This document shows, in pieces, positions 1 to 60,259 of a stretch of 60,259 nt of DNA. Under the pieces are notes generated by a model, which was not told the DNA's origin, ran no database searches, and saw nothing but the letters and a program-made list of their open reading frames with translations. Numbering within the stretch: position 1 is the stretch's first letter; every line of letters begins with the position of its first letter. This stretch comes from an uncultured Bacteroidales bacterium (GTDB taxonomy: Bacteria; Bacteroidota; Bacteroidia; Bacteroidales; JAIPAH01). The stretch lies in assembly GCA_964465045.1 (NCBI GenBank), contig CAYXJS010000002.1, positions 1-60,259 of the forward strand. The letters run 5' to 3'. Made by a program: the position numbers and the translations under genes.

Positions 1-2640
1 CTGATAAAGGATCACAAAGATGATGAGCAAAGCCAGGATGCTTGTAATCATAATTATTTGTTGTGTTTCACTTGCCGTTTTAAACTGGCCGTCATATTCT
101 ATGTGGTTCCCTTCCGGCAAGCTAATCTGCTTGTCGATTTTGTTTTGAATATCTTTTACAACGCTGCCGGCATCACGCCCGGCTACGTTTACAGAAATCA
201 TCAGCATGCGCTTTACATTTTCGCGGCTGATGGTATTGGGTCCGCCCGATGAGATTATTTCTGCGACTTCTTTGAGTGGAAAGTGGTTTCCTTTATTATC
301 ACTTATAGGAATATTGCCAATAGCATCAATGTCGGTGCGGAAATCATCCTTGAGCCGCAGCACCAAATCAAAAGACTTTTCATCTTCAAAAACATCACCC
401 ACTTTCATTCCGTTGAGTCCCATTTCGATAAAACGGTTAAAGCGGCTTAGCGAAATGCCACGTTTGGCAAGCATTTCATGGCGCGGACGGATTTTAAGCT
501 GAGGAACTTCAATCTGTTGTTCGGTATTGATATCTGCAACACCCTCAACATCTGAAATCTGATTCTCTACATTTTTAGCCGCAGTATACATTTCGCTCAG
601 GTTGGCACCGAATAATTTGATAGCTATCGTAGCCTGTGAACCTGAAAGCATATGGTTGATGCGGTGTGTTATGGGCTGCCCCACTTCAATATTAGCGCCG
701 GGGATATGATGCAGTTGCTCCCTGAGATCAGCCAAAAATGCTTCTCTGCTTCTGTCTTGCAGTGTGTAGGGTGCGTCCAGCTCAGAAACATTCACGCCGA
801 ATGTATGCTCTGCCAGTTCTGCCCTGCCTGTGCGTCTCGTTACAGTAGAGATTTCGGGTATCCCGAGCATGATATTCTCAGCTTGCCGGCCCAGTTTTTC
901 CGATTCCTTCAGGCTGGTTCCCGGGATTGTGGATACATTTACGGTCAAAGCACCTTCGCGCAGTGGCGGCAGGAAATCATTTCCAAAAGAGCTCAAAAGA
1001 ACCCCGGCGCCGGTAAGCAACACAACAGCGACAAGTATAACGAACCTCTTGGATTGCAATGCGCTGTGAAGTCCGGAGCGGTAAATCCGCTTCAGGTTTC
1101 GTTCCACCCAGCTTCCTGAAGGATTTACAGCCAGGCTCTTTTTGTTAGTCAGCAGCAACGAACATAATACCGGCGTAACCGTCATAGCAATAATCAGCGA
1201 TGCTGCCAGCGCCACAATGTATGCAATGCCCAGCGGCTGCAACATTCTTCCTTCCATCCCGCTAAGGAAAAACAAAGGCAAAAACGCTACGATGATAATC
1301 AGCGTGGCATTGAGTATTGACGAGCGTATTTCGATGGACGCGTCATAAACGACTTTCAAATAATTTACATTTTTATCGCGACTCCTTTCGCGCAAGCGTT
1401 TATATACATTTTCCACATCAATAATGGCATCATCAACCAAAGATCCAATGGCGATCGTCATCCCGCCAAGCGTCATGGTATTGATGGTAATATCCAGCAG
1501 GTAAAGTGTAATGACACCCGTAAATAGTGACAGAGGCAGGGCGATAACCGAAATGATGGTTGTTCTGACATTCATCAGGAAGAGAAAAAGGATAATAACC
1601 ACAAGCGCGGCTCCTTCTATGAGAGCGGTTTTTACGTTGTTTACTGAGCGGGAAATAAACTCTGCCTGGTCAAAAACCTGTGTATGAAACCGGATGTCGC
1701 TGTTAGCGCTATTTTCAATATTATCAAGGGTTTCGTGAATTTTCTCAGAGAGTTTGATGGTATTGATGCCGGGCTGCTTAGTAATAGTCATCACCACACC
1801 ACTTTCGCCATCAATGCTCCCGGCTCCGATGCGGGGTGCGCCATGCACGGTAACGCTGGCCACATCCTGCACTTTAACAGGTTGGCTGTCCTGCATTTTG
1901 ATTAAGGTTTGCCCGATTTGCAGTGTATCATGTGTTCTGGATAACCCTCTGACAACGTACCGGTTTCCATGCTGCGAGAAAAACCCTCCGGGAACGTTCC
2001 GGTTGGCGCTTTGGCAGGCGGCAGCAAGCTCATCGGCTGAAACATTGAAGTGCTTCATTTTAAGCGGATTGGCCAGAATCTGATATTCCTTGTAATCGCC
2101 TCCAATGAGTACAATTTGAGCTACACCACCTACCGCCAGCAGCCGCGGACGTACATTCCATTCCATATTCGTTCTCAGCTCCATAGGCGACAGCGAGTCT
2201 GACGTAGCTCCCATAACAATGATTTCGCCCATCAGCGAAGATTGTGGCGCTATGACCGGATTGCCGGCGCTTTCCGGTAGACGGGAAGAAGCCTGAACGA
2301 TGCGTTCCCCGATCGTTTGGCGGGCATCATAAATATCAGTACCCCAGTCAAATTCAGCCCAGATAATGCTGAAACCCATCGATGATTTGGAGCGAACCCT
2401 GCGGATATTATTGGCTCCGTTGATAGTAGATTCTATGGGGTAGGTTACTGTTTTTTCCACTTCCTCAGGCGCCATACCATGAGCTTCAGTCATCACTACA
2501 ACCGTAGGCGCATTGAGGTCCGGAAAAACATCGATATCCATCTGCCGGCTTGCGTAAATGCCGCCAAAGATTAGCAATACGGCGGCAATAAGCACGACAA
2601 GGCGATTGTTCAGCGAGTATTGTACAATTCTGTTTAGCAT
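1..2640 (-). CDS. CusA/CzcA-family heavy-metal efflux RND inner-membrane pump (partial; C-terminal end lies beyond base 1)
   Basis: Absent from the ORF track only because it has no in-window stop. Minus-strand translation from ATG at 2640-2638 reads MLNRIVQYSLNNRLVVLIAAVLLIFGGIYASRQMDIDVFPDLNAPTVVVMTEAHGMAPEEVEKTVTYPIES..., a typical CzcA/CusA N-terminus. The frame is still open at base 1 (...QIIMITSILALLIIFVILYQ, a TM helix). It starts 12 nt after the adaptor gene stop. Confidence 0.9.
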   Translation of the reverse strand, partial: MLNRIVQYSLNNRLVVLIAAVLLIFGGIYASRQMDIDVFPDLNAPTVVVMTEAHGMAPEEVEKTVTYPIESTINGANNIRRVRSKSSMGFSIIWAEFDWGTDIYDARQTIGERIVQASSRLPESAGNPVIAPQSSLMGEIIVMGATSDSLSPMELRTNMEWNVRPRLLAVGGVAQIVLIGGDYKEYQILANPLKMKHFNVSADELAAACQSANRNVPGGFFSQHGNRYVVRGLSRTHDTLQIGQTLIKMQDSQPVKVQDVASVTVHGAPRIGAGSIDGESGVVMTITKQPGINTIKLSEKIHETLDNIENSANSDIRFHTQVFDQAEFISRSVNNVKTALIEGAALVVIILFLFLMNVRTTIISVIALPLSLFTGVITLYLLDITINTMTLGGMTIAIGSLVDDAIIDVENVYKRLRERSRDKNVNYLKVVYDASIEIRSSILNATLIIIVAFLPLFFLSGMEGRMLQPLGIAYIVALAASLIIAMTVTPVLCSLLLTNKKSLAVNPSGSWVERNLKRIYRSGLHSALQSKRFVILVAVVLLTGAGVLLSSFGNDFLPPLREGALTVNVSTIPGTSLKESEKLGRQAENIMLGIPEISTVTRRTGRAELAEHTFGVNVSELDAPYTLQDRSREAFLADLREQLHHIPGANIEVGQPITHRINHMLSGSQATIAIKLFGANLSEMYTAAKNVENQISDVEGVADINTEQQIEVPQLKIRPRHEMLAKRGISLSRFNRFIEMGLNGMKVGDVFEDEKSFDLVLRLKDDFRTDIDAIGNIPISDNKGNHFPLKEVAEIISSGGPNTISRENVKRMLMISVNVAGRDAGSVVKDIQNKIDKQISLPEGNHIEYDGQFKTASETQQIIMITSILALLIIFVILYQ

Positions 2641-2652
2641 GATATCTTTGTT

Positions 2653-4125
2653 TTAATGGTCGTGATTGTGTGAAGGTAAATTCCCCGACATAGAGGACAG
2701 CTTTAGGTTATATGCGCCCTCGGTTACCAGTATATCGCCGGACTGCAAGCCTTGTATTATCACCATCTGGTCACGGTTTTCCTGCCCGGTAACCACATCT
2801 CTTTTTTCAAAACTTTCGCCACCGGTCATCACATATACATAATAGTTGCCTTCGGCTTCCATTAAAGCTGTTTTGGGGATGACGATTTGTTCTGTTTTGG
2901 TGGGTAGCGAAAAATAGATTTCTGCATAGGCACCGGGTAAAACGCCGGAGATATCCTCTAAAGGCACAGAGGCTGAAGCATAACCCGAATTAAGGGATTT
3001 TGAAAGAATCATCTTGTCGGGATCGGTTTGAATTTTTTCTGATCGGAAACCCTGCCCGGGAATATGAAACTGAAAGCTTGAGACATCTTTCATTTCAGGA
3101 TAATAGTGTTGTGGGATGTCTGCTTTTATAACGTAATCTTCCTCCGGAATAACAGTGCATAGTAAAGCACCTGTACTTATATGCTCGCCGTTCTCTATAT
3201 TGATATTCCCGATATATCCGGCTGCTGGAGCGGTGATGTTAACACCGTGTGGTGAATTCCCTGAGGCCAGTGCTTCATAGTTTTCCGATGCTAATTCCTT
3301 CGCTAATTTTGCATCCAGCAATTCATTTTCAGATATGATATCTTCTTTATATAGATAATCCGCTCTCTTGTATTCTTCTTTTGCATGCTCAAGGTTTTTC
3401 CGGGCTTTCCGAAGTGCCGTACTGTGGTTTTCAGGTGTGTTTTCTGATGGAATCACAGTAAAGAGTATTTCTCCCTTATTGACTTGCTTTCCTTCCATTA
3501 AGTCCGGAATCCTGAAATTTGCCTTGCCGCGGATGTTGGCTGTAACTTTATTTACGGAACCGGGAGCTAATGCTATTTTTCCGGAAGTTTTTAATGTTGC
3601 GCTAAAAGGTTCCAAATCAAGGACTTTTGCACCCATCCCGGATTCCCAGGCTGCTTCTTTAGTAAATACAATATCATCATTGTGCTGATGAAGTTCATTT
3701 GATGCAGTATTCTTTCTTTTTTTGATTTCATAAAGCTGTCCGTTAATCCGGAATCGCATCCCATGCAAATGGGTTTTATCGTAATCTGCTTTTATCCGGG
3801 CAGAATAAATGCCTGATCTTACAGGCTCCATGGTCGTTTTTGTATTTCTGGAAGAACCTTCAATAAACCATTCCGGTGAATCAACCACAACAGGTGTGTA
3901 GTTTTGTAAATCTGTCAGATGAGCTGTAATTACATATTCTTCACTGTGATAATGCACTTCTGCGAAAAGCTCATAACCGTTTTGAAACTGAAGAATGTTT
4001 TGTTCTTTGTGCCGGTTATCCTGAGATTCTGATTCATGGATGGCTGTTTCTTTTTTTGCCGGGGTGCAGCCCCATAGCATAACAAATGCCAGCAGGCTTG
4101 TGACTATACCAAATTTCATAAACAT
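2653..4125 (-). CDS. Efflux RND periplasmic adaptor (membrane fusion protein, CzcB/CusB-like), probable lipoprotein
   Basis: ORF-track protein with signal peptide and lipobox-like LWGC. Central lipoyl/hairpin region (coiled ...LEHAKEEYKRADYLYKEDIISENELLDAKLAKE...), beta-barrel region, and His-rich tail SHNHDH. Position 4128 is a TTG; the first ATG is at 4125. Directly upstream of the RND pump. Confidence 0.85.
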   Translation of the reverse strand: MFMKFGIVTSLLAFVMLWGCTPAKKETAIHESESQDNRHKEQNILQFQNGYELFAEVHYHSEEYVITAHLTDLQNYTPVVVDSPEWFIEGSSRNTKTTMEPVRSGIYSARIKADYDKTHLHGMRFRINGQLYEIKKRKNTASNELHQHNDDIVFTKEAAWESGMGAKVLDLEPFSATLKTSGKIALAPGSVNKVTANIRGKANFRIPDLMEGKQVNKGEILFTVIPSENTPENHSTALRKARKNLEHAKEEYKRADYLYKEDIISENELLDAKLAKELASENYEALASGNSPHGVNITAPAAGYIGNINIENGEHISTGALLCTVIPEEDYVIKADIPQHYYPEMKDVSSFQFHIPGQGFRSEKIQTDPDKMILSKSLNSGYASASVPLEDISGVLPGAYAEIYFSLPTKTEQIVIPKTALMEAEGNYYVYVMTGGESFEKRDVVTGQENRDQMVIIQGLQSGDILVTEGAYNLKLSSMSGNLPSHNHDH

Positions 4126-4193
4126 CAATGTTGTAATGTTAAAATTATATTAATTAAACAAGGTCATTACCAGACCTTTACAGGGAATGATTG

Positions 4194-4553
4194 TTATGAA
4201 ATGATGGGAGGAGCTCTCATTGGGCAATGGAGCTGATAAAGCAGGGGAACAACTTTTCTTGTATATGGAATTATAATCTGTTTCAGCTCTGTAAGCGAAA
4301 CCTCTGAAATTGGATTCTGAGCTGAAAGGAACATAGGTTTTTTTCCGGCCTTATCAAATACCTGGCTGAAATTACAGGATAAATCATGGGCATGGTCTTC
4401 AGAAATGTCGATTACTTCCTTTTCATTTTCATGATGATGCTCATGCGTGCTAACGCAATACTCATGATGGTGATGAGGGATATAATCGTGACCTGAGAGC
4501 AAGCCCCAGGCAGACACCATTATCAAAAACCCTATAAATCCATTGAATTTCAT
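4194..4553 (-). CDS. Small secreted His-rich protein, putative metal-binding accessory protein of the efflux operon
   Basis: 119 aa with an N-terminal hydrophobic signal (FIGFLIMVSAWGLL). His clusters HDYIPHHHHEYCVSTHEHHHENE and DHAHD, and a C-terminal HCPMRAPP. Same strand and immediately upstream of the adaptor gene. Confidence 0.6.
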   Translation of the reverse strand: MKFNGFIGFLIMVSAWGLLSGHDYIPHHHHEYCVSTHEHHHENEKEVIDISEDHAHDLSCNFSQVFDKAGKKPMFLSAQNPISEVSLTELKQIIIPYTRKVVPLLYQLHCPMRAPPIIS

Positions 4554-4675
4554 TGTGCCAAAAATAGAAAAAATTAATAGTGATGTGTAAATTTTGTATT
4601 CTAAATAAGCTATCGAATGGCATAAGAGGTACAGATAATTTCTTATTTTCGCTTCGCGAAAAAAATCTTCAATTC

Positions 4676-5575
4676 ATGACACAAAAACCTACACTTTTGA
4701 TTTTAGCTGCCGGAATGGGCAGCCGTTATGGCGGACTTAAACAACTTGATGCTGTCGGCCCTTCCGGAGAAGCTATTATTGATTATTCGATCTACGACGC
4801 GATTCGGGCCGGCTTCGGGAAGGTGGTTTTTTTAATCCGGAAAGATTTGGAAGCGGCCTTTAAAGAGCGTTTCAGCAAACTGGTGGAAGGCAAAATTGAC
4901 TATGACTTTGCCTATCAGGAATTGGATATGCTGCCGGAAGGCTACAAAGTTCCGGCTGACCGCAGGAAACCCTGGGGCACAGGACATGCAGTGTGGTGCG
5001 CCCGCAATCATATTGACGGACCTTTTGCCGTGATTAATGCCGATGACTTTTATGGCAGTGATGCCTATAAAACCCTTGCCAAAGCAATGGCAGAAAATAC
5101 CCGCGATCATTACATGGTAGCTTATTATCTGAAAAATACCTTATCACGACATGGTCATGTTTCGCGCGGGGTTTGCTCACTGGATGAGAACCACAATCTG
5201 AAAGATGTAGTGGAACATACTCAGATTTACCGCAAAGGCGATGATATTGTTTATGAACAAGACGGAGAAACAAGAACGCTGAACCCTGAATTGCCGGTAA
5301 GCATGAACTTCTGGGGATTTATGCCGAGCTATTTCGATTGGTTGGATAAGTATTTTACAGCATTTTTAGATAAGCATATCGATGAGCCCAGGAGCGAATA
5401 CTTTATTCCTACAGTGGTGAATCATCTGATTAATAGTGGAGAAGAACGTGTAAAAGTACTTACTTCTGATGCGCAGTGGTTTGGGGTAACATACCGCGAA
5501 GATAAAGAAGCAGTAATGCAGCGTGTTAAGGAGCTGGTAAATCAAGGGGTTTATCCTGCCAATTTGTATACATGA
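4676..5575 (+). CDS. Sugar-phosphate nucleotidyltransferase family protein
   Basis: N-terminal LILAAGMGSRYGGLKQLD matches the NTP-transferase G-rich loop (LxxAGGxGxRxxxxK). The track ORF begins at a GTG at 4580. I prefer ATG 4676 (MTQKPTLLILAAG...) because the preceding 32 codons are low-quality sequence. Confidence 0.8.
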   Translation: MTQKPTLLILAAGMGSRYGGLKQLDAVGPSGEAIIDYSIYDAIRAGFGKVVFLIRKDLEAAFKERFSKLVEGKIDYDFAYQELDMLPEGYKVPADRRKPWGTGHAVWCARNHIDGPFAVINADDFYGSDAYKTLAKAMAENTRDHYMVAYYLKNTLSRHGHVSRGVCSLDENHNLKDVVEHTQIYRKGDDIVYEQDGETRTLNPELPVSMNFWGFMPSYFDWLDKYFTAFLDKHIDEPRSEYFIPTVVNHLINSGEERVKVLTSDAQWFGVTYREDKEAVMQRVKELVNQGVYPANLYT

Positions 5576-5670
5576 TGTAAAAAGTCTTTATGTTTCTGGA
5601 TTATTGAGTTGAAAATCAATAATTATATGATGAAAACTTACAAAAAAAGCCTGTGATCCACATGTTTTTG

Positions 5671-5678
5671 TAATTTTG
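5671..5678 (+). promoter_or_regulatory. Candidate Bacteroidota -7 promoter box (TAATTTTG)
   Basis: Exact match to the TAnnTTTG -7 consensus described for Bacteroides promoters, 21 nt upstream of the ATG at 5699. Motif match only. Confidence 0.3.
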
Positions 5679-5698
5679 AGAGCACAGAGAGGAATATC

Positions 5699-7864
5699 AT
5701 GAAACATTTTTTGCTTTTAGGGATAATATGGCTTTTTATTCTGTTTTCGGCTACTGCCCAGCTTGATGAACATGAAAGTCATGCCAATACCCGCATGCAA
5801 ACGGAAGAATCAGTGGGGTATCAGGTTTATTTAGACAGCGCAAAGCTTGCTGAATCATTTGAAGCCAAAAAGGGATATTTGGAAAAAGCCTTATCAAGCG
5901 CCAAAAGAGAGGGCGCCATATTAGGTCAAATCGAAAGCCATTTTCAAAGCGGGAACCTTTACCATGAAGCAGGTTCTACACGAATAGCCCTTGAAGAATA
6001 TTTAAAGGTAACTGATTTTTTCGAGAAACATCCAAACATTGTCGGATACAGGCAAAAGGCGGAGATGTATCATCAAATAGCATTAAATTATAGCTATTTG
6101 AGTATGCATAGTGATGCGCTGCACTACTTTTTAAGAAGTGAAAAGCTGGCCCGCAAACATGAACTGGATAGTTTACTGAGTGATGTTCTGCGTCAAATCG
6201 GGAATGTTTACCATTATCTGGAAGACCTCAATCAAAGCACGAATTATTATTACCAATCACTTGAAATTGCACAGGATCATGGTTATCGTGAATTGGAAAC
6301 CAGCGCTTTGAATAATATTGCCAGCAATTTAGCCGATATAGGACAAACAGAGGACAGCGAGAAAATGTATAAGCGAAGCCTGGAAATTGCTCAGGATATA
6401 GGCTATGCAGAGATGGTTGCTGTGGTTTCGAATAACATGGGAGTGCATTATGCCGATCAGGATCAACTTGATAAAGCATTGGATTATTTCCGCATCGCGT
6501 TTTCATATGCCAGTAAAAACAATGATCTTTTGGCAAGGGCGATTTATAATAACAACATCGCAGACATTCATATCCGGGAAGAAAATTTTAAAAAAGGAAG
6601 GAAAGCACTTAACAGCTCTTTGAGAGATAATGAGCGAATCGGTAATAAAGAAGGTCTGGCATCGAATTATCATAATTACGTTTATTATTATATGCAACAG
6701 GAAGATTATGACAGCGCCTGGATCTACATAGAAAAACACGAGAAATTGATGGAGGAAATGGGGAGTAGTTCCATGAAAGAAATTCATTTGGATTTACTTC
6801 AGAATTATTACGCCAGCACGGGTGAATATGAAAAAGCATATGACCACCTGTATGAATTTTACTTATTGAATGATAGCTTAACCGAAGCCAGGACCGGAGA
6901 ACAAATTTCCGGGTTGTATAACGTATATGAAGAGCAAAAAGAACAGAAGGAATTGGCTGAACTTAAGGAGCAAAAAACCCAGTTGCGACATTATTTATAT
7001 CTTACTTTTTTGTTGTCGGGATTATTCATCATTGCCGTTGTTTACGCGTTTATAGTGCAAAGAAAAGCTGCAAAGCGCGTTAAGAAACAGAATGATCGGT
7101 ATATTCAGAATCAAAAGCAGTTAGCCGCAAAGAACCATGAGCTGATTGAGTCACAAAAAAAGATCGAAGCGATTAATCGCGACCGGAATCAGCTTTTCTC
7201 AATCATTTCGCATGATTTAAGAAGCCCGTTTAATTCCCTTTTAGGTTTTTCAGATATGCTGTCTGAAGAGGTAAGGGAAGGTACGGATTATGAATCAATT
7301 AAAATGATGACCGAAAATATCCATACTTCCTCTATGCAGCTTTTTGAGCTTATACAGAATATGCTGGAATGGGCTAATAAGGAACGGGGAAATATCGAAT
7401 TCAAACCCGAACAAGTCATTCTGTATAAAATTACCGCAGAAAACATATCCTTAGCAGCAAATTCAGCTCATCACAAAGAGGTGAAAATTCATAATAATAT
7501 TGATAAACATCTGATGATTGAAGCAGATGTGAATATGCTGAACACGATTTTCAGAAACCTTATTTTCAATGCGATAAAGTTCACCCCGAAAAACGGGGAT
7601 GTTATACTATATGCAGAGGAAAAGACCGATGAAATCGTGGTGCATATAGAGGATACAGGTGTAGGTATGACTGAAAAAGATAAACAAATGATATTGCAGG
7701 GCGAGGATACCTTTTCACGTAAAGGCACGCAAAATGAAAAAGGAGCAGGCTTAGGGCTGGTACTCATAAAAGACTTCATTAAGCGCCATAACGGAAAACT
7801 GGATATCACTACAGAAGTAAACAAAGGCACCACATTCCATGTATCTTTTCCTAAAAATCATTAA
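5699..7864 (+). CDS. TPR-repeat sensor histidine kinase
   Basis: Signal/TM N-terminus, then about 380 aa of TPR-like repeats. TM helix LYLTFLLSGLFIIAVVYAFIV and a coiled coil follow. H-box FSIISHDLRSPFNSLLGF, N-box FRNLIFNAIKFTP, G-boxes EDTGVGM and GAGLGLVL. Confidence 0.9.
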   Translation: MKHFLLLGIIWLFILFSATAQLDEHESHANTRMQTEESVGYQVYLDSAKLAESFEAKKGYLEKALSSAKREGAILGQIESHFQSGNLYHEAGSTRIALEEYLKVTDFFEKHPNIVGYRQKAEMYHQIALNYSYLSMHSDALHYFLRSEKLARKHELDSLLSDVLRQIGNVYHYLEDLNQSTNYYYQSLEIAQDHGYRELETSALNNIASNLADIGQTEDSEKMYKRSLEIAQDIGYAEMVAVVSNNMGVHYADQDQLDKALDYFRIAFSYASKNNDLLARAIYNNNIADIHIREENFKKGRKALNSSLRDNERIGNKEGLASNYHNYVYYYMQQEDYDSAWIYIEKHEKLMEEMGSSSMKEIHLDLLQNYYASTGEYEKAYDHLYEFYLLNDSLTEARTGEQISGLYNVYEEQKEQKELAELKEQKTQLRHYLYLTFLLSGLFIIAVVYAFIVQRKAAKRVKKQNDRYIQNQKQLAAKNHELIESQKKIEAINRDRNQLFSIISHDLRSPFNSLLGFSDMLSEEVREGTDYESIKMMTENIHTSSMQLFELIQNMLEWANKERGNIEFKPEQVILYKITAENISLAANSAHHKEVKIHNNIDKHLMIEADVNMLNTIFRNLIFNAIKFTPKNGDVILYAEEKTDEIVVHIEDTGVGMTEKDKQMILQGEDTFSRKGTQNEKGAGLGLVLIKDFIKRHNGKLDITTEVNKGTTFHVSFPKNH

Positions 7865-7972
7865 CTTTTGGGTAAATTTGCTGTGGATTTATTATGGTAT
7901 AGTTTTTGAAAACATTCAGTACCTAAGTGGCGTTTGCATAAAGAGTACCAATAACAAAAGAGAATTGAAGAT

Positions 7973-10900
7973 ATGCGGGTTTTTGCTTTATTGATATCAA
8001 TAGCTGGTTTTTTGCTGGTTTCTTTAGGAAGCCATGCTCAGTATTTCGGACAAAATAAAGTTAATTATGAGCAGTTTCCCTTCAAGAAAAAGCAAACAGA
8101 TCATTTTGTAATTTATAATTACCTTAAAAACGATACTATAGTGCAGCGCATCAGCAATCAGGCTGAAAAATGGTACCTGAGGCATAATGCAATATTTGGC
8201 GATACCATTTCAAGTAACCCGCTGATTTTTTACAATGACAAAGCTGACTTCAAGCAAACCAACGTGATTTCAGGAAACATCAGTGTAGGTACCGGTGGGG
8301 TTACTGAAGGGTTTAAGCGGCGCGTTATTATGCCTATGATGAATTCGAATAAAGAAACCGATCACGTTTTGGGTCACGAGTTGGTTCATGTTTTTCAGTA
8401 TTATATGTTTCAGTCAGACGACAGCTTATCATATCAAAATCTGCAAAATGTTCCTCTCTGGATGATAGAAGGATTGGCTGAATATTTGTCTATTGGCACA
8501 AAAGACAATCACACGGCTATGTGGATGCGCGATGCGGTGATGCATGATAATGTTCCTACAATTAAAGACATGACCCGCAAGCCTCATAAATATTTTCCTT
8601 ATCGTTACGGGCATGCCTTTTGGGCCTTTGCTACCGGAAAATGGGGGGATGCCATCATACGACCATTTTTATACAACACAGCACGGTTTGGTATGGAGCG
8701 GGCTTCAAAGAATTTATTCGATATGGAACTCGACAGCTTATCAACCGTATGGCAGGAATCGGTTAAAGAAACGTATGATCCATATACTAAAGACACCATT
8801 ATTTCTCCCGGAGAACAGGTTTTTAAAGAAAAGAATTTCGGCACGCTGAATCTGGCGCCGGTGATTAGTCCTGATGGGAAATATGTTACTTTTTTATCCA
8901 ATAAAAATGTAATAACCATTGACATTCTAATGGCTGAAGTAGAAACGGGAGAAGTGGTTAAAAAGCTTACCGGCCCGCTTTCGCAATCGCATATTGATGA
9001 TTTTAATTATATTGAATCGGCAGGAAGCTGGTCGCCCGACGGAAAAAAATATGCGGTTACCTCTTTTGCCAAAGGAAGAAACAATTTGCTGATTATTTCT
9101 TTAGATAAACGCAGCAAAGTAGAACGTACAATCGCAATTGACGGAGTTCAGTCGTTCGATAACCCGGAATGGAGTCCGGATGGGCGGTATATTGCTTTTT
9201 CAGGATTGGTAGATGGCGCTTCAGATTTATATTTATATGATCTTAAAGCCGATTCAACGATCCAGCTAACTGATGATCAATATTCGGATTTGATGCCGGC
9301 ATGGTCTTCTGACGGTGAAAAGCTGATTTTTATTTCAGACCGTGGGCCCGGAACAGATTTCGACCGCCAGGTTTTTAGTCCTTACAGGCTGACAGAGTTT
9401 ACTTTGGAATCGAATGAAATGCATGTTTATAACGATATTTTTCCTCAGGCGAGCGTATTTAGTCCGTATTTTGCGGATAATGACAGCAGCATTTATTTTG
9501 TAGCGCATGCCGATGGTTACCGGAATTTATACAAGTACCGCATACAGGAGGATTCGCTTTTTCGCTTAACAGACATACCAACAGGAGTTTCCGGAATTAC
9601 AGAGCTGGCTCCTTCTTTCAGCATCAGCAACAAAAGCGAAAAGATTGCTTACACTTTGTATCGCGACAACGGATATCATATTCAGATGGCAGATTTTGAT
9701 GATTTTGAAGAAGAACCGGTCAGTAAAACCATGCGCAATTCCGCACCTGAAGTGTTGCCTCCCAAAGACCGGATTGTTAATATCGTACAGCATAACCTGA
9801 AAAAGCATCCGCAGACTGTTGATACCAGCATAACGCAGATTCCCTACGAACCCAAATTTGAACTGGAATATATTGGGAGTAGTGGTATAGGTGTAGCAAC
9901 AGGATATTATGACACATATGCCTCAGGTGGCGTCAATGCTATTTTTGGGGATATATTGAAACGTCATCAACTCTACACAATGGTAATGATGCAGGGCGAA
10001 ATATATGACATCGGTGGCGGAGCGACTTATATCAACCGTGAATCGCGTTTTAACTGGGGTGGTTCATTTTATCATATTCCCTACCGTTATTCTTATTACA
10101 GGCTTAACAACTCTTTATACGACAATGATCCGACAGATTCGTTGACGATTGTAAATCAACGGATTTTCCAGGATCGCCTTTCAGTTTTCGGGCAATATCC
10201 GTTTTCGAAAAAAATGCGCCTGGAAGCCGGCGGTTATCTTACCCGTTATGGATACAGGGTTGATTTGGTGAAAAATTATTATCAGAATGGGTTTTTTGCC
10301 GGACGAAAAGAGGAGCGGGGAGAGGCTCCGGACCCGATGTGGATACAAAAGGTCTATACGGCCTTTGTTGGCGATGATGTGGATTTTGGTGTAACCTCGC
10401 CTCTGGATGGGTATCGCTTTCGCTTTCAGATTGACCAGTCGTTCACAGATATTCAGCAGTTTACAACATTGGCTGATATGAGGCGGTATCATTTTGCCAA
10501 ACCGTTAAGCTTTGGGGTAAGGCTGTTCCACTATGCACGTTATGGAGAGGACTCTGAGAATTTATATCCGCTTTACCTGGGTGATAATTATTTTATTCGC
10601 GGATACTCATATGGTTCATTTGATGATAATTATTCCGTCTCCGGCAATAGTTTTAACCCAAACAGCATTGCCGGTTCAAAAATGGCGCTTTTCAATGCTG
10701 AAGTCAGGTTGCCTTTTACAGGCCCGGAGCGGCTGTCGGTCATCAAATCGGGTTATCTTTATTCTGATTTGGTTTTGTTTGCTGATGGCGGTTTTGCTAC
10801 AGAGAATTACGACAACATCAACTGGTCATGGGATCCGGCATTTTCAACCGAGAATGATCCTAATGTAAGCAATGTAGTTTTCAGCGCGGGGTTGGCATGG

Positions 10901-11011
10901 CGTATAAACCTGTTTGGATATGCCGTGCTGGAACCATACGTTGCCAAACCTTTCCAGCGTACTGACAAGGATTGGGTTTTTGGCTTGTTTATCAAGGGAA
11001 TGGACTGGTAA
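7973..11011 (+). CDS. Secreted multidomain protein: MA-clan zinc peptidase-like domain + TolB/PD40-type beta-propeller + C-terminal beta-barrel-like region
   Basis: Signal peptide and HExxH (HVLGHELVHVFQ) with downstream EGLAEY. Repeated PD40-type motifs (SPDGKYVTFLS, WSPDGKKYAVTS, WSPDGRYIAFSG, WSSDGEKLIFISDR). Aromatic-rich alternating C-terminal 350 aa ending in ...FGLFIKGMDW. Confidence 0.75.
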   Translation: MRVFALLISIAGFLLVSLGSHAQYFGQNKVNYEQFPFKKKQTDHFVIYNYLKNDTIVQRISNQAEKWYLRHNAIFGDTISSNPLIFYNDKADFKQTNVISGNISVGTGGVTEGFKRRVIMPMMNSNKETDHVLGHELVHVFQYYMFQSDDSLSYQNLQNVPLWMIEGLAEYLSIGTKDNHTAMWMRDAVMHDNVPTIKDMTRKPHKYFPYRYGHAFWAFATGKWGDAIIRPFLYNTARFGMERASKNLFDMELDSLSTVWQESVKETYDPYTKDTIISPGEQVFKEKNFGTLNLAPVISPDGKYVTFLSNKNVITIDILMAEVETGEVVKKLTGPLSQSHIDDFNYIESAGSWSPDGKKYAVTSFAKGRNNLLIISLDKRSKVERTIAIDGVQSFDNPEWSPDGRYIAFSGLVDGASDLYLYDLKADSTIQLTDDQYSDLMPAWSSDGEKLIFISDRGPGTDFDRQVFSPYRLTEFTLESNEMHVYNDIFPQASVFSPYFADNDSSIYFVAHADGYRNLYKYRIQEDSLFRLTDIPTGVSGITELAPSFSISNKSEKIAYTLYRDNGYHIQMADFDDFEEEPVSKTMRNSAPEVLPPKDRIVNIVQHNLKKHPQTVDTSITQIPYEPKFELEYIGSSGIGVATGYYDTYASGGVNAIFGDILKRHQLYTMVMMQGEIYDIGGGATYINRESRFNWGGSFYHIPYRYSYYRLNNSLYDNDPTDSLTIVNQRIFQDRLSVFGQYPFSKKMRLEAGGYLTRYGYRVDLVKNYYQNGFFAGRKEERGEAPDPMWIQKVYTAFVGDDVDFGVTSPLDGYRFRFQIDQSFTDIQQFTTLADMRRYHFAKPLSFGVRLFHYARYGEDSENLYPLYLGDNYFIRGYSYGSFDDNYSVSGNSFNPNSIAGSKMALFNAEVRLPFTGPERLSVIKSGYLYSDLVLFADGGFATENYDNINWSWDPAFSTENDPNVSNVVFSAGLAWRINLFGYAVLEPYVAKPFQRTDKDWVFGLFIKGMDW

Positions 11012-11183
11012 TGCGATTGCGGCAAACCGATCAGTTAATATGAGTCGTTAAAAAAATGGTTTATTGATGCTTGTTTTCTTTTTGCATTTTTTGCTATGTT
11101 CCAAAAATTTACTGCATGAAGGGGAATTTTCCAGAGCTGATTCCTGCATATTTTTCTGTACGCCAAATCGTGCGTGAATTCTG

Positions 11184-13199
11184 CTATTCCCCCAAAGGAA
11201 GGGTGTCACATGCTTCATCATCACCTTTAAACAAACCTAAATATTGCGTAAGCTTGTTTTTATTGCCCAGGAAAAAGAAAATGTCGTTCTCCTGAATCAG
11301 CGTATCTTCTGCGGGATGCCTCAATACTTGTCCTTTTCGGCTAATAGCGAGTAAATTAAGCATTTCGTCCTCAAAAAAAGGCTGACTGTCAATTCTTTGA
11401 CCAATCATCGGTGCACCTTTGCAAACATGCACAGAGTGTATTTCCACCTCGGGAGCCTGCACTTTCAGTAATTCAATCTGTTTTTCAGGCAAAGACAAAC
11501 TCCGGAACATCTCATACCCATCTTCCCTTACCCTGGCTACCATTTTTTCTATTTCTGTATACGGAATCAGATACTTAGCCAAAACCCTGGAGAATATTTC
11601 TATAGAAGTTTCAAACTCCTCAGGGATCACTTCATCAGCGCCCAAATCGTAAAGCGCTTTCATTTCTGTGATATAGCGGGTACGTATGATAATATGAAGG
11701 TTTGGGTTCATCTTTCTGGCAACATCGGTAATGCGCTTTACATCTCCGGCATGAGGAATTGTAACCACTAAAATGGTTGCATCATGTACGTTGGCGTTTT
11801 CCAGCACAACGGACTGGGTCGCATCACCGTAAAAAATCAACTCACCACGTGCTTGTTCATCTTTTACCGTATCGGGATTTAACTCAATGATAGCGTGCGG
11901 AATATCTGCAAATTTTGCGGCCTTGGCAACATTTCGGCCGTTTATTCCATAGCCGATAATGATCATATGGTTATTTAATTTGCCTACTACAGGCTCAGGA
12001 ATGTTGTGCAATCCTTCCCGCATTTTCTTTGGAATCGGCAGTTTAAGCAAAAGGTGCGCAAATTGAGGAGCAATGAAGATAATAAATGGGGTTAGCGACA
12101 TCGTGATAACCGCCACAGCTAAAAACGCCTGGTAATTATCCGGAGAGAACAATTCATAGTCCATCCCAATGCGGGAAAGGATAAAAGAGAATTCCCCGAT
12201 TTGGCTGATAGTAAGCGCTACAATGACCGTGGTTCTGAAGGGAAACCCTAACATAAACGTCGCAAATCCGGCTACGAATGTTTTAAGAATAATGAGTCCG
12301 CCGGTCAGCAGCAAAACAAAAATTAGGTTGTTAGCAACAAACTCCAGGTTCAGCAACATGCCAATAGAGACAAAGAAAAAACTCGTAAACACATCCCTGA
12401 AAGGCATAATATTACCAAAAGCCTGCTCGCTGTATTCCGACTCAGAGATTATCAGTCCGGCTATAAACGCACCCAGCGCCAATGACAAGCCCATCTCTGA
12501 AGTCCCCCAGGCTACACCCAGAGCCACCATGATAATGGTTATCATGAATAGTTCCCTGCTCTGAGTTTTAGCCACATAATATAATACTGCAGGCATGACA
12601 TGTTTGGCGAGTACATACGTAGCACCGATGATGAAAACAGCCTTTCCGAGAAAAATCAGCAACTCCATACCCAGATTTCCGCCACTTCCGGCTATGAAGG
12701 GCAGAATCAACATCATAGGAACAATAATGATATCCTGGAAAATTAAAATGGCCAGGGAAGTTTGCCCGTGGTGCGTTCCGATCTCACCCCGGCTTTGTAT
12801 CATTTTCAGTACTACCGCTGTACTGCTGAGGGCTACTAAAAACCCGGTAAAAACGGCTTGTTGCCATGTAAGGCCTGCAAAGGAAGTAAGCAAAGTCGTA
12901 ATCAGAACGGTAATGCCTACCTGTAATCCCCCGCCAACAAGTACATACTTCCTGATGCGCTGAAGTTTGGCCAGGCTGAATTCTATCCCAATCGTAAAAA
13001 GCAACAGGATTACCCCGATTTCGGCGATGATTTCTATGTCGTGTGTGTTTTCTACCAGTTTTAGGGCGTTGGGACCCGCTACCACGCCTGTAAATAAAAA
13101 CCCTACAATAGGTGGAATTTTAATACGGTGAAAGAAATATATTACAAAAACCGAAAGAGCGAGTATGATGATAATATCCTTTAACAATCCAAATTCCAT
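11184..13199 (-). CDS. Kef-type monovalent cation:proton antiporter with TrkA-N/TrkA-C regulatory domains
   Basis: About 390 aa of multi-TM Na+/H+-exchanger-like sequence. It is followed by a Rossmann motif IIIGYGINGRNVA and a C-terminal TrkA-C-like segment (SVHVCKGAPMIGQRI...). Confidence 0.85.
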   Translation of the reverse strand: MEFGLLKDIIIILALSVFVIYFFHRIKIPPIVGFLFTGVVAGPNALKLVENTHDIEIIAEIGVILLLFTIGIEFSLAKLQRIRKYVLVGGGLQVGITVLITTLLTSFAGLTWQQAVFTGFLVALSSTAVVLKMIQSRGEIGTHHGQTSLAILIFQDIIIVPMMLILPFIAGSGGNLGMELLIFLGKAVFIIGATYVLAKHVMPAVLYYVAKTQSRELFMITIIMVALGVAWGTSEMGLSLALGAFIAGLIISESEYSEQAFGNIMPFRDVFTSFFFVSIGMLLNLEFVANNLIFVLLLTGGLIILKTFVAGFATFMLGFPFRTTVIVALTISQIGEFSFILSRIGMDYELFSPDNYQAFLAVAVITMSLTPFIIFIAPQFAHLLLKLPIPKKMREGLHNIPEPVVGKLNNHMIIIGYGINGRNVAKAAKFADIPHAIIELNPDTVKDEQARGELIFYGDATQSVVLENANVHDATILVVTIPHAGDVKRITDVARKMNPNLHIIIRTRYITEMKALYDLGADEVIPEEFETSIEIFSRVLAKYLIPYTEIEKMVARVREDGYEMFRSLSLPEKQIELLKVQAPEVEIHSVHVCKGAPMIGQRIDSQPFFEDEMLNLLAISRKGQVLRHPAEDTLIQENDIFFFLGNKNKLTQYLGLFKGDDEACDTLPLGE

Positions 13200-13303
13200 A
13201 TTTTGCTATTTAACCTGTTGATATTATTCCCATTTATGTTGATTTTATCTTAATCACACTGCGGGTACAGCAAATTAATTTGACTTATTGCTTTAACGGT
13301 AAA

Positions 13304-13340
13304 GATAAAAAAAAGCTTTGAAACGACGTTCAAAGCTTTT
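13304..13340 (-). terminator. Rho-independent terminator downstream of rplS
   Basis: Perfect 12-bp inverted repeat aaaagctttgaa / ttcaaagctttt (13311-13322 and 13329-13340) with a 6-nt loop. On the minus strand the stem runs into a T-tract. It lies 29 nt after the rplS stop. Confidence 0.75.
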
Positions 13341-13368
13341 TAAAAATTTTCTGATGTACCGGGTTGTA

Positions 13369-13725
13369 TTATACTCTGCGTTCTTTGATTCGTGCAGCTT
13401 TTCCGGTACGACCTCTGAGGTAGAAAATGCGTGATCTGCGCACCGAACCTCTTTTGTTGATTGTAATTTTTTCTATAGAAGGCGAGTTGAAAGGAATGAT
13501 CCTCTCTACACCTATGCCACTGGATACTTTACGTATCGTGAAGGTTTTGTTGGCTCTTTCGCCGGATATTTGCAAAACAATGCCACGGAAACTCTGTAAA
13601 CGTTCCTTGTTTCCCTCTCTAATCTTATAGCTTACGGTAATCGTATCTCCGGCGCTGAATTTAGGAATATCGTTCTTTTCGATGAATTCATCTTCTACGT
13701 ACCGGATTAAGTCAGTATTGCCCAT
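13369..13725 (-). CDS. rplS: 50S ribosomal protein L19
   Basis: 118 aa. ...FSAGDTITVSYKIREGNKERLQSFRGIVLQISG...TFTIRKVSSGIGVERIIPFNSPSIEKI... is unmistakably L19. Confidence 0.97.
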   Translation of the reverse strand: MGNTDLIRYVEDEFIEKNDIPKFSAGDTITVSYKIREGNKERLQSFRGIVLQISGERANKTFTIRKVSSGIGVERIIPFNSPSIEKITINKRGSVRRSRIFYLRGRTGKAARIKERRV

Positions 13726-13764
13726 TATTCTGTGTTTTTATAGATTCCTTTCTTAAAATGGCTG

Positions 13765-13772
13765 CAAATATA
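13765..13772 (-). promoter_or_regulatory. Candidate -7 promoter box (TATATTTG on the minus strand) upstream of rplS
   Basis: Plus-strand CAAATATA is the reverse complement of TAnnTTTG, about 40 nt upstream of the rplS ATG. Motif match only. Confidence 0.3.
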
Positions 13773-13838
13773 CAAGTTTTTTCCAATGAATTGTAGGTAC
13801 GATGACAAAATCTGCATTGAGTTATCAAACAAAAGTTG

Positions 13839-14534
13839 TTAACAACTATTTTGATGATCATCATCCAATAGTTCAGGTCGCCGGTTTTGAGTGCGCTCAA
13901 CAGCTTTTTTGTATCGCCACTCCTGTATCTTGGCTTCATGACCGGAAAGTAGGATTTCCGGTACTTTCATTCCGCGGAAATCGGCCGGCCGGGTATATAC
14001 CGGCGGAGATATCAGGTTATCCTGAAAGCTGTCTGATAAAGCAGACGTTTCATCATTTAGCACTCCGGGAATTAATCTTACAACACTGTCAACGATAACA
14101 GCGGCGGCCAGCTCTCCTCCTGATAATACATAATTTCCGATGGAAATCTCCCGGGTGATGTATTTTTCGCGAATGCGCTCGTCAATGCCTTTATAGTGTC
14201 CGCACAAAATAATGATGTTATTCAAAGTAGATAACATGTTTGCTTCCTGTTGGTTATGCAGCAAGCCATCTGGCGCAGTGTAAATAATTTCATCATAATT
14301 TCTTTCTTTTTGCAGACTTTCGATGCATCGGGATACAGGTTCTATCATCATGACCATACCGGCACCTCCCCCGTAAGGATAATCGTCTACTTTACGGTGT
14401 TTGTTAGTACTGTAATCACGGATGTCATGAAGGTAAATGCCGGCTAATTGCCTTTGGCGCGCCCTTTTAATAATCGAATGAGCAAAAGGCCCGTCAAACA
14501 TCTCCGGAAAAAGCGTCAGGATATCAATGCGCAT
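13839..14534 (-). CDS. trmD: tRNA (guanine37-N1)-methyltransferase
   Basis: [17 protein letters not shown]...[13 protein letters not shown]...[14 protein letters not shown]...[16 protein letters not shown]... are canonical TrmD motifs, and it is adjacent to rplS as in many bacteria. Confidence 0.95.
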
Positions 14535-14621
14535 ATGACAAATTTTTTGCGAATTTACGAATTCTGCAAAGCTAAAATAATGGCTGTCTGTGAACTTTTA
14601 CTTAATTTTACCCGTTTTAAT

Positions 14622-14938
14622 TAAGTTTGTAAGTTTCTAAGTTTATAAGTTATTATGTTCTTAAGTTCTTAAGTTGCTATGTTTGATAGGCTCTTACGTG
14701 TTTAAGTGCATATGTGTTCAGGTGTTTACATGCATAGGTAATCAAGTGTTTATGTAAAGTTGGCATTAGGCAGTTGGCAGTTGGCAATGAAAAATTTCGG
14801 GTTTCGGGTTTCGGATTTCGGACTTAGGGTTGAAAGCTCCAAAGCGGATTAACCATCCCGATAGCTATCAGGAACAAATCAACGAATATACGAATCACAA
14901 ATAAACAAATCAGCGAATCACGAATTAACGAAAAGATT
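14622..14938 (+). repeat. Composite intergenic element, copy A: collinear blocks of degenerate 7-8-bp tandem repeats ending at the ATG of the S8 peptidase gene
   Basis: Eight 8-bp units TAAGTTTG/TAAGTTTC/TAAGTTTA/TAAGTTAT/TATGTTCT/TAAGTTCT/TAAGTTGC/TATGTTTG (14622-14685), then a GTGTTTAA-type 8-mer block. Next come GCAGTTG x3, TTTCGGG-type 7-mers x5, a spacer, and CGAATNAN 8-mers up to 14938. Same block order as the reverse complement of 30320-30538. A 42-nt core (14756-14797) matches 30433-30474 at 38/42 positions, including a 21-nt exact run gcagttggcaatgaaaaattt. Confidence 0.85.
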
Positions 14939-16588
14939 ATGAAGAAGAAAATACCTGTATTGTTTGTATTGATGCTCTTTCTTGCTTCGGCCATGTCGCA
15001 AGAAGCGCATACGTACATTGTAAAATTGGCTGACAAGGAAAGTTCGCCATACAAAATTGAAAACCCTGAAGCTTATCTGAGTCAGAAAGCGCTTGAGCGG
15101 CGGGAAAAACAAGGAATTGCCATTGATTACACCGATTTACCTGTAAGTCCGGCATATGTTGAGCAGGTTAAAGCAGAAGGATATCGCATTACTCACCGCA
15201 TCAAGTGGTTGAATACCATCATTGTTAAAGGAAACGCAAGCGAACCCCTCGAAGCGCTTCCTTTTGTAAAAGAGGTGAAAACGGTTATGCAATCGGAAAG
15301 AAAAACGGAAAAGCCATTTTTTGAATCTGAGTCGGAAGACTTCAGACCTTTATCTAAAACGAAAAACACACAGCGTGAAGATGATGTGTATGATTATGGG
15401 GAAGCATACAACCAGATAGAAATGCTCAACGGGCATCTTGTGCATAATGAAGGTTATGATGGTGAGGGAATGACTATTGCAGTGTTAGATGCGGGTTATC
15501 AGAATGCAGATGAAATGGATGCATTCGATAGCCTTTGGATGAATGATCGCATCCTGGGAACCGCCAATTTTGTTAATGATGAAGATATTTTCAATAGCAG
15601 CATCAGCTCACACGGAACCAGTGTCTTATCCACAATGGGAGGGAACCTTCCCGGCGAAATTGTAGGCACAGCCCCACAGGCTGAGTATTGGCTGATTCGT
15701 ACCGAAGACGCCTCTGATGAGTACCTGATGGAAGAGTATTTCTGGGTTGATGGCGCTGAATTTGCCGACAGTGTGGGGGCTGATATTATCAACTCTTCCC
15801 TTGGATACACTGAAAATTTTAACGATCCGGACAACGATCATACGTATGAAGACATGGACGGAAACACGACACCCGTGACTATAGGTGCTGACGAAGCAGC
15901 TTCCAAAGGTATTTTGGTTGTGAACAGCGCCGGGAACTCAGGCAGCGGCTCATGGTTTTATATCGGTGCACCGGCCGATGGCGATAGCGTAATGGCTGTT
16001 GGCGCCGTGGATGGCAATGGCAATTATGTTAGCTTCAGTTCAAAAGGACCAACTTACGACGGCCGTATAAAACCCGATGTGTCTGCAAAAGGTTCTTCGG
16101 CTACTGTAGCTTCTGTATGGGGCGGCGTAACATACGCCAGCGGAACTTCTTTTTCTTCGCCGATTATGGCTGGCATGACGGCTTCAATATGGCAGGCGAA
16201 TCCTTCTTTAGGCAACATGGAGCTCATAGAGTTGATTAAAGAACATGGTCACCAGGCTGATGACCCCGACTCACTCCTGGGTTGGGGAATCCCCGACTTT
16301 GGTGCGATGCTTGATGTGATAGGTACGCAGAATGCAGACCTGACCTTGCTTAAGGCTGTAAAAGTGTACCCGAATCCCTTTGGAGAGCAACTGACAATTT
16401 CCTTGTCCCAGCCGGTGGATTTTACGGCTACATTGTCTGCCATGTCAGGTAAGCAGGTTATCCGTAAAACAATACAGCAAAGCAACTATGCCACTTTGTC
16501 TGGTGTTAAGAACTTGCCAGCTGGCATATACTTTCTTAAAATCGAAACATCCGAAGGCGAGGTTGTTCGTAAATTGATTAAGAAGTAA
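14939..16588 (+). CDS. S8 (subtilisin-like) serine peptidase with T9SS C-terminal sorting domain
   Basis: Signal peptide and I9-like propeptide. Catalytic triad contexts IAVLDAGY, HGTSVLSTMGG and SGTSFSSPIMAG. The C-terminus VKVYPNPFGEQLTISL...GIYFLKIETSEGEVVRKLIKK is a Por_Secre_tail-type domain. Confidence 0.92.
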   Translation: MKKKIPVLFVLMLFLASAMSQEAHTYIVKLADKESSPYKIENPEAYLSQKALERREKQGIAIDYTDLPVSPAYVEQVKAEGYRITHRIKWLNTIIVKGNASEPLEALPFVKEVKTVMQSERKTEKPFFESESEDFRPLSKTKNTQREDDVYDYGEAYNQIEMLNGHLVHNEGYDGEGMTIAVLDAGYQNADEMDAFDSLWMNDRILGTANFVNDEDIFNSSISSHGTSVLSTMGGNLPGEIVGTAPQAEYWLIRTEDASDEYLMEEYFWVDGAEFADSVGADIINSSLGYTENFNDPDNDHTYEDMDGNTTPVTIGADEAASKGILVVNSAGNSGSGSWFYIGAPADGDSVMAVGAVDGNGNYVSFSSKGPTYDGRIKPDVSAKGSSATVASVWGGVTYASGTSFSSPIMAGMTASIWQANPSLGNMELIELIKEHGHQADDPDSLLGWGIPDFGAMLDVIGTQNADLTLLKAVKVYPNPFGEQLTISLSQPVDFTATLSAMSGKQVIRKTIQQSNYATLSGVKNLPAGIYFLKIETSEGEVVRKLIKK

Positions 16589-16659
16589 GGCTTACGAATT
16601 TAGAGGTGCCCGGAAAAAATTATCTGGCAACGTAAGTAACTATGGAATAATAGTTTAAG

Positions 16660-16686
16660 GCTTCTGCATTGTGCAGGGGCTTTTTT
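16660..16686 (+). terminator. Rho-independent terminator after the S8 peptidase gene
   Basis: Stem gcttctgca / tgcaggggc (two G-U pairs) with a 3-nt loop, followed by tttttt (16681-16686). It lies about 70 nt after the stop at 16588. Confidence 0.65.
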
Positions 16687-17552
16687 CTTGCTTTAGATGC
16701 AGAATAAAGCGCATATCGGCTTATGTGATAGAGAAATTTCTGGCAATAGGGGAGCGCATTTATTTTTTTTGGATAAACCGTGGTTCGTTAATGATCATTG
16801 ATTAGGTTACTGTCCGATGTGCAATTCCGTTATCGACCATAGAAGTATATTCTATTCGGATAGTCATTATTATTACCTGTTTTTTTTGATCTCCCGTTCA
16901 ATATACATACCTCAGACCTAATGAATTTCACGCGACAAGCAATCACTGAATTCAGTTTAATGAATCAATAAGTTTTTAGGATTGTAAGTTAATGACTTGA
17001 ATTATAATGGCATAGATAGAAAATGCAGTTTATAATATTCAAATAGTCAAAGCATTGATCATTCATTAAAATATTTAGCGCTTTTTATACCAACGTCATT
17101 ACTGGAACAGGAAAATGCAACAGGGATTATTCATAAAAATTCGGAAAAACAAAAAAGGGGAGGGGTAAACCCTTTTGCTACCCCGGATCAAAGAGTTACA
17201 AATGTACACATAAGTAAAACGCATGAATATACTAATGTAATATTTGGTAGTCGGTCACCGGTACATGTATACACTTCAGGTAAAATAGCCGAAAAATCAT
17301 TTTAACAACCAGTATACCAAATTATAATATCATCTATATAAACCAACTGTTTAACTATATTTCAATTTTGCATCGAAGTTACAATTGTAACATATCAAAT
17401 ATATACGTCACTAAATCAAAGATATACAGCATCTACTTCAACATGGCTTTACATAAATTAGAAACCAAAAAAAATTCAGAAAACGACACTATAATTGCAA
17501 ACCATGTAACCAAATAATTTCATAGATTTGTAACAAATGAAAACCGGAACCC

Positions 17553-18002
17553 ATGGAAGAACGTTTAGCCTTTATCATGAAAGCAAAAGACCTGAGCATG
17601 ACCCAGTTTGCGGATGAGATTAATATTCAGCGCAGCAACATGTCGCATGTAATGAACGGGCGCAACAAGGCCAGTTTAGACTTTGTTAGTCGCATACTAA
17701 AACGATTTCCGGAAATCAATCCCGATTGGTTGTTATTTGGAAAAGGAAGCATGACTCGTGGAGATGAAGCAGAGGATAGGGCTGCCAACCAAGATACTGT
17801 AAAATACAAAGCAAGGGCAGAGGAGCTGGAGAAAGAGGTAATTCAGCTAAGAAATAAGCTATTAGCTGTAAAGGAAACCCAAAAGGAAAATATTCCGCAG
17901 GTCAATGATGAAAACCCGGCTGCCTACACACCAGAGTTAAATATAAAAAGCATCGTCACCTTTTACAACGACGATACTTTTAAAATCTATACCCCGAAAT
18001 AA
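17553..18002 (+). CDS. XRE-family helix-turn-helix DNA-binding protein
   Basis: N-terminal HTH (LSMTQFADEINIQRSNMSHVMNGRNKASLDFVSRILKRFPEINPDWLLFGKG), then a charged coiled-coil tail. Confidence 0.85.
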   Translation: MEERLAFIMKAKDLSMTQFADEINIQRSNMSHVMNGRNKASLDFVSRILKRFPEINPDWLLFGKGSMTRGDEAEDRAANQDTVKYKARAEELEKEVIQLRNKLLAVKETQKENIPQVNDENPAAYTPELNIKSIVTFYNDDTFKIYTPK

Positions 18003-18043
18003 GTATACATGTGTATCCATTATACAAATGTATACATTAATAA

Positions 18044-18463
18044 TTAATACCGTTCGGCATAGCTAAAGAAGAAATTCGCCTCTTCTGTGGCGTTTTCATC
18101 GCTGTCTGAGCCATGTACGGCATTCATCTGGATATCGGTCCCACACAAGTGGCGAATGGTTCCTTCTTCCGCTTCTTTTGGATTTGTTGGTCCGATAAGC
18201 TCCCGGTAAGCTTCAACGGCATTCTCCTTTTTCAATAGAGCTACAATCACCGGACCTGAGGTCATGAACGTGACCAAGTCCTCATAGAAGGGTCTTTCTT
18301 TGTGCACTGCATAAAAGGATTTAGCCTGTTCCCGGGTCATACGCATCATTTTAATAGCGCTGATGCGAAATCCATTTTCCGTTATGATATTGAGGATTTT
18401 ACCTGTGCAGTTGTTTTTTACTGCCATGGGTTTGATGATGGTTAGCGTTAGATTGTTTTTCAT
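18044..18463 (-). CDS. ndk: Nucleoside-diphosphate kinase
   Basis: LTLTIIKPMAV...SAIKMMRMTREQAKSFYAVHKERPFYEDLVTFMTSGPVIVALL...NAVHGSDS (active-site His context). The track ORF is extended by 19 poor codons, and ATG at 18463 gives the usual N-terminus MKNNLTLTIIKP. Confidence 0.93.
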   Translation of the reverse strand: MKNNLTLTIIKPMAVKNNCTGKILNIITENGFRISAIKMMRMTREQAKSFYAVHKERPFYEDLVTFMTSGPVIVALLKKENAVEAYRELIGPTNPKEAEEGTIRHLCGTDIQMNAVHGSDSDENATEEANFFFSYAERY

Positions 18464-18526
18464 AAATTTATTTGATTTTACGTTATATGTAAAGGTACAA
18501 AGATTTAAGGAAGCCAACATCCTTTA

Positions 18527-19612
18527 GTGGAAATTGTTTCCCTGACAGCGCAAGATATTTTTTATAAGTTTGCATCACAAAATTATAAAAACGTGGAAAA
18601 AACAAAAATAGAGACCCTGAAAACCAAGTTACAGCCTCAAGCACCCATCGTTATCACCTCACATATGCATCCCGACGGTGATGCGGTTGGATCAGCACTG
18701 GCTTTACATCACTATCTGTCTAAGCAGGGATTCATCTCACAGGTCATTCTTCCCGACAATTTTCCCCGCTTTTTAAAGTGGATGGAAGGGAGCAAAAATA
18801 TTTTAATATATGATAATCATCCCGAAAAGGCCAGGTTGGCAATAGATAAAGCCAGCCTGTTGTTTTGTGTGGATTATAACGATATGAACCGCACAAACCA
18901 CATGGAAAAAACATTAAAAGAAGCCAGCAGTTATAAAGTCATGATCGATCATCACCCGGATCCTGTGGTATCGCAGTTTGACCTTGCTTTTTCATATCCG
19001 GATTATTCCTCTACTGCCGAGATTGTGTTTTACATGTTCCAGGATATAACTCCCGGAGTTTACATTTGTAAACACACAGCAGAAGCCTTGTATGCGGGTA
19101 TCATGACCGATACAGGTTCGTTTCGGTTTAGTAGCACAACCCGCCGTACCTTCCTGGCGGCGGCGCATTTGGTTGAGCGAGGCGTGGATGTGGCGCTCCT
19201 GAATCACCGGGTGTATGATACATATTCGGAAAAGCGACTACGCTTGCTGGGTTTTTGCCTGAGTGAGCGCCTGGTAGTGTTACCGGCGTTTTCTACGGCT
19301 TATATTTATCTATACAAGGCTGATATGGAACGATTCGATTACCGCTCCGGAGATACGGAAGGTTTGGTGAATTATGGGTTGTCAATTGAAGGGATTAATT
19401 TTGCTGCGCTTTTTACGGAGAAAAATGGGGAGATTAGGCTTTCGTTGCGCTCTAAAACTCAATTTTCTGTGAATGATTTTGCCCGGAACCATTTTGGTGG
19501 CGGCGGACATGAAAGGGCTGCCGGGGCTTCAAGTGATAAAAGCATGGCAGATACGATTGCTTTGTTTCGTTCGTTATTACCACAATACAAAGCGAAGTTA
19601 AATGTACTTTAA
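18527..19612 (+). CDS. nrnA: DHH/DHHA1-family phosphoesterase (NrnA-like oligoribonuclease / pAp phosphatase)
   Basis: Motifs HMHPDGDAVGS, DYND, MIDHHPD and GGGGHERAAGA. The only in-frame start ahead of the conserved core is GTG at 18527. Confidence 0.8.
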   Translation: MEIVSLTAQDIFYKFASQNYKNVEKTKIETLKTKLQPQAPIVITSHMHPDGDAVGSALALHHYLSKQGFISQVILPDNFPRFLKWMEGSKNILIYDNHPEKARLAIDKASLLFCVDYNDMNRTNHMEKTLKEASSYKVMIDHHPDPVVSQFDLAFSYPDYSSTAEIVFYMFQDITPGVYICKHTAEALYAGIMTDTGSFRFSSTTRRTFLAAAHLVERGVDVALLNHRVYDTYSEKRLRLLGFCLSERLVVLPAFSTAYIYLYKADMERFDYRSGDTEGLVNYGLSIEGINFAALFTEKNGEIRLSLRSKTQFSVNDFARNHFGGGGHERAAGASSDKSMADTIALFRSLLPQYKAKLNVL

Positions 19613-20147
19613 ATCGTTGTACCTGGTTTTTTTGATGATGGTTTTAATGCTTGCATGCGGACCATCCGGGAAAGATGAGGACAAAAAAGAAAAGCATTCC
19701 CGAAAAGGACTTGAGGAAGCGCTCATAGAAGCTAATAAATCGGCTGTGGAGGCCGAAAGGGAGATGATACACAATTATGCCCGCCGTTATAGATGGCCGC
19801 TTAAGAAGGCCAAAGGCGTGTATTATGCGATATATGAAGAGGGTGACGGACAATCCATTCAAATGGGCGATGAGGTATTGTTTCGGTATAGCCTTAAGCT
19901 CATTAATGGTTCTGAAATTCAGACACGCAGACATCCTGAGTCTTTAATAATAGGAAAAGGAGGCGATGTTGTGAGTGGTTTGCATCGGGCGATGCAGCTT
20001 TTAAGCAAGGGCGACAGGGCTAAGGTAATTGTACCCTCGCATCTTGCTTACGGTCTGGCAGGCGATCAAGACAAAATTCCATCAAAGGCTACCCTGATTT
20101 ATGATATTCAGGTTCTGGATGTCCGACGCGAAAAACCGGGACAATAG
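19602..20147 (+). CDS. FKBP-type peptidyl-prolyl cis-trans isomerase, probable lipoprotein
   Basis: Signal with LMLACG lipobox. FKBP core GDEVLFRYSLKLINGSEI...VIVPSHLAYGLAGDQDKIPSKATLIYDIQVLDV. Overlaps the preceding gene by 11 nt. Confidence 0.88.
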   Translation: MYFKSLYLVFLMMVLMLACGPSGKDEDKKEKHSRKGLEEALIEANKSAVEAEREMIHNYARRYRWPLKKAKGVYYAIYEEGDGQSIQMGDEVLFRYSLKLINGSEIQTRRHPESLIIGKGGDVVSGLHRAMQLLSKGDRAKVIVPSHLAYGLAGDQDKIPSKATLIYDIQVLDVRREKPGQ

Positions 20148-20151
20148 CAAC

Positions 20152-21300
20152 CTACAATCGGTTAATGATATTCAATAATTCCTCAGGCTTAAACGGTTTT
20201 GTAAGATACTCGTCCATGCCGGCATTCAGGCATTTTTGCCTGTCGTGCTCAATTGCATAGGCCGTTACGGCCACAATAGGCGTTTTCTTGTGCTCAAATT
20301 TGGTTTCTTCTTTTCGGATGCGTTGGGTGGTTTCAATCCCGTCGAACAACGGAAGCTGGATATCCATTAAAATGAGATCGTATGTCTTTTGATGAAATTT
20401 ATCCAACGCTACTTTCCCGTTTTCAGCAATTTCAATGGAGTGGCCTGCTTTTAGCAGCGCTGCGGCTACAAATTTTTGATTCAGATAATTATCTTCCACA
20501 AGCAGAATACGTTTTGGTTTATCCGTTTTATACGGATGATTTCCGGTAGCGGGTTCAGATTGTTCTTTTTCAGGTTTTAGCGGGATGTCAATCCAAAACG
20601 CCGAACCGGCTGAAGGCTTGCTGTCAAAGTTGAAACTACCCCCCAATCTCTCACTGATCTCTTTACCCAAAACCAGTCCCAGCCCAATGTCTCCGGATAT
20701 CATAAAGTCGGGCTTATGATTGGATTCCAGTACTTTACGAATCCGTTCCATTTTATCTTCGGGTATTCCTTTGCCGCTGTCCCTAACCATAAAACGTATG
20801 GTAAACTGTCCGGGTTCCCTTTTCAAAATCTCAGCAGAAAGATTCACCCAACCATTTTTGGTATGCTTCAGTGCATTGGAGAGAAACCCCGATAAAACCT
20901 GACGAATCAGCCTGTAGTCACCGGAAAGCTTTTCGGGAACCTCTGTAACATATTCCTGGTTCACTTCCACTTTGTTGTTTTTTGCAAGATACCGGTGTAT
21001 GTTTTCCAGTTCGTTGAATATATCTTTGATGCTGAATGCTTTTTCTTCACTCCGCAATTCGCCTTTAAGCAATGAAGCATATACCGACATGCCCTGCACA
21101 ACGCTGATAAGGTTATTTACCGTTTGTATAACAGTACCGTTGGCTTCATCACCATCTGTCCGGATGTTTTTTATAGATTCCTGGCACATCGCTACGATGC
21201 CATTCATGGGTATAAGCAAATCATGACTTAATTTTTGCAGCAGCCAGGCATGACTTTGATGAATGGCCTGGATGTTATCGGGTTTATCTTTTTTCTTCAT
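20152..21300 (-). CDS. Cytoplasmic hybrid histidine kinase / response regulator (HisKA-HATPase-REC)
   Basis: H-box LSHDLLIPMNGI, N-box FLSNALKHT, G-boxes DSGKGI and GLGLVL. Followed by the receiver ILLVEDNYLN...LILMDIQLPLFDG...VTAYA...YLTKPF. No TM or sensor domain. Its ATG overlaps the stop of the upstream kinase by 1 nt. Confidence 0.9.
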   Translation of the reverse strand: MKKKDKPDNIQAIHQSHAWLLQKLSHDLLIPMNGIVAMCQESIKNIRTDGDEANGTVIQTVNNLISVVQGMSVYASLLKGELRSEEKAFSIKDIFNELENIHRYLAKNNKVEVNQEYVTEVPEKLSGDYRLIRQVLSGFLSNALKHTKNGWVNLSAEILKREPGQFTIRFMVRDSGKGIPEDKMERIRKVLESNHKPDFMISGDIGLGLVLGKEISERLGGSFNFDSKPSAGSAFWIDIPLKPEKEQSEPATGNHPYKTDKPKRILLVEDNYLNQKFVAAALLKAGHSIEIAENGKVALDKFHQKTYDLILMDIQLPLFDGIETTQRIRKEETKFEHKKTPIVAVTAYAIEHDRQKCLNAGMDEYLTKPFKPEELLNIINRL

Positions 21301-24071
21301 CAGGAATCCTTTTCTTTGTTCAAAAACTTGTATAGGGTTGTCAACAGCCTTTGCTGGCTAATGGGTTTAGACATATAATCATCAAAACCTTCCTCCAGCA
21401 AACGCTCCCGGTCGCCCCGCATCGCATAAGCGGTCTGGGCTATAAAGGGAATATTTTCATATTCAGGAAACTTCTTCTTGATATAGTGCATGAGCTTCAC
21501 GCCGTCCCACGGATTAGGCAGGTTGATGTCAAACAGCATAATATCATATATAATGCCCTGCTTGTGAGCTTCTGATATTTTAGCAATGCTAACATCGCCA
21601 TCTTCCCCGTCATCTACATTCCAATCGGATAACATTTTATTGATTACCAACCTGTTCATCCTGTCATCTTCTACCAGGAAGATGCGCACATCCTTTGGAG
21701 CTTTTGTTTGTTCATCTGCCTGCTTATTATCTTTGGTTGGGTGGAGCGACTCCTGTACATGTTGAAATGTTTCTATTGTCGGCAGGTAAATAATGACTGT
21801 GGTACCTTCACTCTTCTTAGATTCGATATCAATCCGTCCGTTCATGAGGTCGAGCAAACGCTTTGCCAGCGGAAGACCCAGTCCGGCACCCTGAAAGGCC
21901 CTGGAATAGCCAAGGCTTTCCTGCCTGAAAGCTTCAAAAACCTTGGGGAGATACTGCTCGTCAATTCCTATCCCCGTATCGCGTACTTTTACAAAAACTT
22001 CCTTCTTTTTCGCATCGTACCCATTGGTGACATTGATAAACCCTTTTTCGGTATATTTCACCGCATTATCCAGCACATCAGATAAGATTTTGGTGACGCT
22101 GTCAGGATCTACATAAGCCATGGGCGTATCTTCAAGTTTAATATTGAGCGACAGATCTTTTTCGCCAGCCTGATACTTATAAATTTCAGCGCTTTTTTCT
22201 ATCAGCTGATTGATATTGGACTCTTGCAGGGTGACTTGCAAATCATTGGCCTCAATGCGGCTGATATCAATAATGTTGTTGAGAAGATGCAATAAACGTT
22301 CGCCGGATTGTTGTATTCCGCTTGCATAACCGTATAGCTCTTCATTTTCCAGAAGCGATAATTCGGTTTCCAGCAAACTCGAGAATCCAATAATACCGTT
22401 TAGAGGTGTGCGGATTTCATGGCTCATGTTAGAAAGAAAGGCGTTCTTCAGATAATTGGCATCTTCGACTTCTTTTAAGGATTTCTTTAATTGAATGTCT
22501 TTTTTCTTATAAGCTTCCACTTGTTTCCGGAGCTCTTTGGTACGCTCATTTACTTTGTCTTCAATTGCTTTATTGATATCATCCTGCTTATCGCGGACTT
22601 TCTTCAACTCTGCCTCCATCAATGCATAATCTGCATCGCTTTTTTTCCGTTTTTGCTTCTCGCGATAAAAAAGCCATAGCACGAAAAAGAGTACAAGCAG
22701 CAAAAGTGCGAGCACAGCATACGCCGTTTGCAATTGAGTTTTAGCTTCTTCTGCCATTTGTGCTTGCTTTTCTTCTATGCTTCGCTGCACATCATTGGAG
22801 GCCATCTCAAGTTCTTTTTGTAACACGTGTTCTGAAGCCCGGTATTTGTTATGCAAAACAGTATCAGAATAACGCTGGAAATTGTGCAGCGCCTGATATC
22901 CTTTTTTATAATTACCTACTGCCTGTAGGATTTCATGTTTTAAGCCATAATACTCGCGCAATAGCTTGGCATTATTCTCCTGGATAAGGGTGTTTTCATG
23001 CGTCTCCAGAAATGATAAAGCTTGATTGTACTTGTTTTGTGCAACATAGGATTTGGCTATCCTCAGCGCAACTTTAATTAAGGCTGGCCGGTTTCCAACC
23101 CTGGAATAAATTTCCTGAGCTTTCATCAACTTTTGGCGTGCATTATCGTATTCATTCCTCAAATACAAGATATCCGCAATATTCATCATGGCAAGCGCCA
23201 TGCTGAGGGAATCCTGATTGGAGTTACTCAGCTCCAGGACTTTGTTAAAATAATTTTCCGCACGGTTGTAATTATAAATTTCGCGATACACCTCACCCAG
23301 ATTGTTGTAAACTATAGCCGTCATCTTTTTATCCGTTACAGGCGAAAATATTTCGTCTGCTTTCTGCAGCATTGTAAGCGCTTTATCGTAGCGTTCCATA
23401 GAACTAAAGAACTTGCCCAGGTTGCTGTAAATAACGCCTTTCATGTAATTCTCCGGAATGGCTTCGATTAAGGCATAAGCCGAGTCGAGATAGGCTAATC
23501 CCTTCTCTGGCTGGCTTTTAAGATAATGTGTTCCGGCGAGATTTGAATACAAAGCCGCCTTAGACGTAGCATCAGCTTCTGTTTTCTTCAGCAAGCGGCC
23601 GGCTTTACTAAAATATTTCAAAGCCAGGTCATATTGGCTTAAAGTCTTGTGAATAACGCCTATGTTGTTGTAGACTGCTGACAGACCATTCTCATCTCCC
23701 TCCTGCAGGAAAAAGTTTGTAGCTTTGGCATAATATTGAAATGCACTGTCTGGCTGGTTTTTATGCATAAATAAATTACCGGAATTTTTAAAAGCATAGG
23801 CTTTCTCTGATGTGTTGTGATGCTTTTCTGCTTCATTGAGCGCTTTTTTGGTCATCAGCGCGGCGCTGTCCTCATCAAAAGAATAGTAATAGCGGGCTAA
23901 TTTGTTAAAAACAGTACTTTTGTCTTCTTCTGGATTTTCTTCTAAAATTTCAAGTAAGCTGTCTGCTGTTTTTTTGCCTATTACTTCTCGCTGTGCGTTG
24001 GCGGGATAAAATACAAAAAAACAGAAAACTAGTAAAAAGGCAAAGGGTAGTGTGCGTATCATAAACAGCAT
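21300..24071 (-). CDS. TPR-repeat hybrid sensor histidine kinase / response regulator
   Basis: Signal/TM, then about 400 aa of TPR-like repeats. TM LALLLLVLFFVLWLF and a long coiled coil follow. H-box MSHEIRTPLNGI, N-box VLDNAVKYT, G-boxes DTGIGI and GAGLGL. C-terminal receiver IFLVEDDRMN...IMLFDINLP...AQTAYA...YMSKPI. Confidence 0.9.
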   Translation of the reverse strand: MLFMIRTLPFAFLLVFCFFVFYPANAQREVIGKKTADSLLEILEENPEEDKSTVFNKLARYYYSFDEDSAALMTKKALNEAEKHHNTSEKAYAFKNSGNLFMHKNQPDSAFQYYAKATNFFLQEGDENGLSAVYNNIGVIHKTLSQYDLALKYFSKAGRLLKKTEADATSKAALYSNLAGTHYLKSQPEKGLAYLDSAYALIEAIPENYMKGVIYSNLGKFFSSMERYDKALTMLQKADEIFSPVTDKKMTAIVYNNLGEVYREIYNYNRAENYFNKVLELSNSNQDSLSMALAMMNIADILYLRNEYDNARQKLMKAQEIYSRVGNRPALIKVALRIAKSYVAQNKYNQALSFLETHENTLIQENNAKLLREYYGLKHEILQAVGNYKKGYQALHNFQRYSDTVLHNKYRASEHVLQKELEMASNDVQRSIEEKQAQMAEEAKTQLQTAYAVLALLLLVLFFVLWLFYREKQKRKKSDADYALMEAELKKVRDKQDDINKAIEDKVNERTKELRKQVEAYKKKDIQLKKSLKEVEDANYLKNAFLSNMSHEIRTPLNGIIGFSSLLETELSLLENEELYGYASGIQQSGERLLHLLNNIIDISRIEANDLQVTLQESNINQLIEKSAEIYKYQAGEKDLSLNIKLEDTPMAYVDPDSVTKILSDVLDNAVKYTEKGFINVTNGYDAKKKEVFVKVRDTGIGIDEQYLPKVFEAFRQESLGYSRAFQGAGLGLPLAKRLLDLMNGRIDIESKKSEGTTVIIYLPTIETFQHVQESLHPTKDNKQADEQTKAPKDVRIFLVEDDRMNRLVINKMLSDWNVDDGEDGDVSIAKISEAHKQGIIYDIMLFDINLPNPWDGVKLMHYIKKKFPEYENIPFIAQTAYAMRGDRERLLEEGFDDYMSKPISQQRLLTTLYKFLNKEKDS

Positions 24072-24922
24072 TATTTTTTTCCTACATAAATATTTTCTAA
24101 TGGATTAATGGCGTATTCCTTCAGATTTGACTTCCATCCGTCCTTTTCAGGATTATGCACTTCAACCTTAAAGCCTTGTTTGGCGAGACGGTATTTGTAA
24201 TCTGCCGCATAAAGCCTTACATGGTCAAACTGGCCGTACCTTGCTTCCCGCTCTTCGTTTGAATCAACAGCTTCCTCCTCGGTTGCTGTGGCCGACATAG
24301 AAACAGGTACCTGCAGGATAGCTTCGCCTCTGGGTTTAAGAATACGGAATATTTCACGCATTGCTTTCCTGTCATCCGGTATATGCTCCAAAACGTGATT
24401 GCAAATCACCAAATCGTATGATTCGTCAGGCTCGGCAATATCCGTTACATCCATTTGCAACACATCCCGGTCATAGTAATAACCAGCGTATCCCTCTTCA
24501 AACTTATCACCGGTACGGTATTCCAGGTTTGGCAAATTCTCCAGCAGATGTTTCAGGCTACCCTCAGGTGCGATATGCAAAACACTAGCCGGCTTGGTCA
24601 AAAACTCAGTTTTTTCTTTAAGGTAAAGATAAATCAGCCGGTCACGATCCGTAGAAAAGCAACGGGGGCATAGCATATTTTTTCTTCTGCCTGCGCTAAT
24701 AATATTTTTTTCATGGATGACAGGATGGTCTTCTCCACCTGGTAACATTTTTCGGAATCGATTATCGCAAAACGGACAATAATATTTATTACCGGAATAA
24801 GCTATTAAAAGCGCTTTTTGGTATAAACCTCTTAATTTAACGCCTGCAGTGTAAGGCAATATTTTTTTCAAAAAGCCTTTCATAGTCTTATTGTTTGATA
24901 ATCGTTCCTGTTTTAATGCCAT
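24071..24922 (-). CDS. Class I SAM-dependent methyltransferase with N-terminal Cys4 zinc-ribbon-like segment
   Basis: CPFCDNRF...CPRC followed by the Methyltransf_11-like core VLHIAPEG...DLVICNHVLEHIPDDRKAMREIFRILKPRGEAILQVP. An alternative ATG at 24883 (MKGFLKK...) would remove the 35-nt overlap with the upstream gene. Confidence 0.8.
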   Translation of the reverse strand: MALKQERLSNNKTMKGFLKKILPYTAGVKLRGLYQKALLIAYSGNKYYCPFCDNRFRKMLPGGEDHPVIHEKNIISAGRRKNMLCPRCFSTDRDRLIYLYLKEKTEFLTKPASVLHIAPEGSLKHLLENLPNLEYRTGDKFEEGYAGYYYDRDVLQMDVTDIAEPDESYDLVICNHVLEHIPDDRKAMREIFRILKPRGEAILQVPVSMSATATEEEAVDSNEEREARYGQFDHVRLYAADYKYRLAKQGFKVEVHNPEKDGWKSNLKEYAINPLENIYVGKK

Positions 24923-26549
24923 CCTTACTCAAAAACCTGTACATATAAGCACCAGAAGGCCAATGAGATGCATCCAACTCTAACTCCTTATTCCGGCAGT
25001 CTGTCATTGAACGGCGAAACATATTTTTTCCGTCGACACTTTGGATGTTTAAATGTACAAAAGATCTGTTGCCCGGTGAAAATTTTATTGAAAAGCTGTT
25101 TTGAAAAGGATTTGGAGAAATATGAACGTGTTTTTGTTCGGATTGTGTTTCCGCAATCCCAACTCCCGGTTTATGCGATTCATATGCCCCGATGTCCCAC
25201 CCTCCGGCATGGGGACGGGAACGCCTTTCAATATCAAAATCAAAGCCCGAAACATCTGTGCCTGCATTTATCGCAGGCGACGATGTTAGCAGGTCATAAT
25301 CATCCTGAGAAGGGTTATCGAAGTAAATATCAGATATATTCACATGTAATAAATTTGATTTTCTGTCAAATTGTGTAACAGATTCTGATATATCAATAAA
25401 AGCGCGGTCTTCTACATCATCATAAGCACCCGGATTGGTAATGATGTTATTATATGCTCTTGCATCGGCTATTTGGTCGTTACGAAACGTGATTCCGGTG
25501 GTTTTCGGACTAACAATCGTGTTGTTATAAAAATAGAGGTATGCATTATCGTCTGTAGCAATGTGGTTGCTGAAAATCCCATGCTTAGCCTTAGAGTGGT
25601 CGCCCGGAAAAAATGATTGTCCGGGCCTGATTATCAAATTGTTGTAAACCATGTAATTCCCTTTGCCCAACGCTTCTATGCCATCGCCCTTTCCATCGGA
25701 AATAACATTATTGTAGCAATCGCACGAGCTTCCCCCGCCAATGAGGATACCACTCATTTGCGATTCCAGGCCATCATGGCTGTCGTACAATACCAGGTTG
25801 TCGTAAATATCACAATCTTTAGTAGCGCTGGAAACCTGTATCGCATCCCATCCTGTACGCTCTAAAACGTTGTTATACACTTCCACACCCTCGTTTACAT
25901 GAGGCAATACCGTTTGGGTTTCTCCGCCACACGTAAGCGTAAAACCCGTGTATTTGGCGCTGCCGATATACATCCCTTCATCGCCGGTATCGTGGATATA
26001 ATTATCATGGATACTGATGTTTCGCTGAGTAAAGTCATCACGCGTAACTTTAATTTCACCGTTTTCGCAATACGGATCCGTTTTAGCTACAAGGCCCGAA
26101 ATGGCTGTATTGGCAATTTCGAGACCTTCAACTTCCACTTTGGAGCTGCGGTCAGTAATTCCGATGCCTGCCCCGTTTTGCACCCTGCGGATATGAATGC
26201 CATAGGTAAACGAATCATCGCCTTTTCCGCTAAGGATAACATTGTTGGAATTTTGAATGGAAATCCCATAAGAATGGTCTGTATCAATCAAAATCTGTCC
26301 GTCATGGTTTTGAATTCGAACCGGCTGTGAGAATCGATCGTCAGGATCGATATTTCGAATCAGGATATACGGTTTTATACCCGCTTCTAAACAAACTACA
26401 TCGCCAGACTGCAATCCAATCTGCTCGCCATCAATAGTTACTTCATCCTCCGTTACAAAATGGTCGCAACTCTGCGTCCTGCCAGTCGCAAAAGATGCAA
26501 TCCACAACAGCATCAAAAAACCTATTTTGCTCTTTTGGCTCTTTCCCAT
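24888..26549 (-). CDS. Right-handed parallel beta-helix repeat protein (polysaccharide lyase/hydrolase-like) with T9SS C-terminal sorting domain
   Basis: Signal peptide and repeated N-x-I/V rungs (IQNSNNVILSG, IHDNYIHD, VYNNVLER, IYDNLVLY, CYNNVISD, VYNNLIIR, FYNNTIVS, AYNNIITN). The C-terminus HISPNPFQNSFSIKF...GAYMYRFLSKDGIKTGTIIKQ is a Por_Secre_tail-type domain. Confidence 0.8.
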   Translation of the reverse strand: MGKSQKSKIGFLMLLWIASFATGRTQSCDHFVTEDEVTIDGEQIGLQSGDVVCLEAGIKPYILIRNIDPDDRFSQPVRIQNHDGQILIDTDHSYGISIQNSNNVILSGKGDDSFTYGIHIRRVQNGAGIGITDRSSKVEVEGLEIANTAISGLVAKTDPYCENGEIKVTRDDFTQRNISIHDNYIHDTGDEGMYIGSAKYTGFTLTCGGETQTVLPHVNEGVEVYNNVLERTGWDAIQVSSATKDCDIYDNLVLYDSHDGLESQMSGILIGGGSSCDCYNNVISDGKGDGIEALGKGNYMVYNNLIIRPGQSFFPGDHSKAKHGIFSNHIATDDNAYLYFYNNTIVSPKTTGITFRNDQIADARAYNNIITNPGAYDDVEDRAFIDISESVTQFDRKSNLLHVNISDIYFDNPSQDDYDLLTSSPAINAGTDVSGFDFDIERRSRPHAGGWDIGAYESHKPGVGIAETQSEQKHVHISPNPFQNSFSIKFSPGNRSFVHLNIQSVDGKNMFRRSMTDCRNKELELDASHWPSGAYMYRFLSKDGIKTGTIIKQ

Positions 26550-27712
26550 TTTACCGACTGACCTCCTTTCATGTACCTTCTTAATCCCAAAAATACGGAA
26601 TAATTCATCATCAGGAAATAATAAGGTATAAACAACAATTTAAAACGCATTTTTCGGTTTTCCAGTATCCATCCTGCCAAAGCGGCAATGTAAAAGATGA
26701 TTTGCAGACCAAAAAGGATTGGATAAAGTTGTGGCGTAAACATACCCTGGTGAATAGCCAATGCCAGGTTCAACAAAAAGATAACCGGCAGGGCAAAGGG
26801 AGCAACAACCCAGCGCAACACCCTGTGGCTGATATATTGAAATGACAACACGCCATATTTGAATGGGTTAAGCAGCGGTTTAAGTCTGGCTACCGATTGA
26901 AATCCTCCCGCTGATATACGCACTTTACGCTTGAGCTCTTCTTTCACATTTTCAGAGGCCGATTCAATGGCATACGCATTTGGGTTGTAGCCGATGCGGT
27001 AACCCTGCATGGCAATGCGCAGGGAAATGATAAAATCGTCCAGCAGCGTATCCTGCTCAACCTCCTGAAACAAGGGTTTACGAATGGCAAAGAGTTCACC
27101 GGCGGCACCTACCACAGAATAGAGTTCAAAGTCCCATTTCTTCAGGGTAGATTCATATTTCCAGTAAATTCCTTCGCCGGCACTTGCAGCCACATCAGCA
27201 TCTTTTCCGGCAATTCGTTTTTCTCCTGAGACACAGCCCACGGAAGGGTCTTTAAACAAGTTCACGATTTCCCGGATGGAATCCTTGCCCAGCATGGTGT
27301 TACCGTCAGAAAAAATCACAATATCCGTTTTCACAAACTGCATACCGCGGTTCATGGCGCCAATTTTACCGCCACGCTCATCTTTATGATATACTTCCAC
27401 GCCGTTATGCTTTTTTAGCAGCTCAGGTGTACCATCGTCAGAGCCATCCGTAACCCAAACCTGATGAATTTTTTCTTTCGGGTAATTCAGCGAAAACCCG
27501 TTTTTCACTTTATCATCCACATAGTCTTTTTCATTATAGGCAGCTACAAAAAGGGTGACGTGCGGCTCATAATCCTGTTTTATACCTTCAGTTTTACCCT
27601 GCCTGAAGAGTCGTTTCAGTTTAATCAGAAAAAACAGCAAGATGCCATAGCCGAGGTAACTATAAAACACAATAAACAGCAGAACCCAGAAAACAATCTC
27701 AATGCTTTTCAT
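26522..27712 (-). CDS. Membrane-embedded family-2 glycosyltransferase (synthase-like topology)
   Basis: N-terminal TM and GT2 core (FVAAYNE, TDGSDDGT, FSDGNT), then about 4 C-terminal TM helices. Confidence 0.85.
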   Translation of the reverse strand: MKSIEIVFWVLLFIVFYSYLGYGILLFFLIKLKRLFRQGKTEGIKQDYEPHVTLFVAAYNEKDYVDDKVKNGFSLNYPKEKIHQVWVTDGSDDGTPELLKKHNGVEVYHKDERGGKIGAMNRGMQFVKTDIVIFSDGNTMLGKDSIREIVNLFKDPSVGCVSGEKRIAGKDADVAASAGEGIYWKYESTLKKWDFELYSVVGAAGELFAIRKPLFQEVEQDTLLDDFIISLRIAMQGYRIGYNPNAYAIESASENVKEELKRKVRISAGGFQSVARLKPLLNPFKYGVLSFQYISHRVLRWVVAPFALPVIFLLNLALAIHQGMFTPQLYPILFGLQIIFYIAALAGWILENRKMRFKLLFIPYYFLMMNYSVFLGLRRYMKGGQSVKWERAKRAK

Positions 27713-27713
27713 A

Positions 27714-28496
27714 TTAGTTGGATTTTTTGGTTGCCATGTTCAGGTCGTCTACCCGCGAAAACTCGAAGTTGCCAATGCGGTTGAGCGCCTTCTTTATCGG
27801 GCCTTCTTCAGAATGTACACTTTCAAGGACAATCAGAATGTGCTTTTGAGCTTTCAGAAACTCAACAGCTCCTTCTATCACATCTACTTCCATGCCTTCC
27901 GTGTCGATCTTCATCAGCACTTTATCGTCTGGAGCAATACTCAAATCTCTGTAAAGATGATCAAACGGGGAAATCTGCACGGATATGCAATTGCCATTTT
28001 CCGGAGTCGGGTCTTTAATAATGTGCGAAGCGCCGGTATTAACCGGGTTAAAGTAAAACTCTGCGGTCTCCTTTTTTCGTCCCAGCCCCACATTAAAAAA
28101 CCTGACTTTGTCTTGCAAGTGATTTAGCAGTAAATTGATATGAAAAGCCCTGAAATTGTCGGGAACGGGTTCAAAAGCCACTACCTTTTTTCCTTTTTGA
28201 GCCATCAAAATGCTGTATGTGCCGATGTTAGCCCCCACATCAATAAATACATCATAATTTTTGTAATGTTCCAGCATAAATTTTTTCACATTCCACTCAT
28301 AAGCCCAATTGGCAAACTGAAAATCGAGCGTGCCTTTGCGCGTATAAAACTCACCCAAATCGCTTTTGTAGAGTTTGTTGGAATAAGATGTTTTTCCTGT
28401 CAGCTCATACTTTATGGCTGTAATGATAAACCGGAATTGCCGGTGACGGATAAAATCCCGCAGATAGCGGGAGAAGGTTATGATTTTTTGGATCAT
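27714..28496 (-). CDS. FkbM-family methyltransferase
   Basis: VFIDVGANIGTYSILMAQKGKKVVAFEPVPDNF and ...KIDTEGMEVDVIEGA... are characteristic FkbM motifs. Confidence 0.85.
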   Translation of the reverse strand: MIQKIITFSRYLRDFIRHRQFRFIITAIKYELTGKTSYSNKLYKSDLGEFYTRKGTLDFQFANWAYEWNVKKFMLEHYKNYDVFIDVGANIGTYSILMAQKGKKVVAFEPVPDNFRAFHINLLLNHLQDKVRFFNVGLGRKKETAEFYFNPVNTGASHIIKDPTPENGNCISVQISPFDHLYRDLSIAPDDKVLMKIDTEGMEVDVIEGAVEFLKAQKHILIVLESVHSEEGPIKKALNRIGNFEFSRVDDLNMATKKSN

Positions 28497-28508
28497 GACA
28501 GCAAATTA

Positions 28509-29126
28509 TTAATTAGATTTTTCCCATTTTTTCGATTCCTGATTATACCGTTTGAGTTGTTTAGCCGGGTTTCCTGCTACGATAGTGTAGGGGGGAACAT
28601 CCTTCGTGACGACGCTGCCAGCAGCTATCACAGCATGTTTACCTACGGTTACTCCGGCAACGATAACACTGTTGGCTCCAATCCAGACTTCATCTTCTAT
28701 AACAATTTCTTTTGTGGATGTAGGCTGAACACTGATGGGCGTATGAATATCCTCATACCCATGGTTGAGTCCGCTTACAACAATATTTTGCGCAAACATA
28801 ATGTCATTTCCAATTTTGACAGGCCCAATGATCGTATTGCCTAAGCCGATTCGTGTTCGTTCGCCAATCACCACTTCGCCAACACCATTGTTAACCGTGG
28901 AAAAATCCTCAATGGTAGAATCATTGCCAATCGAAAAATAATTCCAGGGCATCACATCCATTCGGGTTCTTCGGCGAATACATACATGCTTTCCTTTTTT
29001 ATGGCGGAAGGGATTCACAAACCACCGAACCCATAAACGGGGACGAGCCTGGTTTCGGGGCATCATCAGGTTTAGCGCCAGCTTTTTAAGCCTTGGATTG
29101 GATTTAAGTTTTTCTTTCAGTCCCAT
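28509..29126 (-). CDS. Hexapeptide-repeat (left-handed beta-helix) acyl/acetyltransferase
   Basis: Hexapeptide rungs [25 protein letters not shown]...[43 protein letters not shown]. Confidence 0.88.
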
Positions 29127-30319
29127 GCTTTCTTTTGTTTTTCGATATTTTGAATAACCCGGTAAATATTATTTACGCTGTTCTCCCAGGTATGACTGCG
29201 AGCCACTTTCAACCTTTCCACTTTATTATGCTCTTTATTATCCAGCGCAGCTATAATTTTTTGTTCAAATTCTACGGCTCCCTCAGCCAGGAAAACAACC
29301 TCGCTAAACAACTTCATCGCCTCTGTTTTCACAGCCACAACCGGTTTTTGTGCTGCCAGATATTCATCAATTTTACGTGGATAATTGCCAATGGTTACAT
29401 CGTTGATTACCTGCGGATTTATAGCCACATCAAAACCATGAAGGTAAGCCGGGAGTTGGTCAAAATCTTTTCTTCCGGTAAATATTACATTCGAAAGTGC
29501 GTGTAGTCTGCTGTTTTTAAACGCTTCATCTTCCGGGCCAACAAACACAAAACTCCACTGTGGATTTCGTTCAGATATGGTTTCCAGCAAAGCCACGTCC
29601 AAACGTAGCGAACTCAGAACCCCGATATATCCTATGACAGGTTTTTTGGTTTTTTCTATTTCGGGGGGGTGTTTTTCAGGTTGTTTTTCGAAAGGTCCGG
29701 TATCCACACCCTGTCCAACATCATAGCTCTCTATATTGTAGCGGCGTGCCAGTGAAGCCAGGTATTCCGAATTGCAAACTACGGCATCGGTCTTTTGCAT
29801 CATGGCTTTTTCAATGCGGGAGCCGTGTTTTCTGAAGTAAGGGGTGGCTATCAGATTATCGCGACTGTAATATATGAATAGCGAAGGTTTTAGCCATTCT
29901 TTCAGATATAAGGTGCGGTATAAATCTCCGTCTTCAAACAAAATAAAATCATTGATATCCAATTCTGAAAGTGCTTTTTGTATGGATTTAGCATACTTTT
30001 TATTATTCTTCTTCAGGATTTTATCAAAAAGCCAACGAAACGGAATTTTACTAACCGACTCTAAGATAACATCCGGTGTGTATACCCAAAGATTATCGTT
30101 TATTTTCTCAAGCGCTTTTTGCCGGCCATTCCGAACAGCTATTCTTCGCTGTACCAACATATCAGAAGCATTTCGCCACTTAGAGAGCCGATCGAGCGGA
30201 TAATTGACATACAGCACGCGGTGCTTTTTAGCAAATTCATAAGCTATATTGACTGCATTTGAGCCAATTTCTGCATGAAAATCCTGTAATCCTGTTATGA
30301 CAATGTCCCGCTTTTTCAT
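29117..30319 (-). CDS. GT-B fold glycosyltransferase (family 1/4-like), paralog of 30539..31744
   Basis: 400 aa. Collinear with the neighbouring 401-aa protein along its whole length ([15 protein letters not shown].../DIICFGLQPWDLEIA...; ...[16 protein letters not shown]/...YPLKIDEYLALGKATV). The C-terminal half resembles GT1/GT4 nucleotide-sugar binding domains. Confidence 0.8.
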
Positions 30320-30538
30320 ATTGGTGATTCGTTGATTCGTTAATTCGTTAATTCATAAAAATAAATTCCAATTCCCAAATTCCAAAAATGCGTATTAATG
30401 CGAATTACGCGAAACTCGAAATTCGGAACTCAAAATTTTTCATTGCCAACTGCTAACTGCTTTTTGCCAACTTTCACCCAAACACATACGCACTTAAAAA
30501 CCCATCAATCCTAAAAACATAGTAACCTACAAACTTGG
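30320..30538 (-). repeat. Composite intergenic element, copy B (inverted relative to copy A), ending at the ATG of glycosyltransferase 29117..30319
   Basis: The reverse complement shows the same block order as 14622-14938: AAGTTTG-type units, tttaagtgcgtatgtgtt (17/18 versus 14701-14718), and aaagttggcaaaaagcagttagcagttggcaatgaaaaattt (38/42 versus 14756-14797). These are followed by TTCG-rich 7-mers and GAATTAAC/GAATCAAC 8-mers running into the start codon. It is the only sizeable non-coding gap inside the glycosyltransferase block. Confidence 0.85.
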
Positions 30539-31744
30539 TTATTTCGTTTCATTTTCAATCATTTCAAGGTAATCATAAATTTTCGCCACAAAATTTTCCC
30601 AGGTATGAGTAGAAGCGTATTCGATACGTTTCTTTTGTTTCTCAGGTGTATCTTCCTTCAAGGCTTTTTCAATGGCATGAACAAACTCTTCTTTGGTAAA
30701 AGGCAGGTAAACATACTCCTTAAAATAATCCATAAAAGTAGTTTTTGTGGCCACTGTAGCTTTACCCAGTGCAAGATACTCATCAATTTTGAGCGGGTAG
30801 TTTACATCCGTTATCGGATTGATGATTTGCGGATTCAGCGCCACATCAAAACCTTTAATATAGCCGGGTAATTCATGCGGTTCTTTTCTTCCCAGAAAGT
30901 ATACATTATCAAGCTTGTGCAGCTCAGAGTTCTGAAAAACCTCATCTTCAGGGCCTACAAGCATGAGACTCCAGCCGGGCCTTTGCTTTGCAATATGCAC
31001 CAGCACCTCTATATCAAGCCGTATTGTAGTCAGCGCTCCCACATACCCGATAATGGGTTTTTGTTTGATGGCGAGCAAATCTTCAGGAACCGGTATTTTT
31101 CCTTTCGTATCATTATACAGTGATAAATCACATCCCTGGCCAATCATATACGCATGCTTGTTGTACTGCTTGCCGTAATTGGCAAAATAATCGCTATTGG
31201 CCACCATCAGGTCCATTTTGCTAATCAGTTTTGGCTCAAGGCGGCTCCCGTGGCGCGCATGATAAGAAACCAGCGTGACTGCATCACGTAAAAGATAAAC
31301 TGAGAACTTAGGCTTTAGCAGTTCTTTAAAATAATATCCTATCAGCATGGAATTATCGTCAAACAATATATAATCCTTAAAGCCCAATTGATTGATGGCG
31401 CGCATGGCTTCCTTAGCAAAGCGTTTATCATTGATTTTGTTTAACGCATCATGAATGAAAGGAACAGGAATCCAGTTAATCGACTCAATAATGGTTTTGG
31501 GTGTAAAAACCCACAAATTATCATTATACTGAAATAAATCCGGCTCTTCGCCCTTAAGCACAGCTTTACGGTTTACCACACGCGGATGATCCGGCTTTTT
31601 GATTAAATCACCCCGGTGCAGGGGAGGGTTTAGAAACAAAACCCGGTTTTTTTTAGCCATTTCAATCGCCGTATATTTCAGCGTAAAAGCAATCTCCAAA
31701 TCCCACGGCTGTAAGCCAAAACAAATGATATCCCGGTTTTCCAT
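30539..31744 (-). CDS. GT-B fold glycosyltransferase (family 1/4-like), paralog of 29117..30319
   Basis: See the paralog entry. Its ATG overlaps the stop of the upstream gene by 1 nt. Confidence 0.8.
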   Translation of the reverse strand: MENRDIICFGLQPWDLEIAFTLKYTAIEMAKKNRVLFLNPPLHRGDLIKKPDHPRVVNRKAVLKGEEPDLFQYNDNLWVFTPKTIIESINWIPVPFIHDALNKINDKRFAKEAMRAINQLGFKDYILFDDNSMLIGYYFKELLKPKFSVYLLRDAVTLVSYHARHGSRLEPKLISKMDLMVANSDYFANYGKQYNKHAYMIGQGCDLSLYNDTKGKIPVPEDLLAIKQKPIIGYVGALTTIRLDIEVLVHIAKQRPGWSLMLVGPEDEVFQNSELHKLDNVYFLGRKEPHELPGYIKGFDVALNPQIINPITDVNYPLKIDEYLALGKATVATKTTFMDYFKEYVYLPFTKEEFVHAIEKALKEDTPEKQKKRIEYASTHTWENFVAKIYDYLEMIENETK

Positions 31745-32898
31745 TATGCGTTGTTTTTTTGATTAATATCCTGATAAATCCGATGTACATCCTCGGCCAT
31801 TTGCCGCCATGTAAACTTCTTGGCTTGTTCTAAGCCTTCTTCAATCAGCTTTTCGCGTAATGCCTGATTGTTGATCAATTCAAATATTGCTTCTGTAATT
31901 TCAGCAGGCTGATACGGGTCCACGATTTTGGCTTTACCGCCGCTTACTTCAGGCATCGAGGCCCGGTTTGAAGTAATCACCGGAGTGCCGCAGGCCATAG
32001 CCTCAAGCATCGGTATGCCAAAGCTTTCTCTTAAGGAAGGATACAAAAATATCTTTGCCATAGCATAAATTGCCGGTAAATCGGTATTCACGATGTATCC
32101 CGGCAAAAAAACGTGCTCCCGCAACAATTCCTTACCCATTGCAGAAAGTAATTGATTAAGCGCATACTCTTCATAATCAAGCATCACCAGTGTAAGCGGG
32201 TTATCTGATTTATCTACGTATGCAGCAAAGGCTTTGAGAACTCCTTCAGTATTTTTTTTCGGGTCGGTATTGCCGAGGAAGAAAAGGTAATGTTCCGGGA
32301 GGTTGTATTTTTTTCGTACTTCCTGCCTTATCATTTCATCCGTAACCGGTTTAAAATGGCTGCTCACCCCGTTATAAACAGCTACCAGCCGGTCATCCTT
32401 CTGGTCAAAGCCAAAAAAATCCCGGATTCGCTCGCGTTCAAACTTAGAAACGGTTATAATTTTTTTAGCCTTCTTTACCACGCGAGGCACAACCCATCGG
32501 CGGTACATGTTTCCAAGCTTTTGATACCAGGTACCGGCATTTTGAAAAAGACTGATGCTTTCGAGGTAAATGATATCATGCAACGTGATTATCACCGGCA
32601 CTTTAGACCATACCGGAGCTGTGTTGGAAGTACAATGCAAAAGATCGCACCCTTCCCTTGCAGCGGCTTTAGGAAGTGCCCACTGTTCCCACAGTGGATA
32701 GCTGCCTCCGTCAAGTTCCACAATTTTGAAGTTTTGGGTTTCCTGCAAGGCCGTCTTATCTTCATCAGGCTTTACATAAATCACATATTCATTTTCATGA
32801 TCGATTTGCTGAAGTTGCTTAATCAGCTCTAAAGCTACCATGTCCATGCCGTGCTTCTTTTTGCGGAAAAGCCGTTGTCCTTCGATACCTATTTTCAT
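31744..32898 (-). CDS. Family-4 glycosyltransferase
   Basis: Classic GT4 C-terminal motif LYPSLRESFGIPMLEAMACGTPVITSNRASMPEV (E-x7-E region). ATGA overlap with the upstream gene. Confidence 0.9.
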   Translation of the reverse strand: MKIGIEGQRLFRKKKHGMDMVALELIKQLQQIDHENEYVIYVKPDEDKTALQETQNFKIVELDGGSYPLWEQWALPKAAAREGCDLLHCTSNTAPVWSKVPVIITLHDIIYLESISLFQNAGTWYQKLGNMYRRWVVPRVVKKAKKIITVSKFERERIRDFFGFDQKDDRLVAVYNGVSSHFKPVTDEMIRQEVRKKYNLPEHYLFFLGNTDPKKNTEGVLKAFAAYVDKSDNPLTLVMLDYEEYALNQLLSAMGKELLREHVFLPGYIVNTDLPAIYAMAKIFLYPSLRESFGIPMLEAMACGTPVITSNRASMPEVSGGKAKIVDPYQPAEITEAIFELINNQALREKLIEEGLEQAKKFTWRQMAEDVHRIYQDINQKNNA

Positions 32899-34100
32899 GA
32901 TGAATCCTTTTCTTTATGATAATTTGTTGTATGTTCTGTATGAATAAAATGGGTTTTAGCTTCGCGATGAAACAGCAGTGATTTGAACATCAGCAAAAAA
33001 CCGAACGGTAATTTTGATAAGGCTTTTAATGTTTTGAAGGTGTAAAACCTGCGGGGCGTAGCAGCAAAGAAGCCACTTAATGAAAAAAGCAGCGCTGTCA
33101 TCCATAAAGCCTGTAAGAGGGGTGGATTAAAAAAGAGTGATAACGTGTTTATTATCAAAAGCAAACCCAATAATAATATACGTGGTGGCTGCACAAACTG
33201 AAACGCTTTATTGAAATAATCAAGGTTGCCTTTTGAAAGGAAATGCCAAAACGAGATCAAGAAATCCTTTCTTAAATAATAAAGCTGGGCAGATATCCAT
33301 CGCTTTCTTTGGTTACTAAAGGCTTGTGAGTTTTGGACTTTTTCATCGAATACATACGCTGAGGCATGATAATCAATTATATGGCGGTTTTTGATGATTT
33401 TGAGTTCTAACTGCTTGTCAAATCCGCCAATTGCATTCACATCCCTCATGATTTCTTTGAAAAAACCATAACGAAACGCCATAGCCGAACCGATTAGAGC
33501 AGAGGAGAGGCCCACGTTGCGATGGCCTTTACGAAAGACGTTGTTATTGATTTCTTCGCTAATAGCGTCTAAAACTGAAAACGCGGTGTTGTTATTCTTG
33601 GCCACCCGGTGGCCTTGTATTGCAATCTGATTCTCACTGAAAGCCTGATTGATTTTTTCCAGGTAATCCGGTTCCATAATGTTGTCGGCGTCCAGCACAA
33701 CAGCAAGATCATATTCATCCTCAGGCAATTGCTCAAAAGCTTTGTTGAGCGCTTTTGATTTTGTGCTTCTATCAAATGAAACTTCAATCAGTTTGACAGG
33801 CTTTTGCCGTATCTTATTTAATGTAGCTTTTTCAAACGAATCGGCAATAACGATGATGTCATACTTATTTGCAGGATAGTTTTGATTAAGGGATTCGTCA
33901 ATTACCTCAAGAATAACCTTGTCTTCTTTAAAACCGGGAATAAGCACAGCGAATCTGTGCTGCTTCTGAAGGTTATCTTTTCGGATATGATACGGAAAGA
34001 CCGAAGCTACAGCAAAAAATAAAAAGTAAAATGCTGATAGCGCTATATAAATAAAAAGCAGCCACTGAAGCAGCATTCCTGTTGAAAAAAGTATATCCAT
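32895..34100 (-). CDS. Membrane-embedded GT2 glycosyltransferase with QxxRW motif, paralog of 34186..35388
   Basis: N-terminal TM; VLIPGFKEDKVI, VVLDADNIMEP, QRKRW; about 4 C-terminal TM helices. Collinear with the neighbouring 400-aa paralog. Confidence 0.85.
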   Translation of the reverse strand: MDILFSTGMLLQWLLFIYIALSAFYFLFFAVASVFPYHIRKDNLQKQHRFAVLIPGFKEDKVILEVIDESLNQNYPANKYDIIVIADSFEKATLNKIRQKPVKLIEVSFDRSTKSKALNKAFEQLPEDEYDLAVVLDADNIMEPDYLEKINQAFSENQIAIQGHRVAKNNNTAFSVLDAISEEINNNVFRKGHRNVGLSSALIGSAMAFRYGFFKEIMRDVNAIGGFDKQLELKIIKNRHIIDYHASAYVFDEKVQNSQAFSNQRKRWISAQLYYLRKDFLISFWHFLSKGNLDYFNKAFQFVQPPRILLLGLLLIINTLSLFFNPPLLQALWMTALLFSLSGFFAATPRRFYTFKTLKALSKLPFGFLLMFKSLLFHREAKTHFIHTEHTTNYHKEKDSS

Positions 34101-34185
34101 ATGTAGCTATTTTTAATCCGTATAAAGCTAATTCATCTTTAGCATTTTGTTTATCCTATAAAAATCAATTCATCATCAAATCACA

Positions 34186-35388
34186 TCATGAATTATCCTT
34201 ATTTTCATCCACTTTAGTTACAGTATGCGTTGTAGCCCCAAATCCTTTTTTTGCACTTTGCAACCGGCTAAGCGATATCATCATCAGGAAAAAACCGTAA
34301 GGCAGGAAAAATATGGCCTTAAACGTTCTGAAAGTGTAAAACCGGTTGGGTACGGCCAGGGCAAAAGCAGCTACCATTAATACAAACAAAAAAGTCCAAA
34401 TACAACTCAGTATTGTTAGATTATAAAAAAAAGAGCCAATAGTAAGCGCTGTAGTCAGCACAATCAGCATAATGCGGGGTGGCAGAAACTGCTGGAAGAG
34501 TTTGTCGAAATAATCATAATTGCCTTTAACTAATTGCTTTATCCCTTCACCAAAATAACGTACCGCATAGTACAACTGATTGAAAAGCCACCGGGTGCGT
34601 TGTTTTACGAACACTTTTCCGGCCGAGACCTTTTCATCATATATCCGGGCATCATCCCGGTACTCAATTTTAATATTATCAGCTAAAAGTTTAAATTCCA
34701 ATTCTTTATCTTCACCATAAGAATCAATGGTTGCCATATAGTTTTTATAGAGCGAATAGTTAAAGGCCATTCCCGAGCCTATCAGCGCTGAGGATACGCC
34801 CAGTTTACGGTGCCCTTTCCGGAAGATGCTGTTATTGATTTCTTCGCTAATCGCATCAAGCAGCGCAAAATAGGTGTTTTGGTTTTTGGCCATGCGGTGT
34901 CCCTGGACTGCTGTATATCCCGCATTCAGCGCATCATTCATCAAAGAAAGTACATTTGGAGCCATCACGTTATCTGCATCCAGAATCATAACAGCATCAT
35001 ATTTATCATCAGGTATCTCCTTCATGGTTTTGTTCAGGGCTTTGGACTTGGAACTTTTTTCAAACTCAACGACGTTCACAATTACAGGCAATTCATTCAA
35101 CTTTTCAAGGGTTTCACGAGAAAACGAATCTGCAATAACGATTACATCATAATAGTCTTTTGGATAATCTTGTTTGGTAGCCTCTCGGGCAACATCAACA
35201 ATTACCTGGTCTTCTTTATACCCCGGAATCAACACCACAAACCGGTTAAGCTTCTGCCGGGCAGGGGAGGGGGATTTTCGTTTAAGTCTTGATGCAAAGG
35301 CATAGGTAAAGAAATAAAGCGAGGCTATGCCTAAATAAAACAAAAGCACATACTGCAGGACATTTAAAATTGTATAAAAAATCGCCAT
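34186..35388 (-). CDS. Membrane-embedded GT2 glycosyltransferase with QxxRW motif, paralog of 32895..34100
   Basis: N-terminal TM; VLIPGYKEDQVI, MILDADNVMAP, QRTRW; C-terminal TM helices. Confidence 0.85.
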   Translation of the reverse strand: MAIFYTILNVLQYVLLFYLGIASLYFFTYAFASRLKRKSPSPARQKLNRFVVLIPGYKEDQVIVDVAREATKQDYPKDYYDVIVIADSFSRETLEKLNELPVIVNVVEFEKSSKSKALNKTMKEIPDDKYDAVMILDADNVMAPNVLSLMNDALNAGYTAVQGHRMAKNQNTYFALLDAISEEINNSIFRKGHRKLGVSSALIGSGMAFNYSLYKNYMATIDSYGEDKELEFKLLADNIKIEYRDDARIYDEKVSAGKVFVKQRTRWLFNQLYYAVRYFGEGIKQLVKGNYDYFDKLFQQFLPPRIMLIVLTTALTIGSFFYNLTILSCIWTFLFVLMVAAFALAVPNRFYTFRTFKAIFFLPYGFFLMMISLSRLQSAKKGFGATTHTVTKVDENKDNS

Positions 35389-35402
35389 ATTGCTGAGTTT
35401 AA

Positions 35403-36323
35403 TTATAACATCGGATTCTCATGTATTGTTTTATCAAACATATGATGCATATGCCATCCCACTGCACGCAGAAAAGCATGAAAAAGCTTGATTTTCCCCT
35501 TTAACAGAATTACAAGTGCATTTTTTGGAATAGCTACAAAAAGCTGATAAAGCATGCCCAAGACAAACTTTTTTCCAAAAATATTTCTTCTCATATACAC
35601 CATTCTGTTTCTATAAAGATAGTAAATTTTTAAAGCGCTCAACTTTCCTGTAGAAATTGATTCTTTATGATAAACTAACGAGTTATGAACATAATGTATT
35701 TCGTATCCAGCCCTTTTAATCCGGTCGCAATAGTCGGCTTCCTCGTAATACAGGAAAAAGATGTAAGACATCATGCCTAACTCACGAATCAGGTCCATAG
35801 GAACCATCATTGCGGCGCCGTGGGCATAGGCCGTTTTTCTGTCCTCGTCATGTTGACCAAGGTCTTGCTCCCGGTATCCATAAGCAAAATTTCTGATGGT
35901 TATCGGGTTCATATCCGTATAACCGGCATATTGAATGGTATCCGGAGTATGAAAAAAACGAATTTTTGGCGAAACGGCTCCGGTTTTCGGATTCGTTCTG
36001 AATTTTTCAATCAATGGCTCCAAAAAATCGGGCCGCACTTCCGTATCATTATTCAGGAACATCACAAAATCGCCGTTAGCTGCCATAATGCCCATGTTAT
36101 TGCCTGCTGCAAAGCCGTAATTAATGGGGTTTTTTATCAGCATACAATTCGGATACCGCTGCTTAATTTTATCCGGGTTGCCCTGCGCGGAAGCGTTATC
36201 AACCACAATAACCTCAAGGTTTGGATAGGTTACCTTTTGAAGTGATGCCAGCAACAGGCATGTCACTTCACTTTGGTTATAGTTTACCGTAACAATGCTT
36301 ACCAAAGGGTAACGCTTCTTCAT
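35403..36323 (-). CDS. Soluble-type GT2 glycosyltransferase (rhamnosyltransferase-like), paralog of 36320..37243
   Basis: VSIVTVNYNQSEVT, VVDNAS, FLNNDTEV. About half of the positions are identical by eye to the upstream 307-aa protein. Confidence 0.85.
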   Translation of the reverse strand: MKKRYPLVSIVTVNYNQSEVTCLLLASLQKVTYPNLEVIVVDNASAQGNPDKIKQRYPNCMLIKNPINYGFAAGNNMGIMAANGDFVMFLNNDTEVRPDFLEPLIEKFRTNPKTGAVSPKIRFFHTPDTIQYAGYTDMNPITIRNFAYGYREQDLGQHDEDRKTAYAHGAAMMVPMDLIRELGMMSYIFFLYYEEADYCDRIKRAGYEIHYVHNSLVYHKESISTGKLSALKIYYLYRNRMVYMRRNIFGKKFVLGMLYQLFVAIPKNALVILLKGKIKLFHAFLRAVGWHMHHMFDKTIHENPML

Positions 36324-37243
36324 AGTGCCGGGTTTTCATGTATCTTTGGGTTGAATAAGTTTTTTATGTGCCAGGCAATAGCGTTATGGTAAGCTTTAAG
36401 TAAATTCCATTTGCCTTTCAATAAAAAAGTTATGTAGTTTTTGGGTATGGATATGAAAACCAGATAAAACAGCGCCATTAAAAACCGGAATCCATGCGTA
36501 TTGCGCCTCATGTATAAAATACGGCTTCGGTTTAAGTAATAAACCTGCAGTGAAGAATAGAAACCGGTTGATATAGATTCTTTATGGTAAATCAGCGAAT
36601 TGTGTACATAAAAGATTTTTTTTCCTGATTCGCGGATTCTGAACCCCCAATCCATCTCTTCATAGTAGAGAAAAAAGATATTGGCCATAAGACCAATATC
36701 TTGTATTACCTTTCTGGGAATTAACATAGCAGCACCGTGGGCATACCATGTAACGCTGTCTTTATCAAACTGACCTTTGTCAATTTGGTTGAAACCAACA
36801 GCATGATTACGTATGGTGAGCTTGTGAATGGAGGTGAATCCGGCAAACTGAAGCATATCAGGCGTGTGATGATAACGGATTTTCGGACTTACGGCTCCGG
36901 CTTCAGGGTTATTTTGCAGTTTTTGCACCAAGGGCTCCAAAAAATCAGGCTCTACTTCAGTGTCGTTATTCAACAGCAAAATATAATCTCCTTTGCTGTG
37001 ACGAATGCCATAATTGTTACCACCTGCAAAGCCTAAGTTTTCTGTAGTTTTAAAGTATAATATTTCCGGATACGCTTCTTTCAGCCAAGAGGAGTCTTCT
37101 TTCGGAGAAGCATTATCAACAACAATAATTTCTGTATTGGGATAGGATATTTTTCGGAGCGATTTTAAACACTCGGCAGTCACATCCGAATGATTATAAT
37201 TTATTGTAACGATAGAAACAAGTGGTGCATTTGCCTCTTTCAT
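36320..37243 (-). CDS. Soluble-type GT2 glycosyltransferase, paralog of 35403..36323
   Basis: VSIVTINYNHSDVT, VVDNAS, LLNNDTEV. ATGA overlap with the downstream paralog. Confidence 0.85.
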   Translation of the reverse strand: MKEANAPLVSIVTINYNHSDVTAECLKSLRKISYPNTEIIVVDNASPKEDSSWLKEAYPEILYFKTTENLGFAGGNNYGIRHSKGDYILLLNNDTEVEPDFLEPLVQKLQNNPEAGAVSPKIRYHHTPDMLQFAGFTSIHKLTIRNHAVGFNQIDKGQFDKDSVTWYAHGAAMLIPRKVIQDIGLMANIFFLYYEEMDWGFRIRESGKKIFYVHNSLIYHKESISTGFYSSLQVYYLNRSRILYMRRNTHGFRFLMALFYLVFISIPKNYITFLLKGKWNLLKAYHNAIAWHIKNLFNPKIHENPAL

Positions 37244-37293
37244 GATATAAGTTTATCAGGTGAACAAAACGCTATTTAGAGAACAAGAAAACG

Positions 37294-38787
37294 TTATATA
37301 TAGCTTCCTTTACCGAAAACACTTTCGCCCCGTTTTTTCAGTGCTATCATTTCATCATCCAGCCAGGGAGCCATAAACATAAATGCCATGGAAATATAAA
37401 CCAAAATACCCGAGGGCATCTGTCCAAACACTCCATTTCCGTATGAAGCCCCCATCAGTCCGACCATCCCGGCGATGAGGGCGCTTATTATGAATTTCAT
37501 CTCGGGGTCTTCCAATCGTGCCATCACGTAGTATGACCCTTTTAAGACAATATAAAACATCATCACCAGGTGTAAAACAAGACCTACAATACCTTGCTCA
37601 GCCCAAATCTGCACATACCAGCTATCTGTAGCGATATTAGCCAGAAAGCCCTGCGGACTGAATCGTTTTCCCCAGTTTCCTGCTGACCCAATTCCACCAC
37701 CAAAAGGTTTATCTTTGAGATAATCCTTGAGCATTTCCTTTGTTTCGAGACGTACTTGCAGTGAAGCATCCTCAGCAGGGCGAAAAGCGGTACGCATTCG
37801 GCGAATCTGAGAAATTCCCTGGCCGAGGTAGGTATATCTGAAAAAGACCGTAGCTGCAGTCATCAAAACTAAACCGATAATAATGGCCCTGTAATTCTTA
37901 GTGTGAATTAAATAAACCAGAAATCCTACCCCAGGTACGACGATGGCGCCTCGAGTACCTGAAATCATCATGCCATAAAAGCCGGCCAGCGCCATGGTCC
38001 AAAACACCACCTTGTTTTTGAATCCGCTGAGATGCAGTGCCAAAATCGTGCCAACGACAAACGCTACCGCCTGTGCAGCGCCAAACTGTCCTGCATCGCT
38101 GAGAAATGAAAATATCCGTAATTCCCCGAAAATAATATGCGTTACAGCACCCCCTTCGTCTAACCATCTTTGCTCTGCAAAATCAGGCCCGAACATCATC
38201 TGCTGAACTCCTTTCAGAGTAACTAAAACCGTCCAGAAAGCCCACATATAGAGAAAAACATAGACGTATTTCACTCTGTTGAAAATCAAGAATGTGATAG
38301 GGATAAGCAACAGCATGTAAAGCGACATCCCGCGCATCGCATAAAACCATGCAGTTCGGCTAAGCGATAAAGGATTAAAAAACTGGGCTACCGAATACAA
38401 AAACCATATCAGGGCAATTAGTGTTAGCTCATTCTGAATGGGCCGCAAATCCAGTTTTTGATAAAAATATTTGAAAAAGATAGCAATATAAGTTAATACT
38501 AGCACGCCATCGATCCCTAAACCCAAAGGAACTCCCGGTATATATCTGCTTAAACCGATTGCCGAAAATGCCAGAATAATAATTGTATATACACCAATTC
38601 TCGGGTTGATGAAAAAACGGTTCAGGTAAATCAATACAAGGGGTATGGCGATTAAAATTGCGGCTGTTTTCATCCCTCCTGTAGAGAGAATATAACCTAA
38701 CCCCACTGAAAATAAAATGAGTAAAACCAGCGATAATGGATCTCGCAGCATCATAGCCCCGGTTTTATTTCTGCTTATCGAACTCAT
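37294..38787 (-). CDS. O-antigen polymerase/ligase-family (Wzy-like) integral membrane protein
   Basis: 497 aa with at least 10 hydrophobic helices and one large hydrophilic loop (...RRMRTAFRPAEDASLQVRLETKEMLKDYLKDKPFGGGIGSAGNWGKRF...), as in Wzy_C-type proteins. Located between the flippase and the GTs. Confidence 0.7.
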   Translation of the reverse strand: MSSISRNKTGAMMLRDPLSLVLLILFSVGLGYILSTGGMKTAAILIAIPLVLIYLNRFFINPRIGVYTIIILAFSAIGLSRYIPGVPLGLGIDGVLVLTYIAIFFKYFYQKLDLRPIQNELTLIALIWFLYSVAQFFNPLSLSRTAWFYAMRGMSLYMLLLIPITFLIFNRVKYVYVFLYMWAFWTVLVTLKGVQQMMFGPDFAEQRWLDEGGAVTHIIFGELRIFSFLSDAGQFGAAQAVAFVVGTILALHLSGFKNKVVFWTMALAGFYGMMISGTRGAIVVPGVGFLVYLIHTKNYRAIIIGLVLMTAATVFFRYTYLGQGISQIRRMRTAFRPAEDASLQVRLETKEMLKDYLKDKPFGGGIGSAGNWGKRFSPQGFLANIATDSWYVQIWAEQGIVGLVLHLVMMFYIVLKGSYYVMARLEDPEMKFIISALIAGMVGLMGASYGNGVFGQMPSGILVYISMAFMFMAPWLDDEMIALKKRGESVFGKGSYI

Positions 38788-38791
38788 TAAA

Positions 38792-40240
38792 TCACAACGT
38801 TTTGTTTTTCAATTTATCTGTAAACTTAAACCAATAATCCTGATAAAAACGCCAACCTTCAATAAGAATGTTACGCATGTGTACATCAATTTCGTTTCGA
38901 AGATAGCCATATCCCACCAACATTCCAACAATAGTCATCAAAATAGTAACCAAAGCAACGCCCTGTAGTGTGAAATAGAAGCTGAATTGCGCGCTGGCAG
39001 AGAACAGGTTATCAAAAGCAAGCCCGGTGTTAAAAAGCAGTGTGATTAAAGCTACTCCTAAAACATATTTCATTACTACAAAAATAACAAAAACATCCCC
39101 AATGATATTGGCCAGTGTCATCCATATTACTTTAAAAAAGTTTTTTCGTGGTCGGTTTAAACTGTCCAGCGCCACACCTGTAAAACGATCAATGGGAAGC
39201 AAAAGGCCGTAAATGGCAAAAATTCTGAATATATCGGCTGTATGAACATATTGATGGCCTCCTAAAATAATAACAAATTCCTCGGCAAAAATGAACCCGA
39301 AAACAGCTACAGGCACTAAAAGGTAGGTGATGGCTCCGGCGTAAGTATAGTAGATTTTTTTAAACTCCTGGTAGTTTTTGTTGATGCTGGCTTTCGACAT
39401 CATAGGGTATGCTGTGGCCATAAAGCTGCGAATGGGAATTTCGATGATTTCAGTTAACTTAAGTGGCACACTATACATTGCTACACCCGTAGTACTCATA
39501 AATGTACTGATTCCCAGTATAAACGTATCAGAACTTTTAAGTAAATTGCTGCCTATTAGTGTTCCGGTGGTGTATTTTCCAAAATTCAGGATGACTTTAT
39601 TGGCGTTTTGGGTGGTTTTGCGGATGTACTTTAGGCCATCCCATTGCACAACCATAGTAAAAATACTTGTAACTAATTGTAAAGCAAGATAAACAGCTAC
39701 AACCACATCAATAGCATAGCCAAAAATAAAAAGGTTAAAAACCAGGAAAACAACAAAAGAGCCGGTCTGAATAATTCTTATGATCAGCACTTTTAAAAAA
39801 TCCTGGTCGGCCTGTAGAATGGATAAGGCGTTATTAAAGGGCAAATTCAAAAAAGCGAGCAATGGATACCACAAAAAGAACAATCGGTACCCGGAAGAAA
39901 CGGTAAGATCGGGAAAAGCAAAACGGGCTAATAACAAAATAACGGCAACAACTGCACTGACAATAAACCCGATAACCCAATTTGAGCCAATGAGGGTTTC
40001 GCGTTCTTTTCCTTCAGCTCCAGCCAGAAAGCGCACTATAGCAGTCCGTGTGATGCCAAAACGCAACATCTCAAGAAAATTGCCGGCAGTAATAAACAAC
40101 ACCCACTCTCCGAAATGGTCTTTAGTTAATGTACGGGTGAGCAAAACGAAGCTAAAAAACCCGAACACGGCCACAGACAGATTGCTGGCCAGGGATAATA
40201 CATTTTTGTTTGTCAGGATTTGCTTTATGAAACCAACCAC
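38792..40240 (-). CDS. MOP-superfamily oligosaccharide flippase (Wzx-like)
   Basis: 482 aa with about 12-14 TM helices and a typical polysaccharide-biosynthesis-protein N-terminus (IKQILTNKNVLSLASNLSVAVFGFFSFVLLTR). The start codon is GTG at 40240, and there is no in-frame ATG for about 55 codons. Confidence 0.8.
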   Translation of the reverse strand: MVGFIKQILTNKNVLSLASNLSVAVFGFFSFVLLTRTLTKDHFGEWVLFITAGNFLEMLRFGITRTAIVRFLAGAEGKERETLIGSNWVIGFIVSAVVAVILLLARFAFPDLTVSSGYRLFFLWYPLLAFLNLPFNNALSILQADQDFLKVLIIRIIQTGSFVVFLVFNLFIFGYAIDVVVAVYLALQLVTSIFTMVVQWDGLKYIRKTTQNANKVILNFGKYTTGTLIGSNLLKSSDTFILGISTFMSTTGVAMYSVPLKLTEIIEIPIRSFMATAYPMMSKASINKNYQEFKKIYYTYAGAITYLLVPVAVFGFIFAEEFVIILGGHQYVHTADIFRIFAIYGLLLPIDRFTGVALDSLNRPRKNFFKVIWMTLANIIGDVFVIFVVMKYVLGVALITLLFNTGLAFDNLFSASAQFSFYFTLQGVALVTILMTIVGMLVGYGYLRNEIDVHMRNILIEGWRFYQDYWFKFTDKLKNKTL

Positions 40241-40243
40241 TTC

Positions 40244-43147
40244 TTATTGATTCTGCGGTTCGTCGTCCTTAAACTTAATTCTCACCCTGAAAGGCGCAGT
40301 AGCTTTATGCTTAAAACGTTTCCATGCTGTATGACCTGTACGCGGAATACCGTGAAGCATTTCATCGATAGCATACTTATCAGCCTGGTTAAGAATAAAC
40401 ATCGGCTCTTCGTTGGAAACCTGCATAAAGTTTTCCAATGCCATTTGGTCTGCATTTTTCCAGCTTTCTGTTGCTTTTGAAACAAGGAGAGAGCCATCGA
40501 TTGTTTTCATCAAATCTAAAGGATAAGAATTGTGAATAATAGACGGAATTTCGAGCAGAATGTAATCATACTCTGCATTATCAGAACGCAGGGCAGTGGA
40601 ATCAAGTAATTGTTTTACATGATCAATTTCAAAAAAGCGGTTATTGATGTCATAAATATATTCGCTTTCAATAAATTGCTGGTCATTGGTTTGCTTGTAA
40701 TTCATATACAGTACGTTAGACTCGTACGATTCAAGTTTTTCTTTAAGATGATGTCCTACGGTGGTTTTTCCGGATTCAGGCTGTGTACTGAACAAGAGGA
40801 TGAAGTAGGGTTTCACCGGTTTGTTGATAGAAGTATGCCTTAACTGCAGGCTTAGATTCTGTATAATGATTTCGGTTAATCTGCTGATTGAGTATGGCAA
40901 ATCTATACTTTCATCCTGGATATTCAAATCCGGGAATATACCGGCCATTTTCAGGCTTGTAGCTTTTCTCAACTGTTCGGGAGACCTGTTGGAATTGTCG
41001 AAATACTCCAATACAAGGATGACAAAAACAACCAAAATTAGACCCAGGAAGCCTGCCGCTAACATGAGTATTTTGGTATTACCGCCGGTTACAGTGAGCG
41101 GATAATAGGGTTCATCCACCACTTTTATATTTGATGTCATATCAAGGTTTTGCTGCCTCATACGAGCCTCGTTCAGGCTACGTAGCAATTCCAGGTATTC
41201 TTGTTCATTGACATCGATTTCTCTTTCGATGCGTTTTAGCGTTGCTCCAAGCGGTGCAAAAACAGCATAGATCTCTTTATACTCTTCTTTCCTTCCCTGT
41301 AAAACAGCCAAACTTGCTTTTGCAGACTCGTATTCTATTACATTTTGCAACCAGTTATTCAACAGATCCTCAATGGGAACGCCTTCTATGGTTTGCTGAT
41401 ACATAAACAATTGGTCGAGGTAAAGCTTGATCTCATCTTCTAATCGTTCTTTTTTTGCCTGGAGTTCTCTAACGCCACGCGAAGTAATGTCGTCATAATC
41501 CTGAGCAACTTCATTAACGATTAGTTTTTCTGTAACTTTAGAAAGTTCATTACGTTTATTTGTCAGCATGTCGCTTTTCAGGAAAATACTGTCTTTTTTC
41601 ATGAGTTTGGATTCCAGTTTATCAAGAGAAGCCCTTGCCCCCTGCATATCCACCATCTTATCCTGATACGTTTTATCAAGCTCTTCTTTTTGTAATGCGA
41701 TTGCCTCGGTTTGCTCGCTGTAATTAATAAGGTTGTTTTTTTTGTTGAACTCTAACAAACGGTCTTCAGCCGCTTTTAATTTTTCGTTGGCTTTGCGTAC
41801 TTCTTCTTTAAAATAGTTTACCACCTGGTCGGTTTGACTTATGCGTAAGCCCTTGTAATTATTAATGAAAACACCGGTAAGAATTTTCAGCGTTTGTTGA
41901 CAAATTCCGGGATCATCAGAGGAATACGTTACTTTAACCAGGTCTGAATTCTGAACACGTGTTATTTGTGCTTTAGAAATGGCCTCAACGCTGTAATGGG
42001 GGTGTCCGTACTGCAAAAGTTCATAAATAAAATTGGAGTCACTGCTATGATAATAAGCAGTGAGGTTTTCTACCGTTCTGTAAAAATCATTTTCATCAAC
42101 ACCAGGAGGAATTATCGCATCTTTAGCTCTATGCTTTGTTACTTTTTTATCGGGATTTAAAAAGCCATGCTGTTCCATCACATACTTCTCTGAGTATTTT
42201 ATAGCATCTGTCTTCTGCTGCCGGCTTTTGGTATCCCGGGGTTTTTCTTTGCTCACAATAATGGTAGAACCTGTTGGAATCTCATTGGAGTTTAAATTGT
42301 TCCAGGCCTTTAAATCATTGATGGAAGCGTTGTATTGTCTTGCTATAGAGAATAATGTTTCGTTGGGTTGAATTGTATGATATTGATTTTTTTCTTGTGT
42401 TCCTCGGGTTTGGTTTTGAGATTGATGTTTTATAGGCTGATCAGCGCTTACAATCAAACGATCGCCTACCTTTAGATCGCCATCCTGCAAGTCGTTCATC
42501 CGGATTAGTTGTCCTACCGTTAAGTCATACTGAGCTGCAATAGATGCAAGCGATTCACCATATCTGACCATATGATGCATAACATCATCCTTTGTTTTTG
42601 TTGTGTCGCCGTTATTCTTTTCAGATTCTATATTATCTGGCTGTGCACTACCAATGGGTTGGTTTTTCATTCGGTTTAATTCGTCTTCCATTTGCTGAAT
42701 CTCATACTCACGCTCTTTGATTTGTTCCAATTTGTCCCGCTCAGCGCCGGTACGGCCATACTTTACTACCAAATCCTTGACTTCTTTGGGAACAATATTT
42801 TGCAACTGACGGTAATTTTGTTCAGAAATATACTGTTTGTTGTGTTTTTCAAGACTCAAGTGTTGAGCCAGAAGTTTTATAGCTGTTTGCTCCTTGGTGT
42901 TTCTGGAACCGATGATATTAATCAGGTTGTCGAACTGCATATTTGTCCCGTAAAAGTCTAAATTAGTTCTTTCCTGATTTTCAAGAGAATATCCGGAAGC
43001 GATTCCTGTATATATTGTTGTTTCAGATGTAAACGCCTTGGGTTGCCTCTTACCGAAAAAATATACTGAAACGACCAAAATAAGTGGTACACCAATCAGC
43101 AATAACAAATTCGCTTTAAGAAGCCTGAAGAATTGATTGAAATCCAT
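40244..43147 (-). CDS. Polysaccharide co-polymerase (Wzz/Wzc-like) carrying two periplasmic LysM domains and a degenerate C-terminal P-loop (BY-kinase-like) domain
   Basis: TM1 (LLLLIGVPLILVVSVYFF). Two LysM repeats (HMVRYGESLASIAAQYDLTVGQLIRMNDLQDGDLKVGDRLIVS; YHTIQPNETLFSIARQYNASINDLKAWNNLNSNEIPTGSTIIVS). Long coiled-coil region, GNVR-like IKVVDEPYYPLTVTGGN, and TM2 (ILMLAAGFLGLILVVFVILVL). Cytoplasmic domain with Walker-A-like FSTQPESGKTT and Walker-B-like YDYILLEIPS. Confidence 0.8.
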   Translation of the reverse strand: MDFNQFFRLLKANLLLLIGVPLILVVSVYFFGKRQPKAFTSETTIYTGIASGYSLENQERTNLDFYGTNMQFDNLINIIGSRNTKEQTAIKLLAQHLSLEKHNKQYISEQNYRQLQNIVPKEVKDLVVKYGRTGAERDKLEQIKEREYEIQQMEDELNRMKNQPIGSAQPDNIESEKNNGDTTKTKDDVMHHMVRYGESLASIAAQYDLTVGQLIRMNDLQDGDLKVGDRLIVSADQPIKHQSQNQTRGTQEKNQYHTIQPNETLFSIARQYNASINDLKAWNNLNSNEIPTGSTIIVSKEKPRDTKSRQQKTDAIKYSEKYVMEQHGFLNPDKKVTKHRAKDAIIPPGVDENDFYRTVENLTAYYHSSDSNFIYELLQYGHPHYSVEAISKAQITRVQNSDLVKVTYSSDDPGICQQTLKILTGVFINNYKGLRISQTDQVVNYFKEEVRKANEKLKAAEDRLLEFNKKNNLINYSEQTEAIALQKEELDKTYQDKMVDMQGARASLDKLESKLMKKDSIFLKSDMLTNKRNELSKVTEKLIVNEVAQDYDDITSRGVRELQAKKERLEDEIKLYLDQLFMYQQTIEGVPIEDLLNNWLQNVIEYESAKASLAVLQGRKEEYKEIYAVFAPLGATLKRIEREIDVNEQEYLELLRSLNEARMRQQNLDMTSNIKVVDEPYYPLTVTGGNTKILMLAAGFLGLILVVFVILVLEYFDNSNRSPEQLRKATSLKMAGIFPDLNIQDESIDLPYSISRLTEIIIQNLSLQLRHTSINKPVKPYFILLFSTQPESGKTTVGHHLKEKLESYESNVLYMNYKQTNDQQFIESEYIYDINNRFFEIDHVKQLLDSTALRSDNAEYDYILLEIPSIIHNSYPLDLMKTIDGSLLVSKATESWKNADQMALENFMQVSNEEPMFILNQADKYAIDEMLHGIPRTGHTAWKRFKHKATAPFRVRIKFKDDEPQNQ

Positions 43148-43920
43148 TATTCAAGTCCTTTAATTTGGTTAAACTTCATCCCTACCATATTTTGTAGCAG
43201 ATCATATGCTGTTTCAAATTCAGCTCTTGCTTTTTCATATTCAATGGCTCCCCGCGTAGCAATTTCTTTTAGCCGGGTTATTTCCGCCGTGGAGATCTGG
43301 CCGTTGACAAACTCGTTTTCAGCCATCTCCATTTGAATTTTAGTATAATGCTGATAATCATTATTTATTTTAAGAATTTTTTGTTGTTGCGCTAAGGTAT
43401 TGTATAGCTCAATTACATTGGCCCTGACTTCTTGCCGGTTGATTTCCTGTTGTGCCATAGAAATTTCCACCCATTTTTTTTGCTTATTGATGCGATTTCT
43501 TCGGTCGACCCAGGATGTCAGCGGAAAACGAATAGCAAATGCAAAATTAAAATTCCAACGGTGCGACTGAGTAAGGTAAAAGCGGTCTAATCGTGTTAAT
43601 TCATCCTTATCATTAAAGTAATATTGTCCGTAATTAAGTTCGGGTTCAAAATAGAAATGTTCAAGGTAATCACGTTGGGTTGATTTAACTTCATATCTGT
43701 AATAATCTGTACGCATCTTTTCTATTGTTACCTGGGGCGCGTTTGCCACGGCAGAATCCAATAAAGCTTCCAGGGGTGGCAGATAATCTGTAATATCATC
43801 GCTTAACGGGTCAAAATAGTCATCACCAGGTCTTTGTGCAACAGCGGTGTGGTACAACGTAACAACTACTATAATAAGGATCACTTTCCTCATAAAGAAT
43901 CGCATTTTCATTTTTTTCAT
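43147..43920 (-). CDS. Secreted half-length TolC/OEP-like outer-membrane protein (hypothetical)
   Basis: 257 aa with a signal peptide. LPPLEALLDSAVANAPQV resembles the start of an OEP repeat. A beta-hairpin-like aromatic stretch (FYFEPELNYGQYYF...WNFNFAFAIRFPL) follows, then long helices (...NRQEVRANVIELYNTLAQQQKILKINNDYQ...EYEKARAEFETAYDLLQNMVG). Only one repeat is present. Its stop overlaps the co-polymerase ATG by 1 nt. Confidence 0.6.
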   Translation of the reverse strand: MKKMKMRFFMRKVILIIVVVTLYHTAVAQRPGDDYFDPLSDDITDYLPPLEALLDSAVANAPQVTIEKMRTDYYRYEVKSTQRDYLEHFYFEPELNYGQYYFNDKDELTRLDRFYLTQSHRWNFNFAFAIRFPLTSWVDRRNRINKQKKWVEISMAQQEINRQEVRANVIELYNTLAQQQKILKINNDYQHYTKIQMEMAENEFVNGQISTAEITRLKEIATRGAIEYEKARAEFETAYDLLQNMVGMKFNQIKGLE

Positions 43921-44090
43921 TTTAAAAGCCTTTTAAGGCAATAAACTGCAATTTACTATAACTTTACATTTACTTTAAAACGAAAAGTGTAAAGTTTTCA
44001 AAAAGTTTTAAACAATTTTATATTTTTATGCTCCATTTTTGTTGTTTTCCTTCGATTTAATTTACCAAAAAGGGACAACAAATTCGGATT

Positions 44091-45287
44091 TTAAACATTT
44101 TCTTTTTGAAAAAGCGCCGGAATTGTCATAAAAATGATTTTCAAATCCAGCCAAAATGAATTATTCCTGGCATATTGATTATCAAGTGCTTTCCGCTCAT
44201 CTTCAGACATTTCACTTTTTCCGCGCTTATAAACCTGCCAAAGTCCCGTTATACCGGCAGGGCCTAAGAATCGTTCGCTCCATCCGTCAGAAGTCAACAA
44301 CTCTGCTTCGTATAAAGGCAATGGCCTGTTTCCTACAATAGACATATCGCCTTTAAGCACATTAAATAGTTGCGGTAGTTCATCAATACTGGTTTTCCGG
44401 ATAAAAGTGCCCACTTTCGTTATACGGGGATCATCCTTAAATTTGATAAAAGCCGATTGTGTTTTTGAGCGTTTTTGCCTCAGGTACTGATTTTCACATA
44501 TTTCTTTCCCGCCAATGTAGAGTATTGGAGAACAGGGTTTCCCTAAGCGTTCACAATCAGGACAATTTGCATCCACTTGTTCGTCATTCTCATTCTCGAG
44601 ATCTTCTTTGGTTTTATATTGATTCAGATGTTCCAGGTCTTTAAGCATTTTATCTGCCCCGGTATACATGGAGCGGAATTTAAGGAAATCAAAAACATTA
44701 TAACCAGTACCTACGCGCTTGGATTTATATACAATCGGACCTTTTGATTCAAGGCGTATTGCCAGGGCGGTAAGCAGGAAGACAGGCGATAACAAAATAA
44801 TGACCAGCGAGGCAAAAACAATATCAAAAGCCCTTTTGAAAAGGGGAATCTTATACTCCTGGCTTTGCGGTTCTTCGTTTTGTTTAACAGCGATGTTTTT
44901 TTTGTACTTTTTCAAAAAGGAGATGCGCTGATATAACCGATCCAGATTCAATGGTACCCGGTATAAATCATCTATTTTGTTGTTAACCGATTCTTGAAAA
45001 ACTTTCGGTTCAAAATCATGCGCGATTAAAATAAAAGGTATTTCAGGATTAATGTTTTTTTTCTGAAGCAGTTTATAGGTTTCGATCCCATCTATTCCAG
45101 GAATATGCACTTCACAAAGTATCCCGTCAACATCCGGATAATGAGCAAGAAAGTTCAACGCTTTCAGACTATTTTCCTTAACGGTGACAGTAAAGAATTC
45201 ATTTTCTTCAAAAGGTTTAATATTTCTTACATCACCCCCAATATAAAGAATATGATAAACGGGCTTTGATTGTTGTTCCTGTTCCAT
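44091..45287 (-). CDS. Initiating phosphoglycosyl transferase (Bac_transf family) fused to an N-terminal pseudo-receiver domain
   Basis: Residues about 11-128 align with CheY-like receivers, but the key residues are replaced (LYIGGD, LCEVHIPGIDG, LIAH, YRVPL). A TM helix (IVFASLVIILLSPVFLLTALAI) is followed by ESKGPIVYKSKRVG, FLKFRSM, DDPRITKVGTFIRKTSIDELPQLFNVLKGDMSIVGNRP and GITGLWQV, the signature of bacterial sugar transferases. Confidence 0.88.
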   Translation of the reverse strand: MEQEQQSKPVYHILYIGGDVRNIKPFEENEFFTVTVKENSLKALNFLAHYPDVDGILCEVHIPGIDGIETYKLLQKKNINPEIPFILIAHDFEPKVFQESVNNKIDDLYRVPLNLDRLYQRISFLKKYKKNIAVKQNEEPQSQEYKIPLFKRAFDIVFASLVIILLSPVFLLTALAIRLESKGPIVYKSKRVGTGYNVFDFLKFRSMYTGADKMLKDLEHLNQYKTKEDLENENDEQVDANCPDCERLGKPCSPILYIGGKEICENQYLRQKRSKTQSAFIKFKDDPRITKVGTFIRKTSIDELPQLFNVLKGDMSIVGNRPLPLYEAELLTSDGWSERFLGPAGITGLWQVYKRGKSEMSEDERKALDNQYARNNSFWLDLKIIFMTIPALFQKENV

Positions 45288-45316
45288 AAACCTGTTTTAT
45301 TTCGGAATTTGATTAA

Positions 45317-45688
45317 CTATTTTCGTGCCAAATGCAATTCAATCCTTAGCTCGAGCTCTTCAGGATTAAAAGGTTTTACTATATAATCGTTGGCGCCCAG
45401 TTTCAGTGTCTTTATTTTTTCTGCGCTACTTTCAATGCCTGAAAGCATAATCATGGGAATTTCCTTAAAATAACCGCTGGCTCTTACATTTTTTATAAAC
45501 TCATATCCATCCAGGTTTGGCATTTGTATATCTACAACAATCAAATCCGGAAAGTTTCCTTCCTGCAGCCAATTCAAGCCCTCTTCACCATCGCTCTTGG
45601 TAATAACGTCATATTTTTTTTTCAGGTAGTTTTCCAATAAAACCCGGATGGTTTTTTCATCATCAATGACTAGTATTTTCTTTTTCAT
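45317..45688 (-). CDS. Stand-alone CheY-like response regulator receiver (no output domain)
   Basis: MKKKILVIDDEKT...DLIVVDIQMPNLDGYEF...PMIMLSGIES...GANDYIVKPF, with all canonical receiver residues present. The track ORF starts at a TTG (45709); ATG at 45688 gives the usual N-terminus. Confidence 0.9.
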   Translation of the reverse strand: MKKKILVIDDEKTIRVLLENYLKKKYDVITKSDGEEGLNWLQEGNFPDLIVVDIQMPNLDGYEFIKNVRASGYFKEIPMIMLSGIESSAEKIKTLKLGANDYIVKPFNPEELELRIELHLARK

Positions 45689-45734
45689 AGACTGAATATT
45701 TGCATGCAATTCTTGGTTTATTCAACAACTCAAA

Positions 45735-45742
45735 CAAAAATA
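45735..45742 (-). promoter_or_regulatory. Candidate -7 promoter box (TATTTTTG on the minus strand) ahead of the polysaccharide locus
   Basis: Plus-strand CAAAAATA is the reverse complement of TAnnTTTG, 47 nt upstream of the receiver ATG, in the 126-147-bp gap after uvrB. Motif match only. Confidence 0.3.
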
Positions 45743-45835
45743 GGAATTTATTTGAATATGAATACGTTTATCTTGTCAAATTTGTTTCATTTATGGAAAA
45801 GCCTTTGTATTCTGTTTCATATTATTATGACGATT

Positions 45836-47848
45836 TTATTGCTCTGAAAGAATTTTTTCGTATGCTTGAATTTCATCGCGGTATTTTGCTGCTGCAATAA
45901 AATCCAATTCTTTTACGGCTTTCTCCATTTCTTTTTTGGATGTTTTTATGGCCTTTTTCAATTGGTCTTTATTCATATACTTTACCACAGGATCGGCTGC
46001 AGCGTCAGTTTGTTCCGGTCCGGCATAATACGGTTTTTCTTTTCCCGCACTCATATGCTGATTAAAAACCTGTTCGTGCGACTTAACAATAGGTTGCGGG
46101 GTTATATTGTGTTCTTCGTTATATTTAAGTTGTTTTTCTCTGCGCCGGTTGGTTTCGTCAATTGTCTTTTGCATAGATTCTGTAACTTTATCAGCATACA
46201 TAATCACCAAAGCGTTAAGATTACGGGCAGCTCTTCCTGCGGTTTGGGTTAATGAACGGGCTGAGCGAAGAAAACCTTCCTTGTCGGCATCTAATATGGC
46301 TACCAAAGAAACCTCGGGTAAATCAAGTCCTTCGCGCAGTAAATTAACGCCTACCAAAACATCGATAACGCCGGTGCGCAGGTTATGCATGATCTGTACG
46401 CGCTCCAGTGTTTCCACATCTGAATGAATGTATTGCGATTTAATATTTAAGTTTGAAAGATATTTTTGTAGCTCTTCGGCCATTCTTTTCGTAAGTGTTG
46501 TCACCAAAATCCGTTCTTGCTTCTGGATGCGACCGTAAATTTCTTCAAGCAGATCATCAATCTGACTTTGGCTGGGTCTTACTTCTATAATTGGGTCTAA
46601 AAGGCCTGTGGGGCGAATCACTTGTTCAACCACAACGCCTTCTGACATTTGCAGCTCATAGTCGCTGGGTGTAGCGCTTACAAACAATACCTGGTTTATA
46701 AGGCTTTCAAACTCTTCAAATTTCAGCGGCCGGTTATCCATGGCGCTGGGCAGGCGGAATCCGTACTCTACTAAATTTACTTTGCGCGAGCGGTCTCCGC
46801 CATACATAGCTCTGATTTGAGGAATGGTCACATGACTTTCATCAATCACTATCAAAAAATCATCCGGGAAATAATCAAGCAAACAGAACGGCCTTGAGCC
46901 TTGATTGCGTCCGTCAAAATAGCGGGAGTAATTTTCTATTCCAGAACAGTAGCCCAGCTCTTTCATCATTTCCAGGTCATACGTTACTCTGTCTTCAAGT
47001 CTTTTGGCCTCTAAATGCTTTCCATTTTCTTTAAAATAGGCTACCTGTCTTACCAAATCGTCTTGAATATCTCTTATGGCTTCCTGCATTTTGTCTTGTG
47101 AAGTTATAAAGATATTGGCGGGATATATTGTAAGGTCCTCATAACCCGTGACAATCTCTCCACTCTCAGGTTCAAATGATTCTATGGATTCAATTTCATC
47201 ACCCCACATGGAAATGCGATATGCTTCATCCGCATATGCGGGAAAAATATCGATAATATCTCCCTTTACCCTGAAATTTCCCCTGCTAAAATCGGCCTCT
47301 GTGCGGGAATACAAGCTTTCCACAAACCGGTGAAGCAATTGGTTACGGCTGATTTCCTGTCCTACAGTCAGGGAAATGACGTTACTGGTAAAGTCATCCG
47401 GATTACCAATACCATAAATAGATGATACAGAGGAAACCACAATAACATCCCGACGTCCCGATAACAGGGAGGAACTGGCGCTGAGACGCAACTTTTCAAT
47501 TTCTTCATTTATCGACAGGTCTTTTTCTATATACACATCCGTAGTAGGAAGGTAGGCCTCAGGTTGATAATAATCGTAATATGAAACAAAATATTCTACG
47601 GCATTATCCGGGAAAAACTGCTTGAACTCACTGTATAACTGAGCGGCCAGGGTTTTATTATGACTCATAACCAACACCGGCCGGTTGATTTGCTCAATGA
47701 CATTAGCCACCGTAAATGTTTTACCGGAGCCGGTGACCCCAAGTAAAGTTTGGGCAGTGTCGCCCCGTTGCAATCCTTCCGTAAGTTGCCTGATAGCGTC
47801 TGGTTGGTCGCCTGTAGGCTGAAAGTTTGATTTGATCTGAAATTTCAA
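45836..47848 (-). CDS. uvrB: Excinuclease ABC subunit B
   Basis: ...NFQPTGDQPDAIRQL..., Walker A GVTGSGKTFT, DESH box, helicase C motifs, and a C-terminal UVR motif (AAKYRDEI). The start codon is TTG at 47848, with no in-frame ATG nearby. Confidence 0.97.
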   Translation of the reverse strand: MKFQIKSNFQPTGDQPDAIRQLTEGLQRGDTAQTLLGVTGSGKTFTVANVIEQINRPVLVMSHNKTLAAQLYSEFKQFFPDNAVEYFVSYYDYYQPEAYLPTTDVYIEKDLSINEEIEKLRLSASSSLLSGRRDVIVVSSVSSIYGIGNPDDFTSNVISLTVGQEISRNQLLHRFVESLYSRTEADFSRGNFRVKGDIIDIFPAYADEAYRISMWGDEIESIESFEPESGEIVTGYEDLTIYPANIFITSQDKMQEAIRDIQDDLVRQVAYFKENGKHLEAKRLEDRVTYDLEMMKELGYCSGIENYSRYFDGRNQGSRPFCLLDYFPDDFLIVIDESHVTIPQIRAMYGGDRSRKVNLVEYGFRLPSAMDNRPLKFEEFESLINQVLFVSATPSDYELQMSEGVVVEQVIRPTGLLDPIIEVRPSQSQIDDLLEEIYGRIQKQERILVTTLTKRMAEELQKYLSNLNIKSQYIHSDVETLERVQIMHNLRTGVIDVLVGVNLLREGLDLPEVSLVAILDADKEGFLRSARSLTQTAGRAARNLNALVIMYADKVTESMQKTIDETNRRREKQLKYNEEHNITPQPIVKSHEQVFNQHMSAGKEKPYYAGPEQTDAAADPVVKYMNKDQLKKAIKTSKKEMEKAVKELDFIAAAKYRDEIQAYEKILSEQ

Positions 47849-47915
47849 ATTGGCTTCTTTTTGGCAAAATTATAAATTGTCTGATAAATAACCACTTTAC
47901 AACACAATACCAATG

Positions 47916-48989
47916 TTATTGTTTGCTGATGAGTGCGGTAACGGGAAAATGATCAGAAGCTGATTTTGAAATGCAGTTGTATGATAGCGTCCTGTATTTT
48001 TCATCATGTAAAATGTAATCTATCCGGATGGGAGGCAGGTTTTCGTTATGCGTGTTACTCATACCGGCCTTTTTATTCTTTTTAAAGGTATCTTTTAAAC
48101 CGGCGCGTCTGATTTGATGATACGCATATGACATCGGTGTGTCATTAAAGTCTCCCCCCAGTATGACCGGGTAAGGAGACGATTCAATATGCGATGTCAA
48201 AACCCGGACTTCTGCGGTTCGGGTTTGATACCCCAGTTTGAGTTTGCGAATGATACTGGAGGCTTGTTTTTGCGATTCCGGATCATTTAAATGAATGCCC
48301 TGATCAAAAATGGATTTTTCTTTGTCCAGATAATTGGAGGCCAACTGCAAGTTATAAATCCTCAGCGTATCATTTTCAATCAACAAATCGGAATAAAGCG
48401 CAAAAACCCCGCCTTTGCTAGAAAGGAAACCTTCTTTTACAGAGGGGAACCGTGAAGCAGTATGTAAGTTGCTCTTTTCATGATGATTGACCGTCTTTGT
48501 GCTTTGCAGACTGGGATAAGACTGAATATATGAATTAAATTCTTGCGGGCTAAGGTGGAGCTCCTGAAACAAAAGTATATCGGCGTTTATACTGGCTGTA
48601 ATATTAAAAACCTCAGCCTGCGAAGTGAGATGCTTATTACCCGATGTGGATTGCACATTGTAAGACATTACCCGGAAGCTACTGTCGGGTACAGTCTTTT
48701 CCGATTCGGGGAAAATACGAATATGATTACCGATGTGATTCCACCCTAAAAGTATAATTACAAGTGATATAAGGAGAAATCGACTCCAAAAGACTAACCA
48801 GAAAAGGGCGAAAATCACATTGATTGCCAGAAAAACCGGATAACCCAGGCCTATTAACCCTATCGGCCAGAAAAAGTCAGCCGCAAGGTGAGGCGCCATA
48901 TAGCTAAGAAGCAAAAGCAGCGCAAAAAAGGCATTAATCCGGGATAAGATGCCTTTCAATATCCGGTTATGTACAGACTGCTTTTTCAT
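47916..48989 (-). CDS. Membrane-anchored endonuclease/exonuclease/phosphatase (EEP) family protein
   Basis: About 4 N-terminal TM helices, then the EEP core (VMSYNV, ILLFQE, GGDFNDT, DYILHD...SDHFPV). Paralog of the next gene. Confidence 0.85.
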   Translation of the reverse strand: MKKQSVHNRILKGILSRINAFFALLLLLSYMAPHLAADFFWPIGLIGLGYPVFLAINVIFALFWLVFWSRFLLISLVIILLGWNHIGNHIRIFPESEKTVPDSSFRVMSYNVQSTSGNKHLTSQAEVFNITASINADILLFQELHLSPQEFNSYIQSYPSLQSTKTVNHHEKSNLHTASRFPSVKEGFLSSKGGVFALYSDLLIENDTLRIYNLQLASNYLDKEKSIFDQGIHLNDPESQKQASSIIRKLKLGYQTRTAEVRVLTSHIESSPYPVILGGDFNDTPMSYAYHQIRRAGLKDTFKKNKKAGMSNTHNENLPPIRIDYILHDEKYRTLSYNCISKSASDHFPVTALISKQ

Positions 48990-49088
48990 TTGCTACATTT
49001 TCCTGCTTTTGCCTTGATTATATCATGCTAAATTATGTTTTCCGGGGCTTTTGCCGTCACCAGTTGTTTTTTTCAATAATCTCAAATC

Positions 49089-50237
49089 CTATCTGTTTAA
49101 TTGTTTTTGAAAAGTCAATACCGTACTTACAGGATAATGATCTGAATAAGGTAGCGAATACGTGTTAAACCAGTGTGATTTAAAATGATCATCATAAAAA
49201 ATATAATCTATCCTAAAGTAAGGCAAACCGTCACGGAATGTTTTTCCAAAACCTTTTCCATGAGCCAGGAATGCATCATCTAATTCCTCATTAATCAACT
49301 TATAGGTATAAGATAGCGGTGTCCCGTTAAAATCACCGCATAGAATAGTAGGATAAGGTGAATCCGAGATTATTGCTTCCAGCTCTCGAGCCTGAACAGC
49401 CCTCTTCATAAAGGCATTTTCTATTTTCCAATACATGTTTTTAATGTCTTGTTTTACAGTATCACTTCTGACTCCATGTGATTTGACATCCTCCATCAGC
49501 GCCAGATCTGCTTTCTCAAAATGCCAGGATTCCATGTGAGTGTTGATAATGCGTAAAGTATCTTTTTCGTATAAAATATCAGTTAAAATACAATAATTTC
49601 CGGCGCTGTTATGAAATTGATGCCGTTGGCGGTTAATGACCGGATAAGCTGAAAAGGTAGCAATACCCCAGTGATGCTCTTTGCGAAGCGTTTGAAAGAA
49701 ATCCACATGGTATTCACGTGCCGGCAGAACCTGCAGTAATGAATCAACGACAGCTATTGTGCCTGTATCTTCAGTATAAAATTCCTGTAAACATAGTATG
49801 TCGGGTTTATTGTTGCCCAGGAACTGATAAATCTTTTGGTGAGTATTGTTTGAGGGGTCATTTCTGTATCTGTAAATATCAAAAAGCTTTACATTGTAGG
49901 TCATAACGTGAATACCGGTATCAGGTCTTTCCGGAGTGGATTTTATCCGGGGCTGGAATGTGTGGCCAATATGATTCCATCCGACAATGATGGCTAACAA
50001 AGAGAAAACCAGGAACATTTTTTTTCTCAAAAGCCAAAATATGACGAAAAGTATATTTAAAATAAGCCAGAATGGGTAGGTTAGTCCGAAAAAAACAGGA
50101 ATCAAAGTCGTTAAAGGACTCACATGATATCCGGCATAAGAAATCAGCAGCCCGGCAATAGCCAGCAGATTCAGTACTTTTAAAAAGACTGAAAACCAAC
50201 CTGATGACTTATTCTCTTGGTTTTGATTATAATACAT
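49089..50237 (-). CDS. Membrane-anchored EEP family protein (paralog of 47916..48989)
   Basis: N-terminal TM block ending ...GWNHIGH, as in the paralog, and EEP motifs VMTYNV, ILCLQE, CGDFNGT, DYIFYD...SDHYPV. Track ORF trimmed to ATG 50237 (MYYNQNQ...) because the 41-codon extension overlaps the rhomboid gene end. Confidence 0.85.
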   Translation of the reverse strand: MYYNQNQENKSSGWFSVFLKVLNLLAIAGLLISYAGYHVSPLTTLIPVFFGLTYPFWLILNILFVIFWLLRKKMFLVFSLLAIIVGWNHIGHTFQPRIKSTPERPDTGIHVMTYNVKLFDIYRYRNDPSNNTHQKIYQFLGNNKPDILCLQEFYTEDTGTIAVVDSLLQVLPAREYHVDFFQTLRKEHHWGIATFSAYPVINRQRHQFHNSAGNYCILTDILYEKDTLRIINTHMESWHFEKADLALMEDVKSHGVRSDTVKQDIKNMYWKIENAFMKRAVQARELEAIISDSPYPTILCGDFNGTPLSYTYKLINEELDDAFLAHGKGFGKTFRDGLPYFRIDYIFYDDHFKSHWFNTYSLPYSDHYPVSTVLTFQKQLNR

Positions 50238-50238
50238 T

Positions 50239-51162
50239 TTATTGTTTGCTGTTTCTGAAAAGGATTTCTTTTTCTTCTTTAGTGAGACTTTGATACCCTG
50301 AGCGGGATATCTTTTCAAGGATCTCGTCCATACGTTTTTGGTTTTGAACCTTTCGGGCATTGTATTCCTCGTCGGTCATGGGTTTACGGTTAACATAAAC
50401 ATCCTCGAAATGATGTCTTTTTTTGGATGTAAACCTGATTTTTGGCCATTTGATGCGATCAAAAAACGTAGCCAGGTCTTTGCCTTTCTTCAGGTTACGG
50501 GCGTACAGAAAACCCCATACTGCGCCGCCCAAATGCGCAATGTGTCCGCCTGCATTCCCGCTCTGGATACTAAAAATATCAATCACAATAAAAATAATGG
50601 CGATGTATTTTAGCTGCATCCTGCCAAAGAGAAACAAAACAACACTATATTCAGGTACATATGTAGCAATGGCAATCAGGATACCCAAAACAGAAGCCGA
50701 TGAACCTAAAGCAAGGGCATACGGCAGCGAATCAGAAAAAACCGGAAAAACATTAAAGGCAAGAATAAAAAAGGCTGCCCCGAAAAGTCCGCTGAAGATA
50801 TATGTTTTTAACAATTGCTTTTCAGTGAGGTATTCTATAAAAATCCGGCCGCCAAAATATAAAATGATCAAATTAAAAAGCAAATGAAAAAACCCTTCCT
50901 GAAGGAACATGTAGGTAATTAACGTCCAGGGCCTGCCAATCAGTTGAGATATTTCAGAAGGAACAGAAAGCCAGTATGTTATTGTGCTTATGTTAGCCAC
51001 ATCAGATGTGCTGCTGGCTTCAAACAGAAACAGAAACAGATTAATGATGTAGACGACAGCAAAAACCATCAGGTTTATAAGTATAAGCTTGGACAACAAA
51101 GACTTGCTCTTTATAAACGTAACAAAGTTTTCTAATGGTGAATTTGTATTGCGGTACATCAT
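50239..51162 (-). CDS. Rhomboid-family intramembrane serine protease
   Basis: Rhomboid core (HLLFNLIILYFGG, GSSASVLG Ser motif, AHLGGAVWGF His motif). Charged C-terminal tail ending ...ISRSGYQSLTKEEKEILF. Confidence 0.85.
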   Translation of the reverse strand: MMYRNTNSPLENFVTFIKSKSLLSKLILINLMVFAVVYIINLFLFLFEASSTSDVANISTITYWLSVPSEISQLIGRPWTLITYMFLQEGFFHLLFNLIILYFGGRIFIEYLTEKQLLKTYIFSGLFGAAFFILAFNVFPVFSDSLPYALALGSSASVLGILIAIATYVPEYSVVLFLFGRMQLKYIAIIFIVIDIFSIQSGNAGGHIAHLGGAVWGFLYARNLKKGKDLATFFDRIKWPKIRFTSKKRHHFEDVYVNRKPMTDEEYNARKVQNQKRMDEILEKISRSGYQSLTKEEKEILFRNSKQ

Positions 51163-51163
51163 G

Positions 51164-52009
51164 TTAATAAAGTTTGTTGGTATATTTCCAATATTTCAAC
51201 ATCAAAAACCCAAAAAGCATACCTCCAAGGTGTGCGAAGTGTGCCACGTTTCCGCCGGTATTGGCAAACCCTGAATAGAGTTCAATGGCGCCGTATATGA
51301 TTACAAAATACTTTGCTTTTATGGGAAAGGCAAAATAAATGTAGAGCACAGCATTGGGGAAAAGCATCCCAAAAGCCAGCAATATCCCAAATACCGCTCC
51401 GGAGGCGCCAACTACTACAGGCTGGTTCAGAAATGTAGTACGGTATTGGCTCATATAATCCACAGCCATCTGCAGTGCTTTATGCCTGTTAGTTGCTACC
51501 ATATTGTTAAATTCATTCCAGAATGCATTGAACTCGTTTTGGATTTCATAAGAAATCATCTGAAAATGCTCTGAATTGACAAAAGCCTTAAAGTCAGAAA
51601 TGGAAGGATCTGCCTGAAACTCTTCTATGGCTTGCAAAACCGGTGATACTTCAATATAAAAAACAATATAGTGAACTAAAGCCGCCCCGATTCCGGTAAT
51701 AAAATAATAGACCAAAAAACGAGTAGGCCCCCAGATATTTTCCAAAATACGACCAAACATCCACAGCGCAAACATATTGAAAAAGATATGTGTAAAACCG
51801 CCGTGCATAAACATGTAGGTTATGAACTGGTAAGGGACAAATTTTTCCGCAGCAAAATAATGCAGTCCCAGGCGGTCGATTAAGTCAATACTAAAGGCAT
51901 TCTGGAATGTAATGGTTGCCAGGAAGAATATCCCGTTAAGGATTAACAGATTTTTAATCACGGGAGGAAGCAGGCTCCAACCTCCGGGTCTGAACGATTC
52001 TTGATTCAT
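51164..52009 (-). CDS. Rhomboid-family intramembrane serine protease with a large insertion before the catalytic Ser helix
   Basis: HIFFNMFALWMFG, GASGAVFG (GxSG) and AHLGGMLFGF. About 75 hydrophilic residues (51422-51658) separate the third helix from the GxSG helix. Confidence 0.88.
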   Translation of the reverse strand: MNQESFRPGGWSLLPPVIKNLLILNGIFFLATITFQNAFSIDLIDRLGLHYFAAEKFVPYQFITYMFMHGGFTHIFFNMFALWMFGRILENIWGPTRFLVYYFITGIGAALVHYIVFYIEVSPVLQAIEEFQADPSISDFKAFVNSEHFQMISYEIQNEFNAFWNEFNNMVATNRHKALQMAVDYMSQYRTTFLNQPVVVGASGAVFGILLAFGMLFPNAVLYIYFAFPIKAKYFVIIYGAIELYSGFANTGGNVAHFAHLGGMLFGFLMLKYWKYTNKLY

Positions 52010-52016
52010 TTTTTAC

Positions 52017-53858
52017 CTATTTAAATTTTTCTTCAATTTCATCCGGCGAAATAATGGCCACCGTTTTTTTCCCTGATGGAGATTTATCGGGCACCTGGCA
52101 AGCAAACAAGCTATTAATCAGGTTTTTCATCTCTTCTGTGGTTAGCGCTTTCCCTGCCTTAATAGCCATATTCCCTGCCATGGCCCATGCCAGACTGATT
52201 TGCCGGTCGTTTTCAAGCGCCTGGTAATTCATTTTGTAGCTCTCAAGCATGCTGTCTAAAAATGCATTTGCATCTTCCTTCTCATTTAAATCATCAGGCA
52301 ACCCGTTTATTACGTAAGTGTTTTTTGTGACCTGCTTAATATCAAAACCGGTGTAAGCCAGATAATCTTTGAGTTCCTCAACAATTTCAGCATCTTCACC
52401 TGAAAAAGTAACATTTTGCGGGAATAATTGTTGCTGGCTTCCTTTTCGTCTGTTTTTTAATTGCTTGAGGAATTTTTCATATAAAATACGCTCATGAGCA
52501 GCTTGCTGGTCTATAAGCATGAGGCCTGACTTAACTACGCTGGCTATATACCTGCCGGAAACCTGCATTATAGTTTCATTATTTCCGCTGCTGCTAAAGT
52601 CGGCACTCACAGTTGTTCCCAATTCAGCGTTGTTAGCTTCTTCTTGCTGCTCAAAGGTTGTTTTTGTGGTTAGTTTATATAATTCCGTCCAGTTTTCACG
52701 GTTTCGTTTTTGCCTGAATTCATCCATTTGCTTTTGTGTGCCCTGAGTATTCCTGAAAGGGTTGTATTCAGGATCAACATGAATGCCCGGTGGTTGTATC
52801 CTGGAAGGGTCTTTAGGCGGCCTCAGGTCCATGGTTTGTTCTGTGTCGAAATCTATGCTGGGGGAGAGGTTAAAGCGGCCTATACCTTCTTTTACTACCG
52901 ACATCAAAACGCTGTAGAGCGCAGCGCCATCCTGAAAATTTACTTCCGTTTTTGTAGGATGGATATTAATATCAATTCGTTCCGGTGGAACCTCAAAGAA
53001 AATAAAATAGGTAGGATAATACCCTTCCGGGAGCAGTTCCTGGAAAGCTTTATTCACAGCATGATGAAAATAAGGGTGACGTATAAACCGTTTGTTGACG
53101 AAGAAATATTGCTCACCGCGTTTTTTGCGTGCATACTCCGGTTTACCGATGTAACCCGTAATTTTTGCCATGGATGTCTCCGATTGTATAGGTACAATTT
53201 TTTTATTGAACGAAGCGCCAAAAACATCTACAACACGTTTCTTCAGGGAGGTTTTATCCAATTTGTATACAGGCGACTGATTATGAATAAGGCTGAAGCG
53301 TATCTCCGGATATACCAGGGTGATCCGCTGAAATTCCTCTAATATGTGGCGATATTCGGCATTTTCGCTTTTCAGAAAATTCCTTCGTGCAGGAACATTG
53401 TAAAACAAATTTTTAACACGAATGGTCGTTCCTGTAGCTGCTGCTGAGGGTTGTTGCTCTTTCACCTCAGAGCCTTCAATTCGGAGCAATGTAGCCATTT
53501 CATCGGAGGTTCTGCGCGAAAGAATATCCAGGTGCGAGATAGCAGCTACCGATGCCAGCGCTTCACCGCGAAATCCCATCGTATGTATCGAAAACAAATC
53601 ATCGGCTTTCCGGATTTTTGAGGTAGCATGGCGTTCGATGCTCATGCGTGCATCGGTTTCAGACATACCGGCTCCGTTATCGGTTACCTGTATCAGGGTT
53701 TTACCCGCATCTTTTATAATCAATTCTATATCATCGCTGCCGGCATCTATCGCATTTTCCATCAGTTCTTTCACTACGGAGGCCGGACGTTGAATCACTT
53801 CTCCTGCAGCTATCTGATTGGCAACATTATCAGGCAATAACTGAATGATATCGGGCAT
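52017..53858 (-). CDS. mutL: DNA mismatch repair protein MutL
   Basis: IQLLPDNVANQIAAGEVIQRPASVVKELMENAIDAG...DNGAGM...GFRGEAL: canonical GHKL N-terminus, with a C-terminal dimerisation region. Confidence 0.97.
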   Translation of the reverse strand: MPDIIQLLPDNVANQIAAGEVIQRPASVVKELMENAIDAGSDDIELIIKDAGKTLIQVTDNGAGMSETDARMSIERHATSKIRKADDLFSIHTMGFRGEALASVAAISHLDILSRRTSDEMATLLRIEGSEVKEQQPSAAATGTTIRVKNLFYNVPARRNFLKSENAEYRHILEEFQRITLVYPEIRFSLIHNQSPVYKLDKTSLKKRVVDVFGASFNKKIVPIQSETSMAKITGYIGKPEYARKKRGEQYFFVNKRFIRHPYFHHAVNKAFQELLPEGYYPTYFIFFEVPPERIDINIHPTKTEVNFQDGAALYSVLMSVVKEGIGRFNLSPSIDFDTEQTMDLRPPKDPSRIQPPGIHVDPEYNPFRNTQGTQKQMDEFRQKRNRENWTELYKLTTKTTFEQQEEANNAELGTTVSADFSSSGNNETIMQVSGRYIASVVKSGLMLIDQQAAHERILYEKFLKQLKNRRKGSQQQLFPQNVTFSGEDAEIVEELKDYLAYTGFDIKQVTKNTYVINGLPDDLNEKEDANAFLDSMLESYKMNYQALENDRQISLAWAMAGNMAIKAGKALTTEEMKNLINSLFACQVPDKSPSGKKTVAIISPDEIEEKFK

Positions 53859-53876
53859 TTCAGGGAATTTTCCTTT

Positions 53877-54125
53877 TTATCCAAAAATTAAAAATAACAA
53901 TAGCGCTACAATTACAAAGTAAACCAAAGTGGTGGTATTCGATTTCCGCTTGGCTTTTCGGTGCCATTTCCGGGATATCTCTTCCCGCAACCTTTCCCCG
54001 CTGTCAGAGAGTCTTTGTTCTCTGGCACGGCGACGCGCTTCCAGCGCTTCTTTTTCCGGATCGAAATACCGTGGCTTGTACGTAAATGTACGCGGTTTTC
54101 GGGTATTAAACATTACAATTTTCAT
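53877..54125 (-). CDS. Small basic protein with C-terminal TM helix (hypothetical)
   Basis: 82 aa with an Arg/Lys-rich N-terminal two-thirds, then TTLVYFVIVALLLFLIFG. Same strand as mutL and 18 nt upstream of it. No family recognised. Confidence 0.5.
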   Translation of the reverse strand: MKIVMFNTRKPRTFTYKPRYFDPEKEALEARRRAREQRLSDSGERLREEISRKWHRKAKRKSNTTTLVYFVIVALLLFLIFG

Positions 54126-54334
54126 AACACTGCCATTTTAATGCAAAGGTATTATAAAATTACCTTTTTGGCACATGTTGGTCAGTGTGCAGGAAAGATT
54201 TTATCGGGGTTAATCTTGATAGCTTATGGTTGAAAAACATTCGTTGCACGATTAAATTGTTTTATGATATCTATTCGCCATGTCTTATTTATGTGTGTAA
54301 AAGATTGTAAAAATTCCAAAGAATGTTGACCTTT

Positions 54335-54495
54335 GCATCAGAATTCGGGAATCCGGTGCGTACTGAATGAATACAAATCCGGAGCTGTACCCGCAACTGT
54401 TATCACCGTTACTGTATTTGCTAAATACCACTTTTGAGCGTCAAAGGGAAGGTGCAGGTATGAAGGTGTAAGCCAGGATAACGAATTCATAAACA
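54335..54495 (+). promoter_or_regulatory. Cobalamin (B12) riboswitch
   Basis: P1 pairing gaattcg (54341-54347) with cgaattc (54482-54488). Conserved core GGGAATCCGGTG...AAATCCGGAGCTGTACCCGCAACTGT and a B12-box-like GTAAGCCAGGA. It sits 30-40 nt upstream of a BtuF-like gene. Confidence 0.85.
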
Positions 54496-54526
54496 AACAT
54501 GCTTTCGGGATGAAAAGCGCAACACC

Positions 54527-55654
54527 ATGAAACAATACTTGATTTTACCGATTTTCCTTTTTTTGATGATTTTCATTTCCTGTTCTCCCGGCGAAAATCA
54601 GGACAATACCAAAAAAGCTACAGCGCCTCATAAGTTTGCTCAACTTTTTGTCATTGATACCCTCAAAGGGTTTCCTCTTATTACCTTGAAAAGCCCGTGG
54701 AACAATGATGCAGTAGAAGCCAAATTATGGATGGTGGATCATGCTTCGCAAATACCTGATACACTACCTGAGGACGTACAAATTATCCGAACACCGGTAA
54801 GATCTGTTAGTGTGATGTCCGGCACTGATGTTGCCTTTCTTGATTTACTCGGAGAACTTGATAAAGTGAAAGCGGTTGGCGAATTTAAACTTATAAAGAA
54901 CCCGGTTCTAAGACACCGGATTGAACAGGGAGAGATAAAAGAGACCGGCACAAACGGAGCCTTTAAAGAAGAACAGTTCCTGACTGTTAATCCTGATGTT
55001 GCTTTTATTACATCCTATCAAAACCAATCTGTTGAAAAACTGAAGCGTTTGGGTATAAAGGTTATACCTGTATCCGGATATATGGAAAACCATCCGCTGG
55101 GCAGAGCTGCATGGCTTCGGTTTTTTAGCTGTTTCTTTAACAAGGAAAAGCTTGCAGACAGCCTTTTTCAGCAAACTGCAAGAAAGTATTATGCACTTAA
55201 GCGTATGACAGACAGTCTCAGTAATAAACCCACCATATTTTCAGGCAAGACCTATGGAGGTATCTGGTATCAGCCGGGTGGAAGAAGTTTTATTGCAAAA
55301 TTATTTAAGGATGCAGGTTTGGATTATTTATGGCAATCCAACACGTCAGCAGGTGGCGTACCCTTAGATTTTGAAACGGTATATTCACGTGCAGCCAATG
55401 CCGATTTCTGGAGATTGGTAGTGAAACATCCTGGAAAATTCAGTTACAACAAATTATTACAAGAGGATCCGCGTTATGAAGATTTTAAAGCTTTTAGAGA
55501 AAGAAAAATCATCATGGTGAATGTGGCTGATGTAGATTATTATGAAAAAGCGCCAACGGAACCGGATGTTATTTTGGCTGATTTGATTCATGCCGTTCAT
55601 CCGGGCCTGCTAAAGGATTATGAGCCGGTGTATTACAAAATATTACAGCCATGA
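54527..55654 (+). CDS. ABC transporter periplasmic substrate-binding protein (BtuF/FhuD-type, Peripla_BP_2-like), lipoprotein
   Basis: Signal with lipobox FISCS. Two-lobe binding-protein pattern (RSVSVMSGTDVAFLDLLG...VNPDVAFITSY...). Riboswitch upstream, and ATGA overlap with the permease gene. Confidence 0.8.
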   Translation: MKQYLILPIFLFLMIFISCSPGENQDNTKKATAPHKFAQLFVIDTLKGFPLITLKSPWNNDAVEAKLWMVDHASQIPDTLPEDVQIIRTPVRSVSVMSGTDVAFLDLLGELDKVKAVGEFKLIKNPVLRHRIEQGEIKETGTNGAFKEEQFLTVNPDVAFITSYQNQSVEKLKRLGIKVIPVSGYMENHPLGRAAWLRFFSCFFNKEKLADSLFQQTARKYYALKRMTDSLSNKPTIFSGKTYGGIWYQPGGRSFIAKLFKDAGLDYLWQSNTSAGGVPLDFETVYSRAANADFWRLVVKHPGKFSYNKLLQEDPRYEDFKAFRERKIIMVNVADVDYYEKAPTEPDVILADLIHAVHPGLLKDYEPVYYKILQP

Positions 55655-56703
55655 CGTATCCTGCTCATACAGCCTTTTTACCACGCATATCCTGGAAAGC
55701 GCTTTTGTTATTAACTTTTTTGGTTTTCTTTTTTTTGCTGAATTTGTTTACGGGCTCTGTAAGCATTCCTTTTCGGGATGTACTAACCATTTTTTTTTCA
55801 GATAATCCGGAAAATATTGTCTGGCAAAACATTATGTTAAAGTCTCGTCTGCCTCAGGCTATTACAGCGCTTACCGCCGGGGCGGCGCTTTCGGTTAGCG
55901 GATTGCAGATGCAAACGCTATTTCGGAATCCACTGGCCGGCCCTTCGGTATTGGGGATCAGCTCCGGAGCCAGCTTGGGGGTAGCGCTGGTCGTGTTGCT
56001 TTTTCAGGGTGTCGCCGGGATATCGTTTGCACAATCAGGCTGGCTCGGCAGTGCGGGAATTACAGCGGCATCGTTTGCCGGAGCTATGGGCGTTTTGATG
56101 ATAATCCTCATGGCCTCACGTAAAGTTTCTGACCCTACCGTTTTGTTGATTATCGGTATTATGATTGGCTATGCGGGCGCCTCACTGGTTGGTGTGCTTA
56201 AATTCTATTCAGATCAGGCAGACCTTAAAAATTATGTCATATGGGGACTGGGCAACTTTTCTAATGTTTCTTCAGAAGAGCTGGGTTTTTTCGTTTGGCC
56301 GGTATTGCTGATGCTTTTGATTTCTTTATTGTTTGTAAAGCCCATGAATTTATACTTGCTCGGTGAGCGTTATGCTCAAAACCTGGGTGTTAACATCAGT
56401 AAGATTCGGTTGTTTCTGATTCTCCTTTCCGGGATGCTGGTAGCAATAACTACGGCTTACACCGGACCGATTGCTTTCCTGGGGCTGGCTGTTCCGCACA
56501 TAGCCAGAAACTTTTTTGTTACCTCAGACAACAGGAGGTTATTGCCACTGACGATGGTGACCGGGGCTGCAATTGCCCTAATGTGTAATGCTGTAGCCCG
56601 TATGCCGGGATTCGAAGGAGCGCTGCCTATCAATACCATCACATCTATATTGGGAGCTCCTATTGTTATCTGGGTAATCATGAAACAAAAATCCCGTTTA
56701 TGA
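55651..56703 (+). CDS. FecCD/BtuC-family ABC transporter permease
   Basis: About 9-10 TM helices with typical FecCD motifs (RLPQAITALTAGAALSVSGLQMQTLFRNPLAGPSVLGISSGASLG...GPIAFLGLAVPHIAR). Confidence 0.9.
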   Translation: MTYPAHTAFLPRISWKALLLLTFLVFFFLLNLFTGSVSIPFRDVLTIFFSDNPENIVWQNIMLKSRLPQAITALTAGAALSVSGLQMQTLFRNPLAGPSVLGISSGASLGVALVVLLFQGVAGISFAQSGWLGSAGITAASFAGAMGVLMIILMASRKVSDPTVLLIIGIMIGYAGASLVGVLKFYSDQADLKNYVIWGLGNFSNVSSEELGFFVWPVLLMLLISLLFVKPMNLYLLGERYAQNLGVNISKIRLFLILLSGMLVAITTAYTGPIAFLGLAVPHIARNFFVTSDNRRLLPLTMVTGAAIALMCNAVARMPGFEGALPINTITSILGAPIVIWVIMKQKSRL

Positions 56704-57701
56704 AGCCTGTTTTAACTACATATGATTTGGCTATCGGTTTCCGCGAGAGCGGAAGGGATAAAATCTTACATCAAAACATTTCTCTTGATTTGATGCCGGG
56801 TGAGCTGAGTTGTATTTTAGGTCCTAATGGCGCAGGGAAATCGACGCTCATAAAAACGCTTGCCGGGTTTAATAAACCCTTAAGCGGTTCAGTGCAATTA
56901 TATGACTATGATGTTGGCAACGCTTCATACCGGGAGTTGTCCCATCTTTTGAGTATTGTGTTGACAGACCGGGTTTCGGTTCTACACAGCCGTGTTTTTG
57001 ACATTGTTTCGCTGGGCCGCTATCCACACACTTCTCTTTTTGCCCGCCTCAGAAAAGAAGACTATGATCAAATCCAAAAAGCATTAGACCAGGTTGGAAT
57101 CAGCCATATGCGCCAACGGCTTTTTGATCAATTGTCTGACGGAGAGAAACAAAAAGTGCTTATCGCAAAAGGATTGGCGCAAGATACACCTGTAATCATG
57201 CTGGATGAGCCAACAGCATTCCTTGACTTTCCAAGTAAAATTGAGGTAATGCAGATTTTACTGGACTTAACGAAGACGGCCGGAAAGGCGGTAGTGTTAT
57301 CTACCCATGATGTGGAGCTGGCTTTGCAGGTAGCCGACAGAATATGGCTTATGGATAAGGGAAAACCCATCATTTCAGGGTGCCCCGAAGATTTAGTATT
57401 AAATAATGAACTAAACCGTTTTTTTGAAAAGCAAAATATATTTTTTGATGCATACAGCGGAACATTCCGGCTAAAGACCAAAAACCAGAATAAAATTTCC
57501 GTAGAACAAAACCACTGGAAAAGCATTTGGATTAAAAGAGCGCTTGAGCGTATCGGTTATCAAATTGTTGCATCACAGCAGGGCATTTCAAAGGTTTTGG
57601 CCGATGAAAGTCTTAATATTTTATTACTTTCGCCAACAGGGAAACAACACGATTTTAAGGATATTGAGTCACTTATTAATTTTTTAAAAGGTTCACGATG
57701 A
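56700..57701 (+). CDS. ABC transporter ATP-binding protein (BtuD/FepC-like) with C-terminal extension
   Basis: Walker A GPNGAGKST, signature LSDGEKQKV, Walker B VIMLDEPTAFLD, H-loop STHD. An extra domain of about 90 aa lies at the C-terminus. ATGA overlaps on both sides. Confidence 0.9.
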   Translation: MKPVLTTYDLAIGFRESGRDKILHQNISLDLMPGELSCILGPNGAGKSTLIKTLAGFNKPLSGSVQLYDYDVGNASYRELSHLLSIVLTDRVSVLHSRVFDIVSLGRYPHTSLFARLRKEDYDQIQKALDQVGISHMRQRLFDQLSDGEKQKVLIAKGLAQDTPVIMLDEPTAFLDFPSKIEVMQILLDLTKTAGKAVVLSTHDVELALQVADRIWLMDKGKPIISGCPEDLVLNNELNRFFEKQNIFFDAYSGTFRLKTKNQNKISVEQNHWKSIWIKRALERIGYQIVASQQGISKVLADESLNILLLSPTGKQHDFKDIESLINFLKGSR

Positions 57702-59422
57702 AAAAGTTTTTTTTAAGCGGATTTCTGTTAGCGCTTTTCTTTTCGTTGCAGGCTCAGCGGACTGACATTATGGTTGATGGAATTACAGAAGAATGGGGCA
57801 CAGCAGAAGTTAACACTTATGATGATGAAACCGGCGACGGAAATGCTGTAGATATCACCTCGCTCTCTGCCACTAACGATGAGCGGTTTTTGTACATTTC
57901 ATTTACGCTAAGCGAGGAAATGCTGCTGAATAACAATAACAGTCTGAAACTTTACATTGATACGGATAATGATGATGCCACCGGAAATGCCATTAATGGT
58001 ATCGGTTCTGATTTTCAGTGGAACTTTGCCGAGCGCCGCGGATATTCCGAAATCGATCCGGGATCGCCGGTTTACCATAATCAGATAGATTTTACTGCGC
58101 TTCCTACAGTAACATCTGATACGTTTGAAATCAGGATAGACCGTTACGCAACCTTTAAAGGAGAGCCGCTCTTTCGGTCAGATTCTCTGCGCATCGTGTT
58201 AAAAGACGGCCTTGCCGGCGATATGGCGCCGGATAGCGATGAAACTTTTAGCTACGCATTTCAAAACATCGAAAACACTTTTCAGCCAAGCAATCTACAT
58301 CGAAGCGATGCAGTGGATATCCGTGTGATGTCATTTAATGTTTTACACGACGGCATTATCAAACCTGAAAAAAGACCATATTTCCGCCGGATAATCCGCG
58401 CCGCAAGTCCGGATGTGGCAGTTTTAAATGAATGCTGGGGTGCAACAACGTCTCAGATAATTGAACTTTTTAATGATTTTATTCCGCTTCCCGGCGGAGC
58501 CTCGTGGAACGCTGTAAAGAAAGACGGCGGTAATATTTTGGTTTCGCGTTATCCGTTTGCGGATTCTCACAGAATTCATCATGATATGCGCATTACAGCA
58601 GGAATAATAGATTTGCCTGATAATAAATTTGCGGGTGATTTCATGGTTGTAGGCGCCCATTTTCGTTGTTGTGATGCCAATGACGCCCGTCAGCGGGAGG
58701 CAGATGCTTTTGCTGCCTTTGTTCGCGAAGCGAAAAAAACGGGAGGAGATTTTTCCATCCCGGAAAACACACCCTTTTTCCTGGCAGGAGACCTGAATCT
58801 TGTAGGATATTCCCAGCAACTGGAAACTATTCTTACCGGTGAAATTGTTAACAGTGGTTTCGGCGAAAGCGAAATGCCCGACTGGGACAGCACCCCGCTT
58901 TTTGATGTTATCTCCTCGCAAACCGATGATCCGGTAGCTACTACCTGGAGAAGTAATACCAGCTCATACTGGCCCGGAAGGCTTGACTTTACAATTGTTT
59001 CCAATAGTGTGGCACAGGTATTAAGCTCATGGATCCTGGATACCGAAGATATGCCCCAGGACAGGCTTTCGAAATTCAACTTAGAGAAAAACGACACTAA
59101 AGAAGCATCAGACCATTTGCCTAAAGTTACGGATCTGAAATTTACCGGTCCGCTTTCAGCCCAGGCAACAGAGCCTAAACCAGTAAAGATTTATCCAAAT
59201 CCCGCTAAAGCAGAGCTTATTCTTGAAAGCATGAAATTACAGTTGGATACAGCCCGTTTTATTAGTATTGAAACAGGTAAAGAGATTGAAGTAAATACAT
59301 TTGATAAAGCGCATGAAGGCCTTTATCGTTTGGATACGCGCAACCTGCCGGCAGGTATTTATATTTTGGAATTAGTGGGAGATAAAAACCGACATTATGA
59401 AAAAGTGGTTATCAAAGATTAA
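57698..59422 (+). CDS. Secreted EEP-family (endonuclease/exonuclease/phosphatase) protein with N-terminal accessory domain and T9SS C-terminal sorting domain
   Basis: Signal peptide and EEP motifs (VMSFNVLHDG, VAVLNECW, GAHFRCC, LAGDLNLVG, SDHLPKV). The C-terminus VKIYPNPAKAELILES...GIYILELVGDKNRHYEKVVIKD is a Por_Secre_tail-type domain. Its ATG overlaps the ATPase stop (ATGA). Confidence 0.85.
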   Translation: MKKFFLSGFLLALFFSLQAQRTDIMVDGITEEWGTAEVNTYDDETGDGNAVDITSLSATNDERFLYISFTLSEEMLLNNNNSLKLYIDTDNDDATGNAINGIGSDFQWNFAERRGYSEIDPGSPVYHNQIDFTALPTVTSDTFEIRIDRYATFKGEPLFRSDSLRIVLKDGLAGDMAPDSDETFSYAFQNIENTFQPSNLHRSDAVDIRVMSFNVLHDGIIKPEKRPYFRRIIRAASPDVAVLNECWGATTSQIIELFNDFIPLPGGASWNAVKKDGGNILVSRYPFADSHRIHHDMRITAGIIDLPDNKFAGDFMVVGAHFRCCDANDARQREADAFAAFVREAKKTGGDFSIPENTPFFLAGDLNLVGYSQQLETILTGEIVNSGFGESEMPDWDSTPLFDVISSQTDDPVATTWRSNTSSYWPGRLDFTIVSNSVAQVLSSWILDTEDMPQDRLSKFNLEKNDTKEASDHLPKVTDLKFTGPLSAQATEPKPVKIYPNPAKAELILESMKLQLDTARFISIETGKEIEVNTFDKAHEGLYRLDTRNLPAGIYILELVGDKNRHYEKVVIKD

Positions 59423-60259
59423 TAAGAAGAATGTATTTCAAACAATTCTGGTTTCTGTTGTTTTAGTTTCATCCTTATTATTAATGAATGGTTGTGAAAA
59501 GATGAGAAAGGAAGTTGACCTGATTGTAACAAATGCCAGGGTATATACCGTAGATGAAACATTTTCTGTAAAAAGCGCTTTTGCTGTAAAAGATGGACAA
59601 TTTGAAGCCGTTGGGGATGAAAGTCTTTTGAAAAAGTTCGACGCCAAACGCGTAATTGATTTAAAAGGTAAACCGGTATATCCGGGTTTTATTGACGGAC
59701 ATTGTCATTTTTACTGGTATGGAATAAACCTGAGGGATGCTGACCTTTTCGGTACCCAATCTTTTGAAGAAATTCTTGATATCCTTGAAAAACACGACCA
59801 GGAAACAGACAGCCCATGGTTGCTTGGCAGGGGCTGGGATCAAAATGATTGGCCTGAAAAGTCTTTTCCTGATCGTAAGGAGCTTGACCGAAGATATCCA
59901 GAAAAGCCTGTCGTTTTAACGCGTATAGATGGTCATGCTGTTTTGGTAAATGAAGTGGCTATGGAGGCGCTGAAAATCACAGAACCGTCGCAGGTGACTG
60001 AGGGCGAAGCCATAATTGAAGATGGCAGGCTAACCGGAGTGTTTTTGGAAAATACGGCAAATCAATTTAAAGATGCCGTTCCCGAACCAACCGTTGATGA
60101 GCAGCGTGAAGCCTTAATGCAGGCCCAGGAAAACTGTTTTGCTGTGGGCCTTACCAGCTTATTCGATGCCGGGCTGGACAATAAGACGATTAAGTTGATC
60201 GAAAGCATGCAGGATGAAGGAAAGCTTAAGATGCAACTCGATATTATGCTGACACCCAA
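59397..60259 (+). CDS. Amidohydrolase-3 (YtcJ-like) metal-dependent hydrolase, probable lipoprotein (partial; continues beyond the window end)
   Basis: Not in the ORF track (no stop in window). My translation from ATG 59397 reads MKKWLSKINKKNVFQTILVSVVLVSSLLLMNGCEKMRKEVDLIVTNARVYTVDETF...VYPGFIDGHCHFYWYG...GRGWDQNDWPEK...LTRIDGHAVLVN.... The HxH metal motif and the GWDQ and RxDGH motifs are typical of this family. Overlaps the upstream gene by 26 nt. Confidence 0.85.
   Translation, partial: MKKWLSKINKKNVFQTILVSVVLVSSLLLMNGCEKMRKEVDLIVTNARVYTVDETFSVKSAFAVKDGQFEAVGDESLLKKFDAKRVIDLKGKPVYPGFIDGHCHFYWYGINLRDADLFGTQSFEEILDILEKHDQETDSPWLLGRGWDQNDWPEKSFPDRKELDRRYPEKPVVLTRIDGHAVLVNEVAMEALKITEPSQVTEGEAIIEDGRLTGVFLENTANQFKDAVPEPTVDEQREALMQAQENCFAVGLTSLFDAGLDNKTIKLIESMQDEGKLKMQLDIMLTP

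Follow-up and report, generated by a model that had tools for sequence, protein, structure and literature searches.

Within the window, i.e., the 60,259-nucleotide stretch of DNA from an uncultured Bacteroidales bacterium that was analysed here, two tracts at 14622-14938 (plus strand; copy A) and 30320-30538 (minus strand; copy B) contain matching 7-8-bp repeat blocks in the same order. Copy A precedes the gene of an S8 peptidase and copy B lies between two glycosyltransferase genes, which raises the question of whether each tract is a regulatory device for its downstream gene, as a sequence-only reading had suggested, or a copy of something carried elsewhere in the genome. The flanking genes were confirmed to encode TrmD, two GT4 paralogs and an S8 peptidase that has a T9SS tail, and the features of both loci are as follows.

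13839..14534, minus strand: trmD (tRNA m1G37 methyltransferase), divergent neighbour of copy A; Pfam PF01746, E = 3.6e-59.
14593..14621, plus strand: ancestral promoter-like or leader stretch aacttttacttaattttacccgttttaat, directly upstream of copy A.
14622..14685, plus strand: copy A module K, 8 units of TANGTTNN (sequence, Tandem Repeats Finder).
14698..14757, plus strand: copy A module V, 8-mers GTGTTTAA and GTGCATAN; belongs to the conserved core profile.
14758..14790, plus strand: copy A module W, (A)GTTGGCA heptamers that end in GGCAATGA (sequence, Tandem Repeats Finder).
14794..14831, plus strand: copy A module F, heptamers of TTTCGGG type (sequence, Tandem Repeats Finder).
14832..14872, plus strand: copy A non-repeat linker with the small palindrome cccgatagctatcagg (sequence).
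14873..14932, plus strand: copy A module C, A-rich 8-mers CGAATNAN and CAAATNAN, stopping 6 nt before the ATG.
14939..16588, plus strand: S8 peptidase gene with a T9SS C-terminal sorting domain (PF00082 and PF18962).
29117..30319, minus strand: downstream GT4 glycosyltransferase paralog.
30320..30356, minus strand: copy B module C (GAATTAACGAATTAACGAATCAACGAATCACCAAT), continuous with the ATG (sequence).
30363..30439, minus strand: copy B modules F (TTTYGAG/TTCCGAA), R (CGCGTAATTCGCATTAATACGC) and G (TTGGAATTTGGGAATTGGAATTT) (sequence, Tandem Repeats Finder).
30440..30500, minus strand: copy B modules V and W, the conserved core (sequence, alignment).
30510..30537, minus strand: copy B module K, about 3 units (sequence, alignment).
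30539..31744, minus strand: upstream GT4 glycosyltransferase paralog, whose stop codon runs directly into copy B.

The correspondence between the two tracts held up under independent methods. In both copies Tandem Repeats Finder reported repeats with a period of 7 or 8; those of copy A were period 8 at 14621-14675, period 24 (3x8) at 14698-14752, period 7 at 14758-14786 and 14795-14821, and period 8 at 14873-14925. When copy A and the reverse-complemented copy B were aligned with MAFFT, the column identity was 71% and the block order was shared; within the genome the two matched each other at E = 3.5e-13. All three of the anchors that had been listed are present, namely tttaagtgc[a/g]tatgtgtt, the exact 21-mer gcagttggcaatgaaaaattt and cgaattaacgaa. 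A recount of the 42-nt core that contains this 21-mer gave 36 identities rather than the 38 first reported. The statement that both copies end exactly at a start codon applies to copy B, which constitutes the entire spacer from the TAA (30541-30539) to the ATG (30319), but not to copy A, whose final repeat unit ends at 14932, leaving a distance of 0-6 nt for the pair. Both copies are non-palindromic, lie outside rRNA and contain neither an ORF nor an inverted partner arm, and the reading frames downstream of both are intact.

A search with a profile of the conserved core showed that these are not the only copies. The draft genome (G000), a fragmented MAG that is 87% complete, gave 61 matches, so that the original count of two becomes about 60 or more and the proposed BLASTN-type check for further copies is strongly positive. 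Fifty-nine of the 61 cores lie outside ORFs and 21 are at contig ends; the core of copy B was matched by nhmmer at 30502-30415 (E = 6.6e-16). The core is ~75 nt long and consists of three 8-mer V units and three 7-mer W units with conserved junctions (consensus TTAaGTGtgTAgGTGttTAtGTGTTTAgGtaAAGTTGGCAgtagGCAatagGCAGTTGGCAATgaaaaATTTCg), with GGCA recurring in a 7-nt register. Optional modules surround it in a fixed order, K upstream and F, a hairpin H, R, G and the A-rich C tail downstream, and the order K-V-W-F-H-R-G-C is held in nearly all multi-module copies; many copies are without K or without C. The palindrome cccgatagctatcagg in the linker of copy A corresponds to the loop motif that hairpin module H has in other copies, and the motif CCGATAGCTATCGG recurs in C417 and C387. 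In the genome, 36 occurrences of the module W sequence GCAGTTGGCAAT were counted where about 0.4 would be expected, and (GTTGGCA)n, with 27 arrays, is the commonest type of 7-mer array in this genome.

The family as a whole is narrowly distributed. It was found in six of seven MAGs of the same genus and is all but missing from 33 further families of the order, while arrays of the W type are present in many Bacteroidota. A GTDB-wide scan returned, as genomes with multiple hits, three Bacteroidales/Bacteroidota MAGs of the genus and one Saprospiraceae MAG with two hits. The phage records searched contained no match to the element, and the sole matches among plasmid records were K-like 8-mer arrays on Piscirickettsia salmonis plasmids, which are probably convergent with K.

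Related genomes contain the same loci with and without the element. In G002, G003, G005 and G006 only 17-49 bp separate the two glycosyltransferase genes; G000 has 219 bp at this place and G007 has 333 bp. The orthologous S8 peptidase spacer in G003 and G005 is about 100 bp long, element-free and likewise adjoined by trmD. The S8 peptidase orthologs align from residue 1, and aacttttacttaattttacccgttttaat, directly upstream of copy A, aligns with aaacttttacgtaaatttacctgttcattaat of the element-free spacers, suggesting an ancestral stretch that may act as the promoter. Judged from these orthologous spacers, the copies evidently entered intergenic DNA after the species split. Afterwards they diverged, with single units and entire modules being gained or lost; the orthologous copies of G000 and G007 differ in both. 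Another family copy is common to G000 and the more distant G002; at loci picked from G002, G003 and G005, scoring of presence and absence was mostly frustrated by G000 contigs that end at those junctions. The number of copies, the empty orthologous sites and the differences between sister species bear out the idea of a portable, expandable element.

Whether the element is aimed at the gene it precedes is another matter. Using gene context derived from crude longest-ORF calls, about 22 cores were found to face the next gene and about 16 to face away from it, which is near random; the core lies between co-directional genes in 17 sense and 11 antisense cases, between divergent genes in 5 and between convergent genes in 5. 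The claim that the element is oriented with respect to its downstream gene is thus not supported, also in view of the copies between convergent genes and of one in frame within hypF. Long copies with the CGAAT/C tail face a start codon in the sense orientation in about 11 cases versus 3, a difference that is not significant, and in both window copies, as in about 11 of 14 long copies, the start codon is 0-16 nt from the C tail. This bias hints at orientation selection or a leader function, and the C tail might conceivably have some leader role. Replication-strand polarity, assessed from flanking GC skew, gave no signal (12 of 33 positive, p = 0.16) on contigs that are too short to decide the matter. 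Genes downstream of the family copies are functionally unrelated.

These contexts bear on the proposal that the element is a portable promoter and leader cassette, in which the K array would provide multiple -7 boxes, transcription would run through V-W-F...C and the C tail would be the leader for initiation. Besides the placement of the long copies, it speaks for such a cassette that an insertion interrupting an operon of 20 genes must not be polar. The Bacteroidota sigma-A promoter, said to have been defined by Bayley et al. in 2000, reportedly consists of a -33 TTTG and a -7 TAnnTTTG, and the -33 element sits about 19-21 nt upstream of the -7 box. The K unit has the form TA-N-GTT-T/A-N, and some units are indeed perfect boxes, but exact TAnnTTTG is found in just 2 of the 8 units of the copy A first block and in 22 of 92 across the family, so perfect -7 boxes are a minority among the units. 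The G at unit position 8, which would be the -7 G, is not conserved (30% of units). A pattern scan for TTTG-N18-22-TAnnTTTG found no pair in either window copy, where the 8-bp phasing does not yield one, and a scan for sigma-70-type promoters gave nothing meaningful. Moreover, the ancestral promoter-like stretch of the S8 peptidase gene persists upstream of the insert, the core lacks a consistent orientation, and many copies are missing K or C. On this evidence we consider a promoter cassette unlikely.

It is likewise unlikely that the tracts are an array of sites recognised by a DNA- or RNA-binding protein specific to the genus, such as a four-helix-bundle or cold-shock/S1-type protein with a ~7-nt footprint, that would serve a regulon or organise the nucleoid or RNA. 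The conserved core sequence and its 7-nt GGCA register speak for such a protein, PF05635 genes are flanked by the same words (see below), and there is a precedent in the binders proposed for TAACTGA repeats (MacGregor 2015, PMC4679880). However, the position and orientation of the element relative to promoters or start codons are not fixed, its module content varies strongly between orthologous copies, and the genes downstream share no function.

RNA structure was examined by comparison with 100 shuffled sequences. Copy A folded worse than all 100 (z = +2.26), copy B was indistinguishable from them (z = -0.29), and 25 elements analysed on both strands had a mean z of about -0.5 for the sense and 0 for the antisense strand. 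The folding signal is restricted to copies with the H hairpin. A structured 5' UTR, as suggested earlier, is therefore not what either copy or the family mean indicates. Some members do bear a strong H hairpin or W-loop-w hairpins, which might have pointed to a cis-regulatory RNA, a small RNA or a terminator/attenuator, but the window copies are without the H stem or an inverted arm, copy A retaining the H loop palindrome only. A scan of the window with Rfam 15 at the gathering score found nothing at the element, and an intrinsic-terminator scan found none on the gene strand in copy B, the one terminator-like match near this copy being on the wrong strand and inside a coding region. A role as structured RNA is thus extremely improbable. 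Rfam matched the window at one place only, 54306-54502, where it identified a cobalamin riboswitch.

Tandem repeats adjoining a secreted protease and genes of surface polysaccharide synthesis could also be imagined as a phase-variation switch, in which slippage within the arrays would toggle the S8 peptidase and the downstream polysaccharide genes. Sister species do differ in unit number, in agreement with the slippage-driven change that had been proposed, but contigs spanning both copies in four metagenome samples contained zero indels, bearing in mind that contigs can hide rare variants, so polymorphism does not back that proposal. In addition, the units within an array are degenerate and hence poor substrates for slippage, and the same element lies beside dozens of unrelated genes. 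We regard such a switch as very improbable.

Because the window tracts are 2 of at least about 60 scattered copies, they look like inserted spacer DNA and not like a purpose-built promoter. Altogether, we favor the view that both are probably copies of a genus-specific, non-coding, dispersed mosaic repeat of BIME/BOX/STRR-like character, selfish or neutral, which is tolerated as leader or spacer and would have no dedicated job for the adjacent genes. It would be carried in transcripts, as a long leader of the S8 peptidase mRNA and as an intercistronic spacer in the glycosyltransferase operon; both this co-transcription and the lack of a promoter effect are read from the DNA. Translation initiation in Bacteroidota proceeds without Shine-Dalgarno sequences and is tuned by low structure and an A at -3 (PMC6847099). 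The element may be tolerated because it contains no terminator, its RNA structure is at chance level and its C tail resembles the A-rich non-Shine-Dalgarno leaders of this phylum; both window copies have an A at -3 and -6.

The STRR heptamers of heterocystous cyanobacteria are reportedly the subject of a 1990 study by Mazel et al. Related arrays include the TAACTGA heptamers dispersed in Beggiatoaceae, Cyanobacteria and Bacteroidetes, where the binders mentioned above were proposed to act posttranscriptionally on repeats just upstream of start codons (MacGregor 2015, PMC4679880), the GGGNATC repeats of Xanthomonas and Nostoc (Rehm et al. 2015, PMC4692102) and the long SSRs of Mrazek et al. 2007, as summarized in PMC4679880. 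The mosaic resembles these heptamer arrays (STRR/TAACTGA/LSSR) in its units of ~7 nt (7-8 nt in the mosaic), its dozens of almost exclusively intergenic sites, often right after stop or right before start codons, the occurrence of several unit types in one spacer and the whole-unit copy-number change between species (here G000 versus G007). Its W unit, read as CAGTTGG, has the CAGTT of TCAGTTA, the reverse complement of TAACTGA. In contrast to the published cases, which are independent pure arrays of a single word, the mosaic arrays are short and degenerate, mix 8-mers with 7-mers and stand in a fixed order with conserved junctions, and the ~75-nt core and modules are copied as a unit.

Pneumococcal BOX elements have the form boxA-boxB(n)-boxC and form stable hairpins, and the units of E. 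coli BIMEs are palindromic REPs linked to RAYT transposases. The mosaic shares with them an architecture of ordered short-motif modules in variable number, tens to hundreds of intergenic, non-coding copies and, as is likely for the mosaic, co-transcription with neighbours; it differs in having no sequence similarity to them, in its non-palindromic window copies and in an RNA structure that does not exceed that of shuffled sequence. Rickettsia palindromic elements insert in frame into protein-coding genes. Similarly, a W-loop-w hairpin of the mosaic family lies in frame within the linker of hypF and is conserved in G006, but this is a single case, retained in two species, in a family otherwise outside ORFs, and the sequences are unrelated.

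How the element moves may be reflected in words that it shares with other elements. All 4 PF05635 (S23p/four-helix-bundle) genes of G000, and 12 of the 16 present in sister genomes, are flanked by inverted arms in which K, V, W, G, C and similar words recur, at an arm-score threshold of 16.5 or more that 0 of 300 control ORFs reach. Intervening sequences (IVSs) of 23S rRNA, of which an ORF-bearing example is known from Coxiella (Warrier et al. 2016, PMC4990558), are selfish inserts enclosed by a stem as well; the window copies differ from these and from the PF05635 cassettes in having no ORF or inverted partner and in lying outside rRNA. A K array is also present inside a ~150-bp MITE of G000 with the inverted repeats TGAGTYCRGTTTAA, next to the left one, and is all that this MITE has in common with the mosaic. 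The only candidate for an autonomous IS with the inverted repeats of the MITE (a pair on C5, 1.2 kb apart) encloses ordinary genes and no transposase. For the mosaic form itself, no terminal inverted repeats, target duplications or mobilising enzyme were found; its K and C ends are non-complementary, and no duplication was visible on comparing filled with empty sites, which are too diverged to be decisive. Since the modules are words of the PF05635/hairpin arms and the K word occurs in a MITE, the element probably spread by recombination or by the machinery that moves those elements.

A further-reaching and tentative reading, which we consider possible but doubtful, is that the mosaic consists of ordered arm words of one selfish superfamily, whose autonomous or cargo form would be the hairpin-enclosed PF05635 (Avd-like/23S-IVS) cassette. 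Heptamer arrays of Bacteroidota, hairpin elements such as the one inserted in hypF and four-helix-bundle cassettes would then share an origin and a mechanism of mobility or processing, and the one-armed mosaics of the window would be propagated half-structures co-opted as non-Shine-Dalgarno leaders. One shared mechanism that might be envisaged is insertion targeted to hairpins with subsequent processing by RNase III, and the same reading would extend to repeats of the TAACTGA/STRR type. A literature search for PF05635 together with repeats in Bacteroidetes found no direct paper.

Returning to the mosaic repeat as such, an uncultured Bacteroidales genus carries a composite BIME/BOX-like repeat made of STRR-like words. 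The element breaks assemblies, with one third of its copies at contig ends, and a single copy viewed alone would wrongly imply gene-specific regulation. Its insertion in the middle of a polysaccharide operon and in the leader of a secreted protease leaves both downstream frames intact, and this is plausible given that translation in this phylum starts without a Shine-Dalgarno sequence. Finally, the words common to PF05635 arms, the MITE and the hypF insert provide a handle on the origin and movement of bacterial heptamer repeats.

Copy A of the element (14622-14938, + strand) was found to consist of degenerate tandem repeats with short units, arranged one after another as blocks, or modules, and copy B, the reverse complement of 30320-30538, carries modules K, V, W, F and C in the order seen in copy A, with R and G added between F and C. 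The two matched each other with E = 3.5e-13 in a whole-genome search. All of the anchors and the shared block order described in the sequence-only reading were found, as was its 42-nt core, but we counted 36 identities in the core rather than 38. From K to G, the sense strand is rich in G and T and has little C.

Repeat modules of the two window copies
14622-14685, + strand: copy A module K, 8 units of TANGTTNN
14698-14757, + strand: copy A module V, GTGTTTAA/GTGCATAN 8-mers
14758-14790, + strand: copy A module W, (A)GTTGGCA heptamers with GGCAATGA at their end
14794-14831, + strand: copy A module F, TTTCGGG-type heptamers
Between F and C, + strand: copy A linker, 41 nt, carrying the palindrome cccgatagctatcagg
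14873-14932, + strand: copy A module C, CGAATNAN/CAAATNAN 8-mers
Copy B, module R: CGCGTAATTCGCATTAATACGC, absent from the copy A series
Copy B, module G: TTGGAATTTGGGA..., absent from the copy A series

The gene that follows copy A, its ATG 6 nt past the end of module C, codes for an S8 peptidase that has a T9SS sorting tail. Copy B occupies the whole gap between two paralogous GT4 glycosyltransferase genes, from the stop codon of the first to the ATG of the second.

The element had been described as a pair, but analysis of the whole genome (a 3.63-Mb MAG, G000, in 507 contigs, 87% complete, 41% G+C) revealed a dispersed family. BLAST using the two copies as queries matched 66 contigs, GCAGTTGGCAAT occurs 36 times in the genome versus ~0.4 expected, and an nhmmer profile built iteratively from the V-W(-F) core recovered 61 core copies (E < 1e-3). 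Motif-based annotation showed that the order K-V-W-F-H-R-G-C, in which H is a hairpin (TTTCGCCCCGGTGAAA...TTTCACGGGGTAAAGG), is retained in nearly all multi-module copies. Architectures vary, and include K with the core alone, the core with an inverted w arm (the hairpin type, 12 copies), and the core with F, H, R, G and C in different mixes. Further alternative modules are (TCTGAYCT)n and (GTCATTNN)n. Alignment of the cores gave a well-conserved consensus of ~75 nt, in which V and W are each present as three units and the V>W and W>F junctions are conserved. The core is a composite of common descent, copied as one unit, rather than a group of microsatellites that slip independently. Other 12-mers are also hyper-repeated in this genome, GGGCGGGAATCTA (~40 copies) and AAAAGCGCGCGACGAC (~35 copies), and point to further repeat families.

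Outside ORFs lie 59 of the 61 cores, and 21 of the 61 are within contig ends, indicating that the element breaks assemblies.

Orientation of the remaining cores relative to flanking genes
Between co-directional genes, sense: 17 copies
Between co-directional genes, antisense: 11 copies
Between divergent genes: 5 copies
Between convergent genes: 5 copies

From these counts, ~22 copies turn their 3' side toward a start codon and ~16 toward a stop codon, a bias that is not significant. The orientation of the family is near-random, and the proposal that the element is oriented toward its gene was not supported; at C436, for example, the G end adjoins a gene in antisense orientation at its stop codon, and at C417 the reverse complement of K leads straight into an ATG. 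Long copies with a C tail lean to the sense orientation (~11 versus 3), and their C tails stop 0-16 nt from the ATG, resembling the TAACTGA repeats that closely precede start codons in 'Maribeggiatoa' and Flexibacter litoralis (PMC4679880).

Both 'intragenic' core hits proved to be one W-loop-w hairpin, in frame in hypF (C36:15116-15218 of G000, outside the window). It lies in the second zinc finger/YrdC-like domain linker, which has ~64 residues here versus ~11 in canonical HypF, and adds ~50 residues (..DSWQLAVGNWQ..FANYFLPTANL..). A sister species, G006, has kept the insert in its ortholog (G006:C86 ~5250-5330, L166), with a loop shorter by 21 nt (7 codons).

The two glycosyltransferase paralogs are neighbours in all relatives, and the length of the spacer between them varies.

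Spacer between the glycosyltransferase paralogs in genomes of the genus
G002 and G006: 17 bp, element absent
G003 and G005: 48-49 bp, element absent
G000: 219 bp, element present
G007 (sister species, 86% amino acid identity): 333 bp, element present

The trmD-S8 spacer of G003 and G005 is ~100 bp and element-free. In G000 the promoter-like stretch aacttttacNtaaNtttacc upstream of S8 is kept at 14593-14621, and the element has taken the place of some 30 nt directly upstream of the S8 ATG; the ancestral leader, ttaattaaatcaaaatagaattat, was already A-rich, as module C is. Comparison with the relatives showed both window copies to be lineage-specific insertions. The orthologous GT-spacer copies of G000 and G007 differ in the unit numbers of K, F, R and G, with a small hairpin in place of part of G; the orthologous pair at C121 is almost unchanged, and at C47 the entire H-F-R-G segment was lost or gained. 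Units and modules turn over between species. The element at C381 is common to G000 and the more distant G002, so the family has been active while the genus diversified. N runs, i.e., masked or unresolved sequence, lie inside the orthologous elements at G007:C7 ~29470-29570 (L153) and L086 ~3700-3800, exactly at repeat modules. G003 (JASMTJ01) has contigs ~90% DNA-identical to G000 (e.g. L107 versus C417 and C436), an S8 ortholog only 63% protein-identical, and 7.6% contamination; it may be a mixed bin. Both window copies are spanned, with zero indels and no visible rapid slippage, by contigs from four metagenome runs of a single study. The k-mer depth of these contigs was 5-10-fold higher at K and W, an increase expected of words present in many copies.

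Module K had been interpreted as tandem -7 boxes, possibly of a promoter cassette. K units read TA-N-GTT-(T>A)-N; TAnnTTTG is matched by only 22 of 92, the terminal G is present in 30% of units, and neither copy contains a TTTG-N18-22-TAnnTTTG pair, owing to the 8-bp phasing. Sigma-70-type promoter scans were uninformative. With regard to the suggested structured 5' UTR, copy A RNA folded less well than any of 100 shuffled sequences (z = +2.26), and copy B RNA gave z = -0.29. Over 25 elements the mean z was -0.5 for sense and 0.0 for antisense RNA, the latter being essentially unstructured, and only hairpin-bearing copies stood out. Thus, we observed neither RNA structure nor a canonical promoter pair. 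An Rfam scan found no family at the element; the only match in the window was a cobalamin riboswitch (RF00174, 70.8 bits, 54306-54502, + strand). No terminator was found on the gene strand of copy B, and no replication-strand polarity of the elements was detectable. Both window copies have A at -3 and -6, which are positive determinants of initiation in Bacteroidota, where initiation proceeds without Shine-Dalgarno sequences and relies on the start codon region having little structure (PMC6847099). Replacement of the ribosome-binding region would therefore be harmless here. It is possible that K arrays contribute to transcription, or C tails to translation.

A ~150-bp MITE, (A/T)TGAGTYCRGTTTAA ... 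TTTAGACCAGACTCAT, also carries internal K arrays, of 3-5 units, beside its left inverted repeat. In G000 it is represented by ~50 left ends and by 22 clean pairs of inverted repeats at spacings of 135-157 bp (outside the window, e.g. C14:21152-21330, C20:14265-14440 and C113:4048-4230). No autonomous partner was found in the G000 draft assembly. A few mosaics (C86, C65, C180 and C125) begin with the MITE inverted repeat. Furthermore, all four confident, stand-alone genes of G000 for PF05635, a four-helix-bundle (4HB) family (23S-rRNA-IVS protein/Avd-like), stand between inverted arms of mosaic-type 7-8-bp words, and the arm word changes from cassette to cassette.

PF05635 cassettes of G000 and their arms
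C417:1561-1878: W..w
C160:388-693: V..v
C1:65511-65810: C-like AATCACAAAT
C13:24849-25127: TTGAGTAA-type

In sister genomes (loci L173-L190), inverted arms scoring at least 16.5 were present at 12 of 16 single-gene PF05635 loci, built from K, V, W, G, C, TCTGAYCT, GTCATT and other words. In a control set of 300 ORFs of 95-160 aa, no ORF scored as high as 16.5 and only 2 attained 14. The modules that make up the mosaic are therefore the ones that form the arms of hairpin elements and 4HB cassettes, and the mosaic shares modules with the MITE as well. A published analogue of the arm-enclosed cassettes is provided by ORF-bearing, stem-enclosed IVSs, which are excised by RNase III (PMC4990558). 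In another Bacteroidetes MAG (L084:5170-5820, JAJRUH010000017.1), a PF05635 gene lies between the ABC-transporter ATPase and permease genes of an operon, flanked by direct, not inverted, (CAGTTGG)n array copies and ~40 nt of leader; this cassette looks as if it integrated by recombination between arrays. At C254:2165-2431 of G000, a weak PF05635 (Avd-like) ORF is followed at once by a reverse-transcriptase-like ORF, probably a diversity-generating retroelement.

The core is present in 6 of 7 other same-genus genomes and essentially missing from 33 other families of the order. Multi-hit carriers in a GTDB-wide exact-pattern scan include 'Bacteroidales bacterium GSC-VFA-60_REP7', 'Bacteroidota bacterium Y22_45dBSe2.bin.130' and 'Bacteroidetes bacterium KhS_metabat.24', and one Saprospiraceae MAG had two matches. 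Among single-hit genomes, W-type (CAGTTGG)n arrays, single or in inverted pairs, are intergenic in many Bacteroidota (e.g. Mesonia, Salegentibacter, Gelidibacter, Winogradskyella, Wocania, Mucilaginibacter, Flavisolibacter and Saprospiraceae). The repeat words are old and widespread; the ordered composite is specific to the genus. K-like (TAAGTTTG)n arrays also occur at 5-13 places per plasmid in Piscirickettsia salmonis (NZ_CP039221.1, NZ_CP039241.1, NZ_CP039235.1 and NZ_CP039228.1), with 82.5% identity to the first 63 nt of copy A, and are probably convergent.

Altogether, our results show that the element is a dispersed, genus-specific, ordered mosaic repeat. It is probably selfish or neutral filler, co-transcribed with its neighbours, and would be tolerated for its lack of structure and of a terminator and for an A-rich tail that resembles a leader. 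Spread probably occurs by recombination between shared words or by the machinery of the hairpin/4HB elements. Dispersed heptamer arrays beside start and stop codons, Bacteroidetes included, and spacers with several different heptamers have been described but left unexplained (PMC4679880, PMC4692102). New here are the composite of fixed order around a conserved core, the genus-wide census with empty orthologous sites, and the quantitative link of the mosaic words to PF05635 cassette arms, the MITE and the in-frame hypF insert.

What the first reader, a model, noticed from the sequence alone, without database searches (positions are those of the whole stretch)
44091..45709. Phosphorylatable stand-alone receiver next to a pseudo-receiver fused to the committing phosphoglycosyl transferase
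The first two genes of the polysaccharide locus form a matched pair.
- The 123-aa protein (45317-45688) is a complete CheY-like receiver with every phospho-chemistry residue intact (VIDDE, VVDIQMPNLDG, MLSG, VKPF), but it has no output domain.
- The next protein is a Bac_transf sugar transferase. Its first ~120 residues align position-for-position with that receiver, yet each catalytic position is replaced: DD->GG (LYIGGD), acceptor D->E (LCEVHIPGIDG), S/T->A (LIAH), K->V (YRVPL).

So an unphosphorylatable receiver fold is welded to the enzyme that commits undecaprenyl phosphate to glycan synthesis. It is encoded beside an output-less receiver that can be phosphorylated. This suggests post-translational gating of polymer initiation by receiver-receiver docking, rather than transcriptional control. 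I am not aware of a characterised example.

Caveat: no Hpt domain is recognisable in the window to connect the hybrid kinases at 20152-24071 to this receiver.
Basis: partly seen in the sequence, partly recalled or inferred. Interest (0 to 1): 0.8.

Follow-up and report, generated by a model that had tools for sequence, protein, structure and literature searches.

The report
Split receiver switch on sugar-priming enzyme
A small phosphorylatable signalling protein is encoded directly beside a polysaccharide-starting enzyme that carries a dead copy of the same signalling domain; this pairing is conserved across Bacteroidota and probably lets a phosphorylation signal switch polymer synthesis on at its first step.

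Summary
45317-45688(-) encodes a 123-aa canonical receiver (SDRR). 44091-45287(-) encodes a small monotopic phosphoglycosyl transferase (PGT) whose first ~137 residues are a confidently predicted receiver fold with GG/E/A/V at the DD/D/T/K positions.

It is a family trait. In 121 close homologues the first acidic position is always G, the acceptor is E in 120, and K never occurs. Across Bacteroidales, Cytophagales and Chitinophagales loci, 49 of 50 pseudo-receiver::PGT genes have a stand-alone receiver immediately upstream; PGTs without the N-domain never do.

New here: Cytophagales also have PGTs fused directly to a true receiver of the stand-alone family (Emticicia oligotrophica, Algivirga). 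All 5 inspected lack a separate receiver.

Best reading: a split receiver. The free receiver takes the phosphoryl group and docks on the fused pseudo-receiver to gate undecaprenyl-phosphate priming post-translationally. Docking, sign and phosphodonor are inferred.

The receiver/pseudo-receiver pairing on a small PGT appears undescribed. Verdict: new variant of a known kind; interest about 0.66.

The parts
45735..45742 (-). Candidate Bacteroidota-type -7 promoter box TAnnTTTG (TATTTTTG), 46 nt upstream of the receiver's ATG.
   Evidence: Motif scan of the three intergenic regions. It is the only match, with none in the 29-nt receiver-PGT gap or the 170-nt PGT-OEP gap. The consensus itself comes from my own knowledge of Bacteroides promoters and was not tested here.
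45317..45688 (-). Stand-alone single-domain response regulator (SDRR), 123 aa, with all phospho-chemistry residues intact (D9, D10, D53, S83, K105). The beta5-alpha5 signature GANDYIVKPFNPEELELRI is OmpR/PhoB-like.
   Evidence: Pfam Response_reg 97.8 bits. The best NCBIfam hits are the receiver halves of RpaB, PhoB and YycF. 845 homologues, of which the 120 best listed are all single-domain. Across 47 partner receivers the acceptor is D in 46 and K is present in 47.
44877..45287 (-). Pseudo-receiver (aspartate-less receiver, ALR) domain of the PGT, residues 1-137. It has G17-G18 for DD, E59 for the acceptor D, A89 for T and V111 for K. D106, D107 and R121 on the alpha4-beta5-alpha5 side are retained. 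Helix alpha5 (115-137) continues as a linker helix.
   Evidence: Pfam Response_reg 30.8 bits. PDB alignments. AF2 pLDDT above 90 with full (beta-alpha)5 topology. Foldseek receiver hits. Conservation in 121 and in 48 homologues.
44109..44837 (-). Small monotopic phosphoglycosyl transferase catalytic domain (Bac_transf, residues 151-393). It includes the re-entrant membrane helix (149-181, with the S167-P168 break) and the invariant D302-E303 pair.
   Evidence: Pfam Bac_transf 200.9 bits. TIGR03025 EPS_sugtrans 246 bits, below its cutoff. Foldseek PglC 8e37, E = 2.5e-14, TM 0.83. Invariant columns.
44460..44621 (-). Lineage-specific Cys-rich insert inside the catalytic domain (about residues 223-276; C242, C245, C252, C264), possibly zinc-binding.
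   Evidence: The Bac_transf match spans 243 residues against a 179-position profile. The four Cys are at least 90% conserved in 48 close homologues. The insert is present in 14 of 47 loci; others have about 20 aa or a Cys-less acidic insert at the same site.
24071..43920 (-). Downstream Wzx/Wzy-type polysaccharide genes on the same strand. In order: OEP/TolC-like (43147-43920), LysM-Wzz/GNVR co-polymerase (40244-43147), Wzx flippase (38792-40240), Wzy polymerase (37294-38787), nine glycosyltransferases, hexapeptide acyltransferase, two methyltransferases, and a beta-helix protein with a T9SS sorting domain (24888-26549).
   Evidence: Pfam scans. The first five genes are syntenic in relatives L005, L006, L088 and L089.
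20152..24071 (-). Two hybrid histidine kinases at the 3' end of the gene string. One is TPR-TM-HisKA-HATPase-REC (21300-24071, 923 aa). The other is soluble DHp-HATPase-REC (20152-21300, 382 aa, H-box LSHDLLIPMNGI). Neither has an Hpt domain. They are candidate upstream phosphodonors.
   Evidence: Pfam. H-box read from the translation. Kinases also flank the RR-PGT pair in unrelated loci, there with Hpt domains.
5699..7864 (+). Orphan orthodox TPR-HisKA-HATPase kinase with no receiver domain and no adjacent response regulator. It could in principle phosphorylate the stand-alone receiver directly, without an Hpt.
   Evidence: Pfam. Collinear with the hybrid TPR kinase at 23% identity, E = 4e-37. 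The link to the receiver is speculative.

Best explanation
The two genes form a split receiver module that controls the first committed step of a Wzx/Wzy-type polysaccharide pathway post-translationally.

Proposed mechanism:
1. The free 123-aa receiver accepts a phosphoryl group on D53 from a histidine kinase or phosphorelay.
2. In its phosphorylated, active conformation it docks on the unphosphorylatable receiver-fold domain welded to the N-terminus of the small monotopic PGT. The most likely contact is a receiver-receiver heterodimer on the alpha4-beta5-alpha5 face, derived from an ancestral homodimer.
3. The pseudo-receiver's alpha5 runs straight into the linker that precedes the re-entrant membrane helix. 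Docking is therefore transmitted to the catalytic domain and changes sugar-1-phosphate transfer to undecaprenyl phosphate. By analogy with EpsW/EpsZ the change is probably activation.

What is shown: both folds, their active-site states, near-obligate co-occurrence, and replacement of the pair by a single true-receiver::PGT fusion in sister lineages.

What is inferred: physical docking, the interface, the sign of regulation and the identity of the kinase.
For: 1. Anatomy. The free receiver is canonical. The fused domain is a high-confidence receiver fold with a dead pocket.

2. The dead pocket is selected, not decaying. In 121 homologues at 52-91% identity, G17 occurs in 121/121, E59 in 120/121 and K in 0/121. 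Among 126 representatives no more than 50% identical to each other, the first acidic position is G in 75 and K appears in only 21.

3. Adjacency.
- 46 of 48 complete pseudo-receiver::PGT genes have a 99-159-aa receiver ORF on the same strand, -11 to +114 nt upstream.
- Three further loci (L025, L029, L050) have it split by frameshifts, giving 49/50.
- This holds where the neighbours differ: Cytophagales L002 and Puia L003.
- PGTs lacking the N-domain, or with large-PGT N-termini, have none: 0 of about 11.
- Two free-receiver homologues, looked up through the receiver itself, both sit beside a REC+Bac_transf gene.

4. Rosetta-stone and complementary distribution.
- 40 of 116 Cytophagales clusters are PGTs fused directly to a receiver with all five catalytic residues. 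It scores 108-132 bits on the free-receiver HMM and only 33-59 on the pseudo-receiver HMM.
- 5 of 5 such loci lack any free receiver.
- Pseudo-receiver forms in the same bacterial family and the same FIST/hybrid-kinase neighbourhood have one 8 nt upstream.
- Fisher's exact test, 0/5 against 51/52, gives p = 1.4e-6.

5. Co-evolution. Partial correlation of free-receiver and pseudo-receiver distances, controlling for the catalytic domain, is 0.57 (permutation p about 5e-4). Free receiver against catalytic domain, controlling for the pseudo-receiver, is 0.09.

6. The pairing persists where both partners have degenerate pockets (L062, L068, L069, L074). That argues for a protein-protein partnership.

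7. Phosphorelay context. HisKA-HATPase-REC-Hpt kinases flank the pair in L011 and L052; the L079 neighbour is homologous in its kinase core only. Two hybrid kinases close this operon.

8. Operon structure. The receiver-PGT gap is 29 nt and the only promoter-like box lies upstream of the receiver.

9. Precedent. EpsW~P directly activates the PGT EpsZ (PMC12802240). Receiver/pseudo-receiver heterodimers have been proposed or shown for CmrR/CmrT and BldM/WhiI (PMC12632262).
Against: - No direct test of binding was possible.
- The two domains share only 28% identity. The pseudo-receiver's most conserved residues (G17, E59, G64, P112) cluster on the former active-site face, not only on alpha4-beta5-alpha5. 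That is equally compatible with docking to a kinase DHp or an Hpt.
- Mapping of PhoB dimer-interface residues is only partly conserved in the pseudo-receiver and gives no clean charge complementarity.
- No Hpt exists in the window to link the hybrid kinases to the receiver.
- One locus (L039) has the pseudo-receiver::PGT without a free receiver upstream.
- The mirror-tree signal can be inflated by different saturation of fast and slow domains.
- The Fisher test treats related loci as independent.
- Small monoPGTs are reported to work as monomers (PMC12802240 discussion), so the EpsZ dimer-promotion mechanism may not transfer.
Confidence: 0.62

Rival explanations
1. The free receiver does regulate the PGT directly, but it contacts the catalytic domain or membrane interface, as EpsW contacts EpsZ's DUF and catalytic domain. 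The pseudo-receiver would be a constitutive scaffold or homodimerisation domain, with its invariant Glu acting as a built-in phosphomimic, and not the docking site.
For: - EpsW is modelled on EpsZ's DUF plus catalytic domain.
- Glu at the acceptor position is a known partial phosphomimic and many pseudo-receiver structures are constitutive dimers (PMC12632262).
- L075 shows a receiver-like ORF abutting a plain small PGT with no fused N-domain.
- The pseudo-receiver occupies the same position, just N-terminal to the re-entrant helix, as the cytoplasmic DUF of large PGTs.
Against: - Free receivers are never found next to PGTs that lack the N-domain (apart from the single odd locus L075).
- Receiver divergence tracks the pseudo-receiver and not the catalytic domain.
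- The acceptor Glu is not universal in the wider family: G, S, N, H and D also occur. A phosphomimic role therefore cannot be general.
Confidence: 0.15
2. The free receiver is a phosphate sink or shuttle inside the phosphorelay of the two hybrid kinases. Its real output would lie elsewhere, for example a DNA-binding regulator encoded outside the window or the Wzz/PCP machinery. The pseudo-receiver on the PGT would be an unrelated evolutionary relic.
For: - Single-domain receivers commonly act as sinks or connectors (general knowledge).
- Two hybrid kinases without Hpt are in the operon.
- Sigma54-type response regulators sit next to related Cytophagales loci, so transcriptional control exists in the family.
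Against: - A sink has no reason to be glued to pseudo-receiver::PGT genes in 49/50 loci across three orders with otherwise different neighbours. Many of those loci have no kinase within 6 kb.
- A sink also has no reason to vanish exactly where the PGT carries a live receiver of the same family.
- A relic domain would not keep G17 and E59 invariant or fold with pLDDT above 90.
Confidence: 0.1
3. The pseudo-receiver is a decoy or docking site for the kinase or Hpt, binding through its conserved former active-site face. It would tether the phosphorelay to the membrane-bound PGT or compete with the free receiver for the phosphodonor. Regulation would then work through kinase occupancy and not through receiver-receiver contact.
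For: - The most conserved pseudo-receiver positions (G17, N39-A43, E59, G64, P112) lie on the beta-alpha loop face that receivers use to contact DHp and Hpt domains.
- Binding competitors of this kind have been hypothesised for pseudo-receivers (PMC12632262).
- Hpt-bearing kinases flank the pair in several loci.
Against: - It does not explain why the free receiver co-evolves with the pseudo-receiver.
- It does not explain why the pair persists in loci with no nearby kinase.
- The active-site face has lost the acidic pocket and Lys that contribute to phosphodonor recognition.
Confidence: 0.08
4. The adjacency is a neutral by-product of a tandem duplication of the receiver-coding segment. It would be inherited vertically, with no present functional coupling.
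For: - Intermediate N-domains (P0265, P0248) score on both HMMs, consistent with a duplication origin.
- Close relatives share extended synteny.
Against: - The pair survives at 23% (pseudo-receiver) and 46% (receiver) median identity, and through complete turnover of the neighbouring genes.
- The free receiver is under strong purifying selection, at 76-81% identity where the PGT is 52-60%.
- Neutral remnants would not be retained in 49/50 loci.
Confidence: 0.05

Closest known systems
EpsW / EpsZ of Myxococcus xanthus: a single-domain response regulator that activates the initiating PGT (PMC12802240, mBio 2025)
   Same: A phosphorylatable single-domain receiver with no output domain, encoded with a Wzx/Wzy polysaccharide pathway. 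It acts post-translationally on the enzyme that loads the first sugar-phosphate onto undecaprenyl phosphate. The logic is the same: gate the shared lipid carrier at step one.
   Different: - EpsZ is a large monoPGT with a 4-TM bundle, a cytoplasmic DUF and the catalytic domain. The window enzyme is a small PglC-type monoPGT with a pseudo-receiver in place of the TM bundle and DUF. It scores 153.9 bits on the EpsZ model against a cutoff of 800.
- EpsW is proposed to promote EpsZ dimerisation by contacting the DUF and catalytic domain. Here the predicted target is a receiver-fold domain.
- EpsW is fed by a CheA-type kinase (DifE). Here the neighbours are hybrid histidine kinases.
- The phylum differs: Myxococcota against Bacteroidota.
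Receiver-domain fusions to small monoPGTs, catalogued in the monoPGT sequence-similarity network (O'Toole, Imperiali and Allen 2021, PNAS; known to me only through its citation in PMC12802240, because the paper itself was not held)
   Same: The same domain architecture, Response_reg + Bac_transf on a small monoPGT.
   Different: As cited, that survey lists the fusion as a regulatory-domain architecture. I found no statement that most such domains are pseudo-receivers, that they come with an obligate adjacent free receiver, or that true- and pseudo-receiver versions alternate with the absence or presence of that partner. I could not read the original, so this difference is provisional.
Receiver / pseudo-receiver partnerships: BldM-WhiI heterodimer (Streptomyces) and CmrR-CmrT (Clostridioides difficile), as reviewed in PMC12632262
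   Same: A receiver-fold protein that lacks phospho-chemistry works together with a partner receiver encoded nearby. Heterodimer formation that depends on the partner's state is the proposed principle.
   Different: Those pairs are DNA-binding transcription factors, whereas here the output is a membrane enzyme. In BldM/WhiI neither partner is known to be phosphorylated. Here one partner keeps a fully canonical pocket in 42-46 of 47 cases.
Plant pseudo-response regulators and fungal Rim15p (Glu at the acceptor position)
   Same: The acceptor Asp is replaced by Glu, which is the commonest substitution in aspartate-less receivers (PMC12632262).
   Different: These are eukaryotic proteins with different outputs and no paired free receiver. 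In the wider PGT family Glu is not universal.

Membership tests
Response regulator receiver domain (PF00072), canonical: the 123-aa protein | Profile match above the curated cutoff, and a (beta-alpha)5 receiver | tested here: met
   97.8 bits against a cutoff of 30.2, profile positions 1-110 of 111.
Response regulator receiver domain (PF00072), canonical: the 123-aa protein | The five catalytic residues DD, D, T/S and K | tested here: met
   D9, D10, D53, S83 and K105 align with CheY and PhoB. Conserved in 42-47 of 47 partner receivers.
Response regulator receiver domain (PF00072), canonical: the 123-aa protein | Actual phosphorylation on the acceptor Asp by a cognate kinase or Hpt | not testable with these tools
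   Needs phosphotransfer assays. No Hpt in the window.
Pseudo-receiver / aspartate-less receiver (definition in PMC12632262): PGT residues 1-137 | Recognised computationally and structurally as a receiver fold | tested here: met
   PF00072 at 30.8 bits, just above the cutoff. AF2 pLDDT above 90 with beta1-alpha5 in order. Foldseek receivers at rmsd 2.0-2.6 A.
Pseudo-receiver / aspartate-less receiver (definition in PMC12632262): PGT residues 1-137 | Lacks at least one of the five catalytic residues; an ALR lacks the acceptor Asp | tested here: met
   GG, E, A and V occupy the DD, D, T and K positions. Fixed in 121 homologues.
Small monotopic phosphoglycosyl transferase (PglC-like, PF02397 Bac_transf) | Bac_transf catalytic domain with the Asp-Glu dyad | tested here: met
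   200.9 bits. D302-E303 invariant. PglC 8e37 at TM 0.83.
Small monotopic phosphoglycosyl transferase (PglC-like, PF02397 Bac_transf) | A single re-entrant membrane helix with a Ser-Pro break, and no N-terminal 4-TM bundle or DUF as in large monoPGTs | tested here: met
   Helices 149-165 and 167-181 flank the invariant P168 (S167 conserved). The N-terminus is a soluble receiver fold. The WbaP match is weak overall (TM 0.36).
Small monotopic phosphoglycosyl transferase (PglC-like, PF02397 Bac_transf) | Sugar-1-phosphate transfer to undecaprenyl phosphate, and the donor sugar's identity | not testable with these tools
   All specific NCBIfam equivalogs (WcaJ, WbaP, EpsZ, HfsE) score below their cutoffs.
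EpsW/EpsZ-type regulation (PMC12802240) | The target is a large monoPGT whose cytoplasmic DUF lacks the dimerising beta-hairpin | tested here: not met
   The enzyme is a small monoPGT with no TM bundle or DUF. The EpsZ model scores 153.9 bits against a cutoff of 800.
EpsW/EpsZ-type regulation (PMC12802240) | A single-domain phosphorylatable receiver that co-occurs with the PGT | tested here: met
   49/50 loci.
EpsW/EpsZ-type regulation (PMC12802240) | Direct receiver-PGT interaction that stimulates transferase activity | not testable with these tools
Biochemistry is needed.
OmpR/PhoB-type receiver (alpha4-beta5-alpha5 dimeriser): the free receiver | Conserved charged and hydrophobic residues of the alpha4-beta5-alpha5 face (PhoB R91, E96, D101, E111, R115; the residue list is from my memory of the PhoB/ArcA structures) | tested here: inconclusive
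   The free receivers keep R/K91 in 38/47, E96 in 26, D101 in 34, E111 in 33 and R115 in 31. The pseudo-receivers keep D/N/E101 in 47/47 and R/K115 in 34/47, but the other positions vary. No DNA-binding domain is present, so it is not a member of the OmpR family as such.
Wzx/Wzy-dependent polysaccharide pathway | Initiating PGT, Wzx flippase, Wzy polymerase and a Wzz/PCP co-polymerase in one locus | tested here: met
   Bac_transf, Polysacc_synt, Wzy_C and Wzz/GNVR (weak) plus nine glycosyltransferases. A canonical Wza/OPX exporter was not found; a small OEP/TolC-like protein sits in its place.

The most novel reading that the evidence does not exclude
The pair would be a natural split receiver produced by duplication of an ancestral phosphorylatable receiver::PGT fusion. 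One copy stayed free and kept the phospho-chemistry. The fused copy lost it and became a dedicated docking and transducer domain, so the ancestral phosphorylation-driven homodimer became an obligate heterodimer formed in trans. If so, this would give a general and experimentally tractable answer to how bacterial pseudo-receivers are switched: by a phosphorylated paralogous partner. It would also establish a second, mechanistically distinct and phylum-wide route by which two-component signalling directly gates undecaprenyl-phosphate commitment. Cis (Emticicia oligotrophica DSM 17448) and trans (Arcicella aurantiaca) versions are available in cultured relatives for swap experiments.
Probability: 0.4. 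Interest if true: 0.8.

Novelty: new variant of a known kind. Interest (0 to 1): 0.66.

Why it matters
Undecaprenyl phosphate is a scarce carrier shared with peptidoglycan synthesis, so control at the priming step decides whether a cell commits to making a capsule or exopolysaccharide. Only one case of a response regulator acting directly on a PGT has been characterised (EpsW/EpsZ, 2025).

This module would extend that principle to small monoPGTs and to a whole phylum that is important in gut, marine and soil carbon cycling. The proposed mechanism also differs: receiver to pseudo-receiver.

It bears on an open question as well. A 2025 review states that how bacterial pseudo-receivers are activated "remains a mystery". 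Here nature supplies matched cis (live receiver fused) and trans (dead receiver fused plus live receiver free) versions of the same enzyme, some in cultured strains. That makes the question directly testable.

Tried and rejected
1. Complex modelling.

2. Reading the 2021 monoPGT network paper. It is not held by DOI or PMC id, and the 2024 monoPGT annotation preprint has no mention of receivers. What that survey said about receiver fusions is therefore known only second-hand.

3. First genome scan. It used a single protein and returned only 4 loci, using up that collection. An alignment query would have been better; the metagenome scan with A1 made up for it.

4. Search for an Hpt in the window. 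None in the Pfam-scanned ORFs. The ORFs in unannotated gaps were inspected by eye only and look spurious.

5. PhoB dimer-interface mapping. I hoped for complementary charge swaps between the free receiver and the pseudo-receiver. The pattern is ambiguous, so I do not use it as evidence for a specific interface.

6. Apparent exceptions to adjacency.
- L025, L029 and L050 turned out to be frameshifted assemblies that do contain the receiver and the pseudo-receiver.
- L039 remains a true exception.
- L067 has a shorter N-extension (75 aa by the catalytic-domain alignment), only a weak ALR-HMM hit and no upstream receiver. I left it unclassified.

7. I considered whether the pseudo-receiver is simply a mis-scored low-complexity N-terminus, since its Pfam score sits at the cutoff. 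Rejected on the AF2 and Foldseek results.

8. I considered that the invariant Glu makes the domain a constitutive phosphomimic in general. Rejected as a general rule because wider relatives carry G, S, N, H or D at that position.


Full report
**1. What is in the window**

On the minus strand, downstream of uvrB (45836-47848), lie a 123-aa ORF (45317-45688) and, 29 nt further on, a 398-aa ORF (44091-45287).
- The small protein is a full-length receiver. Response_reg scores 97.8 bits. D9/D10, D53, S83 and K105 are in place against CheY and PhoB.
- The larger protein has a Bac_transf domain at residues 151-393 (200.9 bits) and a marginal Response_reg match at residues 26-122 (30.8 bits, cutoff 30.2).
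- The marginal score does not mean a doubtful domain. PDB sequence alignments put GG, E, A and V at the DD, D, T and K positions.
- An AlphaFold2 model from 48 homologues gives pLDDT above 90 for a complete beta1-alpha5 receiver. E59 sits at the end of beta3, and alpha5 (115-137) extends towards the re-entrant membrane helix at 149-181.
- Foldseek matches the N-domain to OmpR/PhoB-type receivers (rmsd 2.0-2.6 A) and the C-domain to the small monoPGT PglC (TM 0.83).

**2. Genomic setting**

The pair heads a roughly 25-kb same-strand string:
- an OEP-like protein and a LysM-bearing Wzz/GNVR co-polymerase;
- Wzx, Wzy and nine glycosyltransferases;
- acyl- and methyl-transferases;
- a T9SS-sorted beta-helix protein;
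- two hybrid histidine kinases at the end. The 382-aa one has a recognisable H-box.

A Bacteroidota-type TAnnTTTG box lies 46 nt upstream of the receiver's ATG. There is none between the receiver and the PGT. No Hpt domain occurs anywhere in the window. An additional orphan orthodox TPR kinase sits at 5699-7864.

**3. The dead active site is a conserved family character**
- The 120 best database homologues (52-91% identity, Bacteroidales and Marinilabiliales) all have the same architecture.
- With the window protein added, 121 sequences show G17 in 121/121, Glu at the acceptor in 120/121, and never Lys at the K position.
- In 47 more divergent loci the domain keeps its beta/alpha periodicity. 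It never has a DD pair, and Glu at the acceptor remains the commonest residue (33/47).
- In 126 N-extended representatives from a library clustered at 50% identity, the first acidic position is G in 75 and K appears in only 21. The acceptor is E in 45 and D in 39.
- By the definition in PMC12632262 this is a pseudo-receiver, and mostly an aspartate-less receiver.

**4. The adjacency is near-obligate and specific**

I fetched 87 loci from genome and metagenome collections and analysed all ORFs.
- Of 48 PGT genes with a complete 5' end, a 120-190-aa N-extension and at least 450 nt of upstream DNA, 46 have a 99-159-aa receiver ORF on the same strand. The gap ranges from -11 to +114 nt.
- HMM searches of stop-to-stop fragments showed that L025, L029 and L050 also contain it, broken by frameshifts. 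That gives 49 of 50, and only L039 lacks it.
- The rule holds in a Cytophagales MAG and in a Puia (Chitinophagaceae) MAG. There the PGT is 41-42% identical and the neighbours are different glycosyltransferases.
- PGTs without the N-domain, or with large-PGT N-termini, have no upstream receiver.
- In the other direction, the free receiver has 845 homologues, and the 120 best listed are all single-domain proteins of 122-151 aa, most of them 122-124. Two that I looked up through the receiver itself both sit next to a REC+Bac_transf gene.
- The partner receivers are canonical: acceptor D in 46/47, K in 47/47, S/T in 45/47.
- Median identity to the window copies is 46% for the receiver, 23% for the pseudo-receiver and 60% for the catalytic domain.

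**5. True-receiver fusions replace the pair**
- Three library representatives (P0330, P0368, P0374) have all five catalytic residues. Their N-domains score 114-132 bits on an HMM of the free receivers and only 43-50 on the pseudo-receiver HMM.
- A homologue search from P0368 showed this is a sizeable Cytophagales (Spirosomataceae) class. Of 116 N-extended clusters, 40 are canonical and of free-receiver type. They include Emticicia oligotrophica DSM 17448 and Algivirga pacifica. Pseudo-receiver forms occur in the same family.
- All five true-receiver loci with upstream sequence lack a free receiver. Six-frame HMM searches confirmed this.
- The pseudo-receiver form in Arcicella aurantiaca has a 128-aa receiver 8 nt upstream, within the same FIST/hybrid-kinase neighbourhood. 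So does the intermediate P0265.
- A naive Fisher test (0/5 against 51/52) gives p = 1.4e-6. The loci are not phylogenetically independent.

This is Rosetta-stone evidence that the free receiver's function is tied to the PGT. It also indicates that the free receiver supplies in trans the phospho-acceptor that the fused domain has lost.

**6. Further indirect support**
- Pairwise distances of free receivers correlate with those of the pseudo-receivers after controlling for the catalytic domain: partial r = 0.57, permutation p about 5e-4. The reverse partial correlation, receiver against catalytic domain, is 0.09. This is suggestive only, because the domains saturate at different rates.
- In a deep subgroup (L062, L068, L069, L074) both partners have degenerate pockets yet remain paired.
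- In several loci the pair is flanked by kinases that do carry Hpt domains: HisKA-HATPase-REC-Hpt in L011 and L052. That fits the free receiver being the terminal acceptor of a phosphorelay.

**7. Mechanism**

Shown:
- the two folds and their active-site states;
- co-transcription-compatible spacing;
- conserved pairing;
- complementary distribution with cis fusions.

Inferred:
- the phosphorylated free receiver docks on the pseudo-receiver;
- the contact uses the alpha4-beta5-alpha5 face, as in OmpR/PhoB-type dimers. The free receiver keeps much of that signature. The pseudo-receiver keeps the D106-D107 and R121 equivalents, but the mapping is otherwise ambiguous;
- the signal passes through alpha5 and the linker to the catalytic domain;
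- the effect is activation, by analogy with EpsW/EpsZ.

The conserved former active-site face of the pseudo-receiver (G17, E59, G64, P112) leaves room for a kinase- or Hpt-docking role (rival 3). A complex model could not be computed.

**8. Comparison with what is known**
In Myxococcus xanthus the single-domain regulator EpsW~P acts post-translationally, lies in proximity to EpsZ, and stimulates its Gal-1-P transferase activity in Salmonella (PMC12802240).
- That paper notes, citing O'Toole et al. 2021, that small monoPGTs can carry receiver domains. It speculates that these may regulate by a mechanism without dimerisation.
- The window system is not an EpsW/EpsZ member. The enzyme is a small, not a large, monoPGT, and it fails the EpsZ model.
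- A 2025 perspective on pseudo-receivers (PMC12632262) does not mention PGT fusions. It calls pseudo-receiver activation a mystery and lists receiver/pseudo-receiver heterodimers (BldM-WhiI, CmrR-CmrT) as a hypothesis.
- Full-text searches found no description of the receiver + pseudo-receiver::PGT module.

**9. Verdict**

This is a real, conserved and previously uncharacterised variant of a newly recognised kind of regulation. It is not categorically new, because both the principle (a single-domain regulator acting on a PGT) and the architecture (REC::PGT) are published.

Three things appear to be new:
- the fused domain is a selected pseudo-receiver;
- it has an obligate phosphorylatable partner;
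- cis and trans versions alternate in nature.

Confidence in the split-receiver docking model is about 0.6. Interest is about 0.66.

Noticed in passing
window 44460-44621 (-), PGT residues ~223-276: There is a Cys-rich insert inside the Bac_transf catalytic domain (C242-x2-C245 ... C252 ... C264), at least 90% conserved in close homologues and modelled as a short helix plus beta-hairpin. The same site holds about 20 aa in Cytophagales/Chitinophagales relatives and a 60-84-aa acidic, Cys-less insert in another subfamily. It may be a zinc-binding module of unknown role.
   Followed up: partly
window 5699-7864 (+): An orphan orthodox TPR-HisKA-HATPase kinase with no receiver domain and no neighbouring response regulator. 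It is collinear with the hybrid TPR kinase at 21300-24071 (23% identity). It is a possible Hpt-independent donor for the free receiver, but nothing links them yet.
   Followed up: partly
window 40244-43147 (-): The polysaccharide co-polymerase (weak Wzz/GNVR matches) carries two LysM peptidoglycan-binding domains in its predicted periplasmic part. That is unusual for a PCP. The arrangement is conserved in relatives L005, L006, L088 and L089.
   Followed up: no
window 43147-43920 (-): A small (257 aa) OEP/TolC-like protein sits where a Wza/OPX exporter would be expected. No Poly_export-type protein was seen in the locus. The same gene follows the PGT in many relatives, including the true-receiver loci L091 and L097.
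   Followed up: no
window 24888-26549 (-): A right-handed beta-helix protein with a T9SS C-terminal sorting domain is embedded in the biosynthetic operun. It may be a secreted lyase or depolymerase, or a modifying enzyme for the polymer.
   Followed up: no
window 1120-2652: About 1.5 kb immediately downstream of the HlyD-family gene (2653-4128, minus strand) has no ORF longer than about 115 codons on either strand, only short overlapping fragments. It could be a degraded transporter gene or a non-coding element. Not examined.
   Followed up: no
L075 494-910 and 3381-4450: A variant arrangement. A separate 118-aa receiver-like ORF has ED, T and K intact but Ser at the acceptor position, and carries KPFNPEEL. 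It abuts a plain small PGT with no fused N-domain. A canonical single-domain receiver lies 2.6 kb upstream, before an 811-aa protein.
   Followed up: partly
L062, L068, L069, L074: In this deep-branching subgroup the free receiver has itself lost the acidic pair (ESN, ERN or NGN), and in L068 the acceptor too. The fused domain has Asp at the acceptor position but no DD or K. Both partners are pseudo-receivers yet still paired.
   Followed up: partly
L039 1640-2677: The only pseudo-receiver::PGT with ample upstream DNA (1.6 kb) and no free receiver. The upstream ORF ends about 60 nt before the PGT and is unrelated.
   Followed up: partly
L092, L095, L096, L098: Spirosomataceae loci share a divergently encoded module beside the PGT: a FIST-domain protein and a PAS-HisKA-HATPase-REC hybrid kinase, with (in L092, L095 and L096) a sigma54-type response regulator. 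This suggests combined transcriptional and post-translational control there.
   Followed up: no
window 47916-48989, 49089-50360 (-) and 57698-59422 (+): Three Exo_endo_phos family paralogues lie in one window, one of them with a T9SS sorting domain. The first two are syntenic with uvrB in relatives.
   Followed up: no
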